Assembly (NCBI GenBank): GCA_946965045.2
Contig: OX337228.1
Span: forward strand, 6,572,001-6,636,000
Reading direction: 5' to 3'
Length of the DNA: 64,000 nucleotides
Source of the DNA: Epithemia pelagica
Taxonomy: Eukaryota > Protista > Bacillariophyta
Shown here in pieces: positions 1 through 64,000 of this stretch. The position numbers were made by a program, and so were the translations under genes. Under the pieces are notes generated by a model. It searched no databases and was not told the origin of the DNA. It worked only from the letters and a program-made list of their open reading frames with translations. The first letter of the stretch is position 1. Every line of letters starts with the position of its first letter.

Positions 1-376
1 CTCTCGGGTATGGATCGACGACCGTGGTGCAAGAACCGTACGCTCGGCTCGTTTCCTGATGGAGGGCAGGAGGAAACACCAAGAGAGTTTGTATCATCGT
101 GTGTGTGTGCGAGAGGACGATAGTTGTCCCAACGACCGGACTCGCTCTGGGTGGTGGTCTCGTTTTCGTTCGATTGGGGACTGGGTAGACTGCTGTGAAT
201 GGAGAATATGGAGCAACCAGAGACTACGAAACGCCATTCGAATCATCAAGACTGGAGCACGCACGCACACAACAACACCATGGACAAGCAAGCAGGAACG
301 CCGTTCCACCCAACCAACACCGGCAGTGCCTTTGCGCCATGTGAGGAGAAGAAGAAGCAGATGGAAACCATGTGAA

Positions 377-531
377 CTCTCGCGCACTTGTGGTTGTGTG
401 TGTAGGAATCACGCGTCTGTCCTTATGGATAGAGGAACTATTGGAAGGATTGCATCGTTTCAGGATCCTGTTGCTGCTGTTGTTATAGAGGAATCCAACG
501 AAAAACAAACGAGATTTTACTCTTCATACTC
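377..531. repeat. Diverged dispersed direct repeat, copy 1 (copy 2 at 2991-3187)
   Basis: Shared blocks CTCTCGCGCACTTGT, GGAATCACGCGTCT, TATGGATAGAGGAACTA, AGGATTGCATCGTTTCAGGATC and ACTCTTCATACTC occur in the same order at both sites. Confidence 0.85.
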
Positions 532-565
532 GGGCAATGTTGAACTGTAGACCTGGGGCAATGCC

Positions 566-1024
566 ATGCATGGAGCCATGGGACTGTCGGAACAACCCAT
601 TGGCGCCTTGGATCATCCTCCTCATTGTCATCATCCGTCCGACAATTCTCCTAAAGGTGGTGGTCCTCCTTTGAGTACTATTACGTCCGCCGTTCGAGTA
701 GTGCCCGTTCCCTCCTTTGTTGCCTCGCTCTCTCGATCGTCCAACCCCGATGCCAAGGCATTGTCCTTGTTGCAAAGTAATTTGGGAGAATGTCCCATTT
801 CGATATCCTTGGGACGACGGTGTACCTTTGTCACCACCAACGTGGGACGAGCCTTTTCCTTTGGGTTCAGTGAAGAAGGCATGTTGGGGTTGGGAGAAGG
901 CATTACCGAGTCGGCGCAACCCGTCGAACTCTCGTGTTTGCCCGGTGCCGAACGATTTGCCTCCGTCTCGGCCGGAGCCGGTCAAACCGTCGCACTGAGT
1001 AGCACAGGAAAAGAACATGGTTAA
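566..1024 (+). CDS. RCC1/BLIP-II repeat-like protein, apparently a fragment
   Basis: SISLGRRCTFVTTNVGRAFSFGFSEEGMLGLG...VSAGAGQTVALSSTGK matches the RCC1 repeat pattern; only about 1.5 repeats are seen and no continuing exon was found. Confidence 0.5.
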   Translation: MHGAMGLSEQPIGALDHPPHCHHPSDNSPKGGGPPLSTITSAVRVVPVPSFVASLSRSSNPDAKALSLLQSNLGECPISISLGRRCTFVTTNVGRAFSFGFSEEGMLGLGEGITESAQPVELSCLPGAERFASVSAGAGQTVALSSTGKEHG

Positions 1025-1610
1025 CCCCCATCCTTCCCTCCTCCCTCCAAGGCCACCCTTCAACACCATAGATCATCATGTCCGTGGTGTAAAGTGTTCT
1101 ATTAGATTCAATCTTTGGTTTTCTACTTGGCGGAGCATTATTTGGAACGCCCGTTGTATCGAGAAAGGTTCTCTACTAGAGGTAGACCTACTAGCATAAC
1201 TTGGGGAAAACCATCCATCACATATACTATGTAGAGATATGAGATGTGCTGTCGTCCGGAGAGAAGACGCATTGCGGTCGCCCTACCTAGACTCGGGACT
1301 CGGACACCACACACCACCGCACCCATACGCCGAAGAAGAATGCCAACGATAAGGCCCAACGTTTGATTCAGAAAGATGCCAGAACGAAGATGGATGACAG
1401 TGGTGGACGTAGAATCCAGATGCTCGAGATACAGAAAAAGACATGAGTGTACCCCGGCTACCGAGTACCGAGTGCTTTTACGTGCTGTCTCGTGAAGGGT
1501 AAGCGCCTTGTCCCCATCCTGCATGTTGTGAGCGCATGGCGATAATATAAGTTTTGATCTTGTCAAGAATTACTCTTATTCAAATTGTACATGCGACATA
1601 GATGCCAAAA

Positions 1611-1645
1611 CCGATTACCGATTACCGATTACCGATTACCGATTA
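1611..1645. repeat. (CCGATTA)5 heptanucleotide tandem repeat
   Basis: Five exact copies followed by degenerate CGGCTTA. Confidence 0.95.
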
Positions 1646-2004
1646 CGGCTTACGGCCTCTCCACCTCCGATCTTGACTTTACTCTCTATGGTCCAGAACG
1701 AAGACTCAGTTCCCGCGGTCCCTTCCTGTGTTTGGTGAGGTAGCGCTGACTCCCAACGCCTAACCGATTGGGATTTGGTCTTCGAATCCTGTTGAGTCAC
1801 AGTTCCAGTTCGTACCACCAACCACCAACCACCACCGAAATCCAAAAAAAAAAAGAGACCTGCACTGACTGTAGAAACCGAGACGACCTCAGCTCAACAC
1901 AAAAAACAAAAAGACCATCTCCAAAGTGAATCACCTGAACCGGAATCGAAGGAAGGAGACGAAAAAGGAATATGCGGTAAGTTCTTGTTCGAGAGATGGA
2001 CGTC

Positions 2005-2176
2005 AAGGTCTAATGACTTTTCAAGGTAGGTCGTTACTGCCTTCTCCGGTAGTCCCTGGGTGCAAACGTTGCACCGACAGACTGTCTGTCGGTGCAACGT
2101 TTAGTCTGTCGGTGCAACGTTTGCACCCAGGGATTACCCGAGAAGGCAGTAACGACCTACCTTGAATTAGACCTTT
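2005..2176. repeat. Foldback/MITE-like long inverted repeat
   Basis: Arms 2020-2083 and 2103-2166 are reverse complements at 62/64 nt; the 19-nt loop copies the start of the right arm; the outer AAGGTCTAA/TTAGACCTT extends the pairing after an indel. Confidence 0.9.
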
Positions 2177-2990
2177 TCTCCTATCTCAAAGAGGGAGCCA
2201 AGATCAATCAAAGGTAAGCTGCTTTTCTTGGTTTCAAGCGTTTCTAATCAAACTGAATATCTTACTCTTACTTTTTTCTTTTGCTCACGTTTTGCCATGT
2301 CATCGGGGCCTTGGGGTCTTGGTTCAACCCACATCAACTTTCGAGACTCGGAAGAAGTGAACCATGCGCGAACGTCGGTTGTCATTCAAGTTCGCCTGTG
2401 AGAGTCTCTAGTGTCGGGATGGTCGTCCGAGAGGCACAAGAGAAACTTTGTCTTGTTGAGGCGTTGAGAGACGTGGCTCGGGAACATGCAAGTCTTGGGG
2501 ACGTCAATGCAACGGAAGCAGAGCGGTGCTTCAAAGCAAGCTTAATGAGAAAGAAGGCGCATTCGACAGGACTGGAAAAGAACGCAACAAGGAAAATACT
2601 CAATAATGTCAACAAAGCTACCTAGTTTCACGTTTGATTATTGTTTGTTACCTTCTAAAGAGCATCAAACTCTGCCACATGACACGTCGACCAGGACAAG
2701 AGGAAAAGCACTCGCCACGACACAACTTTTCCTCCTTCCTTGACTCCGTGGGTCCACGACATGCATGACTTGTTCCAAAACACTATCCGCAGAAACCTCC
2801 CTACTACGATAGCTTTCCTGCAAGTTTCGCTTCCTATCCCTTGGTCCAGAACACACAACGAATGAATGATAATGACCCAAAGGCTTTTTTCATTTGGCGC
2901 ACCGCAACGAAAAGAAGGAGGAACCCTTGGCGACAAGGGCCTCCACGGTCCAGACCTCCATTCGTTGTGACGCCAAAGGGAATGTTTCTT

Positions 2991-3187
2991 CTCTCGCGCA
3001 CTTGTCTTGTTGTTGTGTGTGTTTGGTACACAATCACAATCGGAAGGAATCACGCGTCTCGGTCCTTTTATGGATAGAGGAACTAGAGGTAGGATTGCAT
3101 CGTTTCAGGATCTTGTTGCTGTTGTCGTTACCATTGATCTAGGCCCACAGGGAGGAAAACAAAAGAGATATTAGACTCTTCATACTC
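2991..3187. repeat. Diverged dispersed direct repeat, copy 2 (copy 1 at 377-531)
   Basis: Same conserved blocks as 377-531, with small insertions. Confidence 0.85.
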
Positions 3188-3646
3188 TTGAAAGTGTTTG
3201 GGTACGATACGACAGGTAACCTACCTACCTAATGAGAGTAGAGAGGTTTGTTGCTCTTTTCTTGTGCTCCGGAGAAAAGATAGACAAAGTAGTAGAGGTA
3301 GCAGAGAGTAGAGATTCCGGAGGGATGCCGATGACGACTGACGACACACCGGAGCGCGATATCATCCGAGCAAGCCGGTGCACTGACGTCGATCCAGAAT
3401 TTGGCGAAAGTGCGACTGCAATGACGGAAGATATTGTTGTTGTTGAAACTTTGTGGCCTCCTTTTGTGTACCTCTGTTTGTTGCGATCCTCATTGCGTTC
3501 CACTGTGTGCGCATTGCTGCCATCCTTGCCATTTGATCGTTTCTTGTGTGCGAATAGAGGAGAACCAACGAAGGAGAGAAACAAAGAGAAGAGACAGTAT
3601 GGCACACCAACAGTTGGCTGTGGGAGGAGGCCTTGAGAAAATAATC

Positions 3647-5251
3647 ATGTCCATCCGGCGTCTCCTCCTCTCCTGGATCGTCATTACCATCATGACAACC
3701 ACAACGACAACCAGTAGTGCCTTTGTGGTGCCGTCACAACCAATGAACCTGCACTTGCAATCCTGGGAAAACCGTCGTCCTTTCGAGTTCAGAGTTGGTG
3801 TGGATTCTTCGTCTTCGTCTTCTTCTTCTTCGTTGATGATTCGAAGCATGCTGCCTCAAGGACCCAGGAGTGTCATGTCGAGTGATGGCAACCACAACGA
3901 TGCCTCATCGTGGCAATGGCCCGCCCATTGGAAATTTACTGGTTTTCGTCATGGCAGCAATGGTTTGTCCCAATCAGACAATTCCTTGTCGTCGACCACT
4001 CGCTTGGGCGATGGCGCGCTCATGCCCGATGGTGGTTTGAGTCCCTGTGTCATCAAGGTGATTGGTGTGGGCGGCGGCGGTTCCAATGCCGTCGATCGCA
4101 TGTTGGATACGGCCGTGGGCGGTGTGGATTTTTGGGCTCTCAATACCGACGCCCAAGCCTTGGGACGGAGCAAGGCCAAGGGTGCCCGTGTTCTCAACAT
4201 TGGGGCCAGTGTCACACGGGGGTTGGGGGCCGGTGGCAATCCCGACATTGGTCGCATGGCCGCCGAAGAATCGCGCAAGGAAATTACCGAAGTGGTGGCG
4301 GGCACCGACTTGTGCTTTGTCACGTCCGGCATGGGCGGGGGGACCGGATCGGGTGCCGCACCCGTCGTGGCGGAAATTGCCAAGGAAACGGGTTGTTTGA
4401 CCATTGGCATTATTACCAAACCCTTTGTCTTTGAAGGCAAACGACGCATGAAACAAGCCGTGGCGGCCATTGAACGATTGCGCGAAAATGTCGACACGGT
4501 CATTGTCGTCTCCAACGATCGCTTGTTGGAAATTATCCCCGACGACACGCCCATGGAACGAGCCTTTGCCGTGGCGGACGATATTCTACGACAGGGCGTG
4601 GTGGGCATTTCCGATATTATTGTCAAACCCGGCTTGATCAATGTCGATTTTGCCGATGTTCGGGCCATTATGAACAATGCCGGTACGGCCCTCATGGGCA
4701 TTGGCATTGGAGCCGGCAAGACGGCCGCGACCGATGCGGCGGCCGCCGCCATTTCCAGTCCACTCCTCGATTCCACCATTGACAATGCCAAGGGGGTCGT
4801 CTTTAATATTAGTGGCGGACCCCGCTTATCGCTCAATGAAGTCAATCAAGCCGCCAAACTCATTTATTCCACCGTCGAAGCCGATGCCAATGTGATTTTT
4901 GGAGCCTTGGTCGATGAAACCTTGGGAGATTCCATCTCCATTACCGTCTTGGCCACGGGATTTGCCGAAAAGGCTCGACCCAATGACATGAGTGCCAATC
5001 GCGAAACGCCCCTAGCCGCCTACAATGACATTCGATCCTCCCCGTCGACGACGACGGCCGTCCGACGATCGGCCAAAGTCATGCCGCCACCCACAACCAC
5101 ACGAGGAGGAGGACCTGGTGAGGAAGCCAGTAGTGCGGACCTGTCACCACCACCACCGGCCACGACCAACCGCCCGAATCGTGACAGTGGATCGGGTGGT
5201 GGTGGTGGTGGAAAGGTTCCCTCCTTTTTGCGAAACTTGAAACGAAGATGA
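3647..5251 (+). CDS. ftsZ: Plastid division protein FtsZ, bipartite plastid targeting
   Basis: VIGVGGGGSNAV, GMGGGTGSG tubulin/FtsZ signature, INVDFAD and a C-terminal VPSFL core motif; ATG 3647 gives a signal peptide ending SSAF (ASAFAP-like). Confidence 0.96.
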   Translation: MSIRRLLLSWIVITIMTTTTTTSSAFVVPSQPMNLHLQSWENRRPFEFRVGVDSSSSSSSSSLMIRSMLPQGPRSVMSSDGNHNDASSWQWPAHWKFTGFRHGSNGLSQSDNSLSSTTRLGDGALMPDGGLSPCVIKVIGVGGGGSNAVDRMLDTAVGGVDFWALNTDAQALGRSKAKGARVLNIGASVTRGLGAGGNPDIGRMAAEESRKEITEVVAGTDLCFVTSGMGGGTGSGAAPVVAEIAKETGCLTIGIITKPFVFEGKRRMKQAVAAIERLRENVDTVIVVSNDRLLEIIPDDTPMERAFAVADDILRQGVVGISDIIVKPGLINVDFADVRAIMNNAGTALMGIGIGAGKTAATDAAAAAISSPLLDSTIDNAKGVVFNISGGPRLSLNEVNQAAKLIYSTVEADANVIFGALVDETLGDSISITVLATGFAEKARPNDMSANRETPLAAYNDIRSSPSTTTAVRRSAKVMPPPTTTRGGGPGEEASSADLSPPPPATTNRPNRDSGSGGGGGGKVPSFLRNLKRR

Positions 5252-5719
5252 ATATCGTAGGAGGCAGGACCGACAAGGATGCACCATCACACACCAAGAA
5301 AAAAGAAGAAGAAGATGATGATGAAAATGATTTGGAATTCGACGAATCGCCGTGTTTCATCTCGAGTACCGAGAGCAGACCAACTGTGGGATGACTACCA
5401 ACGCAGTCTGTGGAACGTGAGAGGAACCACAGTCGAGGGAAAACAGGGGCTTCTATACCAACAACAACAAACAACACAAAAAAGGCTATATTATTGTTAA
5501 AAATAAGAGTTTGCGTGTCACTGTCTCTGGGGAACTCTCTTGGGAATTGTTCTAGCTAGCTCTAGAGTACCTAGATGCCCATCCTGTTGGGTTCCATCCA
5601 AAGTGTCAATCTAGTGCACCCGATATAGATCCCATGGTCGTCTTGGAATCGAGGGAGGTTTGGGGGTCGGCCATGGAACACACCACACACACGATAGAAC
5701 GATTGCGGCTGGTCCGTGT

Positions 5720-7758
5720 TTAGACACGACCACGTCCCAAGACAAAGGGAACCGAAAAGTCAATCAAATTCAGGTTGGGATCCAGGGATCGTCCCAACCC
5801 TTCCAACACCAATGTACTAATAACAATGCTGGCCATGGCCGGATCAATTTCAACCCCATGGATTCGGCAAAGGTCCAGGACATTCCCCAGCAGCTGACCA
5901 ATCCGTACGGCTCCCAAACTCAGTCCCTGTTTTCGATTGTCGTGAAATTCCGAGACAATTTGTTGAATGCCGCGCGCAAAGGCCTCGGTTCCTCCCGGAA
6001 CGTGACTGCACCGTTCATACCGGGCCCGTTCGACCATGAGACGACCCGCTTCGTAGCCCTGATTGAGAATTACGGCACGAAACAAATCACGCAAGTTTCG
6101 TTGATCGTCGGGATTGAGGGAACTGGCAATTCCGGCATCCAAAAATACAATTTTGCGCCGAACCGAAGAACCCATCTCCTCCTCCTTGTTGTCGTCGCCG
6201 TCATTCTTGTGGATGTTGTGGTGTGGTTTCTTCCATGGCATTGGTTTCCCACTCAAGGCCAACGTCCAAAACCGTTCCAACCAGGAGGCCTGTGGAACTT
6301 GCTGGGTTACAATCAAGCAATTGCCTGGATGTAGATCCCCGTGACAAAAATTGTCCAGAAAGACCATTTTCAAAAAGGCCCGAAGCAAGACACTTCCGAG
6401 TTCTTTCCGGACCTCAAGTCCTTCGACGGATTCGTCCTTGAGGAGATCCGAGATTGGTTTGGCATCCTCAATCAGCTCTTCGATCAGTACCGTCCGACTG
6501 ATCCAACCCTCAATGGGACGAGGGAAGAGTACCATGGAATTTCGTTCCTCCCGTGGACTGCGATAAAAGTTTTTTCGAAACTCGTTCAGGTTTGCGGCTT
6601 CTTCGTTCAAGTCCACTTGCCGGTACAACACATTGCCAAAGTTGGATGCCGCTCGAGGCAGATTGGCCATGCGAATAAGTTCAAATGGCAACGAGTGCAA
6701 GAGTTTGGCGATGGTATTCATGAGCCACATATCTCGTTCCACCAACCAATCCATTCGCGGGTGCAAGACCTGGCGAACAAAGAAATCCACGAAACAAAAG
6801 TGAGACATATGTGTTTGTCGATGGAACAGTGAAGCGACACGGACAGTTCCGGCACACACACCTTGACAGCCACCCACAAATCTTTGCCTTGGTTCCCATC
6901 CTCTGGAGTAGTTTGGTGGAGTTTGGCCCGATATACCTGGGCTGCCGAACCACACCCAATGACATTGTGGATTTCCAGACCTTTCTCCCGATAGTTGGCA
7001 AACGCTTTGGTCAATTCCGTGTGAGTGTGCTTCCACGAGTGCGGTGTGCCATGGTCGTGGAGATGCGACAGTCGATCGCAGACGTGTGGGGGCACCATAT
7101 CGCGACGAGTCGCGATCCATTGACAAAGCTTGACAAAGCAGGGACCCAACGCCTGCATCGAAGCTGTAAAGTACCACCACGCAAAGTCTGATACATAGTT
7201 TCGTTGGTAGAGGACACCGGTGTATTGTTGTGCCACAATCGAGGCAGGTGTAAGGGCAATCATGGGAGACAGTCGAAGGATGATTTCGCCACCTCGGATC
7301 GTCAATGCAATGATATCCCAGCATTCACGAAGCAGCCAGAGGCTAAAATTGTAGAGTTTTCGCAAAAAGCTTTCAGAACGCGGCCGAGGACTCATTGCCA
7401 CAATGTATGTCACTTCAGGGGTGCTTTCTTGGTCCTGGGATTGCCTGCCGAGGAAATTCAGCCACAGGCTTGAGTCGGCGTATCGCCAACTCCATTCCAA
7501 AGGGAATCCGAGAGCAAATCCCGATAGATTTCTTGATAGAGCCTGGGAAAATATAGATCTTCCTCGGCAATTCCACCTGTCGATCAACAGGCGTGGCTTA
7601 CAGAGCGACGCTCTGTTTCGAGTGCTGATATCGATCCAACCATGCCGGTTGACCCAATGGGGCAGACGATGACGTGTTCCTTGGAATGAGGAAAGTGATG
7701 CCGAAGAATATCGTCTGACGCTCCTCGACAAGCCACGACCATCCCTGGATCGCATCAT
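5720..7758 (-). CDS. ABC1/ADCK (UbiB-family) atypical kinase; 2 exons, intron 6770-6861
   Basis: FVKLCQW (KxGQ-like), IGCGSAAQVYRA, spliced VAVK|VLHP, HGDLHPGN, FLDAG; GT-AG phase-0 intron joins the two ORFs in frame. Confidence 0.92.
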
Positions 7759-8097
7759 AATGAACGTGTTTCGGACTGTAGGCAGGCCGTAGGGGATTCA
7801 AGGAATAGCTTTGTCGTTGCAATACAGGCCAATGGGGCATTTCGCACAGAAATCCCATGGACATGTTGGTGTGGAGGCAGACGTGCGCTTTCCAACCTAC
7901 ACTCCATCCGGCACTCCAGACGTAAACTCTACCGTCGTACTGTAGAGTAGGAACTCCCTCCAACATTCCTTGTAACACTCCATCTAAGATGCCGGCACAA
8001 CATACGCCAAGCAAAAAAAAGTTTCTGTCCATTGCAAAAGAACCGATACACGTATTGGTCTCCACACTCAAACTTGTAGCACTTGAACAGTTACACA

Positions 8098-10335
<2,238 letters not shown>

Positions 10336-10711
10336 TTGCACCTGGGATAAACTTTGAAAGCAACAATCCTCATCATCATAGCAACTAGGGAATGGCTATT
10401 GTGAAATCCGATTGATCGGATACATGCTTTGTGTGAAATCTTTAGATTACGCAACTCTATGAGCCCTTCGACCACAACCGACTTGCAACTCTACGACATG
10501 TCAGACAAAGAACACGCATCAGAGAGTAGAGGTGAACAGACAACTTTGGTGGTCACGACGATGGGAATGGTGATATTCTTGTGAAAGTTACTTTTCCATC
10601 ACCTCAGTCTCTTCGGTGGGCGAAGACAAGAGGCGATCTGCCCAAAGAAAATGTGTTTCCCCGTGATAATTCAAAAGTTGTAATTATGGGCTTCGCTGTT
10701 TCAGTTGGGAG

Positions 10712-10800
10712 GATCCAGCGTTGTACCTAATCCATATGATTTAGTCATTCCATTTCGATCCAGCGTTGTACCTAATCCATTTGATTGGTCATTCCATTTC
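10712..10800. repeat. ~45-bp tandem duplication over the 3' end of the MIP18 gene
   Basis: GATCCAGCGTTGTACCTAATCCAT...GTCATTCCATTTC occurs twice, starting at 10712 and 10757. Confidence 0.9.
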
Positions 10801-11587
10801 GTATGCATTTATCGACGATTGCCAGAAGATGCTGGTTTTCTAGAGCAGCACAAACCCGCTCCTTGTCGGCCAGTTGTTTGTTGATAGCCTTTTCACTCGC
10901 ATGCGTCCCAGGTTCAATACGAACAGTGGTCTTGAATCTGGGCAACGATCGATCGAGTTTTACTTTGAGACACAAACCAATCTGAGTCGCCATCGAACAA
11001 TGAGGAATTGTGGGAGTGAATCGAACATCAACCGTGCTGAATGGTCCATTCGGTCGATCGACCACAGTGACCTGCTCCGGACTGACGACACCAAGTTGTT
11101 CCAAAGTCAACGGATGCTCCGGATCTTGGATGTTGCGAATTATATCAAAAATCTCATCGGCGTCAATCGAATCACGTTGGTCCGACGTCATCCCCTCTTC
11201 TTTTTCTTCTTCATTGTGCAGAAATCTGGCGGGTAAGGTTTCTGGGAGCAGGCATGGAACGCAATTTTGTTGCTTTGAAATAGCAAGCTTTTCTGTATCA
11301 TCAACAGGATAGCTAAGTCCGAGATTTCGAAGAAGGGAAACTCCTTCGCCTTTTGATAGACACGAGGCATCGATTAGCGCGTTGAGAATGGCCATATCTT
11401 CGGCAGTTTGTGGGGGCTGCGGACGACAATTCAAACTATCGAATTCATCCAATGGTGAGGTATTCTTGTCGTTTAGATTGGCACTGATTGCTGCCAATTC
11501 GGGCCACTCCAGCGCATTCCTCTTCTGGTGAGGTGCATTCGATACATCATGAACCACAGGGTTGGCATTCAATGTTGGTGGATCCAT
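10772..11587 (-). CDS. CIAO2B: MIP18 family / CIA2B (FAM96B) cytosolic Fe-S assembly component
   Basis: NANPVV N-terminus; [55 protein letters not shown]. Confidence 0.93.
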
Positions 11588-12119
11588 GCTTTTTGAGCAC
11601 CTGATGACTGATGATTTATTGAAGTTGTGTCGTTCTTATTAGACTTGATGATGGTAACCTCTTAGGGTTAGGGTCATCGTCTGATCATCATCCGGCTAGA
11701 GGTGCGTCGACCTTGACGAGAATATGGGAGACGACGAGACAATGACGAGTTCTTTACCGAAGGTACCAGCACCCAGCACTGCTACCTATTAGGGTATCCT
11801 CTAACGGGGAAGAACGGGGAAGGACGGGTCCAATTTCTTTCAGATCCTGATAACTTCCAACCATCCACGTTCTCGCTCTAGGGGGACACCACATTATATT
11901 TCTATTTGGCGTAGGAGTACGACACGCCAACCATAGCTAAGGGTACCTGATTCTCCTACCAGGAGTATCGATTAACAGCTATAGTTTTATCGTTCTCCAA
12001 GTATACGTTTCCTTTATGCATGGTCCTTGAAAGCGAATATGCAGACAATGAAAGTACGCCTTTTCGAAGGTCGGGCAGACTGCGCAGTAGCAGACGCTAC
12101 CTGATGAAAATAAAGGGCC

Positions 12120-13432
12120 TCAAAGCGTCATCGTTGGATCATAGTGTGGGGCATGAGGAGCGTACTGGTACATTTGCTGTCTTGCACCAGGATGTCGTTG
12201 ATGATGTTGGCTGTAGTCGTAGTGACCATAAGGATTCTGGGCGTAGATATGTGGTGCATAATACTGATGATGTGCTCGAGGGTCGTGCCCTGGATGCTGT
12301 AAATGCATGCCAGGATGGTGACCCAGCTCTCCGTGAGTGGGATAAGGATAATGATGGTCCATATTGTGTGCCATTTTCATTTCATCGTCTTCCTCTTCTT
12401 CTTCACCGTCCTTTAGGGTGGCAACACCGTTGTGTTTGTCCGCCTCTCGTTCATAGTATTGCTTTTCCTCAGAACTGAGAGATTTCCAGGCATTGCCCAC
12501 TAGTCTAGCAACCGAGCCCCGTTCAGAGGGAACACCCGTTTCGGTTGCTTTCAACCGAAGAACATGGGCCGAAAAGAACATGTTGTATCCTGTCTTGTTG
12601 CGCTTTCTGTTTGAGTTCTTGTCGGGAGGCTGGTATTCAGCCATCTCTTGTTGATAGCGCTTTCGGTCAGCCTTTGCCCTGGTAATTGAAAGCCGATTTA
12701 GACAACAGTGGCGGCACAAACTATAATGAATCACATACATGGACAACAAAGGACTTACCGCTCCTCATACTGTGCTTTGACTTCAGGTGGAAGTTCTTTC
12801 CATTCATTTCCTGTCTTAGCTACAAGATTTGAAGGAGGAACTCGCTTAAGTTCTGCTCCAGCATCTTCACTCTTCAAAGCTTTTTCGTTTTCTTTCGCAA
12901 GTTGCTGGAATCGTTCTTTAATAAACAGATTGTAGGCGGAAAGCGCTCGTGTAGGAGCCCCATCTTCTTTACGTTTTCGTTTGTAGGTCTGTTTTCGCTT
13001 TTGCACGAAAGACTTTAGTTTTGTGATTTCTCCCGTTATTCTCTGAATCACCGCATCCTTGCGGGCGACAACGGCTGTCAGGGCCTTCTCCAATTCTGTA
13101 GTGGGCTTTACCGTTGCAACGATTTCGTCCTGCCTCCGAGTCTCTTCGTCTTGTATTTCTTCTATCAAGTCTAATCGGTCAAACATCCTACCCGGACTTG
13201 AAGGTTTGTCCTCCTCCTCTTTGTCATCAACGTCGATTTCTTTTTCTTCGACGCCAATCTCTTTGTCATCTACACCAATCTCTCTGTCATCAACATCAAT
13301 CTCGTTTTCTTCGACGTCAATTTCGAGAGGTTTTGAGTTTTGATTTTCGATGTTCTCTTTCTCTTTCATGACATCGTCAGTTTCAATCGCAGGAGAAGGT
13401 GGACCAACTTCGTTTTCATCTATATCCGACAT
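12120..13432 (-). CDS. Two-HMG-box protein; intron 12679-12758
   Basis: APTRALSAYNLF...WKELPPEVKAQYEER|AKADRKRY, second box KTGYNMFF...WKSLSSEEKQYYE; GT-AG intron joins the frames. Confidence 0.9.
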
Positions 13433-14001
13433 GATTCGAATGAACTGGTTAGACCAAGGGTTTGCCTTGTTTCACGGGTTTGCGCTGCGGTATGACACGT
13501 CGGACAGAATCACGTCAGAAATCCCCCAGGTGGTTCAGGCACTTCCAGTTACTGCGTCGACTCTATCGTTTGCTTTTCGTTCGACCGATCAAATTGTGGC
13601 GCAGCAGTTCTTCAGCACCCCGGAGAGATGGATTGTTCTCGCTGCTTTATATCTGTCTTCAACGCCGTATTCATCAATGCATCGAACTGAAGCTTGCTGC
13701 TGATGCTTTTGCTCTTGGTCGACAATGATCATCTTCGTAGTCTGAATTTATCATAAGCCCTAGATGCCATGATCACCTGAAATATTTTTCTTAAGCCTCT
13801 CATTGATAGTCAATTGCCTCTGCGTTGAAGATATAATTGCCCACTCCTCCATTTCTCCGTCATGCGCGCGAGCATGCAACGAGGGCAATTGCGTATTCAT
13901 GCGACTGCACCTCATCTCCATCCGAGCGTCGTACTCTTTTCTTCGTGTTCTTTTCAATCAACACAACGGAAGACAACAAACGAAGCATCGATACGGATAC
14001 A

Positions 14002-14432
14002 ATGGGGAACTGCTTGAAATCTGCCGATCAGCAAGTTGTTTCCGGAAGCCGGAAAAGCAACCAGGCTTTTCAGGGCGAGGTGAGTTTCTCATGCGATTTT
14101 AGTTCTAGAAGTGTCGAGTTGCTGATGATTCTTATTCTTCCGTTTCTTGAATCTAGGGCCATCGTCTGGGGACGGTTACGGATTCACAAGTACCTTTAAA
14201 TGAGCCAACGACAGGTAAAGCAGACAAGCGCAACGATTCGGAGCCTCCAGCACCATCCTTTGATCCCAATCTCACGGATGAAGAGCGATCAAAGCTCCGG
14301 GCAGATCGCGCGGCTGCTGCAGAGGCGAGGCTACGGAAACAAGGTGGAGGTACGAAAAAGCAAAAAGCATCCAACAGTGCTCCTCTAACAGGTCCAAACT
14401 CTACTCCTCTAATGAGATGGACAGCGGGATAA
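14002..14432 (+). CDS. Small (118 aa) SVIP-like p97/Cdc48 adaptor, myristoylation-type N-terminus; intron 14080-14156
   Basis: MGNC start; splicing creates the SHP box FQGE|GHRLG; VIM motif RADRAAAAEAR (RX5AAX2R); stop TAA 14430-14432. Not in the ORF track as a single ORF. Confidence 0.8.
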
Positions 14433-14503
14433 GGAAGACAAACATTTTGATTCTCCGTCTGGTGGTTTTCCTCATGTCGATCCGTTTCGAACAGGGTAAA
14501 GAC

Positions 14504-15465
14504 TCATTGAACCCAATCAAGGCCTTCAGCTTGAGCCTGAGCTTTGGCTAGTTTCCAAGCGGGTGGATTATCGTCAATGAAATCGTGCAGTTGACGTACA
14601 ACTTGGTCTGCCACATCATTTTCATCCATACTTTCATCGATCTCAACTCTCAAATCTGCTTGTTTATACTTGTCCGCACGCTCCGAAATGAGATCCTTCA
14701 ATTTTTGCAACGGATCTTCAGTCAAGAGTAACGGCCTGTCTGTTCCTTCAATTCGCTTATAAATGACTTCGGCTGGACAATCTAACCAAACGACAATGCC
14801 GGTTTGCAGTTTTGACCAGTTCTCCGTACGACACACTATGCCACCACCTGTACTAATAACGCATCTCACATAAGGGTGAACCGAATTAAGAACTTGCGAT
14901 TCAATATCCCGAAATCCATCTTCTCCTTCCTCTTCAAATATCTCGGGGATTGTACAGTTGGTAGCCTTTTCAATGATCACATCCGTATCCAAAAAGTTGT
15001 ATGTTCCCATCCCTGCGATAGAACAAAACAGTTTTTAGTTCACAAGTGTCCAGAGAAGTTATCCGGAGAACATAGGGGCACTGTATTTCCACAGAATATG
15101 CCTGATAACTCACGGCGTGCAATCACATCTCCAACAGTCGATTTTCCAGTTCCCATCATCCCGATCAAATAAAGAGTGGAACCTCCCAATCTGGGTCCCA
15201 GTAGACGCGCAGGGTCGATCTTCATTCCTTCACTTCCCACCATAAGCTCAGGATTCTTGAAGGGATTTTCCACTCCCTGGTCGAACGCTTTCCCTGGATC
15301 CTCATACTCGAAGCCACCGGCAAAGAGTTGATTTCGATACGGTGCAACATGTGATGCCACAGTTCGATGATCCGACACGAAGGGCGCCCGATGCACAAAA
15401 GAAGAAGCTCCATGGTCTCCTACGATCGCGATGGAGATCACGAGCAATAATAGCGTCGCCCACAT
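14504..15465 (-). CDS. aroK: Shikimate kinase, plastid-targeted; intron 15013-15113
   Basis: LIGMMGTGKST Walker A, FLDTD, FRDIE, ISTGGG, RPLL; signal peptide ending ASSF. Confidence 0.93.
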
Positions 15466-15961
15466 GTTTCAGCAGTTCAACTCTGTTGCAGTCCTCTGTT
15501 CTGAAGTCTTGTTGACATTGATGGCACAGAAAAAACCAATGGCAACAAACACACGTATGTAAGTTATCAGCGACTCATAAACGACTGATCTAAACGACGA
15601 TGAGGCGCAAATTGCTCCTAGCTATTCCCCATAGTCTTTGAAGGTTGCATCCTTTAAATAAGTAGACCTAGAGGAGTATTGTGTCGTTTGAAAGCACCCC
15701 AGTTTCGAAAGTACGGCCATTTATTGGACTCTGTGGCTGATTTTGATTCTCTTTTAGCTTCTAAAGGTCAGGATGTACGTACGACTCAGTTTTTGTATGC
15801 ATCCTTCGTTCAGCTTTGGATTTACCTTGAGCCTCTCCCAATGAAAATCAGCTTGGTTCCTAATCCGATAGAGGAGAAAGGGATGGCGTACGCATGAAAC
15901 GTAACCTTTTTGGAGCTACATGGATAATTAGGATGTTGACGCACGGATGCGCCATGGACGT

Positions 15962-17356
15962 CTACCCGCTCGCGTTGAAAAAGGTTTCCGCATCGCACAA
16001 GGTGAACTCCTTCTCGGAGACGGCCGGAATGCCTTTCATCTTGAGTTTCTGATTGAACCGATGCCAATCACTCTTGAAATGTGCTCGGTATTCGGCCGTA
16101 CTATAGAAAGTACCTCCACACGTATTGCAACTCTTGACATCCCCACTACTGCCCACGCCCACCGCTTCCGAAGATGCGGTCGACGTTCCAGGTACAACCG
16201 GACGCGAAGCTTGTTGTTCGTGTCTTGTTGGCACCGTCTGTTCAGCCCTCTCTGTTTGTTGTTGTTGCATTCGCTCTTGCTCTGCTTCCTGTTCTCTTCG
16301 TTTTTCCTTTTTGCTTTTCTTTCGATGTTTCTTTTGTTCTTTTCGGGACAAGGGGAGAGCGTACAAGTCTTTGTCGTCGTCATGACCATCATGATCATCA
16401 TCATGTGCGTCATCTCCCCCAGTGCCAGTAGGTTCACGAATGGTTTGGAGGCGTTCTACCAAGTCATCGACATCTGAATCATGATCCTCAGGGTCTGCCG
16501 ACCCTCTCTCCATCGTATTGTTGTTGTTGTCGTCGTTTGCGTCGAGCGAGAGCGGTTGTTGCTGTCGGCCTGCAATTTCCAGTTGCTCCTCCAAGTCCAT
16601 GTCTCCCTGTTTGGATATGACGACTTGCTCCAAAATCTCCAAGATACCGTCGACCTGAGACATGGTTTCACTTAAATGTCTATACAGCGAGGGATCGACT
16701 TGTACCACCAGTACATTCATGGTCTCTTTGGATTCTCGTCGAATCAATTTGTGAGCATGGGCCTGAAGGGCCAAGTCGACCACGTGTTCTTGATCGGGAG
16801 GATATTGCAATTGCATTTCCATTTTGGCCCGTTCAATCGCAATGACAGTTTTCAAAAACTTGACCGCATCGAGACATTGTTTCTTGATGGATTTGTTGGG
16901 ATGTGCGGTATAACACTTGGCCAGAGCGTGTCGTATTTGCGACGGCGTAAAGGGACGGTCCGATCCATCGGCGCGGACGCAATTGGCGGCCACCCACGTG
17001 GCAATTTGCGACAGAGTATCCTTGATGGATTGGGCACGTTCAAGATCCGACACTTGCAAATTGGATTGTTGCTTGTCACTTTGCTCCAGAATGATCTTGG
17101 CAATCTCCTCTTGATCGCGTGTGCCAAAGGCCTTTTCCAAGTCGGCCGCCTTGGCAAACTGTCCCTTGGACACATTGGTGAATATGCGATCCGTTTGAAG
17201 AACCTCCGACATGTCCTTTTCCAATCCAGCGCGATAGTCCATCACTTTATTGCGGTAACAGGCAATCTCGAATCGCTTCCCACCCTTGTTGCACCGAACG
17301 ACGGCCACGTTGGTCAACTTGACTTGATTGATGGGTTGGTTAATTTGCCTCGACAT
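15962..17356 (-). CDS. SBDS: Ribosome maturation protein SBDS/Sdo1 with C-terminal C2H2 zinc finger
   Basis: NQVKLTNVAVVR, KRFEIACYRNKV, IFTNVSKG; CNTC...HFKSDWHRFN finger. Confidence 0.95.
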   Translation of the reverse strand: MSRQINQPINQVKLTNVAVVRCNKGGKRFEIACYRNKVMDYRAGLEKDMSEVLQTDRIFTNVSKGQFAKAADLEKAFGTRDQEEIAKIILEQSDKQQSNLQVSDLERAQSIKDTLSQIATWVAANCVRADGSDRPFTPSQIRHALAKCYTAHPNKSIKKQCLDAVKFLKTVIAIERAKMEMQLQYPPDQEHVVDLALQAHAHKLIRRESKETMNVLVVQVDPSLYRHLSETMSQVDGILEILEQVVISKQGDMDLEEQLEIAGRQQQPLSLDANDDNNNNTMERGSADPEDHDSDVDDLVERLQTIREPTGTGGDDAHDDDHDGHDDDKDLYALPLSRKEQKKHRKKSKKEKRREQEAEQERMQQQQTERAEQTVPTRHEQQASRPVVPGTSTASSEAVGVGSSGDVKSCNTCGGTFYSTAEYRAHFKSDWHRFNQKLKMKGIPAVSEKEFTLCDAETFFNASG

Positions 17357-17798
17357 GGTGGTGGTTGTGCTCGTGTAGTCTGTCGTCTATTCGTATCTCG
17401 TATCTTGGTCGGTCGGGAGTGGGGAACGTCTGATGGTGGTGTTGTCTTTGTTGGATGAAAGATGTACGACAGCAGGTTCTTCTTTTGCAATCCTTACGAC
17501 TACTGCCAGTTCTGTTTCGAACCTGCGAGAACCTGGAACCTGAGATGGATGGAAATGGTCTGTTGAATGGATGGAGCCTAGGACCCAAACGTGCGGCCCG
17601 ATCGCGCGTGGGTCGTCATTTTTCAAATTGCTCTTGGTTCCCAGTTCCAACCCCATCACAATGCCAAAAAACCAATGCGTCCATCATCATCATTGCTGAA
17701 AAAAAAATAATAGAGACAGGCAAGACAGGACGACCTTGTGTCGCATACACATCCTTGTCCCAGTGTGTCTCTTAGCTACTCGACAAGGAGGAACAACC

Positions 17799-19850
17799 AT
17801 GGTTTCGGGAACCACACCACCAACGATCCAAAAAGTCGATAGCCACAAATCGGATAGCACTCCGACGGCTAGTAGTAATAGTGAGCAGGAACGAGACAAC
17901 AATGACAACGACGATTTCAGCAGCGACCCCGAGGAGGAGGAGGAGGAGGATGATGAGAGATCCAGCAGCGAGGAAGACGACGAGAGTGACGAGTTTTCCG
18001 ACGATCACAGCGATCGTTCCTCCTATGCCTCTTCGGATTCGGTGACAGAAAAACAACAACAAGTGGATTCCTCCGAGCAGCAACATCAAGACCAGAATCA
18101 TATTCGTACTACTACAAGCCAACCTCGTTCAAGCGTCACAGCAATGACAACCCTGGAGAACAATTTCTATTCCTTCAACAGCGAAAAGAGCCAGTTGCAT
18201 AGTCGAAGGAGAAAGACTCGGTCCAGCAATGATCATGACCATCCATCGCAGCCAAGAGCAGCAGCAGCAAGCGATGATGATGACGCCGCCCATAAAAAGA
18301 GAAAGCGAAAGCCTGGACGATCCTGGAGAAAGAGCGACGGATGGAATAGGATTGATCGTCTCGCCATGGTGCTGGATCGAAACTTTCCACTGGTCCCACT
18401 GTATCGATTCTGTCAAGTACTGTTTTATCTTTGTTTTCTCTTTTGGTGTTTGGTGTTGCTTCACCATGTCTGGCCGTCCACATCACACAAACGGTCCAGG
18501 CCATGGGATTCCACCGTTCCGGACCATACACTGAATGCTGTATTGGAAGGATCTCCTAAGGAACAGCTCCCACCCGAACTAGTTAGGGAGAAACGAAGTG
18601 TCTATGGCTTTTTCAAAGACGTCTCGGAAGGCTTATTGGACATGGCTGCTCCCAACAAAGGAGGATCTGTACTTGATTCTGCTCTTCGTCGTCGAAAAAA
18701 TCGAGAAGTCGATGCCCCCGGTTGTGTCCGAGAGGAATGGCAATCATACCATTTTCCAACCTGCAACGATGTGCATGAAATTGATACCCGCGACATTTTT
18801 GACCATAGTCATCCCAACACGGCCTTTGGTGGACAACGTCCGCATCGTCACAGTGTCAATGACACCTTTCCGCCCCTCCAACACAACTTTGTCAATCTCA
18901 TGGCACTGCACCAACACTGGACGACTCCGGAAAATGGAGCAAGTGGTACGCATGAGGCCACTCACTTCTGGGATCCGGCGCCTCGGTTGGGATATTTGGG
19001 CAGTGGATATTGGAAAAACGTGTGGGCCGTCAATCCACGGATTGTAGACGAAGTGGTGGTGTTCAAGGCCATGAAGCGTCAACATGATTTGGATCGGCGC
19101 AATCTGGACCGACATCGAAGGGATGCCCTCGTCATGGAGCGTCTGACGTCCTCCCCACATGTTGTAGATATCCACGGGCATTGTGGATCGTCCGTCCTCT
19201 CGGAGTACATCCCCACGACCTTGTCCAGTATCGTGGAAACGGATATGTTCCATCGCAAAAAGCAACCCTCCAAACTGAAACAGCCAGGCTTGCCCCAGTT
19301 GACAAGAGATACGCCTCAAGGACGACTTGCTCTTTCACTGCAAGTCGCTTACGGACTCTACGAACTTCACAATGGTATGGGGTCGTCTCCCATTGTTCAT
19401 GCTGATGTTACAGCGGAACAGTTCCTGGTAACCAGTGACGGAACGATTAAAATCAACGATTTCAATCGATGTCGCTTCATGGCTCACAAAGAGTCGAATG
19501 CATCGGAGCTCTGTGAGTTTATTATTCCGTCTGCTCCAGGAAGGGCACGATCTCCGGAGGAGTACTCGGTGGAAAAGTTGACCCATCAGATTGATGTATA
19601 CTCGTTGGCAAATGTGTTGTTTCTCATTTTGACAGGAGAGGATCCATGGCAAGGTCTGACCATGGGTGAAACCAAGCTGACGGTGCGAAAAGGTGGAATG
19701 CCGGAGATTCCGGCAGAGTTTCGTCAGGCCAACTCGACCGACGCAAGTCTCACACAGTTGATTGAACGAGCCTATGAATTCAATCCCAAAACACGAATCA
19801 CCTCCAAGGCTCTTCTTCAGGAATTGCAAACGCTAGCGAATGAAGTATGA
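17799..19850 (+). CDS. Type II membrane protein kinase-like protein
   Basis: Acidic/basic N-terminus, one TM helix (VLFYLCFLFWCLVLL), then LGSGYWKNVW, VFK, VHADVTAEQFL, INDFN, SPEEY, DVYSL. Confidence 0.85.
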   Translation: MVSGTTPPTIQKVDSHKSDSTPTASSNSEQERDNNDNDDFSSDPEEEEEEDDERSSSEEDDESDEFSDDHSDRSSYASSDSVTEKQQQVDSSEQQHQDQNHIRTTTSQPRSSVTAMTTLENNFYSFNSEKSQLHSRRRKTRSSNDHDHPSQPRAAAASDDDDAAHKKRKRKPGRSWRKSDGWNRIDRLAMVLDRNFPLVPLYRFCQVLFYLCFLFWCLVLLHHVWPSTSHKRSRPWDSTVPDHTLNAVLEGSPKEQLPPELVREKRSVYGFFKDVSEGLLDMAAPNKGGSVLDSALRRRKNREVDAPGCVREEWQSYHFPTCNDVHEIDTRDIFDHSHPNTAFGGQRPHRHSVNDTFPPLQHNFVNLMALHQHWTTPENGASGTHEATHFWDPAPRLGYLGSGYWKNVWAVNPRIVDEVVVFKAMKRQHDLDRRNLDRHRRDALVMERLTSSPHVVDIHGHCGSSVLSEYIPTTLSSIVETDMFHRKKQPSKLKQPGLPQLTRDTPQGRLALSLQVAYGLYELHNGMGSSPIVHADVTAEQFLVTSDGTIKINDFNRCRFMAHKESNASELCEFIIPSAPGRARSPEEYSVEKLTHQIDVYSLANVLFLILTGEDPWQGLTMGETKLTVRKGGMPEIPAEFRQANSTDASLTQLIERAYEFNPKTRITSKALLQELQTLANEV

Positions 19851-20009
19851 GACGCACGCAAATAGGTATTCAACCGCTCATGTCGGTTTAAATTATGGAC
19901 AAGTGAAACAAAATAGAAGAATGAGGATTATTTTACTCTAGAAAGCCTGTTAGGCGATGCTTGGGATTCCCCGCTTCTCCTAGCAAAATTTGACGGCCTT
20001 CCAAAAGTG

Positions 20010-20092
20010 TCTCGCGAACCGGAATCGAACCGGTGACCGATGGATTTATGTGCAACTACAGTCCACCGCTCTACCAACTGAGCTATCACGAG
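20010..20092 (-). tRNA. tRNA-Tyr(GUA) with a 10-nt intron
   Basis: Acceptor stem CTCGTGA/TCGCGAG plus discriminator A; D-arm GCTCAGTTGGTAGAGC; anticodon stem GTGGA/TCCAT around CT-GTA-G; intron TTGCACATAA after position 37; T-loop GGTTCGATTCC. Confidence 0.96.
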
Positions 20093-20196
20093 CTACCCGT
20101 CCAGTTGTTTCCACAATATAAGAACGCAAATTCACGGCACCTAAGCTTGCGAAATCATGAAGACAGAAATGGCAGGGGGATCTTAGATCCTCTACG

Positions 20197-22329
20197 ATGG
20201 GTTTCTCGCATGTGAAACTAATTTTCTGGAGGTTAATGGAGCGCAGCCGCGTTCCAATTAGTTTGCACAAGGATCTACAACTTGGAGTTGTTCGACTGCC
20301 TCGTCAACCCATTGCTCGGACGATACGTATCACTGAATTGAATTTCCGGTCGTCGTCGTCTAGTTCTTCGAATCGATCTCCCCTCTTTGATTTCTTTCCG
20401 ACAAGTCAAAAACCTTGGCACAATGCAAATTTTCTGGACAAAGAATCTGATCTCACCAAAGAGAAGTGGCTGACACAACTACAAATGGATTCTCCCCATC
20501 TCGTGGACCGTCAAGCGTTCCTTGTCGTATTACGTTCGATCGCAGTGTCTGGTGCTGGCGACGGACCCATGCGGGCCGAAAGATTGGTTTGGAAGCTTGA
20601 AGAGTTGTGGACCGAGGAGGAGAATGAAATCCGAAAGGCGGAACTCGAACCAAACGCTGAATGTTATCGAAGAGTCATTGAATCATGGTCCAACGCAACC
20701 AACGAAGACATTAAGGTCAGCCTGGTTCGTGCCGAAAAGATGTTGCAAAAACGGCGGCGTCCTGAAACAGAGTGTTACAATGCCTTTCTCGATCTTTGTA
20801 CCAAGGGCCGAGGGGCGAAATACTCTCGTGTCACTGTCGAAGAGAACGCCCAGAAAGCTGAAGATCTTTTGAGGTTCATGATTGACGACAAGATACAGAA
20901 TGGAGACCGATCTGTGTCAGCTCCCAACCTGGATAGTTTCAACTACGTCATACGAGGATGGACACGCTGTCGCAAGAATCGAGATATTGCCGCGAAAACT
21001 ACAGAAGCACTGAGACTTTTGGAACATTACCACAGCAACGTGGATAGCTGTGTTCAACCAGACACGAAATCATATTCCATGTTAATGGACGCCTTTTCCA
21101 TTCAGGCAAAACTAAAAGTATCAACCAAGCATGTGGATAAAGATGACAAAGCCTGTAATGGAATGAATGAGATCAATCTTATCGAGGAGCTTTTGGAAGA
21201 ACTGCACAAGAATGAAGCGGAAGGATACATGCATTTGGCGCCCACTACGGCTGTTTACAATCAACTGCTGTCCTGTTGGGCGCACCTCGCCAAGCTTCAT
21301 AGCCATGCTCCCTTTGAGGCAGAAAAGGTAAAACTAAGTGACTGCGACCTGGACTCTGTCTTTCTGTGATGCTCATTCGTCATGGTTCGATTTCTTCAGG
21401 TGTTTCACCGGATGCGTCTTCGAGGTCAAAATGCCATTGCTCCAGACAGCTTGTCCTACAGCATTATCGCTCGAGCCTGGGCAAATTCATCTCACCCCAC
21501 AGGTGCCGAACGAGCATCTTGGTGGCTGGGAAAACTGTGGAGGGATTTTGAAGCATTTGGGGATGAACGGTTACGTCCAACCACATCAATTTACAATTCT
21601 GTCATGCTGTCATGGAACCAAGTTCAAAAGCCAGAAGTTGCAGAAACCTATCTCAATGATTTAATGGAACACTTTGAACGTCGGTCGGTTCCTAATTTGG
21701 TGCCCAACTCGGAGAGTTTTGTGAATGTGATTCGAGGATGGCTGGATCTCGGGATGAAAGGAAGCCAGGACGCGGTTGGGAAAGCAGCGCACTGGTTGGA
21801 TGTCCTACAAAAGCTGGAAGATGCAGAGATTGCGGGTGTCACAACGGTCCCCGAACTCTACGATATGATTCTACGAGCTACGGCACGGTGTGCCTCGACG
21901 TGCCCCGACGTATTGGACCTTGCCTTTCATGTCTTTGGGGCACTTCGACGATCGCGTCATTCTCTCACTTCTCAAAGCTATGCACGGCTCCTCCGAACAG
22001 GTCTTTTGGCCCTGTCGCTTCCCGAAAACAATCAGCTACGAGAATCCTTTGTGAAGGAGTTGATCAAGGATTGTGCCGAGTCTGGTTTGGTAGGAGGCCC
22101 AGTGATTGTCGCTCTATCGAACTGCCCCGTGTTTTACAGCGGCTGGACGTTGCAGGAAAGTGAACGCCTCACCGCCGAAGTTTTTCCGCAATGGCCACTG
22201 CCGCCCTCTTGGACTCGCAACTTACCAAGCGACTATTTCCCTACCGAACAAGACTTGATCCGAACCGGCAACGAAATCAGTCCTCATAGACATGGTCCTG
22301 GACTCAACAAGCTGAGGCCGGTGAGATGA
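20197..22329 (+). CDS. Pentatricopeptide-repeat-like protein; intron 21328-21399
   Basis: Repeated PPR-like openings PNAECYRRVIESW, PETECYNAFL, PNLDSFNYVIRGW, PDTKSYSMLM, PTTAVYNQLL, PDSLSYSIIA, PTTSIYNSVM. Confidence 0.88.
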
Positions 22330-23005
22330 TGAATGAATCGGTGAGCTTTCGTTGAGACAATGCTTTCATTGGCCATACAGAGGAGCCAGAGATGGGAAAC
22401 GCTGTATAACCTTGGAGCGTCTCGTGGCTCTTGGCATGTCAGGTGGAAATGGACAGCGGATGCTGGATTGTCGGGTGAATCAAAAGACAATTTTGTCGGT
22501 CGTTTTATAAGCCAGTCACTTTTCAATCCCATTGTCAACCTAACGATTGAATCGTCACAGGAGAGCCGTCTCCGTCGAAGGGTTTATAAGAAAGCATGTG
22601 AGATCGAAACACGATCCATCCATTGAAGCATCCGCTCATTTTTTGTATTTTACGGATCGATTGCCCACAGAGATAAAATAAATCGCGTTGTGACCGTGAG
22701 ACGGATGAACTGATTTTGTCTTGGGCATTCTTGTACGGGCCGGCGTCTGGGGGATTGGGGGAATCGTTTATTGTCTGTCGTTCACAAGATTGCTGGGAAA
22801 AGATTCAACGGACGCTCCATTACGACTGCCCAATCGTCCCACACGAAAGCCGAGCCTTTCCTGGAGCACGCAGTGTTCTCTCACTTGATCAATCCAACAA
22901 ACTTGTTTTGCCTCTCTTGTCTATAAAAATTCTTGATCCTTTCTCATTCTCCATCCACAAGAACACGAATCCTCTTTTTGGTAGTATTAGCGAGTTGGTT
23001 GCACC

Positions 23006-24484
23006 ATGGCTGACTACCCACCACCGGCCGATAAAATCAAAGACGATACCAATGATACCAAGGATGCCGGCGATTCCGATTCCGTCGACCTTCATGATAT
23101 TACAGACGTGACCTTGGGTCCGGATGGCGGCGGTGCCCACACCATGGTTGCCACCAAAAGCGCCAGCGAGGTTTCGGCCCGCCAACGACGCACCAAGAAA
23201 CTCTTGATCTACGCTGCCATTGCGACAGTAGTGTTGTGCATTATCATTGGTATTGCAGTGGGAGTTTCGGGAGGTGGTGGCAGCAGCAGTGGATCGACGG
23301 TGGGTGTGACACTTCCTAAACCCCAAGTCGAAGAGTCCACACTGGAGCGAAACCGAAAGACCTTGACGCAGATCCTCATCCCGAGATACACGGCTCGTGG
23401 TATGGATATGGCCCCCGTCAGCGAGCCCGACACTTTCCAAAACCGTGCCCTGGATTATGTGGCCGGTTCCGAACTCTTTGAAGAGCTTACTGCCGACCAA
23501 AACGTGGAACGGTACGCCGCCGTCGTCTTTTACTTGTCCACATTTCGACAGCCCCATCTTTTGAACCAGAACTTGCAACCCTGGCAGCGCAATCGAAACT
23601 GGTTGGCCAATACCGAAATCTGTCTGTGGGAAGGTATCGAATGTAACGCAAATGAATCCGTGGTCGGTATTGTTCTCCCAGAAAACAGAATGTCTGGAAC
23701 TTTGCCGTTCGAGTTGTCTCTTTTGGACAACCTGTCCAAGCTTGATCTGACTTCCAACTTGATTTATATGGACGAGAACAACCATGGATTATGGAGCATG
23801 CTTCCTGGCCTGCGACAACTTCTCATGGATGACAACTTTGTGATCAGCGAAACCGGAATCCCTGAGGAGTTTGCGGATTTGTCCAGTATTGAGAAAATAT
23901 CGCTCTCTTTCAACTTGCTCCAAGGTTCCTTCAACGAAGGTGTGTTTGGATCTATGGAATCTCTGATGCATTTCGAAGCGGAATCCAACTACATCTCGGG
24001 TAGTCTTCCCGATGACATGCTCAAGCTTCCTCGATTGACCTACATTTACATGCGCCGCAACTCCCTCGAGCTCACCCTGGCCGACATTCTCGTACCAGGC
24101 AACTTGCCGTCTCTCTTTGCCCTGTGGCTCGATGGAAATTCCATTACGGGCAACATTCCCGCTTCGATTGGTGGATTCACCTCTCTGGCATCTCTCAGTA
24201 TTACCGGCACTCAGTTGGCTGGTCCCATTCCTCCCGAAATGGCACAGTTGACCGACTTGCAACGTTTGTGGTTGTACGAAAACCAACTGACGGGCGAGAT
24301 TCCAGTCAATGTGGCCAACGCATGGAGCAACATTGAAGTCCTTGAAGTGTACGGCAATGATCTGGTGGGTACCATGCCGCCTTCCATTTGTGCGGCCGTG
24401 GCCGCGTCCGACTACGAGTTGGCCATTTTGTCGGCCGACTGTGGCGAAATCGACTGCCAGGATTGCTGCACGGAATGTTACTAA
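23006..24484 (+). CDS. Single-pass membrane leucine-rich-repeat protein
   Basis: TM helix LLIYAAIATVVLCIIIGIAVGV; WLANTEICLWEGIEC cap; plant-type LRRs (LxxLxLxxNxLxGxIP); C-terminal Cys cap. Confidence 0.9.
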   Translation: MADYPPPADKIKDDTNDTKDAGDSDSVDLHDITDVTLGPDGGGAHTMVATKSASEVSARQRRTKKLLIYAAIATVVLCIIIGIAVGVSGGGGSSSGSTVGVTLPKPQVEESTLERNRKTLTQILIPRYTARGMDMAPVSEPDTFQNRALDYVAGSELFEELTADQNVERYAAVVFYLSTFRQPHLLNQNLQPWQRNRNWLANTEICLWEGIECNANESVVGIVLPENRMSGTLPFELSLLDNLSKLDLTSNLIYMDENNHGLWSMLPGLRQLLMDDNFVISETGIPEEFADLSSIEKISLSFNLLQGSFNEGVFGSMESLMHFEAESNYISGSLPDDMLKLPRLTYIYMRRNSLELTLADILVPGNLPSLFALWLDGNSITGNIPASIGGFTSLASLSITGTQLAGPIPPEMAQLTDLQRLWLYENQLTGEIPVNVANAWSNIEVLEVYGNDLVGTMPPSICAAVAASDYELAILSADCGEIDCQDCCTECY

Positions 24485-24720
24485 AGAGAATCAGAATAAA
24501 TAATGCGCAGTACGAGACACTGTGAAAGTGCTACTCGAATGAACATTTCGAAACACTCACTTCCATTCCACTACCACTACATTAGATCAAATTAATAAGT
24601 TACATGTTACAAGAAGAGTGTGGTTGGTAATCTTATCATAGTTGACCGAATGGTTTTGGAAGTTTGAATGGGTAGCAGTTCAAGTGTGTGTACCTTTCGA
24701 CGGACGGACTCAATCACGGG

Positions 24721-24852
24721 GAGTCGGGGGGGCAACCCTAAACCCTCTATAGATCATGGTGAGACAGACAGACTCTTCCAGCGCGAGTTGGGGGGCAACC
24801 CTATAGAAACCCTAACTATATAGATCATGGTTCGACAGACAGACTCTTCCAG
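24721..24852. repeat. Two imperfect ~65-bp tandem units containing telobox-like AACCCT(A)
   Basis: GAGT.GGGGGGCAACCCTA...TATAGATCATGGT..GACAGACAGACTCTTCCAG starts at 24721 and 24785. Confidence 0.9.
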
Positions 24853-25297
24853 TCCTTGTTTTGTTGCGCACTCATCCGATTGAACATATTATTCGTACCC
24901 AGGATAAGAATTTTAGTAATTTTATCCTCATTTGAGTCGCACAAAACCTCTTTTTTATCCTGAGATTGCTTATCTCGTGACCAATAACGGAGATTATCCG
25001 CTGGATAAAATGCCTTATTTGTAGTGGGATAAGGCCTGTCCGTCATCAATTCCTCGTACTTCTATCTAGTAACCGGCATGCGCGAACACAACGCCCGTCT
25101 AACCCGACATCCTCCCAGCATTGCCAACCCAAAGACACCGACAATGCTCTTTCGTAGTAACCGTCCAATGACCAATTATCCCAAATGCCGAATAACCATC
25201 TCGCCGTCATCAACGTAATTACGATATCTAAAGACTAGTAATGCCTATTCAAAAAATTTGTTTGTTTGTTTCGTTGCGCTTTCTTCCACCTTCCACC

Positions 25298-28200
25298 ATG
25301 CCCCGATCTTCCCGAGCATCGTCGTCGTCGAATCGTTCCTGTTCGTCTCGTCGTCGTACCAGCACGAATGCCCCACGCAACGAAGTGAACGAAGAAGATG
25401 ATGCAAGAGAAGTTGTTCGTGTCGGACGCCGTGTCCAATTCCCTGTCATGACAGTACTTCCTCCGAGTACACCTCCAACAAACACAGCAACAGCAAATAC
25501 TCCTACAAACAATTCTCCTACGACAACATTGTCTCCTAACGATGACAATGATGATGAATCTACCATGGATAATCATTCCACTAGTCCTGCCCACAATCAA
25601 CAGGCTTCCCCATCCCCCCGTCGTACTCGCGCACCGCAATCGTTACTGGCCGCAGCACGTGGACAAACCTCTATAACCAACCCGACACTCCCTACTCCAC
25701 GAATGACAATTGGCGAAATGCGGGCCATCACCCACCAAATTATGGATACCCTTATGCGCAAGAACACCCGCGATGCCTATAAGTACCGGATTTTAGAGTT
25801 TCGCGGTTTCTGTGCCACAATATACAATTTCCAACCCGAGTGTACACGTTACACTGTCACGGGTGATAAGCTTTACCAATTTCTCTTCTACCAGGTTTTC
25901 CGGGACCAGAAAACCAACAATAAGAAACCTGGTGTATTTAATGTGAGTGACTACGACAGACTGGAGCAAAAATATGTCGCACTCCTTGCTGATAACCAGG
26001 GAACTATCATTGGCAACGAACGTGCTATTTTGGACCAAATGGAACCAGACAATCCGCTCGGTTTTTCCTCCATTTCAACGTACAGAGCTGCTGTACGAAA
26101 GTTATATGACTACCAAGCGGAAGAAGGAAACGGTAGCAATTCTCTTAATTGGGATACCCAAATATGTACCCAAGGCGTTAAGACCTTGTTAAAGATTGTA
26201 GAGGTAAGTACAAAAACTACTGCACGGAACATAAATCTGGACATATGTAATTATCTCACACTTTCTTTCCTTCACAGGGTCGCTCAGCCCGTGTTGCCAA
26301 ACGGAACTACCAGGAGAAAGTAAAGGAATGCTCCCCATTTGAGCACACTGAATTAGTTGGCAAGATTGAAGAATCTTTTTGGCTCACTGGCTGCAGCAAA
26401 ACAGATATTCGCACAACGTTTACGTCACTCAGAAACCGGTTCTCATTTCTTATGAACTATGCTTCTATTCTCAGAAGCGAAAGCCTTCACCTGGCTGAGC
26501 TTTCTGACCTCCGCGTATTCCCCATTAAGTGCAGACAAGACCACGACTCGATGGACATTGTTCTTATGCAGTTTTTCACGGGCAAAACCGTAAAATCCAA
26601 TTCGCCATCGCAATTTGCCCGCGCAACCAGACACCGCGATGTTTTGTCATGTCCGTTGGGCGCTTTAGCGATCTACCTGGTATACCGATTCTCCACCAAC
26701 GTTGAGTTCACCCCAGACTTCCGTTTTCCCGATCTTCGCATTAACTCGGAATGGTTTGACACAAAGATTTTGGTCGAGTTGGGTTCAGACCCCAACCGTC
26801 AAATGGACCAGCAATCTTTCCGTCGTGAACTTTCGAAGGTCTTTAAGAAACTCGGTATAGTATCTGACCATGTTACTCACTGGTGTCGCCACACGGCGCC
26901 TACTCACTGCGAGTTCAAGGAGTTGTCACCTGACTTCGTCAAACAACTCGGTAAGTCTGATTGTTGTTTCATTGTTTCTATGGACATGCATCTCACCATT
27001 CTGTTTTTCTTTCAACAGGCAACTGGGAACGCGACACCCAGGAATCGCGTTACAGTGCCAAAGTTCCCATTTCAGTGATTCGCTGTATGGGAGGCTTTGA
27101 AGTCTCCGAAGGCTATTGGTTGCCCCGCGGTAATGTCAAAGTCCCATCTGAGTTGGAGCAACTTGTCTGGCCATGGATCGAAGGTGCGGAACTCTACGTC
27201 GCTGGGTACGATGACGAAGAGGACGAAGCGGGCATGTCAATGGAGCATCCCACTGCCATGGAATTCCTCCGTTTGCTAAAGTTTTTGCGACGCATATTTA
27301 TTCAGGACATGGCGGCGATGTTATGCATCTTAGACACACCCACAGCGGATGCCCGAGCGTCACAACGACTTTCTCACGACCTGTTCAAGCGTTTTCCTCT
27401 TTTTTCCTCTCCTCTTTTCACGGATTATACAGCCAAAATGAAGGAACAGCTACAATTGGCAAACAGAGTTGACAAGGATCCCAACACTCGTCGAATCGAC
27501 CAATGTTTGCCCGGTATTAACAAACGATTTGACATTTTGGGCAACAGCATGGCGAGGATCGAACGGTCAATGGAGGATGTCCATACACGTATGGAAGACG
27601 ACATGTTTACAACCGCGGACAACTTCCACCAATTGGAAATCCGCATCAACCACGAGGCGAAAAAGCGGCAAATCGCATTCACAGACGCCCTCGGATCTTT
27701 TTTTCACCGAGGAATTTCAGAACGCACAATGGATTTGCAGACATACGCAACAAACCTGGCGCAGTCGCCACACAACAACAATGGTCTCTCGCCCAATGGG
27801 ATTTCGCCAAGTCCCAACAACGAAATCCCTGTGGCCCCTGACATGGGAACGACCGACACTCAAACCCTCCCCCTGGATATCCTCACTGCAGAAGTACCAT
27901 CTCCACACAACGGTAATGAGGCGACAATGCAACAACAGCCTCTACCTGACAATACGGCACCTACGAGGAATAACGAGCCAGACGACGCTACGGACGAGCT
28001 TACGAGGGTGTCTAACAAAGTGATGTCTTTCCGTTTTATTGGTAACAACAGCAGTCTGTGTTTGGCGGAAATCTACCAGGAGTTTTTTGGACTTGGTGAG
28101 TTCCAAGGGATTCCTGTTGATGGTGGCTTCTTCGCTCTGGAACAACAATACAAGACGAAATGGCGGTCTGGGTATTCTCCATCTGAAAAAAATTTTTTCT

Positions 28201-28400
28201 CCCGTGCACAAGCTTTGGTGAAAGGTGTTGCAGCGAAAGTACAAGTCAACGACGGTGTCTGGAACAGTGTTGTGGAGGAACAATGTCAATTATGGGACCA
28301 ATACGTGAAACAAAAGGGTGTATCGGGAGCCTTGCGTTATTTACAGAGTACCGGGGAAATTCGCACAAAGGGCAAACGCAAACGGGATATAGTTAACTAA
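25298..28400 (+). CDS. Crypton-type tyrosine recombinase (NDC10-II/YR domain plus C-terminal GCR1_C), ~986 aa; introns 26204-26277 and 26951-27018
   Basis: Two GT-AG introns join three ORFs in frame. Catalytic-type residues: ILRSES (R), GKT (K), HWCRH (HxxR), QLG|NW..QESRYS (W, Y). GCR1_C-like EIYQEFFG...ALEQQYKTKWR...EKNFFSR. Confidence 0.88.
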
Positions 28401-28516
28401 TGGTTGGTGCCTTCTTGATTGAAGGCGGGTGGTGGTGGGACAATCATGAACTATATCTAAAGTATTAACCCAATAGTCTCGAATCTGCCAAATACTATAT
28501 TTCTTTCTATAGTTAA

Positions 28517-29098
28517 TTATTCACTAATAACAGACTGTGCCAATGAATCACTTTCAAGATTGACAAGGCGCTCCTCCATATGGCCTATTCGTACACTCAA
28601 TCCGTCCATCTGTTTTACAATTGTTTCCAACATTGCCTCTACGCGTCTGTTTGAGTCATGCTCCTGTCCATAGATCTGGGGTGTATCAATTTCTCCCGAC
28701 CCAATGACATCTGGCTGAACGTCCACTGTCATGCCTTTTCTTGTATTCCTTCGACTGGTCTTGGTCTTCTCATCCACCAAATTTTCTGACTGCTTTTTCT
28801 GATAAATAAGAAACTCGTTTGAGAAAATAATGTAATGAGGGTTTTTTTCAATAATAGCCATTGCACCTTCAGCATTATGCGGTACTCGCAAGTTCTGAGG
28901 GGCATAAGCCACTTTCTGACCGTCAGCAAACTGTACGGTAACGCGCCCTTTCTTCTTATAGGGATCGGGTAACCTTGTAACCCAACCACAATGATCCTTC
29001 CGTTGCGACCATTGAGATCGGACAGCGACCACATCCCCTAACTTCCAGCGGCAGATCCTAGGAGAATCGACAAAGCTCCGAGGAGACTCGTCATCCAT
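28517..29098 (-). CDS. Element cargo: SH3/KOW/Tudor-like beta-barrel protein with C-terminal coiled coil
   Basis: ATG 29098 (MDDESP); WKLGDVVAV...GWVTRL...RVTVQFADGQKVAYAPQNL pattern; heptads MLETIVKQMDGLSVRIGHMEERLVNLE. Confidence 0.6.
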   Translation of the reverse strand: MDDESPRSFVDSPRICRWKLGDVVAVRSQWSQRKDHCGWVTRLPDPYKKKGRVTVQFADGQKVAYAPQNLRVPHNAEGAMAIIEKNPHYIIFSNEFLIYQKKQSENLVDEKTKTSRRNTRKGMTVDVQPDVIGSGEIDTPQIYGQEHDSNRRVEAMLETIVKQMDGLSVRIGHMEERLVNLESDSLAQSVISE

Positions 29099-29292
29099 TG
29101 TCTCAGAGAACTCTAGGTTTTGATAAATATTGGTTGCACGAGTCAAACGGACTGGAAATGGTATGGATCCATCCAATGCAATCCAATGAACTGAGAAGTT
29201 TCCTGTCGACTCCACTCGCAAACATTGGAGACTTGACGACCGCACGATTTGACAACAAACAACAATCAAACAACTTTGGCCATAAACCAAGG

Positions 29293-30324
29293 ATGGATCC
29301 TAAGAAAAAGGTCAAGGACGAACCAACAAATTCGTCTCCTAACAACAATCAGGTCATCTACATACTTGATTCTTCGTCGGAAAGTTCCACTCCTATGAGC
29401 GAAGGAAAGCAACAACCAAAAACCGATCCCGACGAAAAAGTCGAGGATAAAATCATGGGTCCTACGGCTGGAAAAGGCAAGGAGAAAAACAATCCTGATG
29501 GAAAAGAGGAGAGTGACAAAAAAGGCGAGGAGATCGAGAATGAGAAGAGCAACAAAATTTTGGGAAAGCGCAAAAAAGCTCCACCCTCTGCCAATACGAC
29601 TGAGGGAGTCAACAACATCGTCGGTCCTGTTCCTGTTTCTACTCCATCCCAATCGATTCCCAACTCAACCGCGCTTGGTAGTACTCTTTTCCCAACACAA
29701 ATGACTACCAACATGACCACTCCTCTTTCCATGTCGGGGGCCAATCTCAACCCGGTCTGTCCCCTTACAACGCACAACCTTCCTATAAACCTTCCTGTTC
29801 TTCAACAGAGTGGCAATCTCGGGCCTGGAAAATATAAACGATTCTTCACTTTCCACGGATTCAACCGTATTCCTCGGACTAACACCGAAGCGAAAGACTT
29901 CATATCGTGCTTTCTCCGGTATTTGGATTCGGAGGGAGACATCTTGTCCTTTCACTCCCGGTCGCTAATGGATCATGAAGACACTAAAACTTACCGCAGT
30001 GGTATCCCAAATGGTATGCGCTTGGTCCGCCTGGACGTATACCATCACCGTCATCCCGATTTCATCCATGAGCGGAAATTGTTTCCATGCCAAGTTGTAC
30101 AGACGTTTCTGTTGTATGCTGCTGGTATTCCTGTACTCCGTATCACCATGTCAGAGCCTAAAATTCATATCATGGAATCGGCGACTGTTTCTGGTTACAT
30201 TCATTTCGGTACTCGTCATATCGAATCTCCTGATGAACCGAACCAGGCAGTCGTACCGTGTAAGATTGCTGTCAGTCCCGTTGGTGATTCTGGCACCGTG
30301 ACTACCTTTTACCCCCATCCGTAG
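29293..30324 (+). CDS. Element cargo: unknown protein, disordered N-terminus plus novel C-terminal domain (paralogue of 30563-31267)
   Basis: ATG 29293 (MDPKKK); long intact ORF; motifs KRFFTFHG, IPNG..LDVY, LLYAAGIPVLRI. Confidence 0.75.
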   Translation: MDPKKKVKDEPTNSSPNNNQVIYILDSSSESSTPMSEGKQQPKTDPDEKVEDKIMGPTAGKGKEKNNPDGKEESDKKGEEIENEKSNKILGKRKKAPPSANTTEGVNNIVGPVPVSTPSQSIPNSTALGSTLFPTQMTTNMTTPLSMSGANLNPVCPLTTHNLPINLPVLQQSGNLGPGKYKRFFTFHGFNRIPRTNTEAKDFISCFLRYLDSEGDILSFHSRSLMDHEDTKTYRSGIPNGMRLVRLDVYHHRHPDFIHERKLFPCQVVQTFLLYAAGIPVLRITMSEPKIHIMESATVSGYIHFGTRHIESPDEPNQAVVPCKIAVSPVGDSGTVTTFYPHP

Positions 30325-30562
30325 GTAGAGTAAAGAGAATAACTATGTAATAAATTATGAGAGTACCAATAACAGAGTACCAATAGCACTATTTAACAAC
30401 AGTATAGACAAATTTGTTTCCCGATTTTGTCATTTAACTGCACATTTATGTGGCAAAATTTTGGGTGAATACAAAGGACTGAAATTTCTATTCTTGTAGT
30501 AGATTCCTTATTCCCAATTCGCAAAAAAGACGTAACATCTTATAGTCATAAAAACATCCATT

Positions 30563-31267
30563 ATGGATGTTAATAGGGGAGTATGGCCGTACTTAGAGGG
30601 TCGGCATTACAACGTTGAACCTTTCGCCACTGATAACCAGTATGCATGGAACGACAGGATTAAACAGTTTTTCACTTTCCATGGAGATGACGTGAACCAA
30701 CCAACCAAAATACAACGCATTGTACAAGAGGTTTTAAATATTATGGGAGAAGATGCAACACCTAGAGGGTTCTCTCTTGAAGAAGGTACAAGCAATACAT
30801 ATTACACCGAGTGCCGTTTCCATCGATTTATTCCCGACGGCGCACATATCAAATCTATGGACTTATATCGTATGGATAACAAGAACGGGAACAACCACAG
30901 GATCACATACCAGGTTACGTCATCGCGAATTCTCTACCTAAGTGGAAATCCTGTTATGCGAATTAAATCAACTCTACCGGAACTGTATGTTTTTAACCAA
31001 GACTGGCTACTTCTTGAAATACAAAGGTCCGAGAATACTGAGTCGGTACAATCAAAGACTGGTATTTGTATATCTAACCACATGTTGGATTCGATCCCAG
31101 ATCAAGACCCCAACACAATTCATCCGAGAGACTTTTACCTGGTTGTTCCGTTAGGCAATTGGACTTCGCGTCTGCAGGGAACAGTGGAACGAGACGAATT
31201 TAACCAAATTAAGAGGGGAGAATCGCCCAATAACCGTAATGTTCGAAGGCGTACATCTAGGTACTAA
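30563..31267 (+). CDS. Element cargo: unknown protein, paralogue of 29293-30324
   Basis: Motifs KQFFTFHG, IPDG..MDLY, ILYLSGNPVMRI, colinear with the upstream ORF. Confidence 0.75.
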   Translation: MDVNRGVWPYLEGRHYNVEPFATDNQYAWNDRIKQFFTFHGDDVNQPTKIQRIVQEVLNIMGEDATPRGFSLEEGTSNTYYTECRFHRFIPDGAHIKSMDLYRMDNKNGNNHRITYQVTSSRILYLSGNPVMRIKSTLPELYVFNQDWLLLEIQRSENTESVQSKTGICISNHMLDSIPDQDPNTIHPRDFYLVVPLGNWTSRLQGTVERDEFNQIKRGESPNNRNVRRRTSRY

Positions 31268-31310
31268 AACACTTATAGTTTAAACGATTGGACTCAATGA
31301 TTTACGTAAT

Positions 31311-31784
31311 TTAGGGATTTTTACTGTCGAAAAAATCTTTGATATTTTTCTGCTTGTATTTCGTCTCCTCCGTCTTCTTATCAAACGGACGGAACACACG
31401 ACGATAAGATCCGTAATGCAAAATGGCATCTTCATTGTCAAACAAGGTGATGGCAGTCACTTTGTCATTCGGGTGGCCATGATCAACATCCTCCGGCTTG
31501 ATCACTTCATCCTTGGAGACAGGGGACGGTTGGTCCTTGAGGAAGGACGAAATGTCTTCATGTTCCTCGGTTAGGAAATCCTCGTAATCCGTTCCTTCCT
31601 CCTCTCTTTCAACTTCGTCCAGGTAGCCGCGGTTTTCCTTGGCTTCCCATTCATCAATTTTTTTCTGTAGGGACTTGGGGATGACCTTGTTGTAGTCTTC
31701 CTCCTCCTTGTCGTAGGAGGAATCCATGGACATCTCCAAGATTCGATCAAACGTAGTAGTAGACTTGTCGTCCTGAGAAACCAT
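31311..31784 (-). CDS. Element cargo: acidic 157-aa protein with C-terminal PIP box
   Basis: ATG 31784 (MVSQDD); very D/E-rich; ends KQKNIKDFFDSKNP (QxxIxxFF). Confidence 0.7.
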   Translation of the reverse strand: MVSQDDKSTTTFDRILEMSMDSSYDKEEEDYNKVIPKSLQKKIDEWEAKENRGYLDEVEREEEGTDYEDFLTEEHEDISSFLKDQPSPVSKDEVIKPEDVDHGHPNDKVTAITLFDNEDAILHYGSYRRVFRPFDKKTEETKYKQKNIKDFFDSKNP

Positions 31785-32082
31785 GGTGAATATTGTTACC
31801 GTATTTCGTGTGGATGCAATAAATTTGTAGTGTGTACCAAGTGAACGCGTGCCTAGACCTACAGAGAGCAAAGTCAACTTCTTAAACCAGCGCGTATAAA
31901 TATCTATAATACGAAAACTCAGTGTTCGTACCATCAGGTGCAAGTAAGACATGAACATATAGGAAGAAAACAACTGAAAATAACGGTTCGAGAGGCAAGC
32001 CAGTCAATAAGTTTGGGCGCCATCGTGGGTGAGATTTCAACAACACACGATACTCGAAACAAACAAACAAACGAGGTATACG

Positions 32083-32466
32083 ATGGCGACAAACGACGCG
32101 TTATGGTGTGGACAATGTCGAAGTCACAGTTGTATGGAATGCGACAGAATATTTCTACAGGCCATGCGTAGTCAAGTTGAATACTGTATGTCGGGGAAGG
32201 ACAATAAGGTGATGAAGAGGAGGAAAGAAGGAAAGGAACAAAAAGTAAAGCTACAAGCAGTCCAAGCAAGAAACGCAACTGAAGCATATTTGTCAACGAC
32301 GAAAAGGAAACTACTATTCCAGAGTTGCATTCATTCTACTTCTACTACAAAGAAAATGAAAAAAGGAAAGATTGTGTCAGAGAGGCAGCAATCAACGAGA
32401 ACGATACAACACGATGGTGATTTGTCCAAAAAGATTGTGCAGGAGAACAAAGAGGATAGAGAATAG
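32083..32466 (+). CDS. Element cargo: basic 127-aa protein with N-terminal CxxC-x4-CxxC motif
   Basis: ATG 32083; WCGQCRSHSCMEC; K/R-rich remainder. Confidence 0.55.
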   Translation: MATNDALWCGQCRSHSCMECDRIFLQAMRSQVEYCMSGKDNKVMKRRKEGKEQKVKLQAVQARNATEAYLSTTKRKLLFQSCIHSTSTTKKMKKGKIVSERQQSTRTIQHDGDLSKKIVQENKEDRE

Positions 32467-32870
32467 CCGCTTAAGAAACCAACACTGTGGTGTAGAAATC
32501 ACATTACTGTCACGCTATTGTATTGTAGGAATCTTCGACCTTAGGCATTTTGTACCATCAGACATCAGACAGTCATCAACGTCAACGATAGAGTGTGGCT
32601 CAATTAGTAGGTTGGTGGTAAGTATTTAGGGAAAATTTAATGGGCGTATGGCAATGTATCCTACTGGGTAGTTGGTATGACATGCGCGGAATTCAAATGA
32701 AAAGACGTTAAAACTGGCCTTACTCGGTAAGTTTGCGCCGATCTGGACTTACTGGACTGGGATAAAACGGCGCGTATCCTACGTGATTGACTACGGGGTG
32801 GAGTCCCTTATCCCAGGATACATAATTGTCCTGAGATCAATAACGTTCTATTATTGAGAACAACTCGACC

Positions 32871-35410
32871 ATGGACTTCTCTTCGGTTCCTCGAGCGTTG
32901 GAGAGTTTGAATCGTCGCAATCCTCCATTGGATGACCAAGTATTGAAAGTGGCGGAATCACTGCTCCATTCTCCAAACAATGATGATGATTCCACCACAC
33001 AATCATCCTTTTGCAATCACTTGTCGGTTCTGTTGGAGGCAGGTTCACAACCAGTGGCAGCCGAGGGCCAAAGTCGTCCTCCTCGTCGCTGGGAATCTTT
33101 GGCCGTGGGTTTATACGTGGCAACCGAGGTGTTGAGTCAGCAGATTTCCAAACTGGAACAAAGGTCCATCACGTCGAACGAAAACAATACTGTCGCAGTG
33201 ACTGTGGGTGGTGAAGGAGTGTACATGGATGGACCTCGAGTTCCCTCCATTCAGACGACCACAACATCGAATGGTTCCGAAACTCCAAAGGCAGCTTCAG
33301 GTGTTGTGGCTGGGAAATGGACAAGTCCTGATCTGGAAGACGATGAGATTCTTTCCTTGTGCAAGATGTTGCACCCGGTAGCACTGGACCATTTGGAGGA
33401 TTCGGAACCACGCGTCCGAGCACTGGTGGCCAAGGCGGCCGGTGTGTACTGTAAGGCAACCGTGTTGTTGCAGCAGGGAGAGTCGTTGCGCATCGACATT
33501 CACTCGCGCGTCGTGTCCTCCATTCAACAGCATCTCGCTCAGGGACGAAAAACGGCCGAAGAAGCCGGAAGCAACTTTAGCAAATCCAGTACGGGCGCCT
33601 TGGATGATACGACAGGATGGCGAGCTCTCGAAACCAATTGGCAATGCTTGGCGGCCCTCATTAGTGCCATGGGACCCCTGTATTTGGATGATTTTGGAGC
33701 CTTTTCCGACCAACTCTTGCAAGATTGTCAACACTCGTGCGTGGTTCATGTCAATCGACATGTACGCGCCGCGGGTATGGCAGTTTTGGAACAGTGCGTG
33801 GCGGCCGCTGTCCGGTCACCAGTTCATTCCGCCTCCCTCCTGGCGGATACTCAATCTTCTTTTTCGAAAACCATGGTGGTGGTCCTTCGGGATGGTCTTG
33901 CGGTACGTTTCTGTTTAAGTGTCGTTGGGGCGTTGTTTCCTCTCGCTTTTGTATCCCTCACAGCCCATTTGTCGAATCGTTTCCTTGCTGTTTTTGCTTT
34001 GTCCGTGTGCGACAGGACAATTGGTCCCAAGTACGCATGGCCGCATCTGTTCTCTGTCGAGCCTACCTGGTGGCTCTCAAGAATTGCCAGGTCGATTTCA
34101 CCAAAGTCTTTCCCTCTCTGTTGCCCCGCATGTGTTTGAATCGGTTTTATTTGGCCCAAGGAGTCAAGTTGTACAGTCACGAAACCTGGCGTATGGTCAT
34201 GGAGACTTCGGGCATTGGGTATGTGGTGCAATATTTACCGGCCGTGTGTCGGTACTATGTCAAAATGTGCGATGCCGACAATCACGTGGTCCGCGAAGCG
34301 GCCTGTCAAGCCATTGCCGAACTTGCCGTGCGGTTGGGAGAAGACGACACGTACCACAGCAAGTTGCAACCTCATGTCGACCTCTTGCTCCATGCACTCC
34401 TCATGTGCTTTCACGATGAATCCTGGCCGGTTCGAGATGAAGCCTGTTTGGCCTGTGGCATTTTGTGTCGGTCCTATCCCGACGAGTGTCGTCCACAACT
34501 CAACACCTTGTGGCAACGATGGTCGGAACAATTGACGGATCAGATTTGGTCGGTGCGGGAAGATGCTGCGGTGGCCCTGGGCGATGCACTAGAGGCCTAT
34601 GGAACCGAGTTTTACCAAAAGATCCAGGCCCTGCTGAGCGAGTTGTTGCCCTCGGCCAAAAACCAACCCGCCATGACCATGGCCGAGTACAAGGCACGCC
34701 AAAATGATGCGGCAGCCCATACGAATTCCCAATTGTATAGTTGCGGAAGTCTGGCTCCCAAACTGAACAAACGCAAAGAAGGGGCGGGACGGATCGGCTG
34801 TAGCTCGTGCGCGGTGGATCGGGAAAAACAACCCTGGGAAGCTACCGACGGCTCAATCTACATGATTCGGGAGTTGGTCACGCGTTGTTGCAATGCCCCA
34901 GAGAATGATGACGGAGGCAGCAACAACGTGGTGGTACTGAGCGATGCGGAAATCAAGGCATGGCTCGAGCAACTCGCCGATGTCTGTCGTGTCCGACACT
35001 TTCCACAGGCCGATGATTTGCGCGCCACATTGTGGAGGCAACTACCTGCCATGGCCCAAGCGCTGGGGAAACAACGGTTTAAGCGAAACGGATACTTGGA
35101 AATCTTTGTGGATATGCTTTTTTCCAGCATGGATTCCAAAAGTGGTGCCTCACAACTCTGTCAACATGCGGCGGGTCAATGTGCCGAAGAACTCTCCGAG
35201 CTGATGGGCGTGGCCATTTTTCGAGGGCGTTTGGAAGATGACTATCAACGAGAAATATTTGATCGCGTCATGCGAGAACGGCGGGCCATGTCCAAAGGAC
35301 CGGCCAGTATCATGGACGGTGGAGCCGCCTTTTCTCCCTTTGGTCCTCCCGGACTCTTGAGTGGAGTTGGGAACGGTGAGTCCGCGGCAGTCTTTCCCGG
35401 CCGAGTCTAA
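32871..35410 (+). CDS. ARM/HEAT-repeat protein; intron 33903-34015
   Basis: HEAT-like EPRVRALVAK, NRHVRAAG, GLA|DNWSQVRMAA, NHVVREAAC, SWPVRDEAC, IWSVREDAA; splice in frame. Confidence 0.85.
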
Positions 35411-35568
35411 TTGGAGAGTGTTGGATAGTATATAGCGATAGATAGTTTGGAGAAAATGATACAGATATTAGGCTCTACGGTTCGATATATACATATTCTT
35501 GTTTTGTGTATGGATCAATGTCACGGACATTACCATCGTCATCAAAAAAGAATAAGAAATCAAGTATG

Positions 35569-36203
35569 CTGTGTGTCACTTGGAACCCTATTCAAGGTCC
35601 TTTTCGTAGAGATACGAGATTCCAATTTCCACCCGCTGCACGCAAACACACAAACATACATGCCTTTTTGTTTGTCTCTCGAACAGCAACAGGGAATCGC
35701 TTCCCCGAGCATACACCGTCCCTTGTGTGCGTGTGTCAATGTCTCCACGGGTCCAACACCGAGTTTGGGTGGTAATATCGTTGTCATTGTCATTGTCGTC
35801 TGTTTCATGACGACGACGACGACGATGGTGCAAAATCTTTACGTGTGGCCAAATACTTGTCCAACAAGTGTTGATCGGATGTAATGGGAGCATATTTGGG
35901 TGGATTGTCTTTGTCATCGCAACAGGTCGCCAGAATCGTAGAAAAAGGGAATGGAATATCGGTCCTGGTTGTGGTTGGCCAGTGTGGTTGTTTCTGGATT
36001 CAAAATGACGCGATGGACCGTGGATCGATACAATCCATTGGTCCATCGTTCCAGCATGTCTCCCAAATTCACGACAAAGCAATCGGATCGCGGTGGTACA
36101 GGGATCCATTCCTGAGCTTTACTCAACACTTGCAAGCCTGGTTGATGATCGGTCCACAACAAGGTGAGCATCCCATACTCGGGCATCCCATAATCGGAAT
36201 GAG
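35569..36203 (-). pseudogene. Truncated duplicate of the 2OG-Fe(II) oxygenase gene (3' half plus 3' UTR)
   Basis: High identity to ~40618-41272; lacks the 5' half; small duplication after HSDYGM; deletion/frameshift after PFFYD. Confidence 0.85.
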
Positions 36204-36519
36204 AGATGACAGGAGGAGCAAGAACCACGACATCAATGATTCGCATCAGCACGCCGAATCGCCGGGTGGTACAAGTAGTAGTTGTTGTTGTTCCATGGTG
36301 TTGATCTTGTCCTGTTGTCCAGACGAGATTGCACCAGCAGCAGCATCACGCTCCGACACGGAACAACAACAACCAGGACAGTATCCCTTCGACACCATGA
36401 TCCAATCCATTCGACAGGAAATTACTGCCACGACAAACAACAACAAGGCATCTCATCCTCCTCCGACCATAGTACCGGATCCTGTTACAAAACCACACCA
36501 CAGAGCAGCAGCGGTCTAA

Positions 36520-36720
36520 TCTTGCATGAATTGGAACTGAATAATTTCACCTTGCAGGATGTGACACAATTAGTGTCTCAAGTGGTCCACACCGACCACA
36601 GGAACACTGGATCGGAAGAAATTCGAGCCTTGGCCCATCTCATTTATCAAAATACGGCCGGTATCCATGGAGTGTTCATCAAGTGCTGGAATGGTTGCAA
36701 CAGGAAGCCAAAGGCTTGTC
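36520..36720 (+). pseudogene. Fragment resembling a STAND/AAA ATPase (post-NTPase helical region)
   Basis: ELELNNFTLQDVTQLVSQVVH...LAHLIYQNTAG resembles the 'L..L..eev..lv....LaelI...T.GNP' pattern; breaks down after this. Confidence 0.45.
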
Positions 36721-36859
36721 CTCCTCCCAAGACCGTACCAGTTGTGAAAACAAGAACAACAACAACAACAATCGCGATATGCTGATTGATTCACTATCTG
36801 TTTGGTTGGGTTCGGATCATCATGTGGCCCAACAAGTTGCCCTCAGCATCTCACTTTGA

Positions 36860-37020
36860 ATCAAGCTTTGGTCGACGATCGAAGGATTGTCGTGGACTTT
36901 TCACAATCCGTGGCCAAATTGTGGGATCGACATCGACAACGATATCGATCAAAACAACAACAACAACATTCGAAACGAGCACCATCGTCGGGTTGTCACA
37001 AACGACCTCGGCATGTATGA
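36860..37020 (+). pseudogene. Fragment of a PPIL4/Cyp59-type RRM C-terminal end
   Basis: NQALVDDRRIVVDFSQSVAKLWDR matches the PPIL4 RRM end (DDRRIxVDFSQSV); no cyclophilin domain nearby. Confidence 0.65.
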
Positions 37021-37456
37021 TACTGTTACTCCGCAAACTCGTATGTAGAGAGTGGAAGCCCACAAAACCACTGTAAAACACGAGATAGACCCAATAAACA
37101 TGTGATTCTCGCGTTGCCAAATTTTCGTCACCCTCAGTTTCGAAGTTAGGATGTTTTCTTCTTTTTTGTTTTGTTGTTGTTGTTGTGTCGTCGTCGTCAT
37201 CGACTTGCTCTTGTTCTTGTCGTCGTCGTCTTGGTTGGCCGTGTCCTCTTGGACCGCTTGAGTGCTGCCGACCATTGCGCCGCAGAGGTACCTGCAACAT
37301 TGCCCGGACGGTTGATTGTTGTGCTGCTCTAAACCGGCCCCGCTGCCTCGCACCTCCAGGGTCCGATCGCCAATCAACACGAAACGCCAACAACAACAAC
37401 ACGCAGCAATCCAACACGCACAAAAACAAAATACGATTGAAATACGATTGACAACG

Positions 37457-38767
37457 ATGTGTGATATCTACGAAATATTGTCGAACTTACTCATGCTCCA
37501 TTTGGAGCTGATGAAATGGGCTGAGTTCTGTGCTCCTTTTGTGGTGATAAGTGTGCTTTTCGGCTTCGCTTACGCCTTGCATGAGTCGGTGATTCGGTCG
37601 GAACAGCTTGACAAGAAACGCCGAGCAACAATCCGTAAGCAACAAAAAGAAATTGCAGCGAAGGATGGAGCCTACAAGAAGCTTCGTCGCGAGAATGCGG
37701 CGCTTCGAGTGAGGAAAGTGCGGTCTGGCCGAAAGCTTCGACGCGAAAATGCTCAGCTTCAACAACAGCTTTCTGTTGCCGAAGCAAAGCTTGCTGCGAA
37801 GCAACGCGAGAATGGTCGCCACGAGGATGGAGAGATCGAGATTCGCGATCCCGAGGAGGAGGTCGACGTCGACATTGTTGCTGTTCTGCCTTGCGAGTTC
37901 GACGCTGACTTGGACTTCCCTCCTCTCGCACTCGCAGACGATCTCGAGGACGACGAGGAGACCCCTCCAGTTCCAGTCGACCGTCCTGAGCCGGAGCCCG
38001 AACCCGCGCTCCCTGACGACGACGACGAGATCACTTTTGGGCACGACTCACCCCCTCGAAATTCCACCCCTCCTTCCCCCACCCCCACCCTAAAAGATAC
38101 CTCGCCCTCGCCTGGCATGGATGAGAATGCCCCCCAAAGCGTGATCGAGAGTTCCTCCGGCCCCGAGGACTCCTCGCGTTTGGGCAGGATCGTTGCTGTT
38201 GCTTACTCCAAAAAGGCACGCCGAATGGTGCACGTTCGACGATCCGCTCGTCTTTTGTCCGCGGGTACGGGTAACATGTCGGTTGTCGGTTGCCAGTGGT
38301 ACGTGCGCACGGTCGTGTCGGTAATGAATCTTTCCTCTACTCATCCTACTCACTCTACCCCTTCTTCTGTTTCTACCGATTGCAAAATTCGACTCCTACT
38401 CCTACATCAGCTGAGTCTAGCTCGAGTCCTTGTCGGAGATGTCCTTGTTGGTTTGTTGGTTTGTTGGTGTGTTGGTGTTTGTGTGTTGGTGTGTTGGTGT
38501 GTTGGTGTGTTGGTGTGTTGGTGTGTTGGTGTGTTGGTGTGTTGGTGTGTTGGTGTGTTGGTGTGTTGGTTGTCGGTGTGTTGGTTGTCGGTGTTATCAC
38601 AAAACCCTGGTGGCACGAGGACTTTGTCCTTGTGTCACCAGGTATGGCATGGAGACTTCGGTCTCTGTGCCATCACAAAATCCTGGTGGCACGAGGACTT
38701 TGTCCTTGTGTCATCAGGTATGGCATGGAGACTTCGGTCTCTGTGCCATTTGGGAAGAGTGCCATAG
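37457..38767 (+). CDS. Hypothetical TM + coiled-coil + Pro/acidic protein; 3' end reads through repeats
   Basis: TM FVVISVLFGFAYAL, coiled coil with KLRRENA twice, VRRSARLL motif; the tail derived from the microsatellite is probably not real. Confidence 0.5.
   Translation: MCDIYEILSNLLMLHLELMKWAEFCAPFVVISVLFGFAYALHESVIRSEQLDKKRRATIRKQQKEIAAKDGAYKKLRRENAALRVRKVRSGRKLRRENAQLQQQLSVAEAKLAAKQRENGRHEDGEIEIRDPEEEVDVDIVAVLPCEFDADLDFPPLALADDLEDDEETPPVPVDRPEPEPEPALPDDDDEITFGHDSPPRNSTPPSPTPTLKDTSPSPGMDENAPQSVIESSSGPEDSSRLGRIVAVAYSKKARRMVHVRRSARLLSAGTGNMSVVGCQWYVRTVVSVMNLSSTHPTHSTPSSVSTDCKIRLLLLHQLSLARVLVGDVLVGLLVCWCVGVCVLVCWCVGVLVCWCVGVLVCWCVGVLVCWLSVCWLSVLSQNPGGTRTLSLCHQVWHGDFGLCAITKSWWHEDFVLVSSGMAWRLRSLCHLGRVP
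38483..38570. repeat. (GTGTTGGT)11 octamer microsatellite with degenerate flanks
   Basis: 11 exact 8-mers counted directly. Confidence 0.95.
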
Positions 38768-39010
38768 TTGCCCCTGGAGAATCCATTGATTCCTCCAGGC
38801 TTCCCAAATTTCACAAAACCCTGGTGGCACGAGGACTTTGTCCTTGTGTCACCAGGTATGGCATGGAGACTTCGGTCTCTGTGCCATCCCAAAATCCTGG
38901 TGGCACGAGGACTTTGTCCTTGTGTCACCAGGTATGGCATTGAGACTTCGGTCTCTGTGCCATTCGGGAAGAGTGCCATAGTTGCCCCTGGAGAATCCAT
39001 TGATTCCTCC
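38598..39010 (+). repeat. Higher-order tandem array (A-A'-B)x2, period 214 bp, built of hairpins
   Basis: 76-bp A units at 38598, 38674, 38812, 38888; 47-bp B units at 38750 and 38964; each A unit has two stem-loops. Confidence 0.95.
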
Positions 39011-39254
39011 GCTTCCCTACCAGCTGTATTTAAGTGTTGGGTTGATCGATAACGAGTGGATTAGTGTTTCGGCTAAAATGTTTCTATATAACATGTAGTG
39101 GTAACAATAGCAAGTGGAACATTTGAACATGCACGACAACATTGCTGACTAGTGATTCCTAGGAGTAGTCGACAATCAGAGAGGATAAATGGTAATTGCT
39201 GTTTAAGTGGCTGAAGCTACTTCATGTGCTTCTTTGTGAGCTTTCTTGCCTTCC

Positions 39255-39965
39255 CTACACCAGCGCGACCCTTCTTTTTCTCCTCTGCCTCTTCACTTTC
39301 GCTGGACTGTTCCGCAGCATGGTCCCCGCCACCAAAGGATCCCGTGACGCGTCGTCGTCGTTGAGGTCGTGATTCCCAAGGTCGCATTCCTCAATGTCAT
39401 CTTCTTCTTCGTTTGCTGGGTCCTCCTCATCCCGGGTGGTTGTCGTGGTCTCTTGTTGTTGCTGCTGCTGCAGCAGACGCGCCGATCGTCGGTGTCCGTC
39501 GTTGGGGTGGACCGCTGCTTGTGCTTGTACTTGTTTGTGCGAGGCTTGCCGCTTCTTGCTCTTGGTTTGGGCTGATGCGTCCCGGCGTTTTGTGGTGGTT
39601 CCTTTTCGAGCTTTTTTGGATGCGGCCGCCTTTTTTCGCTCTTGCTTTTCTTTCTTGTCTTGCTCTTGTTGCCACAGCGTCGCGAGTCGTTCTTGTTGCA
39701 ACGTGTATTCCTCCCGCAACAATTCCAGTTCCTGCTCCTCGTCGTGGACATGGCGTTGCAATCGTATCAGGCATTGATGCGTTTCCACCATTTGGTTCTT
39801 GGGAATAGTGTCATCGTTGTCCTTGTGGTTGTCGTCATTCTCCTGGAGTAAATGACGCGTGCCTATGGTCGAATCGACCGCATAGGGATGCTTCCAATCG
39901 GGAGTGACAATCTTGTCCGTCTCCTGATTCTTCTTGGTGGGTGGCTTTTTCTGATAGTCCTTCAA
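39255..39965 (-). CDS. Hypothetical coiled-coil/basic low-complexity protein, probably 5'-truncated
   Basis: Open frame begins at TTG with no upstream ATG; coiled coil, K-rich segment, RRSARLL, C-terminal KRQRRKRR. Confidence 0.45.
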   Translation of the reverse strand: MKDYQKKPPTKKNQETDKIVTPDWKHPYAVDSTIGTRHLLQENDDNHKDNDDTIPKNQMVETHQCLIRLQRHVHDEEQELELLREEYTLQQERLATLWQQEQDKKEKQERKKAAASKKARKGTTTKRRDASAQTKSKKRQASHKQVQAQAAVHPNDGHRRSARLLQQQQQQETTTTTRDEEDPANEEEDDIEECDLGNHDLNDDDASRDPLVAGTMLRNSPAKVKRQRRKRRVALV

Positions 39966-40566
39966 AACGAGATAGATACACGTTCCGTTTGCTGTTAGCC
40001 ATTATCTATGGCGATTGGCAAATGGCCGAGATGATTGTGGGAGTTATGGAGCACTTCTTGTACCAAGACTTTTTGTTGGTACGAGCCGAGATGACACGCC
40101 TCTTGGTGGCATTGGCGGCCTTTTGTTGTTCCAATCAACACAATTCGCAGAGCAAGACCATGTGTTCCATGGGGAAGAAAATTATGAAAACATACGAGGA
40201 ACATGTCAAGAAAGGCAGTATCAATGCGCTTCCCATGTATCTCAAGCTGGCGGCCGTCGAGGATCCGAGCAAGGAACGATACGAAAACGCCATCCGCATA
40301 TGCTGTAAAATGGGGATTCTGCATTATGCAGCAATCATGTGCGAACAAGCTGCGCAGTACTTTCGACATGCCAAAGACAATGAGTGGACCGACTACGATA
40401 TCCGGGAAGCCTTGTCCTTGTACTGCGATTGGGGTGCGGAAGGAAATGCTTACCAATTGGCTCAACAACATGAAACTTTGTTTGCGCATGAACTTTCCTT
40501 GTTAAGCAGTGGCACCAAAAGCGACAATCAGGCATGTGTCTTTGCCGTGAAGGGACGTACACGATA
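39962..40566 (+). pseudogene. C-terminal helical/TPR-like fragment of a STAND/AAA ATPase-type family
   Basis: YENAIRICCKMGILHYAAIMCEQAAQYF...ALSLYCDWGAEG resembles the 'Y..AI..a...g..h.eAla.E.A......A...Y..WGA' tail; no 5' part attached. Confidence 0.55.
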
Positions 40567-40867
40567 CTCAGCATCTCACTTTGAGTCCTTACAAGACCTT
40601 GACTGGAATCTGTTGTACTGTGTGTCACTTGGAGCCCTATTCAAGTTGCCAGCGAGCTCCTTTTCGTAGAGATACGAGATTCCAATTTCCACCCGATGCA
40701 AGCAAACACACACACATGCCTTTTTGTTTGTCTCTCGAGCAGCAACAGGGAGAATCGCTTCTCCGAGCATACACCGTCCCTTTTGTGTGCGTGTGTCAAT
40801 GTCTCCACGGTTCCAACACCGAGTTTGGGTGGTAATGTCGTTGTCATTGTCATTGTCGTCGTCTGTT

Positions 40868-41992
40868 TCATGACGAAGACGACGATGGTGCAAAATCTTG
40901 ATGTGTGGCCAAATATTTGTCCAACAAGTGTTGAACGGATGTAATGGGAGCATATTTGGGTGGATTGTCTTGATCATCGCAACAGGTGGCCAGACATTCC
41001 ACGACGGTATCAAAGCTGGGATCGTAAAAAAAGGGAATGGAATATCGGTCCTGGTTGTGATTGGCCAGTGCGGTTGTTTCTGGGTTCAAAATGACACGAT
41101 GGACCGTTGATCGATACAATCCATTGGTCCATCGTTCCAACATGTCTCCCAAATTCACGACAAAGCAATCGGCACGCGGTGGTACAGGGATCCATTCCTG
41201 AGCTTTACTCAACACTTGCAAGCCTGGTTGATGATCGGTCCACAACAAGGTGAGCATCCCATAATCGGAATGAGCGCCACAGGCAAATCGACCGTGCTGG
41301 ATATTACTCGGCAGAGATCCATCGTAATGCAAGAGTCTCAAGGTGGCCAAGGGATGAGCATGAAAAAACTCGTGAAAATAGTCTTGGGGTAACTGTAACG
41401 ACAAGGCCAGCAGCTGTACCACGCGATAGCCCAGGGCACACATGCTCGTATAATACTCTTGCATCACGGAACGAAAGTGAGGCAAAACGGTTGGATCCGG
41501 CCATTGATTGGGACCACGCAATTTGGCTGCAACACACACATGCACAAAAGTCAAACAAAGGGAGGAGAAAAACAAAAACGGATGCATTCATATGTTAGAT
41601 TGATGTATTTGTTGGATGGATTGAAACCATGAGTGATTGTATATTTACCAGGATTGTAGAGGGGATTGTCCGTGGCAATCTCGGGTCCAATATAAAAGCC
41701 CTCCTTGGTATCTCCTTCAGTTTGATGCTGAGGATCCAAGGTTTCTTCTTGCATGGCGGTATATCCTCGAGACAATATGGGATCGGACAAGGCTTGTTTG
41801 TCCGTCAGTGGCAAGTCAAACAAGGCCTTGGTTTGATCCATGGCCGCTTGCAACAATTGGGCATCCATACCATGATGTTGCAAATAAAAAAAGCCATGCT
41901 CGATGCAAGCGTGTCGAATTTGTTTGGCAATCACGGACGCCTGATTCTGGTTGTCGAATAACGAAATAATGGGAATGGAGGGTGATGATGAC

Positions 41993-42075
<83 letters not shown>

Positions 42076-42102
42076 GGTCTTTGGAGCAGTAGTGGATGCC
42101 AT
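40868..42102 (-). CDS. 2OG-Fe(II) oxygenase (IPNS/DIOX_N family) with N-terminal poly-Ser; intron 41527-41648
   Basis: IPIISL, ACIEHGFFYL, RGY, DTKEGFYIG, P|AKLRGPNQWP, LRLLHY, HSD...H...RYS facial triad and 2OG motif. Confidence 0.93.
41984..42073. repeat. (GAT)~30 microsatellite encoding poly-Ser on the minus strand
   Basis: Direct reading; one GAC interruption. Confidence 0.95.
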
Positions 42103-42647
42103 GCTTTTTCACGAGAACACCTTCTTCTTCAAGGTGAAATCGGTCAAAGAGCAAGAAATAAAATGCGAGACAAAAGTAAAGCTTGATTCTGAGAAACAGA
42201 GGTGCAAAAGACGATCGAAAAAAGATCTGGAACGGAATCCAACGTATCGAATGAATATTATTACTCCCAAGATGGATATAGCAGTCGCGCTTGGATGGAT
42301 TGTGTAATCGAAAAAATTATGAAAATACTCCCGTCATTCCCTATCTATGCATCCACGCTTAAGCGTAGTCTATTGTCTGAACGAAAATCAATCTCCCGCC
42401 AACACTACACTTCAGAGGTCCAGATTCTGATTCTGACTGTCACCACATATACGTCCGAAAAGACCTTGACACTTTTCGAACGTTTCGAACCGCTGGGAAT
42501 ATTATGACGCAGGGCAACTCAACCCCATCTTGCAAACCCAACAATACACTGAAAAAAATCGCCAAACCCAACACAACAACAAGGCGGACGTTAGGTTTGT
42601 TGGGGGCAGGTCTTCCCTCCTCATTATCACATCATTATCATTACACG

Positions 42648-45526
42648 ATGGAACAACCACCACCACCACGCATCAAGAGTATTTGGCCGGTCCGTCTCTC
42701 TCCCACGACAGATCTGCCAGGTACCAACAGCTCCAAATTGATCAAAACCTCCATTTGGCAAGACGCCAAACAACAAACAAGTTTGACCTCGAGTCAATTG
42801 AGTCGCAAAGTGGTCGAATCCACCGCCGAATGGATGCTCAAAATTGTACGACGGGCTCAACCAGAGGCGGAAGAGCAACAACAAGAAGAAAAGACTCTGG
42901 CCTCGACGGTTGTGATTGTAAGTTATGGCAATGGCTACGAAACACTGTGTTTGGTGGATGGAGCCGACTTGCCCGAAGCCAATCTGGAAACCTTGCCCCG
43001 TGTGGGTGTTAATGTTGTGGTGGCTAGTATCCAATCCGATCCGGTCACGCGTCTCGACGAGTACGGCGTCGTGACGCCTCAAGATGTCATTGTCGATCAC
43101 TTGACCGAAGGATTGGCCTCCTGTCCCGAAGGGGTCTGCGTCTTTTTGCATACCACGTTGGACCACAATGATCATGGCAGTGGGTCCTGGAATGATACTA
43201 CTAGTAGTAGGGAGGCGGAGGGAAACGACGAATCCAACAATGACAAGACAGATCGCAATCACATTGTGCGCCTGTGGTCTCGACCCAACGATCGATATGC
43301 CGTCCAACACATGCAACGATTAAAACACGAAGAACAAGACTTTTGTCCACCCTCGTCCGACTTACCACCCGTGCTCCTGCAAAAACAAGAAACACCCGCA
43401 ACAACAACAACAACAACGACAAAGAGAAAGAGGAGTAGCAGCAACAACAGCAGTACGCCACGAGCCGCCAAGAAGCAAGTCTTGGTGGCCAGACGTTCGA
43501 CCAGAATTTCGGCTCCCGAACGACCATCCTCGCCTCTGGACGATTCCGACCAAGATGTGCCAAACAGCCGTCGTAACAGCAACAGCAGCACGCCAAGATC
43601 CTCCAAGAAGAAACCAGACAACAACAAGAACAACGACAAAAAGGCTGTGGGAACTGTGAACTCGCAAAGCGATTCTTCGGAGGATTCGTCCACCTCCTCC
43701 AACCACAACAAAACAACCAAGAAAACAAAAAAGAGTGAAGTCACGATTGCTCAAGAACCATCCCGCATCATTGTCATTCCGGCAGGACAACGACGATCTC
43801 CCGTCAAGCGAACCATTCCAGTCGAAAAGTCATCCGCCGCCGCCGCCGCCAAGTCCTCCGCAACCAAGAAGCAAAGTGTGGGGACCACTCGTACCAAAGA
43901 GGCCGCCAAAGCATCGACTCCCCGTTCCATTCTCAAAACCTCCAACAACAACAAGAACGCCAATAAGGATCCAACCGCACATGAGAGCGAAGATGACGTA
44001 GGTTCGACCGAAAAAACTCTCGGCACAAAACGGAGGGCTGCCAAAGATCCACAAACAAACTACCATGAAGATACAGAAAGTGAAATGGGGTCGCCCGAAC
44101 CACCGCCTACACCACCCACGCAAAAGAAACGAGCTAGTGTGGAAACTAAAAAGAGGGCTGCTTCCAAGGAACCCGTCAAGGAGAACCATGAAGATTCGGA
44201 CAGTGAAATGGGTTCTCCAGCAGAACCACCGCCTACACCACCCACGCAAAAGACTCCAGAGAACAAGGGAAAACAGGTGTCTTCACTCACCAAGGGAAAG
44301 GCAGCAGCATCACGTCCTCCGACTTTGGAAGAGTTTAGCGCCTTGGTCGAGAAAATGAAGAAGGAACTTGCTGGTGCTCCACCGCCTACACCACCCACTC
44401 AAAAGAAACGGGCAAGTGCGGACACCAAAACGAGGGCTTCCTCCAAGGAACCAATCAAGGAGAACCACGAAGATACAGAGAGTGAAAGGGGGTCACCCGG
44501 ACCACCGCCTACACCACCCACCCAAAAGAAACGGACAAGTGCGGACACGAAAAAGAAGACTTTGAAAGAACAACGAGACGCGCAAAAAAACAAACACAAG
44601 GATGACGATGACAATGAGAAATCGTCAAAGCAACCGGCACGGAAACAGACAAGTGCAGCAAAGAGAAAGATGGCCCTCAAGGACCAAGATCAAGAGGAGA
44701 ATAAAGAGAGCAATGACAATGCGAGTTCGTCAAGACAACCCAAACCCAAAAAGATGGCTACAGAGACTTTGAAGAGGGCTTCGAAGGAACAAGACAACGA
44801 CAACCACGAAGATACTGAAAGTGAAATGGGTTCACCAGTACGACCCACACAGAAAAAGGCAAGTCCATCCATAGAATCATCACAGAAAAAGGCAGCTCCG
44901 AAGAGAAAGAAGGAAACTCCAAATAATCAAAACCAACAGGAAGACAGTGATAGCGATTCGTCAAAAGAAGCTACACAAGAAAGGGAGACTCCAGAGAACA
45001 AGGGAAAAAAGGTGTCTTCAGTCAGCGAGGGAAAGGCAGAAGCATCACGTCGTCCGACTAGGGAAGAGTTTAACGCCCAAGTAGGGGAATTCAAGAAGCA
45101 ACTTGCTGCTGGTGCTCCCCCGCCTGCAGCGAATGACGATGAAAAAGCCACCCTTGGCTTTGCACCACGGGAAGTGCTTCTGCTGAATCGGTACGTTATA
45201 CAGTACAAGTTGGGAATGAATGACCCTGTGTAACTCACTTTTCTTGCTTTTGATATATGTTCAGTGCGTTTGAAAACAAAATGGAAGAACCAGAGTACAA
45301 ACGCAAGACCAGAGACAAACGGTCAGGCAAAGCTCTTTATTCTATAACCGATATACGGCACGCCAATAAAGTGTTGAAAGCTCTCGACAAGGAAATGGTG
45401 GAAATCCGCAAAGTCCAGAAGAAACTAGCGGCGGAGAGATTGAAGGCAGAGAAAGCCGCTACGAAAAGGCCGCCAGGGCGTCCGAAAGGATCCAAAAACA
45501 AGAAACCAAGGGTTGTAAAAAAGTGA
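42648..45526 (+). CDS. Large low-complexity nuclear protein with PPPTPPTQK repeats and a C-terminal AT-hook; intron 45191-45264
   Basis: Four PPPTPPTQK copies; splice LNR|AFENK joins ORF 45257-45526 ending PGRPKGSKNKKP. Confidence 0.75.
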
Positions 45527-45754
45527 TGATGTAATACTAGTACTTGCAATAGGTTGTAGTTGAAGTATAGTCTGTGTCGGTTTGCCCGCAGTGAAACGAC
45601 TCGCGTCACCCCTCTCGGCGTCCGAAAGGATCCAAAAACAAGAAACCAAGGGTTGTAAAAAAGATGATGTAATACTAGTACTTCCAATAGATTGTAGTTG
45701 AAGTATAGTCTGTGTCGGTTGGCCCGCGGTGAGACGGCTCGCGTCACCCCTCTC
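45478..45754. repeat. 140-bp tandem duplication spanning two convergent 3' ends
   Basis: GCGTCCGAAAGGATCCAAAAACAAG...CGCGTCACCCCTCTC starts at 45478 and 45618. Confidence 0.92.
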
Positions 45755-47752
45755 TGCTGCTTGTGGGTACCGGTACAATCCCATCCGAGTCGGTTTCCTC
45801 GTCCGTCGCATCTTCCAGAATGACATGAGTACCACCACCCATGTCTTTTCCCTTAGTCTCGGGTAGTTTTGCCGCACAAAGAACGGTAAAGAGATGTACA
45901 AAGAACATGACAATGCCAATTTCAACGAGGGAAATGTTTCCCTCCACCAAGAAGGGGCAAAAAAAGGCGCCCAAACGCGCCATGGCGTTGGCACTACTGT
46001 GGCCTGTGGAACGAACCTGTTACATCAAGACATGTGCGTGAGATATGAACCATGTTTCTACGGCTCATTCATTCATTCATTCATTCATGTGACTTACTTC
46101 GGTAGTCAGGATTTCCGCCGTGCTGACCCAGGTAGTACAGGTTCCGCCCATTTCAAAGACTCGTGCAGCAAAGGCGAGATAGACGAGTATGAAACGAGGA
46201 AAGTTCCATGCGTGTAGAACACAAAGTAAGCAAACGGAAATACCAGCCAGTAGGTAACATCCAACCTGCGAAGAGATTCGACCGACTCGGTCCACCAACA
46301 GAATGACCAAGGTTGTTCCGACCAGTTCAGCGGAACTGCTAAGAAAAATCGCACCATAATCAAAGTCGTAGGACGACGAGGAAGCACTGCCTTCGACATG
46401 ACTTGAAGATTCCTCATCATCTTTTTCAAACACTCTGGTAATGGCAAGTAAGCAGCCATAATATCCAAAGGCAAAGCCTCCCCAGGTGCCCCATAGACGA
46501 AAGGTGATTTCACGCCACTCGGACGTAAACAGGTCCGAGATGGACGCATTTTGGTGGGAAAGATCCTTGTGTAAGCGAATCGTTTCGGGAAATAGGACAT
46601 AGGGGTCTTGATGACCATTGGCTCGCGCTCCCCGACGCAATACCTCCAGTGCTTCTTCCGATTTGCCTTCGGCAGCGAGCCACAAGGCCGATTCGGGGAC
46701 ACAAAAATATCCAATGAGGAGCGATAACACACATGGTACGGTGCACAGCTGGACAAAGAGACGCCAATTGTGACCTCCTCTCTCACCACCATCATCACTG
46801 TCCCTAGTGACGATAAAATCAGTCACTTCTGGCGACACGTCAATACTACTACTGCTGGATTTTCCATGAAGGGTGGCGTACGCTACGCCGACGACATAGA
46901 GACATCCAATCGTCCAGAAATACTGCCAAGAAAGATGCACTGTGAGAGAAAGAGCACTGGGGAAAAGGTGAAAGGGATGCATTGTGTGTGAGCACTTACT
47001 TCAATCGAGAGGAGAATTTTGCCTCGCCCCTTGGAGGGAAGAAACTCGGCCAATAGATCAAAGGGCACAACCAATCCACCCACGCCAAAGCCAACCCAAA
47101 ACAACAGGAAGACAAAGACTGTGTAATTGTGTGAAAATGAGGTGGCGAAGCCAAAGACACTTATGATAATGGCCGACATGAGAAATATAGGTCGCCGACC
47201 GTAGGCATCGGCAGCGGGGCCCAGCACCAAGGTCCCCAACATGGAGCCTGCAAAGAGGCAGGATGTTATGGATTCTGTCTTTGCATTCGACAGGGACCAC
47301 TCTTCTTTGAGCACCAACGTCAAGAACGAAAGGAGAATCACCTGCATTGCATCCGCTGCAAAACACAAGCCAGACGCAATCAGAATTTTAATCTGGAACG
47401 GTCCTGCCCCCAGTCGATCCATGGCTTGCTCTACTGTTATCCATTCTTCTCCTCCTTCCACCCCATCCTCACCACCTAACAGTTCGACGTCCACGTCGCT
47501 CTCTTCATTCTCCATGGACTTGATAAGCGAAACTTTTTCGGTATTGTCGTCCGTGTTGGTGGCAGTAGAAGGGGATGACAGCAACACATCTTCATTCTTC
47601 GCTCGGACGTCCACATCTTGGGTTTGCTCCATTTCATGAAGCCCTTTTGTTATTGCTGTTGTTGCTGGGGTATCGTGGGTGCTGTTGTTGCTTTCCTCCT
47701 CGTGATGGGAGGAGGCCATTGTGTCTAATCGTTGTTCTGCGTCCAGGGACAT
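45744..47752 (-). CDS. MFS transporter, SV2/SVOP-like; introns 46923-46999 and 46017-46097
   Basis: LGAGPFQ, ADAMQ, ADAYGRR, AEFLP, WR, PES, DRVGR, TTE|VRSTG, LPETKG; both splices keep the frame. Confidence 0.92.
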
Positions 47753-48034
47753 CTTGGGCCAAAACAAGGGAGAAAATGGGAACGAAATGACGGGGCACTG
47801 TTTACAGTGTGACTGCTGGTCGCGGAAACCAGTGCGCGCCGGCCTTTCACAACGGAAACCTTTGGTCGCACCGAGGTCAAGTCGCGGATAATACTCGTGA
47901 CGAATCGTCCGCATCCACAAATAATTGGCAGATGTTCCAGAGACAAGAAAAGATCCATCAACCAGACGACCAAGTTGTTGGGAGATTTCAACGACGACAT
48001 ACCAACATCCAACAATCGCCATTATTTAAGCATT

Positions 48035-49986
48035 ATGCAATCCCCATGGATACTCACTCGTACCTTCTTGAGCAACTCTTGTTGGTATGGCAAGCATGTT
48101 TCGCTGCGGCAGTCGGCATCCGCATCGTTCCATTTCGTGGAACGGATCCAGTCACCACCATTATGTAGTATCCATGCCCACCACTTGTCTACCAAGGCCA
48201 AACACCGTCCTGACAAGAAACAGCGTCCAAACAGAAGCAATGACAACAACAACAACATGTCTATGACCGGAATATCCAGCATGACTCAACAGGAAACCAA
48301 CAGTTCCATTCAAGAGGCTGCCAAAGCCAAACAGGTCCATCTCAAAGCTCGAAACAGAAACAACAAGAAGAAGAACAAAGAGAATTGGCAGTATCGAATG
48401 CGCTTTATCGACCAAACTCGAATACGAGTTGCTGGAGGGACTGGGGGGAGAGGATGTTTGTCCCATCAAGTGGCTCGAAAGAGACGAATGCATCCCGATG
48501 GTGGACATGGTGGTGCCGGTGGCTCGGTGATATTGGTAGCCGACAGTAAATTGTCATCCTTGCGCATGAGAATCAAACACTATACCGCACCCACTGGAAA
48601 CGCTGGCACATCCAAAAAGCAAAGAGGAAGATGTGGTCGGAATCTCATTGTCCGAGTTCCCTGTGGTGTGATGGTGAAACGAGTGCTTAAAATGGATGAG
48701 GAATGGGACGAGACAACCAAGCAAGTGGCGGGTTACACACCCGAGATTGATATGGGATATCTTACCAAGGGTGGATCCACCTTTATGTCGGATGATGAAG
48801 AAGCAGCAGCAGCGGCGGCCGTACGAGTGGAACAACAACAAGAGGATGATGCAGAATTTGACGAGGATCTCAATGTGTATTCTGAAAATGATCTCGAGGC
48901 CATGGGTGACGTTGAGTACTTTGAAGGAGAGGAAGGTATTCCCGATGACATTCTTGCCATGTTGAACAGCGACCATGGTTACTTTGAAGATGAGATAGAC
49001 GCAGAGCAGGAGGTCTCCACTCAAGAGACTATTGGGGAAGAGGAACAGGATAATTCTCAAGAAGATAACGGTCTTGAAGTGGATCAAATGCCAACTAAAC
49101 TCGTGCCAGTGGCGGATCTGGATACACATGGATCCTTTTGTGTGGTGGCCAAAGGTGGAAGAGGTGGCATAGGAACCGTGGCCTATGCTCGTCTGCAACT
49201 GCAGGACAGGCCTAGTGCAGTTCAAATGATGAAAGATTCATCTCCCGAGTATGGTGAAGGTAACGTCCAAAAACAACCGCGTCTGGAGAAATGGAACATG
49301 GGACCTTTGGCTCACACCTCACACTTTGTACTGTTTCATCTTGTGCTGATACACCAGTGGCTCATCTTGAATTGGAACTAAAACTGATTGCAGACATTGG
49401 TCTTGTTGGGTTCCCCAACGCTGGCAAATCTAGTCTTCTTCGCGCCATGTCCAACGCAACACCAAAAGTTGCACCCTATCCGTTCACAACACTTCATCCT
49501 TTGATGGGTGTTATTCAATATCGTGATGGACATAGTATCCGAGCCGCTGACATTCCTGGTCTCATTGACGGGGCAGCGGAGGGACGAGGTTGTGGTCATG
49601 ACTTTTTGCGGCACATTGAAAGAACCAAAGCTCTCCTCTATATTGTGGACGTGGCCGGAACCGATGGGAGAGATCCATGCGAGGACTTGAGAATTCTAGT
49701 AAATGAACTTTCGGCGTATGGGCATGAGTTGCGTGACCGTCGAGCCCTTGTTTTGGCCAACAAGACAGATCTTGTGGACCCGGAACGCGTGCCAGAATTG
49801 TTGTTTTCGCTGTCCGAAGTGGTCCAAGATATGGAAATTCATACCGATCACGATGTTCACGCCGCCAGTGTGGGCGTTACGGGAGACGGGCTGCCCCTCC
49901 TTTCTCGTTCCATGCGCGAACTCTGTGCCAAGGCTGACGAGGACCGTCAGCAGCAACTGGAGCTTGAAGCACAACTGCTTGGATGA
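48035..49986 (+). CDS. Obg-family GTPase (organellar ObgE/MTG2-like); intron 49260-49357
   Basis: FIDQTRIRVAGGTGG, PDGGHGGAGG, LELKLIADIGLVGFPNAGKS, YPFTTL, DIPGLI, NKTD. Confidence 0.93.
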
Positions 49987-50136
49987 GAATCAACCTTAGG
50001 CCGTTTTGAATGAATACCCTCCAACCCTCTCTGCTTCTAGCATGTAGACTCATACTGATAGGTACATGACCTTCAGGTGAAAGGTTGGAATACATTCATA
50101 TGGTACTTTTTTTGTCGTTAGCTTCTATTTTACATT

Positions 50137-50937
50137 CTATCGAAACCAGTTACCAAAGGGGTTCATCCTTTGGCGCTTGATATTCTTTTTCATACACAGC
50201 ATTACTGTAGGCACCATATTCATTTTTCCGCTTTTTTGTGGTAACAGTGTTTGAGCATCATTGTCCGACCATATCGTCTTGTACCCCAGTTTTTGGTACA
50301 ACTTGACAGCGCCTCGATTTCGTTGTTCCACCAAAAGATAGCAGGCCTCTTGGTCCGTCCAAGTTTGCCGAACATATTCTTCCACTGCATCAACCATGAG
50401 TTCTGCCAGACCACGACGTCGATATTCCCGTGAGACGGCCAAATTACTCATGAGCGGTGCCTGTTTCTCTAATATTTGAGGCGAGGAGACGCCACCATCC
50501 CTTATCACATCAAGCTCAATGCCGGCACAGGCCAATATCTCTTGGTTGTTGCCACTGCGAACGACAAAGAACTGTGACTTGTTGACGAGTCTTCCCTTGC
50601 CGTATCGCTTTTGAAATTCAGCGAGTTGTGAAGAACGCAATTCTTGTTGTTGGCTGGAGGACAACTGGTTGGTGCCACCTCCCACTTTGGCCGTCCAAAA
50701 GGCATCCACGAAGAAATCTGAAGCTCGAACTAGCTCCGATTTGTAAGAGAATAGATCAGGCGCTTCCAACAGTTCCGAGTAGGTGATCACGTTGGCCTTT
50801 CGAACTGGGAACAAAAGGGAGGCTAACCCAAAGGTCGGAGGAGGTGCAAGAGGCGTCAGTGCATTGGCTGCAGGCAACCAGTTCAACGACGAAAGACTGA
50901 TTGCAACAATCACTAGCCACATCATACAGCTCTCCAT
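50137..50937 (-). CDS. GNAT-family acetyltransferase, signal peptide / likely plastid
   Basis: MSNLAVSREYRRRGLA (motif A), LLVEQRNRGAVKLYQKLGY (motif B); hydrophobic N-terminus from ATG 50937. Confidence 0.88.
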   Translation of the reverse strand: MESCMMWLVIVAISLSSLNWLPAANALTPLAPPPTFGLASLLFPVRKANVITYSELLEAPDLFSYKSELVRASDFFVDAFWTAKVGGGTNQLSSSQQQELRSSQLAEFQKRYGKGRLVNKSQFFVVRSGNNQEILACAGIELDVIRDGGVSSPQILEKQAPLMSNLAVSREYRRRGLAELMVDAVEEYVRQTWTDQEACYLLVEQRNRGAVKLYQKLGYKTIWSDNDAQTLLPQKSGKMNMVPTVMLCMKKNIKRQRMNPFGNWFR

Positions 50938-51693
50938 AATCGCCGACAACGCAAAGACAGAGGGGACTATCACCACCTCTTGCTCTAAAGTTCCTTGGTC
51001 TGAGATTTCGGATGATGTGTTGAACAACGTACTTCGAGAACAGAATAGATCTGGGTGGCATGAAAGTTTTTCGCGACAGGCATGACGTGGATCAAAGGAG
51101 CGACCGAAAAAGATTTCAGTGATTCTAGTCGCACAAACCATTTTTCGCTAGCCTCATAGCCCCAAACATAAATACTAATGATGATAGCTAGGAGTTGGAG
51201 TGCTCGAGAATCGAGACTTGAGCATTCTATCAACAGAGATGATTAGATGCTTGGAAAGTGAACGGAAGAAAGAACTAATACAGCATAACAAAGGGAAAGC
51301 GAATTGCTTGCTAGTTTCGGTCGAACGACACCGATCAGACCCGTTAGTCGTTGGCACAGACGTTGCGAGTTTGAAGCATGATACATACGAGTGTTCACTC
51401 TGCTGATCTTGCCAGCCTGCATTGCTCCATTAAAAGCATTGGCTAAGGATCCAAAACGGCTGCAAGTATGTGAATGATCTATATTCTAGAGAGGAAACTT
51501 GAGTCGTTGGGCCCATATTGGCCGCTCGTCAGAAAGTTGTCAATCGCCTCGGTGTACAAGGACATGGAAGCGACAACTGAGGACCTAACGATATGTTTCA
51601 GAAGCTCTTCCGAAGCCGCCATCCGACAAATTCAAGAATCACAAGATGAAGAAACAATGTTGACCCGACTCCGGAAGCTACCATTACCAGAAT

Positions 51694-52157
51694 CTAATCA
51701 ATGGCAGGGTTGGCCGAAAAGTTCTTGACGGCAAAACTGGATCCACATCCACAGGCTGATTCGGACTGAGGGTTGTCACGAATTTCAAACGAACTTTTAA
51801 TCATTTCGACCACATAATCCAAGGTTGCACCTCGCAGCAAGTTCATGGACGAAGAGTCAATAACAACACGGGATCCCTGCGGATTGATCCAAACCATATC
51901 TTCATTTTCTTCATCGATGATATCTTCAGTATTGTCCAAGCAATGAAATTCAAATTGATAGGTAAATCCAGAACATCCACCGGCGTCGACAAAGACTCGA
52001 AGGTAAACCTTATCAAGATCATGGCCCTTCTTGGACGCGAGTCGCTCCATTTGCTTCCAGCAGGAATCCGTGATTATAAGAAAATTGTCAGTTAGCAAGA
52101 AGGTATCGTGATTGCCTTCTTTGACGGGGAAGTTGGCGTTGTTCACTGGAAGGGATG
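51694..52157 (-). pseudogene. ISCA2: ISCA2 (HesB/IscA) 3' part, separated from its 5' part by the Copia insertion
   Basis: LRVFVDAGGCSGFTY, IDSSSMNLLRGATLDY, CGCGSSF; the frame continues into 61310-61669 across the TSD. Confidence 0.9.
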
Positions 52158-52659
52158 TGTCAGAGTCACTAGCATACACTGGGTATACTAATAGCTAGGG
52201 GAATACCGCGTAGTCGGGGTGGAGATTGATCAAGTCTCCACACCAACCTAGAAGTCTTTTGCGTTGCAAAAACTCCTGTATCGATATTATGATTAAAGCT
52301 ATAGAGTAAACAAAGTGATCTTGAGTTCCTCATTTTGATTCCTCGCTTTGGTTTCCAGGAATTGATTTGCTATCTTGCAACGCACAGCTTGATTCAAATG
52401 GACGATAGTTATCTCATTTGTTGTTTGTTGTGTCATAGGTTAGTTAGCAAAACATGAGTGTCGTAGACACAAACGGCGAGTGGCCCGGCGTTCTGTGGCG
52501 CCAAAGCCCATCCTGCGCGTTATGCATGCGCGGATTCCGACATGTAGGCTTATATCATTGGGTCATGCAACACAAACTGCCAGTCGTGCAAATTCAATAT
52601 TTCAAAACACAAATACAAATTTGGAAACGCGACTGGTGCTAAAAACATAAACTGCGACT
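52158..52659 (-). repeat. 3' LTR (502 bp)
   Basis: No differences seen versus 60808-61309 on visual comparison. Confidence 0.97.
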
Positions 52660-52685
52660 CTCCCTCTTGGGCTTGGTGTCACAGT

Positions 52686-55600
52686 TCACCATCCTTGATT
52701 AAGTTTTCGGATGGTCTCAAAGGTTTCTCGAGCCAGACCTTTCGTGAGGATGTCGGCCCGTTGCAACTTGGTGTCGATTTTGGAAATCGTAACTGTGCGA
52801 TCTTCCATATTGGATTTCGAGGACACAATGGTTGCGTTTGTGGCTTTCACCTGGGACCAAAACCAGTGCCACTTGTTGTTTAGCGAGCGAGATCGAGAGG
52901 TGAGACGTTGGTTGGTGGCCACAAGGTAAGCACTATTGTTGTCCTCATGGACTTCTGCAGTAATCCGTGGCACACTTGGATTGATTCTCACACACGAGTT
53001 TAATTCGTTCAAGACTTCTTGCAACCAGACTACAACTCGCATGGCTTGAGACAGAGCCACGTATTCGGAGTGAAAGGTGCTTGTTGCAATTTCGCTTTGC
53101 AATTGAGATTTCCAAACCAGAGGACTTCCCCCGAAGAAAATGATATACCCAGTTCGGGACTTCGCGCTTGTTGGATCATCTTCTGGTTCTCGGCCGTGCA
53201 GACCCATGAAGTCTGCATCGACATAACAATCAAGCCGATAATCTTTGCTTGGGCGAAAGATGGTGCCGTTGTTGATGGTCCGTGAGAGATATCGGATGAT
53301 GGCTTTGACGGCTTGAGCGTGTGATTGTTTTGGATCATTGGAGAAACGAGCCACTTGGCTCACGGCAAACGTTATATCTGGCCGTGTGTTGGTGGAGAGA
53401 TACAACAACATACCAACCACTGACCGATAGTTCCAATTGTCTTTCATGGGAGGGCCGTTGGGATCACTTCCCAATCCAATCTGCGCTGCAGGGGTCCAGT
53501 TTCCGTTGCAGTCTTCCATCTTTGTGGTTTGGAGGATGCGCTTGATTAAACCGGGTTGAGTCATTACAATCTCGTCCTTGTTCCGCTTGAAATCGATTCC
53601 CAGGTATTCTGCGAAATCGGAGTCTTTTGACAATTCGAAACCTTTTGTTTTCAGTCGTTCAATGAATGCATCCACAAGAGTCATGGTGGGTGCAACGATG
53701 CCACAATCATCCACCCAAATAAAGAGAAGCATGTCTGGTTTCATGAAGAAACATTCGTCATGGTCGCTTTTCTTGAAACCATCTTCCAAAAGAGCTTCAA
53801 TGAGTTTTTCATACCATAATCTAGGGGCAATGGTCAAACCGTAGAGACTCTTCAGCAGACGTAGGCAGGTGGGTTCTGAGCGGGTTGACTTGAAACCAGG
53901 TGGTATGTGGATCCAGATGGGTTCCTTGAGTTTTGCCTGGACGAAGGCATTGCTGAAGTCTATGCATACCATTACCCATTGTTGACTTAGGGCGTAGATC
54001 ATACAAATTCGGATGATTGCCCAATTTACAACTGGTGAATAGGCGTCTGGTGCTTGTTCTTGAAGGTCGCCTCTCACGCAGTAGCGTCCTTTGTGCTTCT
54101 TGATTGTTCCATCGGCGTGGCGTTTTCGTTTGAAAACCCATGTGCCTGGTAGAATCTTGGTTTTGGCAGCCGACTGTGGCTCTTCAATCCATGTCTCTTT
54201 TTCTGTTAGCTCATCAATTTCTTGTTTTGCTGCCTTGCGCCAGTGAAGAAGGTCTGGATCTTTCAACGCTTGATCGTAGCTCAGAGTGTCGGGGTCTACG
54301 ATGGTTGCCTTGAAGAGTCCAATTGTGGCTTGAAAGGGTAGGTTGTCAAGAGTATCGACGTGGGCAAGGTAGGACTTGTGTGTGGGGTCCATGGATTCGA
54401 CGAGACGATTGGGTGAACGTCGGTTTCGGCCGGATCGACGAGGGGCTGGAGAGGCATGCTCCCTCTGGTTGGATGGCTCCCTCTGTTTGGTTGGCTCCCT
54501 CTGTGGCTTGTGTTCAGGTGGTTGTGATTTGGGGGCAGGAGGAGCCTGTGTTGGTGTATTCTCCCTCTGCGCCGTGGGCATGGTCCAATCATCTTCAAGG
54601 GAAAGGGAAGGGAGATTGTGCGGTGCAGCCAAAGTGGTGGGAGGAGGATTGGTCGACATGCGCGACGGAGCATCGGCAGGCGACGACAGAACACTGGGTG
54701 GGGCAGACACTGGACGTGGAGTACTGACTGGGTGGGGCAAGGGAGGGGCAGCCGTGGTTGAAGTTGGTGGGACGGCAGGGGTGTCGTATTCCAGTGGAAC
54801 AGGGGGGGTCGCGTTTTCCATGGCCTCAAAGATCTTGTTTTTGGTGAGTTCGGAGGCAGTGGCTTCGGGCGCGTCATTCGGAGAATCGTCGTCTGCTGAT
54901 GGATCGTCGTATCCTGGTGAGTGCAGAATGTTGTCCATGTTTGCGAAGATTTGGTCAACTGTTGTATGTGGTGAGTGGGAGTTTTCGTTGGTTGCGGCCA
55001 CTGTTGCAAACCAGTCGTCGAAGACAACGTGGTATTGCGGTGAGATTGTGCCCGTGTCGAGGTTGAGTACGAGTGGAGCGGTGAGTGCATGTTGTTGGGA
55101 GAATCCAACAAACATGCAGCGTTGACTTCTTGGCTTCCATCGTGGTAATTTCTTACCGTCTTGTATTGTTTTGTTCAGAACATATGCCGGTGCACCCCAG
55201 ACATGAAGATCGTGGAAGCGGCGTTGCTCCCAGCGTGTCTTGGTGAAGAGGTCGATGGGGGAAATTCCTGTTTCAATCTTGGGGAGTCGGTTGTAGATGA
55301 AAACAGCATGGTCGACGGCCATGGGCCAAAGAGTTGGGTCTGCAACTTCGGGCCAGTGGGTGGCGGCGTGTAACATCATGGTCCTTGCCATGGACATGAT
55401 GGTTTGGATGCTGCGCTCTGCCACGCCATTGTGGTGGTGGGCGCCTACACCGGCAAAGCTTGTTACTTGCTGAAAGGCTTGCAGGTGCTCGGTGTATTTC
55501 TTCGAGGTGAAGGCGGTGCCATTGTCTGTGTGATATTGTTGAATGATCACTCCTTGGTTCTGACATCGTTGTTCGTATTCTATTTTTGCTTTTAGTGTTT

Positions 55601-58600
55601 GGTGGGTGTTAAGGTGAGTTTGCATGGATACGTCGATGTATCCACTTGCGTGGTCTACGAAAATGCATCCACCGCTAAGCATTGCTTCTTCTTTGGTTTT
55701 GCCTTTTGATGTGTAGAGGCGTCCTTTTGTCGAGCAGATGAAGTGGTCTGCTGAAACTTGTTGACCGGGAAAAAGGTGGTTCTTTTTCAGGGCTCCTTCT
55801 TTGTCTTGTATTTTGACGGTTTTCTGTCCTGGGGAGTGCCTGGTCTTTTGTTTTCCATAAAGACAAGCGGCACACAACGGAGGAGTTGTCAGTTTGCAGA
55901 CGGCAGTGTGGAGTCGTCGCGACGACTCATCATTTGACAATACACCAGAGCGGAGAACAAACTGGACGACGCGGAAGGGTGCATGTCCAAACCGGATGTG
56001 CCATTGGCTCCAGACCTTTTGTGGCGCTGAAAGGTTTATGTTTCGTTCGTCGACTGTGGTGACAGTGGCAACGAATGCAGAGACTGAACGGTGCACTCCT
56101 AGTCGGTGGTAGCAGATGCTTTTCGGTAAGTTGCTTTCGGCTTCGATTTCGACTTTTATTGGTCCTCGAGCAGGGTCGTTTCTCACACCGCTGAGTTTGA
56201 GTCCTTGTGGTTCGATTTTTATGGTTTCCCCTTGGTATCGTTGTAAGAGGCTGCTTGTACTGAGAAGCCGACAGCCAGCTGCGGGTATGTACAGAGCAAG
56301 GAGTTCGATGCATCGTAGCCGTCCATGGACGTCTTTGATGTACCATTCTACGACTCCTTGGCTTTCGACTTGCGCTCCTTCGGCCAAACCTTGGACCTGA
56401 TAGTCAGGAGGTACGTCTCTCACTTTGTTTGGAATGAAATCGCTCTTGTCGTTCGTGATGGAGACACTTGCGCCTGAATCCCAAATGAGGAGAAAAGCTT
56501 GTTTGTCTTTCATTTCTGACTGAAATTTTCGTGGGTGATTGATTGCAGCTTGGAGCGCCAGATTTTGGCTCATGGTGTAAGCATGTGCCTGAATGGTGGT
56601 GGTGCTCATGAGTGATGGAAGTGGCTGTGGTCCTTGCAGTGGTCTAATCGTTGTCTTGTTTGTCCTGTCTCGTTTGTGTTTCTTACGGTTTCGTCGATGT
56701 TTTGGTTTCCGTGGTTTGGACTTTGGGTGAGATCGGTGTCGGTCGTGGTGGGAGCGAGGTTTCGGTGCCACAGCAATGGCATGGGTTGGTTGGTATTCTC
56801 CCTCTGATGTGGTACAGAGACCGAGTGCTGATCGCAGCCAGCGTCCAACAGAGCGGACCAAGGACATGCCAGAGTTTGGTAGAAGACATGTAACAATCAA
56901 CCGGTGGGTGAGACAATCCACGGGGGAGTGGAAGGGACGCGACAAAGAGTGTACAATCTGCAAAGCAGCTGTGGCGCCTCCAAAACAGGAAAGGAGGTAT
57001 GGGAGTGCCTTTCGCGAAGCCAGATGTGGACCAATATACAACAAACCAGTGCCGAGCAAACCGGTGAGAGCGCCTTGCTTCATGGTTATCATCAGTGTTC
57101 TTGTAGAAGTCAGTGGTGGGAAGAATTGATGACGATTGGGATTAGAAGGGAGGTTCAGACGGAGTGGTTTCTTTTTCTTTCGTTTCGGTGTTGTCGTAAA
57201 CTTGGTGGTCGCGACATGGGCGGCTGGTTTGCTGGGCAGGTTGATCAGATGTTCGTCGTGGGAGTCCGGGGTGATGTCATTTGGATTGATGGTGATATCC
57301 ATGGCATGACCAGGGAGTCCTTGTTTGTTCTGCTTGATGATGATGGCACCATAGTCGGAGATGGTGGCCAACTCCCATGCTGTGTGCAGGGTACTGCTCA
57401 GACTTGGTGTTTCCATGCTGAGACGGCTGTGATGTACTTGCTCGTCTAGTTGGAGAGCGGTTAGTGCTTCCTTCAGTTTCTGTTGGAGAGAAGGTAGTTG
57501 TTGTTCTAAAATCTTCTTCAAACGTGGATTTTCTTCTTTGTGATAGGCCGTGTGTGTGTGGATAAAGTGCTCCACTAGGCTCTCAATGTGGTCTTGACGG
57601 ATGGCTGGGTCGTCGTCTCCCATCATTTGCCTTTGACGAGTTGCGAAGGGAATAATGGGAGAGGAGGGACGTTTCTTGGGGGCTGAGGGCTCGCCCGGCG
57701 CGTGGAAGAGTCGTGTTGGGGTGATGAACGACAGATCTAGGCTGTTGAGCGAGAGTGCACTGTTAGTACTGGGAGGCGTTTCCCACTCAATGGGGGATAT
57801 TTCATCGTCTTGAATCGCCGGCATCTTCCTATCAGGTGTTGCTTGGTCTTGTTCATGGAAGTTGGGCGGTTCTTTTTGGTCTTGTTCTTGATTCACTGGA
57901 CAGTCTGACGGAATTTTCGTGTGGATGTCAGTGTTCGGTGGATCTGCATTCTTGTCGAATGTGAATGTTGCTTCATAGAAGTCATACCAGGTGTCGTCGG
58001 TTCGTTCAGTTTCGCCGACATTTGAGTTGTTGTACTCTTTCCAAGGTGAGTTGATGGTTGCCACTTTGGCATTGAGATTCAGTTTATTTAGATCTACGGT
58101 AAAGTCGATGTCCGGTGGTTCGGGTGCTGGATCTTGTTCTTCATCTGTCTCACTCTCGTTGTTTGTTTCGTTTGCCATCGTAGGTGGGCAGGCTCCGTCG
58201 TTGTTGTCATCATCGTGATCGTTGTCATCTGCTTCGTCGTCGGCGTCTCCATTTGGGTCGTCGTCGTCGGTGTCTTCATCTTCTTCCTCTTCGTCATCGT
58301 CTTCATCGTCTTGGTCATTTTCTCCGTCGGCTGCATCGTTGTCGGTGGTGCTTGCGGTGTCACCTGTCTCGGTAGCTTCGTCGTCGGAGTCTTCTGGTGG
58401 ATGAACAATGCGGTGCAGGTTCATGACGCGGCGTAGTTCATCCGTTGCAGCTTGGATGAAGGCTTGTCGGATGTTGGGTGGAAGAGCCATCAAATCTCTG
58501 TTTGGGGCGTTTGGATCGTTGTCTTCTTCTTCGTCCGATGATTCTGCGATTGAGAGGTCGTCGGGGTCAATGAAGGTGAGGGGACGAAATGTTGCCGGAG

Positions 58601-60575
58601 CTTGATGAAGGCCATAGGGTGTGATTGGTCGTGGAACGAGAGGTGGGAGTTCGACCGATTCGTCGGTTTGGTCGGAATCGACGTTCCTGAACAGAGAGGC
58701 CAAGTCTGGATCCTCTTCTTCGTCGTCTTGAAAGCGTGGAATCAGTGGAGGCGGTTCTGTGGTTGCGGAGCTTTCATCGCTTGCATCGTTGGATTTGGCG
58801 TCGTCGCAACAATCAACCGGTCTCGTATCCAACAACATGTCGGTGGTTTCAACGGTGTTGTTGAGGAGAGACTCGTTTTGTGTGGTGTCTCGACGTTCTT
58901 CTCCCTCTGAAACAACAATCGACACATTATCATCATCATCTTCGGGGCCCGATGCGGAGAACGTGTCCCAGAACGAGTCAGGGATGGATGGCATGCTGTC
59001 GATGTCGTCTTGGGTTTGATCAGGAGCGACAGAGTCAAAATCTTCGACTGAGAGGAGGTTTCGGACGGGAAATCGTGCTGCCCAGGCGCCAGCATCAAGA
59101 TCTAGGGAGATCATGTTTGCCTGAGGGGCTGTGATTCCGCCAGGGTTGGATGTTTTCTTGTTGGACTTGGAGTGCCCCTTGTAGTCATCCGAGTGCTGTG
59201 CCGTGGAGTGGGTGCCGGTCCATCGGCCGCAGTGGGCGCACCAGTACCAAGTTTTCCCTTCGACTGTCTTCGTTTCGGACTGTCCTTGGGAGGGTGCTTG
59301 GTATTTCCAGTTGACGGAGGATCCCGAGTTTGATTTGGTGGTTGTCTTGTTGTTGCTTCTGGAGGTGCGATTGGAGTTTCCCTTGGGTTTCTGGTTGAGA
59401 GATCCGCGACTGCCACCGCGCGAGTGTGCGCGTGGTCCGGAAGCTTGCTTGGAGCTTTTGTGGGGACAATCTTTCGCCCAGTGGTCGAAACTGCCACAAA
59501 TTAGACATGCTCCTTTCGACAAGGGGGTGTCGCCCATGTGTTGACGAAGGGCCATGGCTTGTACTTCCGAGAGGTTGGCAAAGGCTGCAGGAGGTGTCTT
59601 GGAATCTTTGTTGTGGGTGGAAGCTGGCCATTTCTTGAGGTTCATGGCATCCATGTACAGAGCTTCGGCTTTGTCACAGATGTGGGCAAAAGAGAGTCCT
59701 TCTTTATCAAGAGTATCTTGTTGGTCTTGTTCCGTCATGTATCGAATCTCGAGAATTCGTTGCTGAACTTGTGGGTACAGATTCAACAATCCAAGGTTGT
59801 ACAGGGGATCTCCATTTGCGAGTGCAAAGGCTTGGAGAACGGACAAGGTAAGTGTTTGTTTGTAAAATCCTGATGCAAACAGATCCTCACAATCTGCCTT
59901 CATGTGTGCAGCCATTTCAGAGATGTTCTGCCCTGGATACATGAATGGGGTTCGGCTTGCGATCTTGGCGGATAGAGCATCGTATTTCTGAACCGAGTCA
60001 GATTGGAGAAGGTTAATAAAAGTCATCCAGGTAACGAGAAAGGAGTCCGTTGTGTTCGTCTTTGTTTCTAACATCTTGCGAATCTTCAGTTCGACAGAGT
60101 CGAGGAGACACATGCGTGCAGCGGTGTCGTTCTCTGAATCATATGGGTCGAAGTTGGCGCAGTGCACAGGGGCTGCCTTCTGCACAAGCTTGAGGTTAAA
60201 GCGAGTGTGCTCATTGACAATGTGTCGCATCTCTTTTGGGTTGGCTGGATCGGCGAGGTAGCAGATGGTGTCGAGACCTCGGAGTACGAAGATGTCGTTG
60301 AGACGCTTCATAAATTCGTGGAGGTTGTCTCCCTTTTTGTAACGAATTGACAATCCACTGCAGCGAGTCTCGAATCCGGTGATGTCTTTGCCGAATCGTC
60401 GTTGGTGAGGAGTTGCAGGGTAGGTTTTGGCGGTTGGGTCGAGTCCTTTCCAGGTGGGGAGAGGCTTTCCGCCGGTCCAAGCCGCCCACTTGTACTCGTC
60501 GAGTTGAACAAGATCGCCCATTGTGGGCTTGGGTGGTTTGAAAGTGGGCTTGGGTGTAGTTTCAGAACTTGCCAT
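52686..60575 (-). CDS. Copia Gag-Pol polyprotein, 2629 aa, single ORF
   Basis: CCHC knuckle CLICGSFDHWAKDC; protease IWDSGAS; HHCC WHIRFGH..CAAC; integrase D..TDNG..NGVAERS; RT WVFKRK/SLYGL/IWVDD; RNase H YVDADF. Confidence 0.97.
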   Translation of the reverse strand: MASSETTPKPTFKPPKPTMGDLVQLDEYKWAAWTGGKPLPTWKGLDPTAKTYPATPHQRRFGKDITGFETRCSGLSIRYKKGDNLHEFMKRLNDIFVLRGLDTICYLADPANPKEMRHIVNEHTRFNLKLVQKAAPVHCANFDPYDSENDTAARMCLLDSVELKIRKMLETKTNTTDSFLVTWMTFINLLQSDSVQKYDALSAKIASRTPFMYPGQNISEMAAHMKADCEDLFASGFYKQTLTLSVLQAFALANGDPLYNLGLLNLYPQVQQRILEIRYMTEQDQQDTLDKEGLSFAHICDKAEALYMDAMNLKKWPASTHNKDSKTPPAAFANLSEVQAMALRQHMGDTPLSKGACLICGSFDHWAKDCPHKSSKQASGPRAHSRGGSRGSLNQKPKGNSNRTSRSNNKTTTKSNSGSSVNWKYQAPSQGQSETKTVEGKTWYWCAHCGRWTGTHSTAQHSDDYKGHSKSNKKTSNPGGITAPQANMISLDLDAGAWAARFPVRNLLSVEDFDSVAPDQTQDDIDSMPSIPDSFWDTFSASGPEDDDDNVSIVVSEGEERRDTTQNESLLNNTVETTDMLLDTRPVDCCDDAKSNDASDESSATTEPPPLIPRFQDDEEEDPDLASLFRNVDSDQTDESVELPPLVPRPITPYGLHQAPATFRPLTFIDPDDLSIAESSDEEEDNDPNAPNRDLMALPPNIRQAFIQAATDELRRVMNLHRIVHPPEDSDDEATETGDTASTTDNDAADGENDQDDEDDDEEEEDEDTDDDDPNGDADDEADDNDHDDDNNDGACPPTMANETNNESETDEEQDPAPEPPDIDFTVDLNKLNLNAKVATINSPWKEYNNSNVGETERTDDTWYDFYEATFTFDKNADPPNTDIHTKIPSDCPVNQEQDQKEPPNFHEQDQATPDRKMPAIQDDEISPIEWETPPSTNSALSLNSLDLSFITPTRLFHAPGEPSAPKKRPSSPIIPFATRQRQMMGDDDPAIRQDHIESLVEHFIHTHTAYHKEENPRLKKILEQQLPSLQQKLKEALTALQLDEQVHHSRLSMETPSLSSTLHTAWELATISDYGAIIIKQNKQGLPGHAMDITINPNDITPDSHDEHLINLPSKPAAHVATTKFTTTPKRKKKKPLRLNLPSNPNRHQFFPPLTSTRTLMITMKQGALTGLLGTGLLYIGPHLASRKALPYLLSCFGGATAALQIVHSLSRPFHSPVDCLTHRLIVTCLLPNSGMSLVRSVGRWLRSALGLCTTSEGEYQPTHAIAVAPKPRSHHDRHRSHPKSKPRKPKHRRNRKKHKRDRTNKTTIRPLQGPQPLPSLMSTTTIQAHAYTMSQNLALQAAINHPRKFQSEMKDKQAFLLIWDSGASVSITNDKSDFIPNKVRDVPPDYQVQGLAEGAQVESQGVVEWYIKDVHGRLRCIELLALYIPAAGCRLLSTSSLLQRYQGETIKIEPQGLKLSGVRNDPARGPIKVEIEAESNLPKSICYHRLGVHRSVSAFVATVTTVDERNINLSAPQKVWSQWHIRFGHAPFRVVQFVLRSGVLSNDESSRRLHTAVCKLTTPPLCAACLYGKQKTRHSPGQKTVKIQDKEGALKKNHLFPGQQVSADHFICSTKGRLYTSKGKTKEEAMLSGGCIFVDHASGYIDVSMQTHLNTHQTLKAKIEYEQRCQNQGVIIQQYHTDNGTAFTSKKYTEHLQAFQQVTSFAGVGAHHHNGVAERSIQTIMSMARTMMLHAATHWPEVADPTLWPMAVDHAVFIYNRLPKIETGISPIDLFTKTRWEQRRFHDLHVWGAPAYVLNKTIQDGKKLPRWKPRSQRCMFVGFSQQHALTAPLVLNLDTGTISPQYHVVFDDWFATVAATNENSHSPHTTVDQIFANMDNILHSPGYDDPSADDDSPNDAPEATASELTKNKIFEAMENATPPVPLEYDTPAVPPTSTTAAPPLPHPVSTPRPVSAPPSVLSSPADAPSRMSTNPPPTTLAAPHNLPSLSLEDDWTMPTAQRENTPTQAPPAPKSQPPEHKPQREPTKQREPSNQREHASPAPRRSGRNRRSPNRLVESMDPTHKSYLAHVDTLDNLPFQATIGLFKATIVDPDTLSYDQALKDPDLLHWRKAAKQEIDELTEKETWIEEPQSAAKTKILPGTWVFKRKRHADGTIKKHKGRYCVRGDLQEQAPDAYSPVVNWAIIRICMIYALSQQWVMVCIDFSNAFVQAKLKEPIWIHIPPGFKSTRSEPTCLRLLKSLYGLTIAPRLWYEKLIEALLEDGFKKSDHDECFFMKPDMLLFIWVDDCGIVAPTMTLVDAFIERLKTKGFELSKDSDFAEYLGIDFKRNKDEIVMTQPGLIKRILQTTKMEDCNGNWTPAAQIGLGSDPNGPPMKDNWNYRSVVGMLLYLSTNTRPDITFAVSQVARFSNDPKQSHAQAVKAIIRYLSRTINNGTIFRPSKDYRLDCYVDADFMGLHGREPEDDPTSAKSRTGYIIFFGGSPLVWKSQLQSEIATSTFHSEYVALSQAMRVVVWLQEVLNELNSCVRINPSVPRITAEVHEDNNSAYLVATNQRLTSRSRSLNNKWHWFWSQVKATNATIVSSKSNMEDRTVTISKIDTKLQRADILTKGLARETFETIRKLNQGW

Positions 60576-60807
60576 GCTGGAGGTGTCCGAGGCGTTTCCG
60601 TGAGAACTGGAACTGTTGAAGACGATTTCTTCTTCAATTGGCTCAAAGGAGAAGTGGCTCCCTAGAGTCGATGGCGAAGCGTCGCTTGGGGTAGACAGCT
60701 TGTTGGCCTGTCAAAAATCTCGAGAAGGGGTAGTCCGACGATGATGGTCGTTGGGCTAGAACAGAGGAAACGATAGCGGGTTAGGCTGTAATTTGGGCGT
60801 AATAACC

Positions 60808-61309
60808 TGTCAGAGTCACTAGCATACACTGGGTATACTAATAGCTAGGGGAATACCGCGTAGTCGGGGTGGAGATTGATCAAGTCTCCACACCAACCTA
60901 GAAGTCTTTTGCGTTGCAAAAACTCCTGTATCGATATTATGATTAAAGCTATAGAGTAAACAAAGTGATCTTGAGTTCCTCATTTTGATTCCTCGCTTTG
61001 GTTTCCAGGAATTGATTTGCTATCTTGCAACGCACAGCTTGATTCAAATGGACGATAGTTATCTCATTTGTTGTTTGTTGTGTCATAGGTTAGTTAGCAA
61101 AACATGAGTGTCGTAGACACAAACGGCGAGTGGCCCGGCGTTCTGTGGCGCCAAAGCCCATCCTGCGCGTTATGCATGCGCGGATTCCGACATGTAGGCT
61201 TATATCATTGGGTCATGCAACACAAACTGCCAGTCGTGCAAATTCAATATTTCAAAACACAAATACAAATTTGGAAACGCGACTGGTGCTAAAAACATAA
61301 ACTGCGACT
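60808..61309 (-). repeat. 5' LTR (502 bp)
   Basis: Identical by eye to 52158-52659; followed on the element strand by PBS-like GGTTATTACGCCCA. Confidence 0.97.
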
Positions 61310-61669
61310 GGATGGCTGTAGAGCGCCTGAAGACGATGCCTCATCGTTCGGACCCGAGGATATGTTGTGGTCCGACACATTTTCTCCTGGTTTATGCTGA
61401 GAAACAACCACCATGGCACGTTTTTGAAATGGATGAATCACTTGTCTTGTCGACCGATCCAACGTTGTGCCATGTTCTTGAAAAGGATTCGATCTTGTCG
61501 TATCCAAGACGTGAAAAGCATGGGTGCTCAGGGAAGCAAAAGGGAAATGGGACGAAACTCGATCCGGCCTTTTAACGTGCACAGTACGGAATAATTGTCG
61601 TGATACAGAGATGGAATCTCTCACTTTGGAAATGGTTGTCATGCTGTTTGTCGCCCTTGCCGCCATCAT
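61310..61669 (-). pseudogene. ISCA2: ISCA2 5' part (mitochondrial-type transit peptide), cut by Copia
   Basis: ATG 61669 (MMAARATNS); R/S/T-rich; exactly 120 codons ending LQPS at the TSD. Confidence 0.85.
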
Positions 61670-61962
61670 GGTGTTCTCATGGCTCGTTCGTTGATTTTGA
61701 TGGGTAAAGAAGAAGTGCACTCCCACATTTCACTGACCATAAATGGATGACGTGGACGAAACTCGCTATGTAATACCCCGACTACTATCCCTCTACCATT
61801 CTTCATATCGATAGCCTCCCAAAAGTAAATGATGGTATCTCCCTACCCTTTATCCTATCAAACCTTTCATCGTGCTGTAAGTCATTCATTGCTTGTGATT
61901 CCCATGCAATGCTCTAGATCTAGCTTGATTTCTTCCTCCTCTTTCTTGTCTCCGCACTAGAA

Positions 61963-63589
61963 TTACGTCACTAGCAACTCTTGTTCGGTTTGCGATTCCA
62001 ATTCTTGAACCATTTTTTGAACGGCTGCTTCAAACAGTTGCAACGCCTCTGTCAGTTCTTCTTCTGCAATAATAAGGGGCGGAACAAAGCGCACGACATC
62101 TTTTCCGGCCGCAACCAGCAACAATCCTTGATCCATGGCGGCCAAGACGACCTTGCCGGGTGGTACGTCGGGATGCGTGACCGTCACGCCTTTTAATAGA
62201 CCCCAGCCTCGCACAGGTCCCAACAAGGCGGGATACTTTGCGGCAATCGCCTCGAGACCGGCAGCCAATTGATCTCCTCGGGCTTGTACATTGTCCAAGA
62301 CATTGTGGTCGGAAAAGTATTGTGCCACAGCCAATCCGGCACTGCAGGCCAAGGGATTGCCTCCATACGTACTGGCATGATCGCCCGGGCCGAGGACTGT
62401 GGCGGCTTCCCCCCGTGCCAACATGGCACCAATGGGAACCCCTCCCCCCAAAGCCTTTGCGGAGGTAAACACGTCAGGTACGACGTTGAGATTTTCATAT
62501 CCCCAGAGTTTGCCGGATCGTCCCATGCCTACTTGGACTTCATCCATCATCATGAGTGCACCCGTTTCATCACAAATTTCTCGAACCGTTTGAAAAAAGT
62601 CGACATTGCCTGGTACAATGCCACCTTCACCTTGCAAGGCTTCCATCATAATGGCCGCCAATCCTTCTCCCGGTGTTTTCTCAATTTCCTGGACGACTTG
62701 TTTTAATTCATCAATGTCATTGTAGGTAATGTATCGAAAGCCAGGAACCATTTCTCCGTCATACCCAAATCCTTGATGATATTTGGGCTGTGCTGTGGCC
62801 GACAAGGCGGCCAGGGTCCGACCATGAAAGGAATTGTGCGCCGTTACAATAATGGGTTTGTCAATGCCTCGATTGGACGCATGTCGACGAGCACATTTAA
62901 TGGCCGCTTCATTGGCTTCGGCGCCCGAATTGCAAAAAAAGACCTTGGTGGCGACCGAATTGGCACACAACCATTCGGCCAAGGCGGCTTGGGCAGGAAT
63001 TTGATACAAGTTGGAAACATGATGGACTTGTTGCATTTGTTGTGTAATGGCTGTCGTCAAGGCTTGGTTGTTGTGTCCCAAGGCACAGGTGGCAATGCCC
63101 GAAACACAATCCATATATTCACGCCCGTCGGTCGTATACAATTTGCAACCATTGCCATTTTTGATAGTCAAGGGATATCGTCTAGACAGAGAAAACACAG
63201 AAGAGGGAAAGCAGAGACACAAAAAGAAGGCGAATCGAGCGACATGAATTAGAAACGTTTGGACCATTCATCCCAGCGCCACCGTCACATGAAAGGGAGC
63301 CACTCATTCATTCAAGGCATGCCAGTCATTCGACAACGTACCCATAGGTTTTTTGTACATTTTGATCGTAGAGTTCCGTCGTTTGTTCGTCCCCTCCCTG
63401 ATCGCTTAACAGATCTTCTATCGATTTGGGAGGAATCAAGTTGGTCCTCGTCGTTTTCGATGAAGTGGTTGTCGAACTGTGTCGTTCGGCCGTCGTGACA
63501 AAACCATGCGTGCCACGGGTGGCCGTCATGATCATGAACACAAGGAGAGACCAGGCGAGAAGAAAACGGGTTGCCACAACGTTCTTCAT
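61963..63589 (-). CDS. argD: Acetylornithine aminotransferase, organelle-targeted; intron 63182-63341
   Basis: TYG|RYPL, GIATCALGH, NSGAEANEAAIK, FHGRT, EALQGEGG, DEVQVGMGRSG, SAKALGGG, TYGGNPL; N-terminal signal peptide. Confidence 0.95.
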
Positions 63590-64000
63590 CTTGTCCTTTG
63601 GAGATTTGACCTTGATGATAGGGTTTGGATGTTGCTGCTTTTATGTAAAAGGTTCTTTTGTTCCAGACCCTACACCAGCGAGTGGTCGTCAGACACACAA
63701 CAACAGAATGAGAGTGTAGTGTTCTTCGGCAATTGATAGATCGCATACAACTTGGCCGGGGTCGCTGATTGTTCGCTCCAGATCAAGCAAACGTCGGGAC
63801 TCGGGACTCCTTTTGAGTCCCTTCGTGTAGGACTCCTAGTACACGCAGGAGATAGGATAGACAATGAGGAGGCGCTTATGAGACCAGTCAACATCCAAGA
63901 CATCCAACATGCATTGATGATACATGTTGGATACCTTTTACTACGGCATCAAATCAGATGCCCATGACAAACTTTCCCCCATCGTTCATCTCCTACGTAT

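Follow-up and report, generated by a model that had tools for sequence, protein, structure and literature searches.

A CryptonF-type tyrosine recombinase transposon family with a conserved module of small accessory genes

The window, i.e., the whole 64-kb stretch of DNA analysed here, very probably contains at positions 24887 to 32855 one member, intact and probably autonomous, of a multicopy family of CryptonF-type tyrosine recombinase (YR) DNA transposons. Few eukaryotic transposons are as poorly understood as the Cryptons, whose usual description is that of a recombinase gene with hardly anything added; their activity was reportedly first seen directly only in 2023. What is unusual about the present family is that the 8-kb Crypton has four or five small genes besides the recombinase and that all of them move together. 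The ends shared by its copies, the empty sites, and the conserved ORFs travelling with the recombinase all point to a CryptonF-type transposon with its own gene module. On the sequence evidence, the element is CryptonF-type, with integration by the Goodwin mechanism plus an unusual conserved multigene module, and the accessory genes are so far known only from this genome. A preliminary description had proposed a Crypton-type YR element of ~7.9 kb with five ORFs as its own module, which is borne out by the linked copies and empty sites that we found. It had also suggested an undescribed class of mobile element, a view that we abandon because the recombinase, the ends, and the insertion mode are those of CryptonF. 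The features of the element are as follows.

24887..32855, + strand: whole element, 7,969 bp counting both copies of the terminal repeat
24887..24893, + strand: left terminal direct repeat, TATTATT
24887..25040, + strand: left terminal region, with six GGATAA/TTATCC motifs
25298..28400, + strand: tyrosine recombinase gene, 986 aa, ATG at 25298, exons 25298-26203, 26278-26950, and 27019-28400
26204..26277, + strand: intron 1, 74 nt, GT..AG
26951..27018, + strand: intron 2, 68 nt, GT..AG
~27987-28397, + strand: GCR1_C-type C-terminal domain of the recombinase
28517..29098, - strand: c1, 193 aa, predicted small beta-barrel and long C-terminal helix
29293..30324, + strand: c2, 343 aa, N-terminal half charged and disordered, with a conserved G-x-KRK motif
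30563..31267, + strand: c3, 234 aa, beta-rich domain without known relative
31311..31784, - strand: c4, 157 aa, acidic, with an N-terminal TFDRILEMSMD motif and a C-terminal QKNIKDFF
32083..32466, + strand: c5, 127 aa, with LWCGxC-x4/5-CxxC, a KRKLLF motif, and a basic tail
32665..32855, + strand: right terminal region, with TTATCC-CA-GGATA at 32808-32820, then ...ATCAATAACGTTC-TATTATT
32849..32855, + strand: right terminal direct repeat, TATTATT

The recombinase proved intact, as first described: its three ORFs fuse in one frame once both GT..AG segments are removed, and homologues without interruption align straight through both exon junctions. The environmental relatives P0008, P0010, and P0011, which were ORF-called, stop exactly at the position of intron 2. 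The catalytic domain is of the NDC10_II type (NDC10_II matches at 1e-13 and 4e-10). All six catalytic positions are intact and line up with columns conserved among 14 homologues (R in ILRSE, K in GKT, HxxR [HWCR], W in GNW, and Y in RYSA). The GCR1_C domain attributed to this protein was recovered when a profile of five C-termini of the family was compared with four relatives above Pfam's own cutoff (profile-profile hhalign, 98.3% probability, E = 2.3e-14, 115 columns); the direct Pfam match to GCR1_C was subthreshold (E = 0.015). No recombinase exon matched DUF3435 at E values of up to 1, and Pfam scans of all ORFs revealed neither reverse transcriptase nor RNase H. Exon 2 found no relatives among JGI metagenome contigs when used as a profile and gave nothing useful in sequence and profile searches of the PDB.

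The ends of the element were placed by comparison of copies. Homology with copies L001 and L003 begins at 24887, and homology with L003 stops at the TATTATT at 32849-32855, beyond which the flanks have nothing in common. The left heptamer is presumed to be the crossover core. The block previously delimited at 24898-32820 corresponds to a real element, but the true ends extend beyond these limits by 11 bp and 35 bp; the earlier limits coincide with the two CCCAGGATA sites, the only occurrences in the window (24898 and 32812, each in + orientation). The left terminal region is 84 to 89% identical to those of L001 and L003, while coding DNA is less conserved (~71%), and the right terminal region is 80% identical to that of L003. 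None of the 6,307 other 154-bp segments examined carried at least six GGATAA/TTATCC motifs, the number present in the left terminal region. The element has no long terminal repeats, its longest inverted repeat being of 27 nt with 74% complementarity, and no Rfam family was found in it. The GC content is ~41 to 45% in the accessory region versus 48 to 53% in the flanks, which consist of an LRR protein gene on the left (23006-24484) and, on the right, of a long ORF that matched no family and begins with an ATG (32871) 15 bp past the end of the element. No tRNA that could have served as target adjoins the element, the nearest one (20009-20092) being ~4.8 kb to the left, and no second copy was found elsewhere within the window.

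All the evidence comes from one assembly, ENA ERZ21939226, in which nine copies (that of the window and at least eight more) were found on nine contigs, which range in length from 62 kb to 1.6 Mb. The nine copies are monophyletic (support 0.989) in a tree of 105 sequences that drew on unlabelled database relatives of the recombinase. Their conserved ends read (T/C)ATTATT-CGTACCCAGGATAA ... GATAAC-nnnn-(T/C)ATTATT, with (T/C)ATTATT-CGTACC(C)AGGATAA in 8/8 left ends. Eight left and six right ends have these termini in common and diverge immediately outside. The heptamer is found at both ends of the copies of the window, L003, L004, L005, and L007; the right end of L008 is TATTATG instead of CATTATT, so either the core tolerates a mismatch or our placement of the crossover point is still approximate. 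The unit measures 7.6 to 8 kb after subtraction of the transposons nested within some copies, among them a piggyBac in L004, a later insertion that the sister copy L008 does not have. The proposed link between YR and accessory ORFs recurs in L003, L001, L004, L005, L007, L008, and L009, and these ORFs accompany the recombinase in four lineages, those with interpretable interiors. Copies L001 and L006 are decaying by stops and deletions, and the interior ORFs of L006 differ from those of other copies. Distant relatives, e.g., L012, have a single ORF. Host start codons follow some of the insertions at distances of 15, 124, and 372 bp downstream.

Two pairs of copies are nearly identical: L005 and L007 share 98.6% identity over 7.54 kb, and L004 and L008 are 98 to 99.8% identical. 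Within either pair, the 2.5-kb flanks show no similarity. The search for empty sites, a method that needs an identical flanking protein, recovered the precise sites expected of a mobile unit, L010 (for L004) and L011 (for L007), with one CATTATT each. The Lipid_desat and GT4 genes are 715 bp apart in L010 versus 10.9 kb in L004; the empty site reads GATTCC-CATTATT-CGTGATT, and its flanks are 96.9% and 99.9% identical to those of L004. At the site of the L007 insertion, L011 reads AGAAAT-CATTATT-GGGGGTCATCTACA. Judged from these alignments, the whole 7.6- to 8-kb unit, accessory ORFs included, has been recently mobile in this genome, and its insertion is precise at (T/C)ATTATT, with the heptamer then on both sides and in single copy when the site is empty. 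The insertions are heterozygous and precisely bounded. Neither an empty site nor a near-identical second copy was found for the subfamily of the window (subfamily A), the window copy, L003, and L001 being no more than ~71 to 73% identical in DNA, so recent activity is established for subfamily B only. A tandem repeat at L005 was rejected as a further empty site: the terminal 95 bp of the right end persist there and the join is imprecise, so it was discounted as a product of the recombinase.

The five ORFs that follow the YR gene are intronless, and the gaps of 116, 194, 43, and 298 bp agree with the figures given at first. Pfam searches with both subfamilies returned only subthreshold matches, in keeping with the statement that none belongs to a recognised family. 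The protein c1, which is confined to subfamily A (window and L003), had been called a chromatin-like reader; it has a weak Pfam SH3-like match (E = 0.002), but its structural model (pLDDT 51.5) is too poor for a structure search. A 167-aa ORF at the c1 position in subfamily B was rejected as c1 (hhalign, 0.3%), and has only a 23-residue N-terminal motif in common with c4. The suspected duplicated domain is real, since the C-terminal half of c2 is a paralogue of c3 (tblastn, E = 4e-4, plus alignment), and c3 is present in subfamilies A and B plus the basal copy L009. Its novelty also held: c3 gave an AlphaFold model of moderate quality (pLDDT 62.7, pTM 0.65), for which Foldseek searches of the PDB and BFVD yielded no match at E <= 0.001, with TM-scores of ~0.2. 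The C-terminal QKNIKDFF of c4 fits the PIP-box consensus, a motif present in two copies of the element, and from this short motif c4 may bind PCNA as suggested. The protein c5 is carried by both subfamilies, with an invariant LWCGxC-x4/5-CxxC and a conserved KRKLLF; the four invariant cysteines are consistent with a zinc protein, a label that is motif-based. No recognised domain or fold was assigned to any of the accessory proteins, and the roles given to them are guesses that draw on motifs of 6 to 8 residues.

A search of PHROGs gave nothing, sequence and profile searches of the PDB with the c2/c3 domain, c5, and c1 gave nothing useful, and the c3 profile found no relatives in JGI metagenome contigs. 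IMG/VR returned nothing with the c3 profile or with the 20-nt end motif. Among 5.8 billion protein clusters, searches with c2, with c3, and with a profile of the domain that they share found relatives only on the element copies of this assembly. Within the family, the order YR-c1-c2-c3-c4-c5 is identical in L003 (36 to 53% amino acid identity), subfamily B has c2, c3, and c5 at 24 to 40% identity, and the basal copy has a c3-domain ORF after the YR (E = 3e-19). Three genes (c2, c3, and c5) have been retained since the deepest split of the family, with synonymous change saturated. Per ORF, pN was 0.08 to 0.41 versus a pS of 0.58 to 0.88, and dN/dS was 0.07 to 0.32 where computable. The accessory genes are evidently kept under purifying selection across this deep divergence.

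Such conservation would be puzzling if the recombinase were sufficient by itself, as it is in single-ORF relatives such as L012, and would be accounted for by an integrating episome, a 7.6- to 8-kb circle that persists and replicates extrachromosomally and whose integrated state is seen in the chromosomal copies. The accessory proteins would then serve maintenance, partition, or transmission, in the manner of Flp with Rep1, Rep2, and Raf1 of the 2-micron plasmids, which likewise combine in a unit of ~6 to 8 kb a tyrosine recombinase with three or so small nonenzymatic proteins. In yeast, the 2-micron plasmids exist as free circles in which long inverted repeats flank the FRT sites, and the role of Flp is to amplify copy number, whereas all copies here are chromosomal, lack long inverted repeats, and have a recombinase of another family. 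The compact six-gene layout with small intergenic gaps, the selection acting in the four interpretable lineages, the PIP-box-like tail of c4, and the KRKLLF motif of c5 count in favour of an episome, as does the increase of Crypton copy number in Chlamydomonas by an unexplained route (PMC9977147). We nevertheless consider it quite improbable: none of the proteins was recognisable as a replication initiator, helicase, polymerase, or capsid-like protein, the PDB and BFVD held no structural match, the end motif and c3 were not in IMG/VR, and no free circular contig was seen.

It is very unlikely that the element is a Starship-like carrier whose recombinase is the sole element gene and whose five ORFs are captured host genes. 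Starships are fungal elements of tens to hundreds of kb with a DUF3435 captain and variable host-derived cargo. They resemble our element in having a YR at one end, comoving genes, site-specific insertion at a short target, and recoverable empty sites; the location of the ORFs inside the mobile unit, the presence of c1 in subfamily A and not B, and the different interior ORFs of L006 also fit. Against this, the element is of ~8 kb, near constant in size and content, with a fixed element-specific gene set and no DUF3435 domain, the protein cluster searches with c2 and c3 led only to element copies, and c2, c3, and c5 have been retained since the deepest split of the family, with saturation of synonymous change. 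The word cargo is therefore withdrawn, as these ORFs are conserved genes of the element itself rather than a variable set captured from the host. An immobile, domesticated Crypton-derived gene cluster multiplied by segmental duplication is barely credible, since, although Crypton recombinases are often domesticated (PMC3212892) and the window copy stands alone in its subfamily, with no empty site known for it, eight loci whose flanks are unrelated lose homology at the same termini to within one or two bases, two precise empty sites already contradict it, some copies are decaying or carry nested transposons, and the catalytic residues are intact, in contrast to domesticated forms.

We thus return to the CryptonF-type transposon. 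Cryptons are defined by a YR with R-K-H-R-(H/W)-Y and, unlike DIRS, Ngaro, and PAT, have no RT, RNase H, LTRs, or split repeats. In the Goodwin model, their short terminal direct repeats equal the target, which is in single copy at the empty site, and excision yields a circle. The element has the catalytic set, none of RT, RNase H, and LTRs, and a terminal repeat identical to its target, with one copy when empty. The usual CryptonF has one protein-coding gene in ~3 to 5 kb; the six genes in 7.97 kb depart from this architecture, which is not a defining criterion. Described CryptonF elements have an NDC10_II-type catalytic region, a GCR1_C domain, introns, no TIRs or LTRs, and low copy number (PMC3212892, PMC9977147), all of which recur here, with GCR1_C again C-terminal. 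CryptonF-1_cRei of Chlamydomonas has CACCG ends and a CAYCG target, undergoes clean excision, and inserts preferentially into 5' UTRs and gene-proximal DNA (PMC9977147); the present family likewise has target-identical short direct repeats, one of them at the empty site, and insertions near gene 5' ends. It differs from CryptonF in its core of 7 bp, (T/C)ATTATT, versus 5 to 6 bp, in its size of ~8 kb with four or five extra conserved genes without known relatives, in the GGATAA motif arrays at both ends, and, so far as can be told, in its host, which would not be a fungus, an oomycete, or a green alga (CryptonF: fungi, oomycetes, and Chlamydomonas), the signs bearing on this host being indirect (introns and a nuclear FtsZ). 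CryptonS elements, from oomycetes and the diatom Phaeodactylum tricornutum, lack GCR1_C and mostly have TATGG termini (PMC3212892). They also have a conserved C-terminal region of their own. They share with our element the YR, the short terminal direct repeats, and possibly a stramenopile-type host, and some encode one additional protein (C48 peptidase), but GCR1_C and TATTATT termini are found here and the extra proteins are not peptidases. MarCry-1_FO of Fusarium is also a Crypton carrying more than a recombinase gene (PMC3212892), but it is a Crypton-Mariner composite of two transposons, and no second transposase is present here.

By analogy with the Goodwin model and the Chlamydomonas CryptonF, the recombinase would join both terminal heptamers and release a circle whose junction would read ...GATAAC-nnnn-(T/C)ATTATT-CGTACCCAGGATAA..., and this junction would then recombine with a matching heptamer elsewhere, with strand exchange across the 7-bp core. 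More tentatively, the GGATAA/TTATCC arrays within ~150 bp of the ends could be binding sites of GCR1_C or c5 and would build the synaptic complex. With similar caution, c2, c3, c4-like proteins, and c5 (plus c1 in subfamily A) may be nuclear cofactors of direction, timing, or target choice, and the PIP-box-like tail of c4 would couple the process to replication.

There is a slim chance that the element is an integrating mini-episome, in which conserved orphan proteins couple the YR circle to host replication, so that it would replicate or be inherited outside the chromosome for part of its life; candidates for this role are the domain shared by the paralogues c2 and c3, c5 as a zinc protein, and c4 with its PIP box. 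If true, eukaryotes would have in it a small and simple equivalent of the integrative elements of bacteria, intermediate between one-gene Cryptons and giant Starships. Developers of genome-integration tools may also take an interest in a recombinase whose 7-bp core is defined and flanked by motif arrays. With its conserved extra genes, precise heterozygous insertions, and defined ends with repeated motifs, the family offers a compact and tractable system for asking what a eukaryotic YR transposon needs besides its recombinase (control of direction, target choice, or a link to replication), by which route its copy number rises, and how cargo-carrying elements such as Starships may have grown out of simple Cryptons.

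The limits of the element were set by comparison of its copies. Similarity begins at (T/C)ATTATT-CGTACC(C)AGGATAA (eight left ends aligned) and stops at ...GATAAC-nnnn-(T/C)ATTATT (six right ends aligned), with unrelated flanks beyond. The ends proposed in the preliminary description fell 11 bp short on the left and 35 bp short on the right, and correspond to the only two occurrences of CCCAGGATA in the window.

Features of the element in the window (copies compared for the boundaries)
24887-32855, element, TATTATT at each end
25241-26323, 26452-27078 and 26961-28400, same strand, source ORFs of the tyrosine recombinase (YR), one frame after removal of two GT..AG segments
26204-26277, YR intron 1, 74 nt, GT..AG
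26951-27018, YR intron 2, 68 nt, GT..AG
28517-29098, minus strand, c1, intronless ORF
29293-30324, plus strand, c2, intronless ORF
30563-31267, plus strand, c3, intronless ORF
31311-31784, minus strand, c4, intronless ORF
32083-32466, plus strand, c5, intronless ORF

The YR product has 986 aa from the ATG at 25298, and its only stop is the terminal one. Homology supports the splice model, since uninterrupted relatives align through both exon junctions; the intact protein of ~986 aa with two introns that had been read from the DNA was thus upheld. Exons 2 and 3 matched NDC10_II of Pfam (1e-13 and 4e-10), with weak matches to Phage_integrase and to a SAM-like N-terminal domain. The catalytic set is complete, with R (ILRSE), K (GKT), H-x-x-R (HWCR), W (GNW) and Y (RYSA), all of them invariant columns in an alignment with 14 relatives. 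The Pfam match of the YR to GCR1_C was sub-threshold (E 0.015), and a profile of five family C-termini, compared with four relatives each passing the Pfam GCR1_C cut-off, aligned over 115 columns (hhalign probability 98.3%; E 2.3e-14). No Pfam match to DUF3435, the domain of Starship captains, was found in the YR, and the Pfam scan of the ORFs revealed no reverse transcriptase. The element is not a CryptonS, a Starship, a DIRS/Ngaro element or a 2-micron-type plasmid.

A HMMER search with YR exon 2 gave 684 matches among 1.84 billion representatives, and through the closest cluster of these five further loci were located in the ENA assembly ERZ21939226, in which the window is contig ctg1309l and other contigs carry c2/c3 relatives. 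When 5.8 billion protein clusters were searched, c3 retrieved itself and one other protein only, and likewise for c2. There are nine copies of the element (window, L001 and L003 to L009, the latter eight on other contigs), and P0182, a protein with the c2/c3 domain, implies a tenth contig with the family; the 64-kb window holds no second copy. In the exon 2 tree, the nine form one clade among 105 sequences (support 0.989), divided into subfamily A, (window, (L001, L003)), and subfamily B, (((L004, L008), L006), (L005, L007)), with L009 basal to the family. The nearest YR relatives outside the family are 45-50% identical and lie on environmental contigs of 1-4 kb. At greater distance, many relatives consist of a single ORF of 800-950 aa, on contigs of 3-5 kb. 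L012, a distant YR from a different sample, is on a longer contig, and no accessory homologues were found within 10 kb of it.

The five accessory ORFs had been regarded as cargo. Their spacing in that description was matched exactly (gaps of 116, 194, 43 and 298 bp), and its duplicated domain corresponds to c3 and the C-terminal half of c2, which are paralogues. The GC content is 41-45% across these genes vs 48-53% outside. A search for further copies sharing genes and ends, advised at the outset, found L003, a complete copy with the same six genes in unchanged order and amino acid identities to the window of 59% (YR), 53% (c1), 43% (c2), 53% (c3), 36-43% (c4) and 38% (c5). Subfamily B has c2, c3 and c5 (24-40% identity), and its 167-aa minus-strand ORF carries at the N-terminus the c4-like motif TFDKILxMSMD (hhalign 83%); c1 is found in subfamily A only. 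In L009, an ORF with the c2/c3 domain follows just after the YR gene (E 3e-19). For every ORF, pN was 0.08-0.41 vs a pS of 0.58-0.88 (window vs L003; L005 vs L008), and dN/dS was 0.07-0.32 for those with unsaturated synonymous change. The five relatives found with the c2/c3-domain profile were restricted to large ENA contigs, and four of them were verified in ERZ21939226; JGI metagenome contigs and IMG/VR yielded none. The presence of c2, c3 and c5 in both subfamilies and of a c2/c3-domain ORF in L009, the pN below pS and the restriction of the c2/c3-domain relatives to those large contigs indicate that c1-c5 are long-standing genes of the element, not captured host genes, and the term cargo does not apply.

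Two pairs of copies revealed movement of the family. L005 and L007 share 98.6% identity over 7.54 kb, and L004 and L008 98-99.8% over the whole element, nested insertions excepted; the 2.5-kb flanks, left and right, show no similarity within either pair. According to a cluster look-up, the host genes next to L004 and L007 have counterparts of at least 90% identity on other contigs. The empty-site search that had been proposed was successful in two cases, L010 for L004 and L011 for L007, each with one CATTATT. The Lipid_desat and GT4 genes are separated by 715 bp in L010 vs 10.9 kb in L004, and the L004 flanks align to L010 with 96.9% and 99.9% identity, the two alignments overlapping by 10 bp.

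Empty and filled sites
L010, empty site: ...GATTCC-CATTATT-CGTGATTCTC...
L004, filled site, left junction: ...GATTCC-CATTATT-CGTACCAGGATAA...
L004, filled site, right junction: ...GATAACGTTT-CATTATT-CGTGATTCTC...
L011, empty site for the L007 insertion: ...AGAAAT-CATTATT-GGGGGTCATCTACA...

Since the empty site has one heptamer and the filled site two, the insertion was exact. Such a pattern is what recombination of an element-borne site with a short target of the same sequence leaves behind; this is reportedly the model proposed by Goodwin for Cryptons. The predicted circle junction would read ...ATCAATAACGTTC-TATTATT-CGTACCCAGGATAAG..., with CATTATT in the subfamily B version. The window copy is fully intact; no empty site was found for it and its subfamily is old (about 71-73% DNA identity between the window, L003 and L001), so recent movement has been demonstrated for the family but not for this copy. 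Its empty site would read CCGATTGAACA-TATTATT-GAGAACAACTCGACC.

Host ATGs follow the insertions at a distance of 15 bp in the window, 124 bp in L004 and 372 bp in L007. The ATG in the window belongs to the host ORF 32871-34139, which has no family match; with 15 bp between it and the element (32849-32871), the insertion sits in the 5' leader or promoter of that gene. Elsewhere in the window are a tRNA-Tyr gene (20009-20092) and a nuclear FtsZ-type gene (3434-5251; Tubulin/FtsZ and FtsZ_C domains), which suggests an alga or protist using FtsZ in organelle division. The host is thus eukaryotic, with both spliceosomal introns and nuclear FtsZ.

The non-coding ends are more conserved than the genes: coding DNA is about 71% identical, whereas the left end (24887-25034) shares 89% identity with L003 and 84% with L001, and the right end (32673-32820) 80% with L003. 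The leftmost 154 bp carry six GGATAA/TTATCC motifs vs 0.44 per kb window-wide, a count reached by none of 6,307 other segments of that size, and the motif positions are conserved between copies. These are putative binding sites that would assemble the recombination complex. Immediately left of the element, a G-rich stretch contains a 37-nt direct repeat in two copies (24745-24852), 71 bp apart and 92% identical.

Several copies have been altered. L001 is decayed: a stop codon interrupts exon 2, and the sequence between the end of the YR gene and mid-c3 is deleted, c4 and c5 being kept; 2.3 kb upstream lies a piggyBac-type transposase gene (L001:2613-4646; DDE_Tnp_1_7, 677 aa). Another such gene (L004:7331-9967; DDE_Tnp_1_7, 726 aa) is nested between the left end and the YR gene of L004 and is missing from its sister L008. 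The right heptamer of L008 (16925-16936) is TATTATG vs CATTATT on the left, the sole copy in which left and right heptamers disagree at both core ends, which hints at the position of strand exchange or at mismatch tolerance. L005:382-20519 (ctg1340l 189581-210099) is a tandem repeat with units of about 5.8 kb and 13.1 kb. Unit 1 lacks the element and keeps the last 95 bp of the right end (2833-2928, identical to 16001-16096), its flank running imprecisely from ...GGCCGATTAG into ATTTTGGGCG; given this imprecise join, we rejected a clean recombinase product in favor of a solo right end or internal deletion. Exactly where this solo end starts, the right end of L007 carries a nested 1.38-kb element (11305-12685) with terminal inverted repeats of about 30 nt (CCCTCGGTATCAGTGTCCACTGCTTAGCTG...). 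L006:8461-17184 has both family ends, the right one truncated after TTATCCTAGGATAAC, and a broken YR gene; unrelated ORFs of 189 aa (plus) and 464 aa (minus), with no family matches, replace c2-c5, and L006 may be an exception to the conservation of the accessory genes. L009:9178-13584, the most divergent member, has its YR gene in pieces, directly followed by its lone c2/c3-domain ORF (291 aa, opposite strand) and then an LTR retroelement (RVT_2, Chromo). In L011, a block of about 6 kb (3808-9883; ORFs of 219, 625, 280 and 843 aa, no Pfam match) separates the ABC1 gene from the empty site; it is missing from the L007 haplotype and may be another insertion polymorphism.

Sequence, profile and structure searches gave no recognised family or fold for c1-c5. 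The low-confidence model of c1 combines a small beta-barrel with a long helix, and the protein has an SH3-like Pfam match (E 0.002). The N-terminal half of c2 is charged and disordered, with a KRK motif, and precedes the c3-like domain; c3 itself is a beta-rich domain (pLDDT 62.7). The acidic c4 ends in QKNIKDFF (window) or QTKIDSFF (L003). PIP boxes follow the pattern Q-x-x-[ILM]-x-x-[FY]-[FY], which both c4 tails fit. An invariant C-x2-C-x4/5-C-x2-C, a conserved KRKLLF motif and a basic tail are found in c5. These small proteins may act in the nucleus as co-factors that govern direction, timing or targeting.

The undescribed class of mobile element first considered is not needed, since the recombinase type, ends and insertion mode are those of CryptonF, as are all the defining features tested. 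CryptonF-1_cRei has CACCG at its ends and CAYCG as its target; its recombination at the matching target was seen directly (PMC9977147), and its insertions, like those described here, lie near gene starts. The element differs from the usual Crypton architecture in its length of about 8 kb, in keeping four or five extra conserved genes, and in its 7-bp core with flanking motif arrays. We found no report of a multi-gene Crypton of this kind in the open literature searched.
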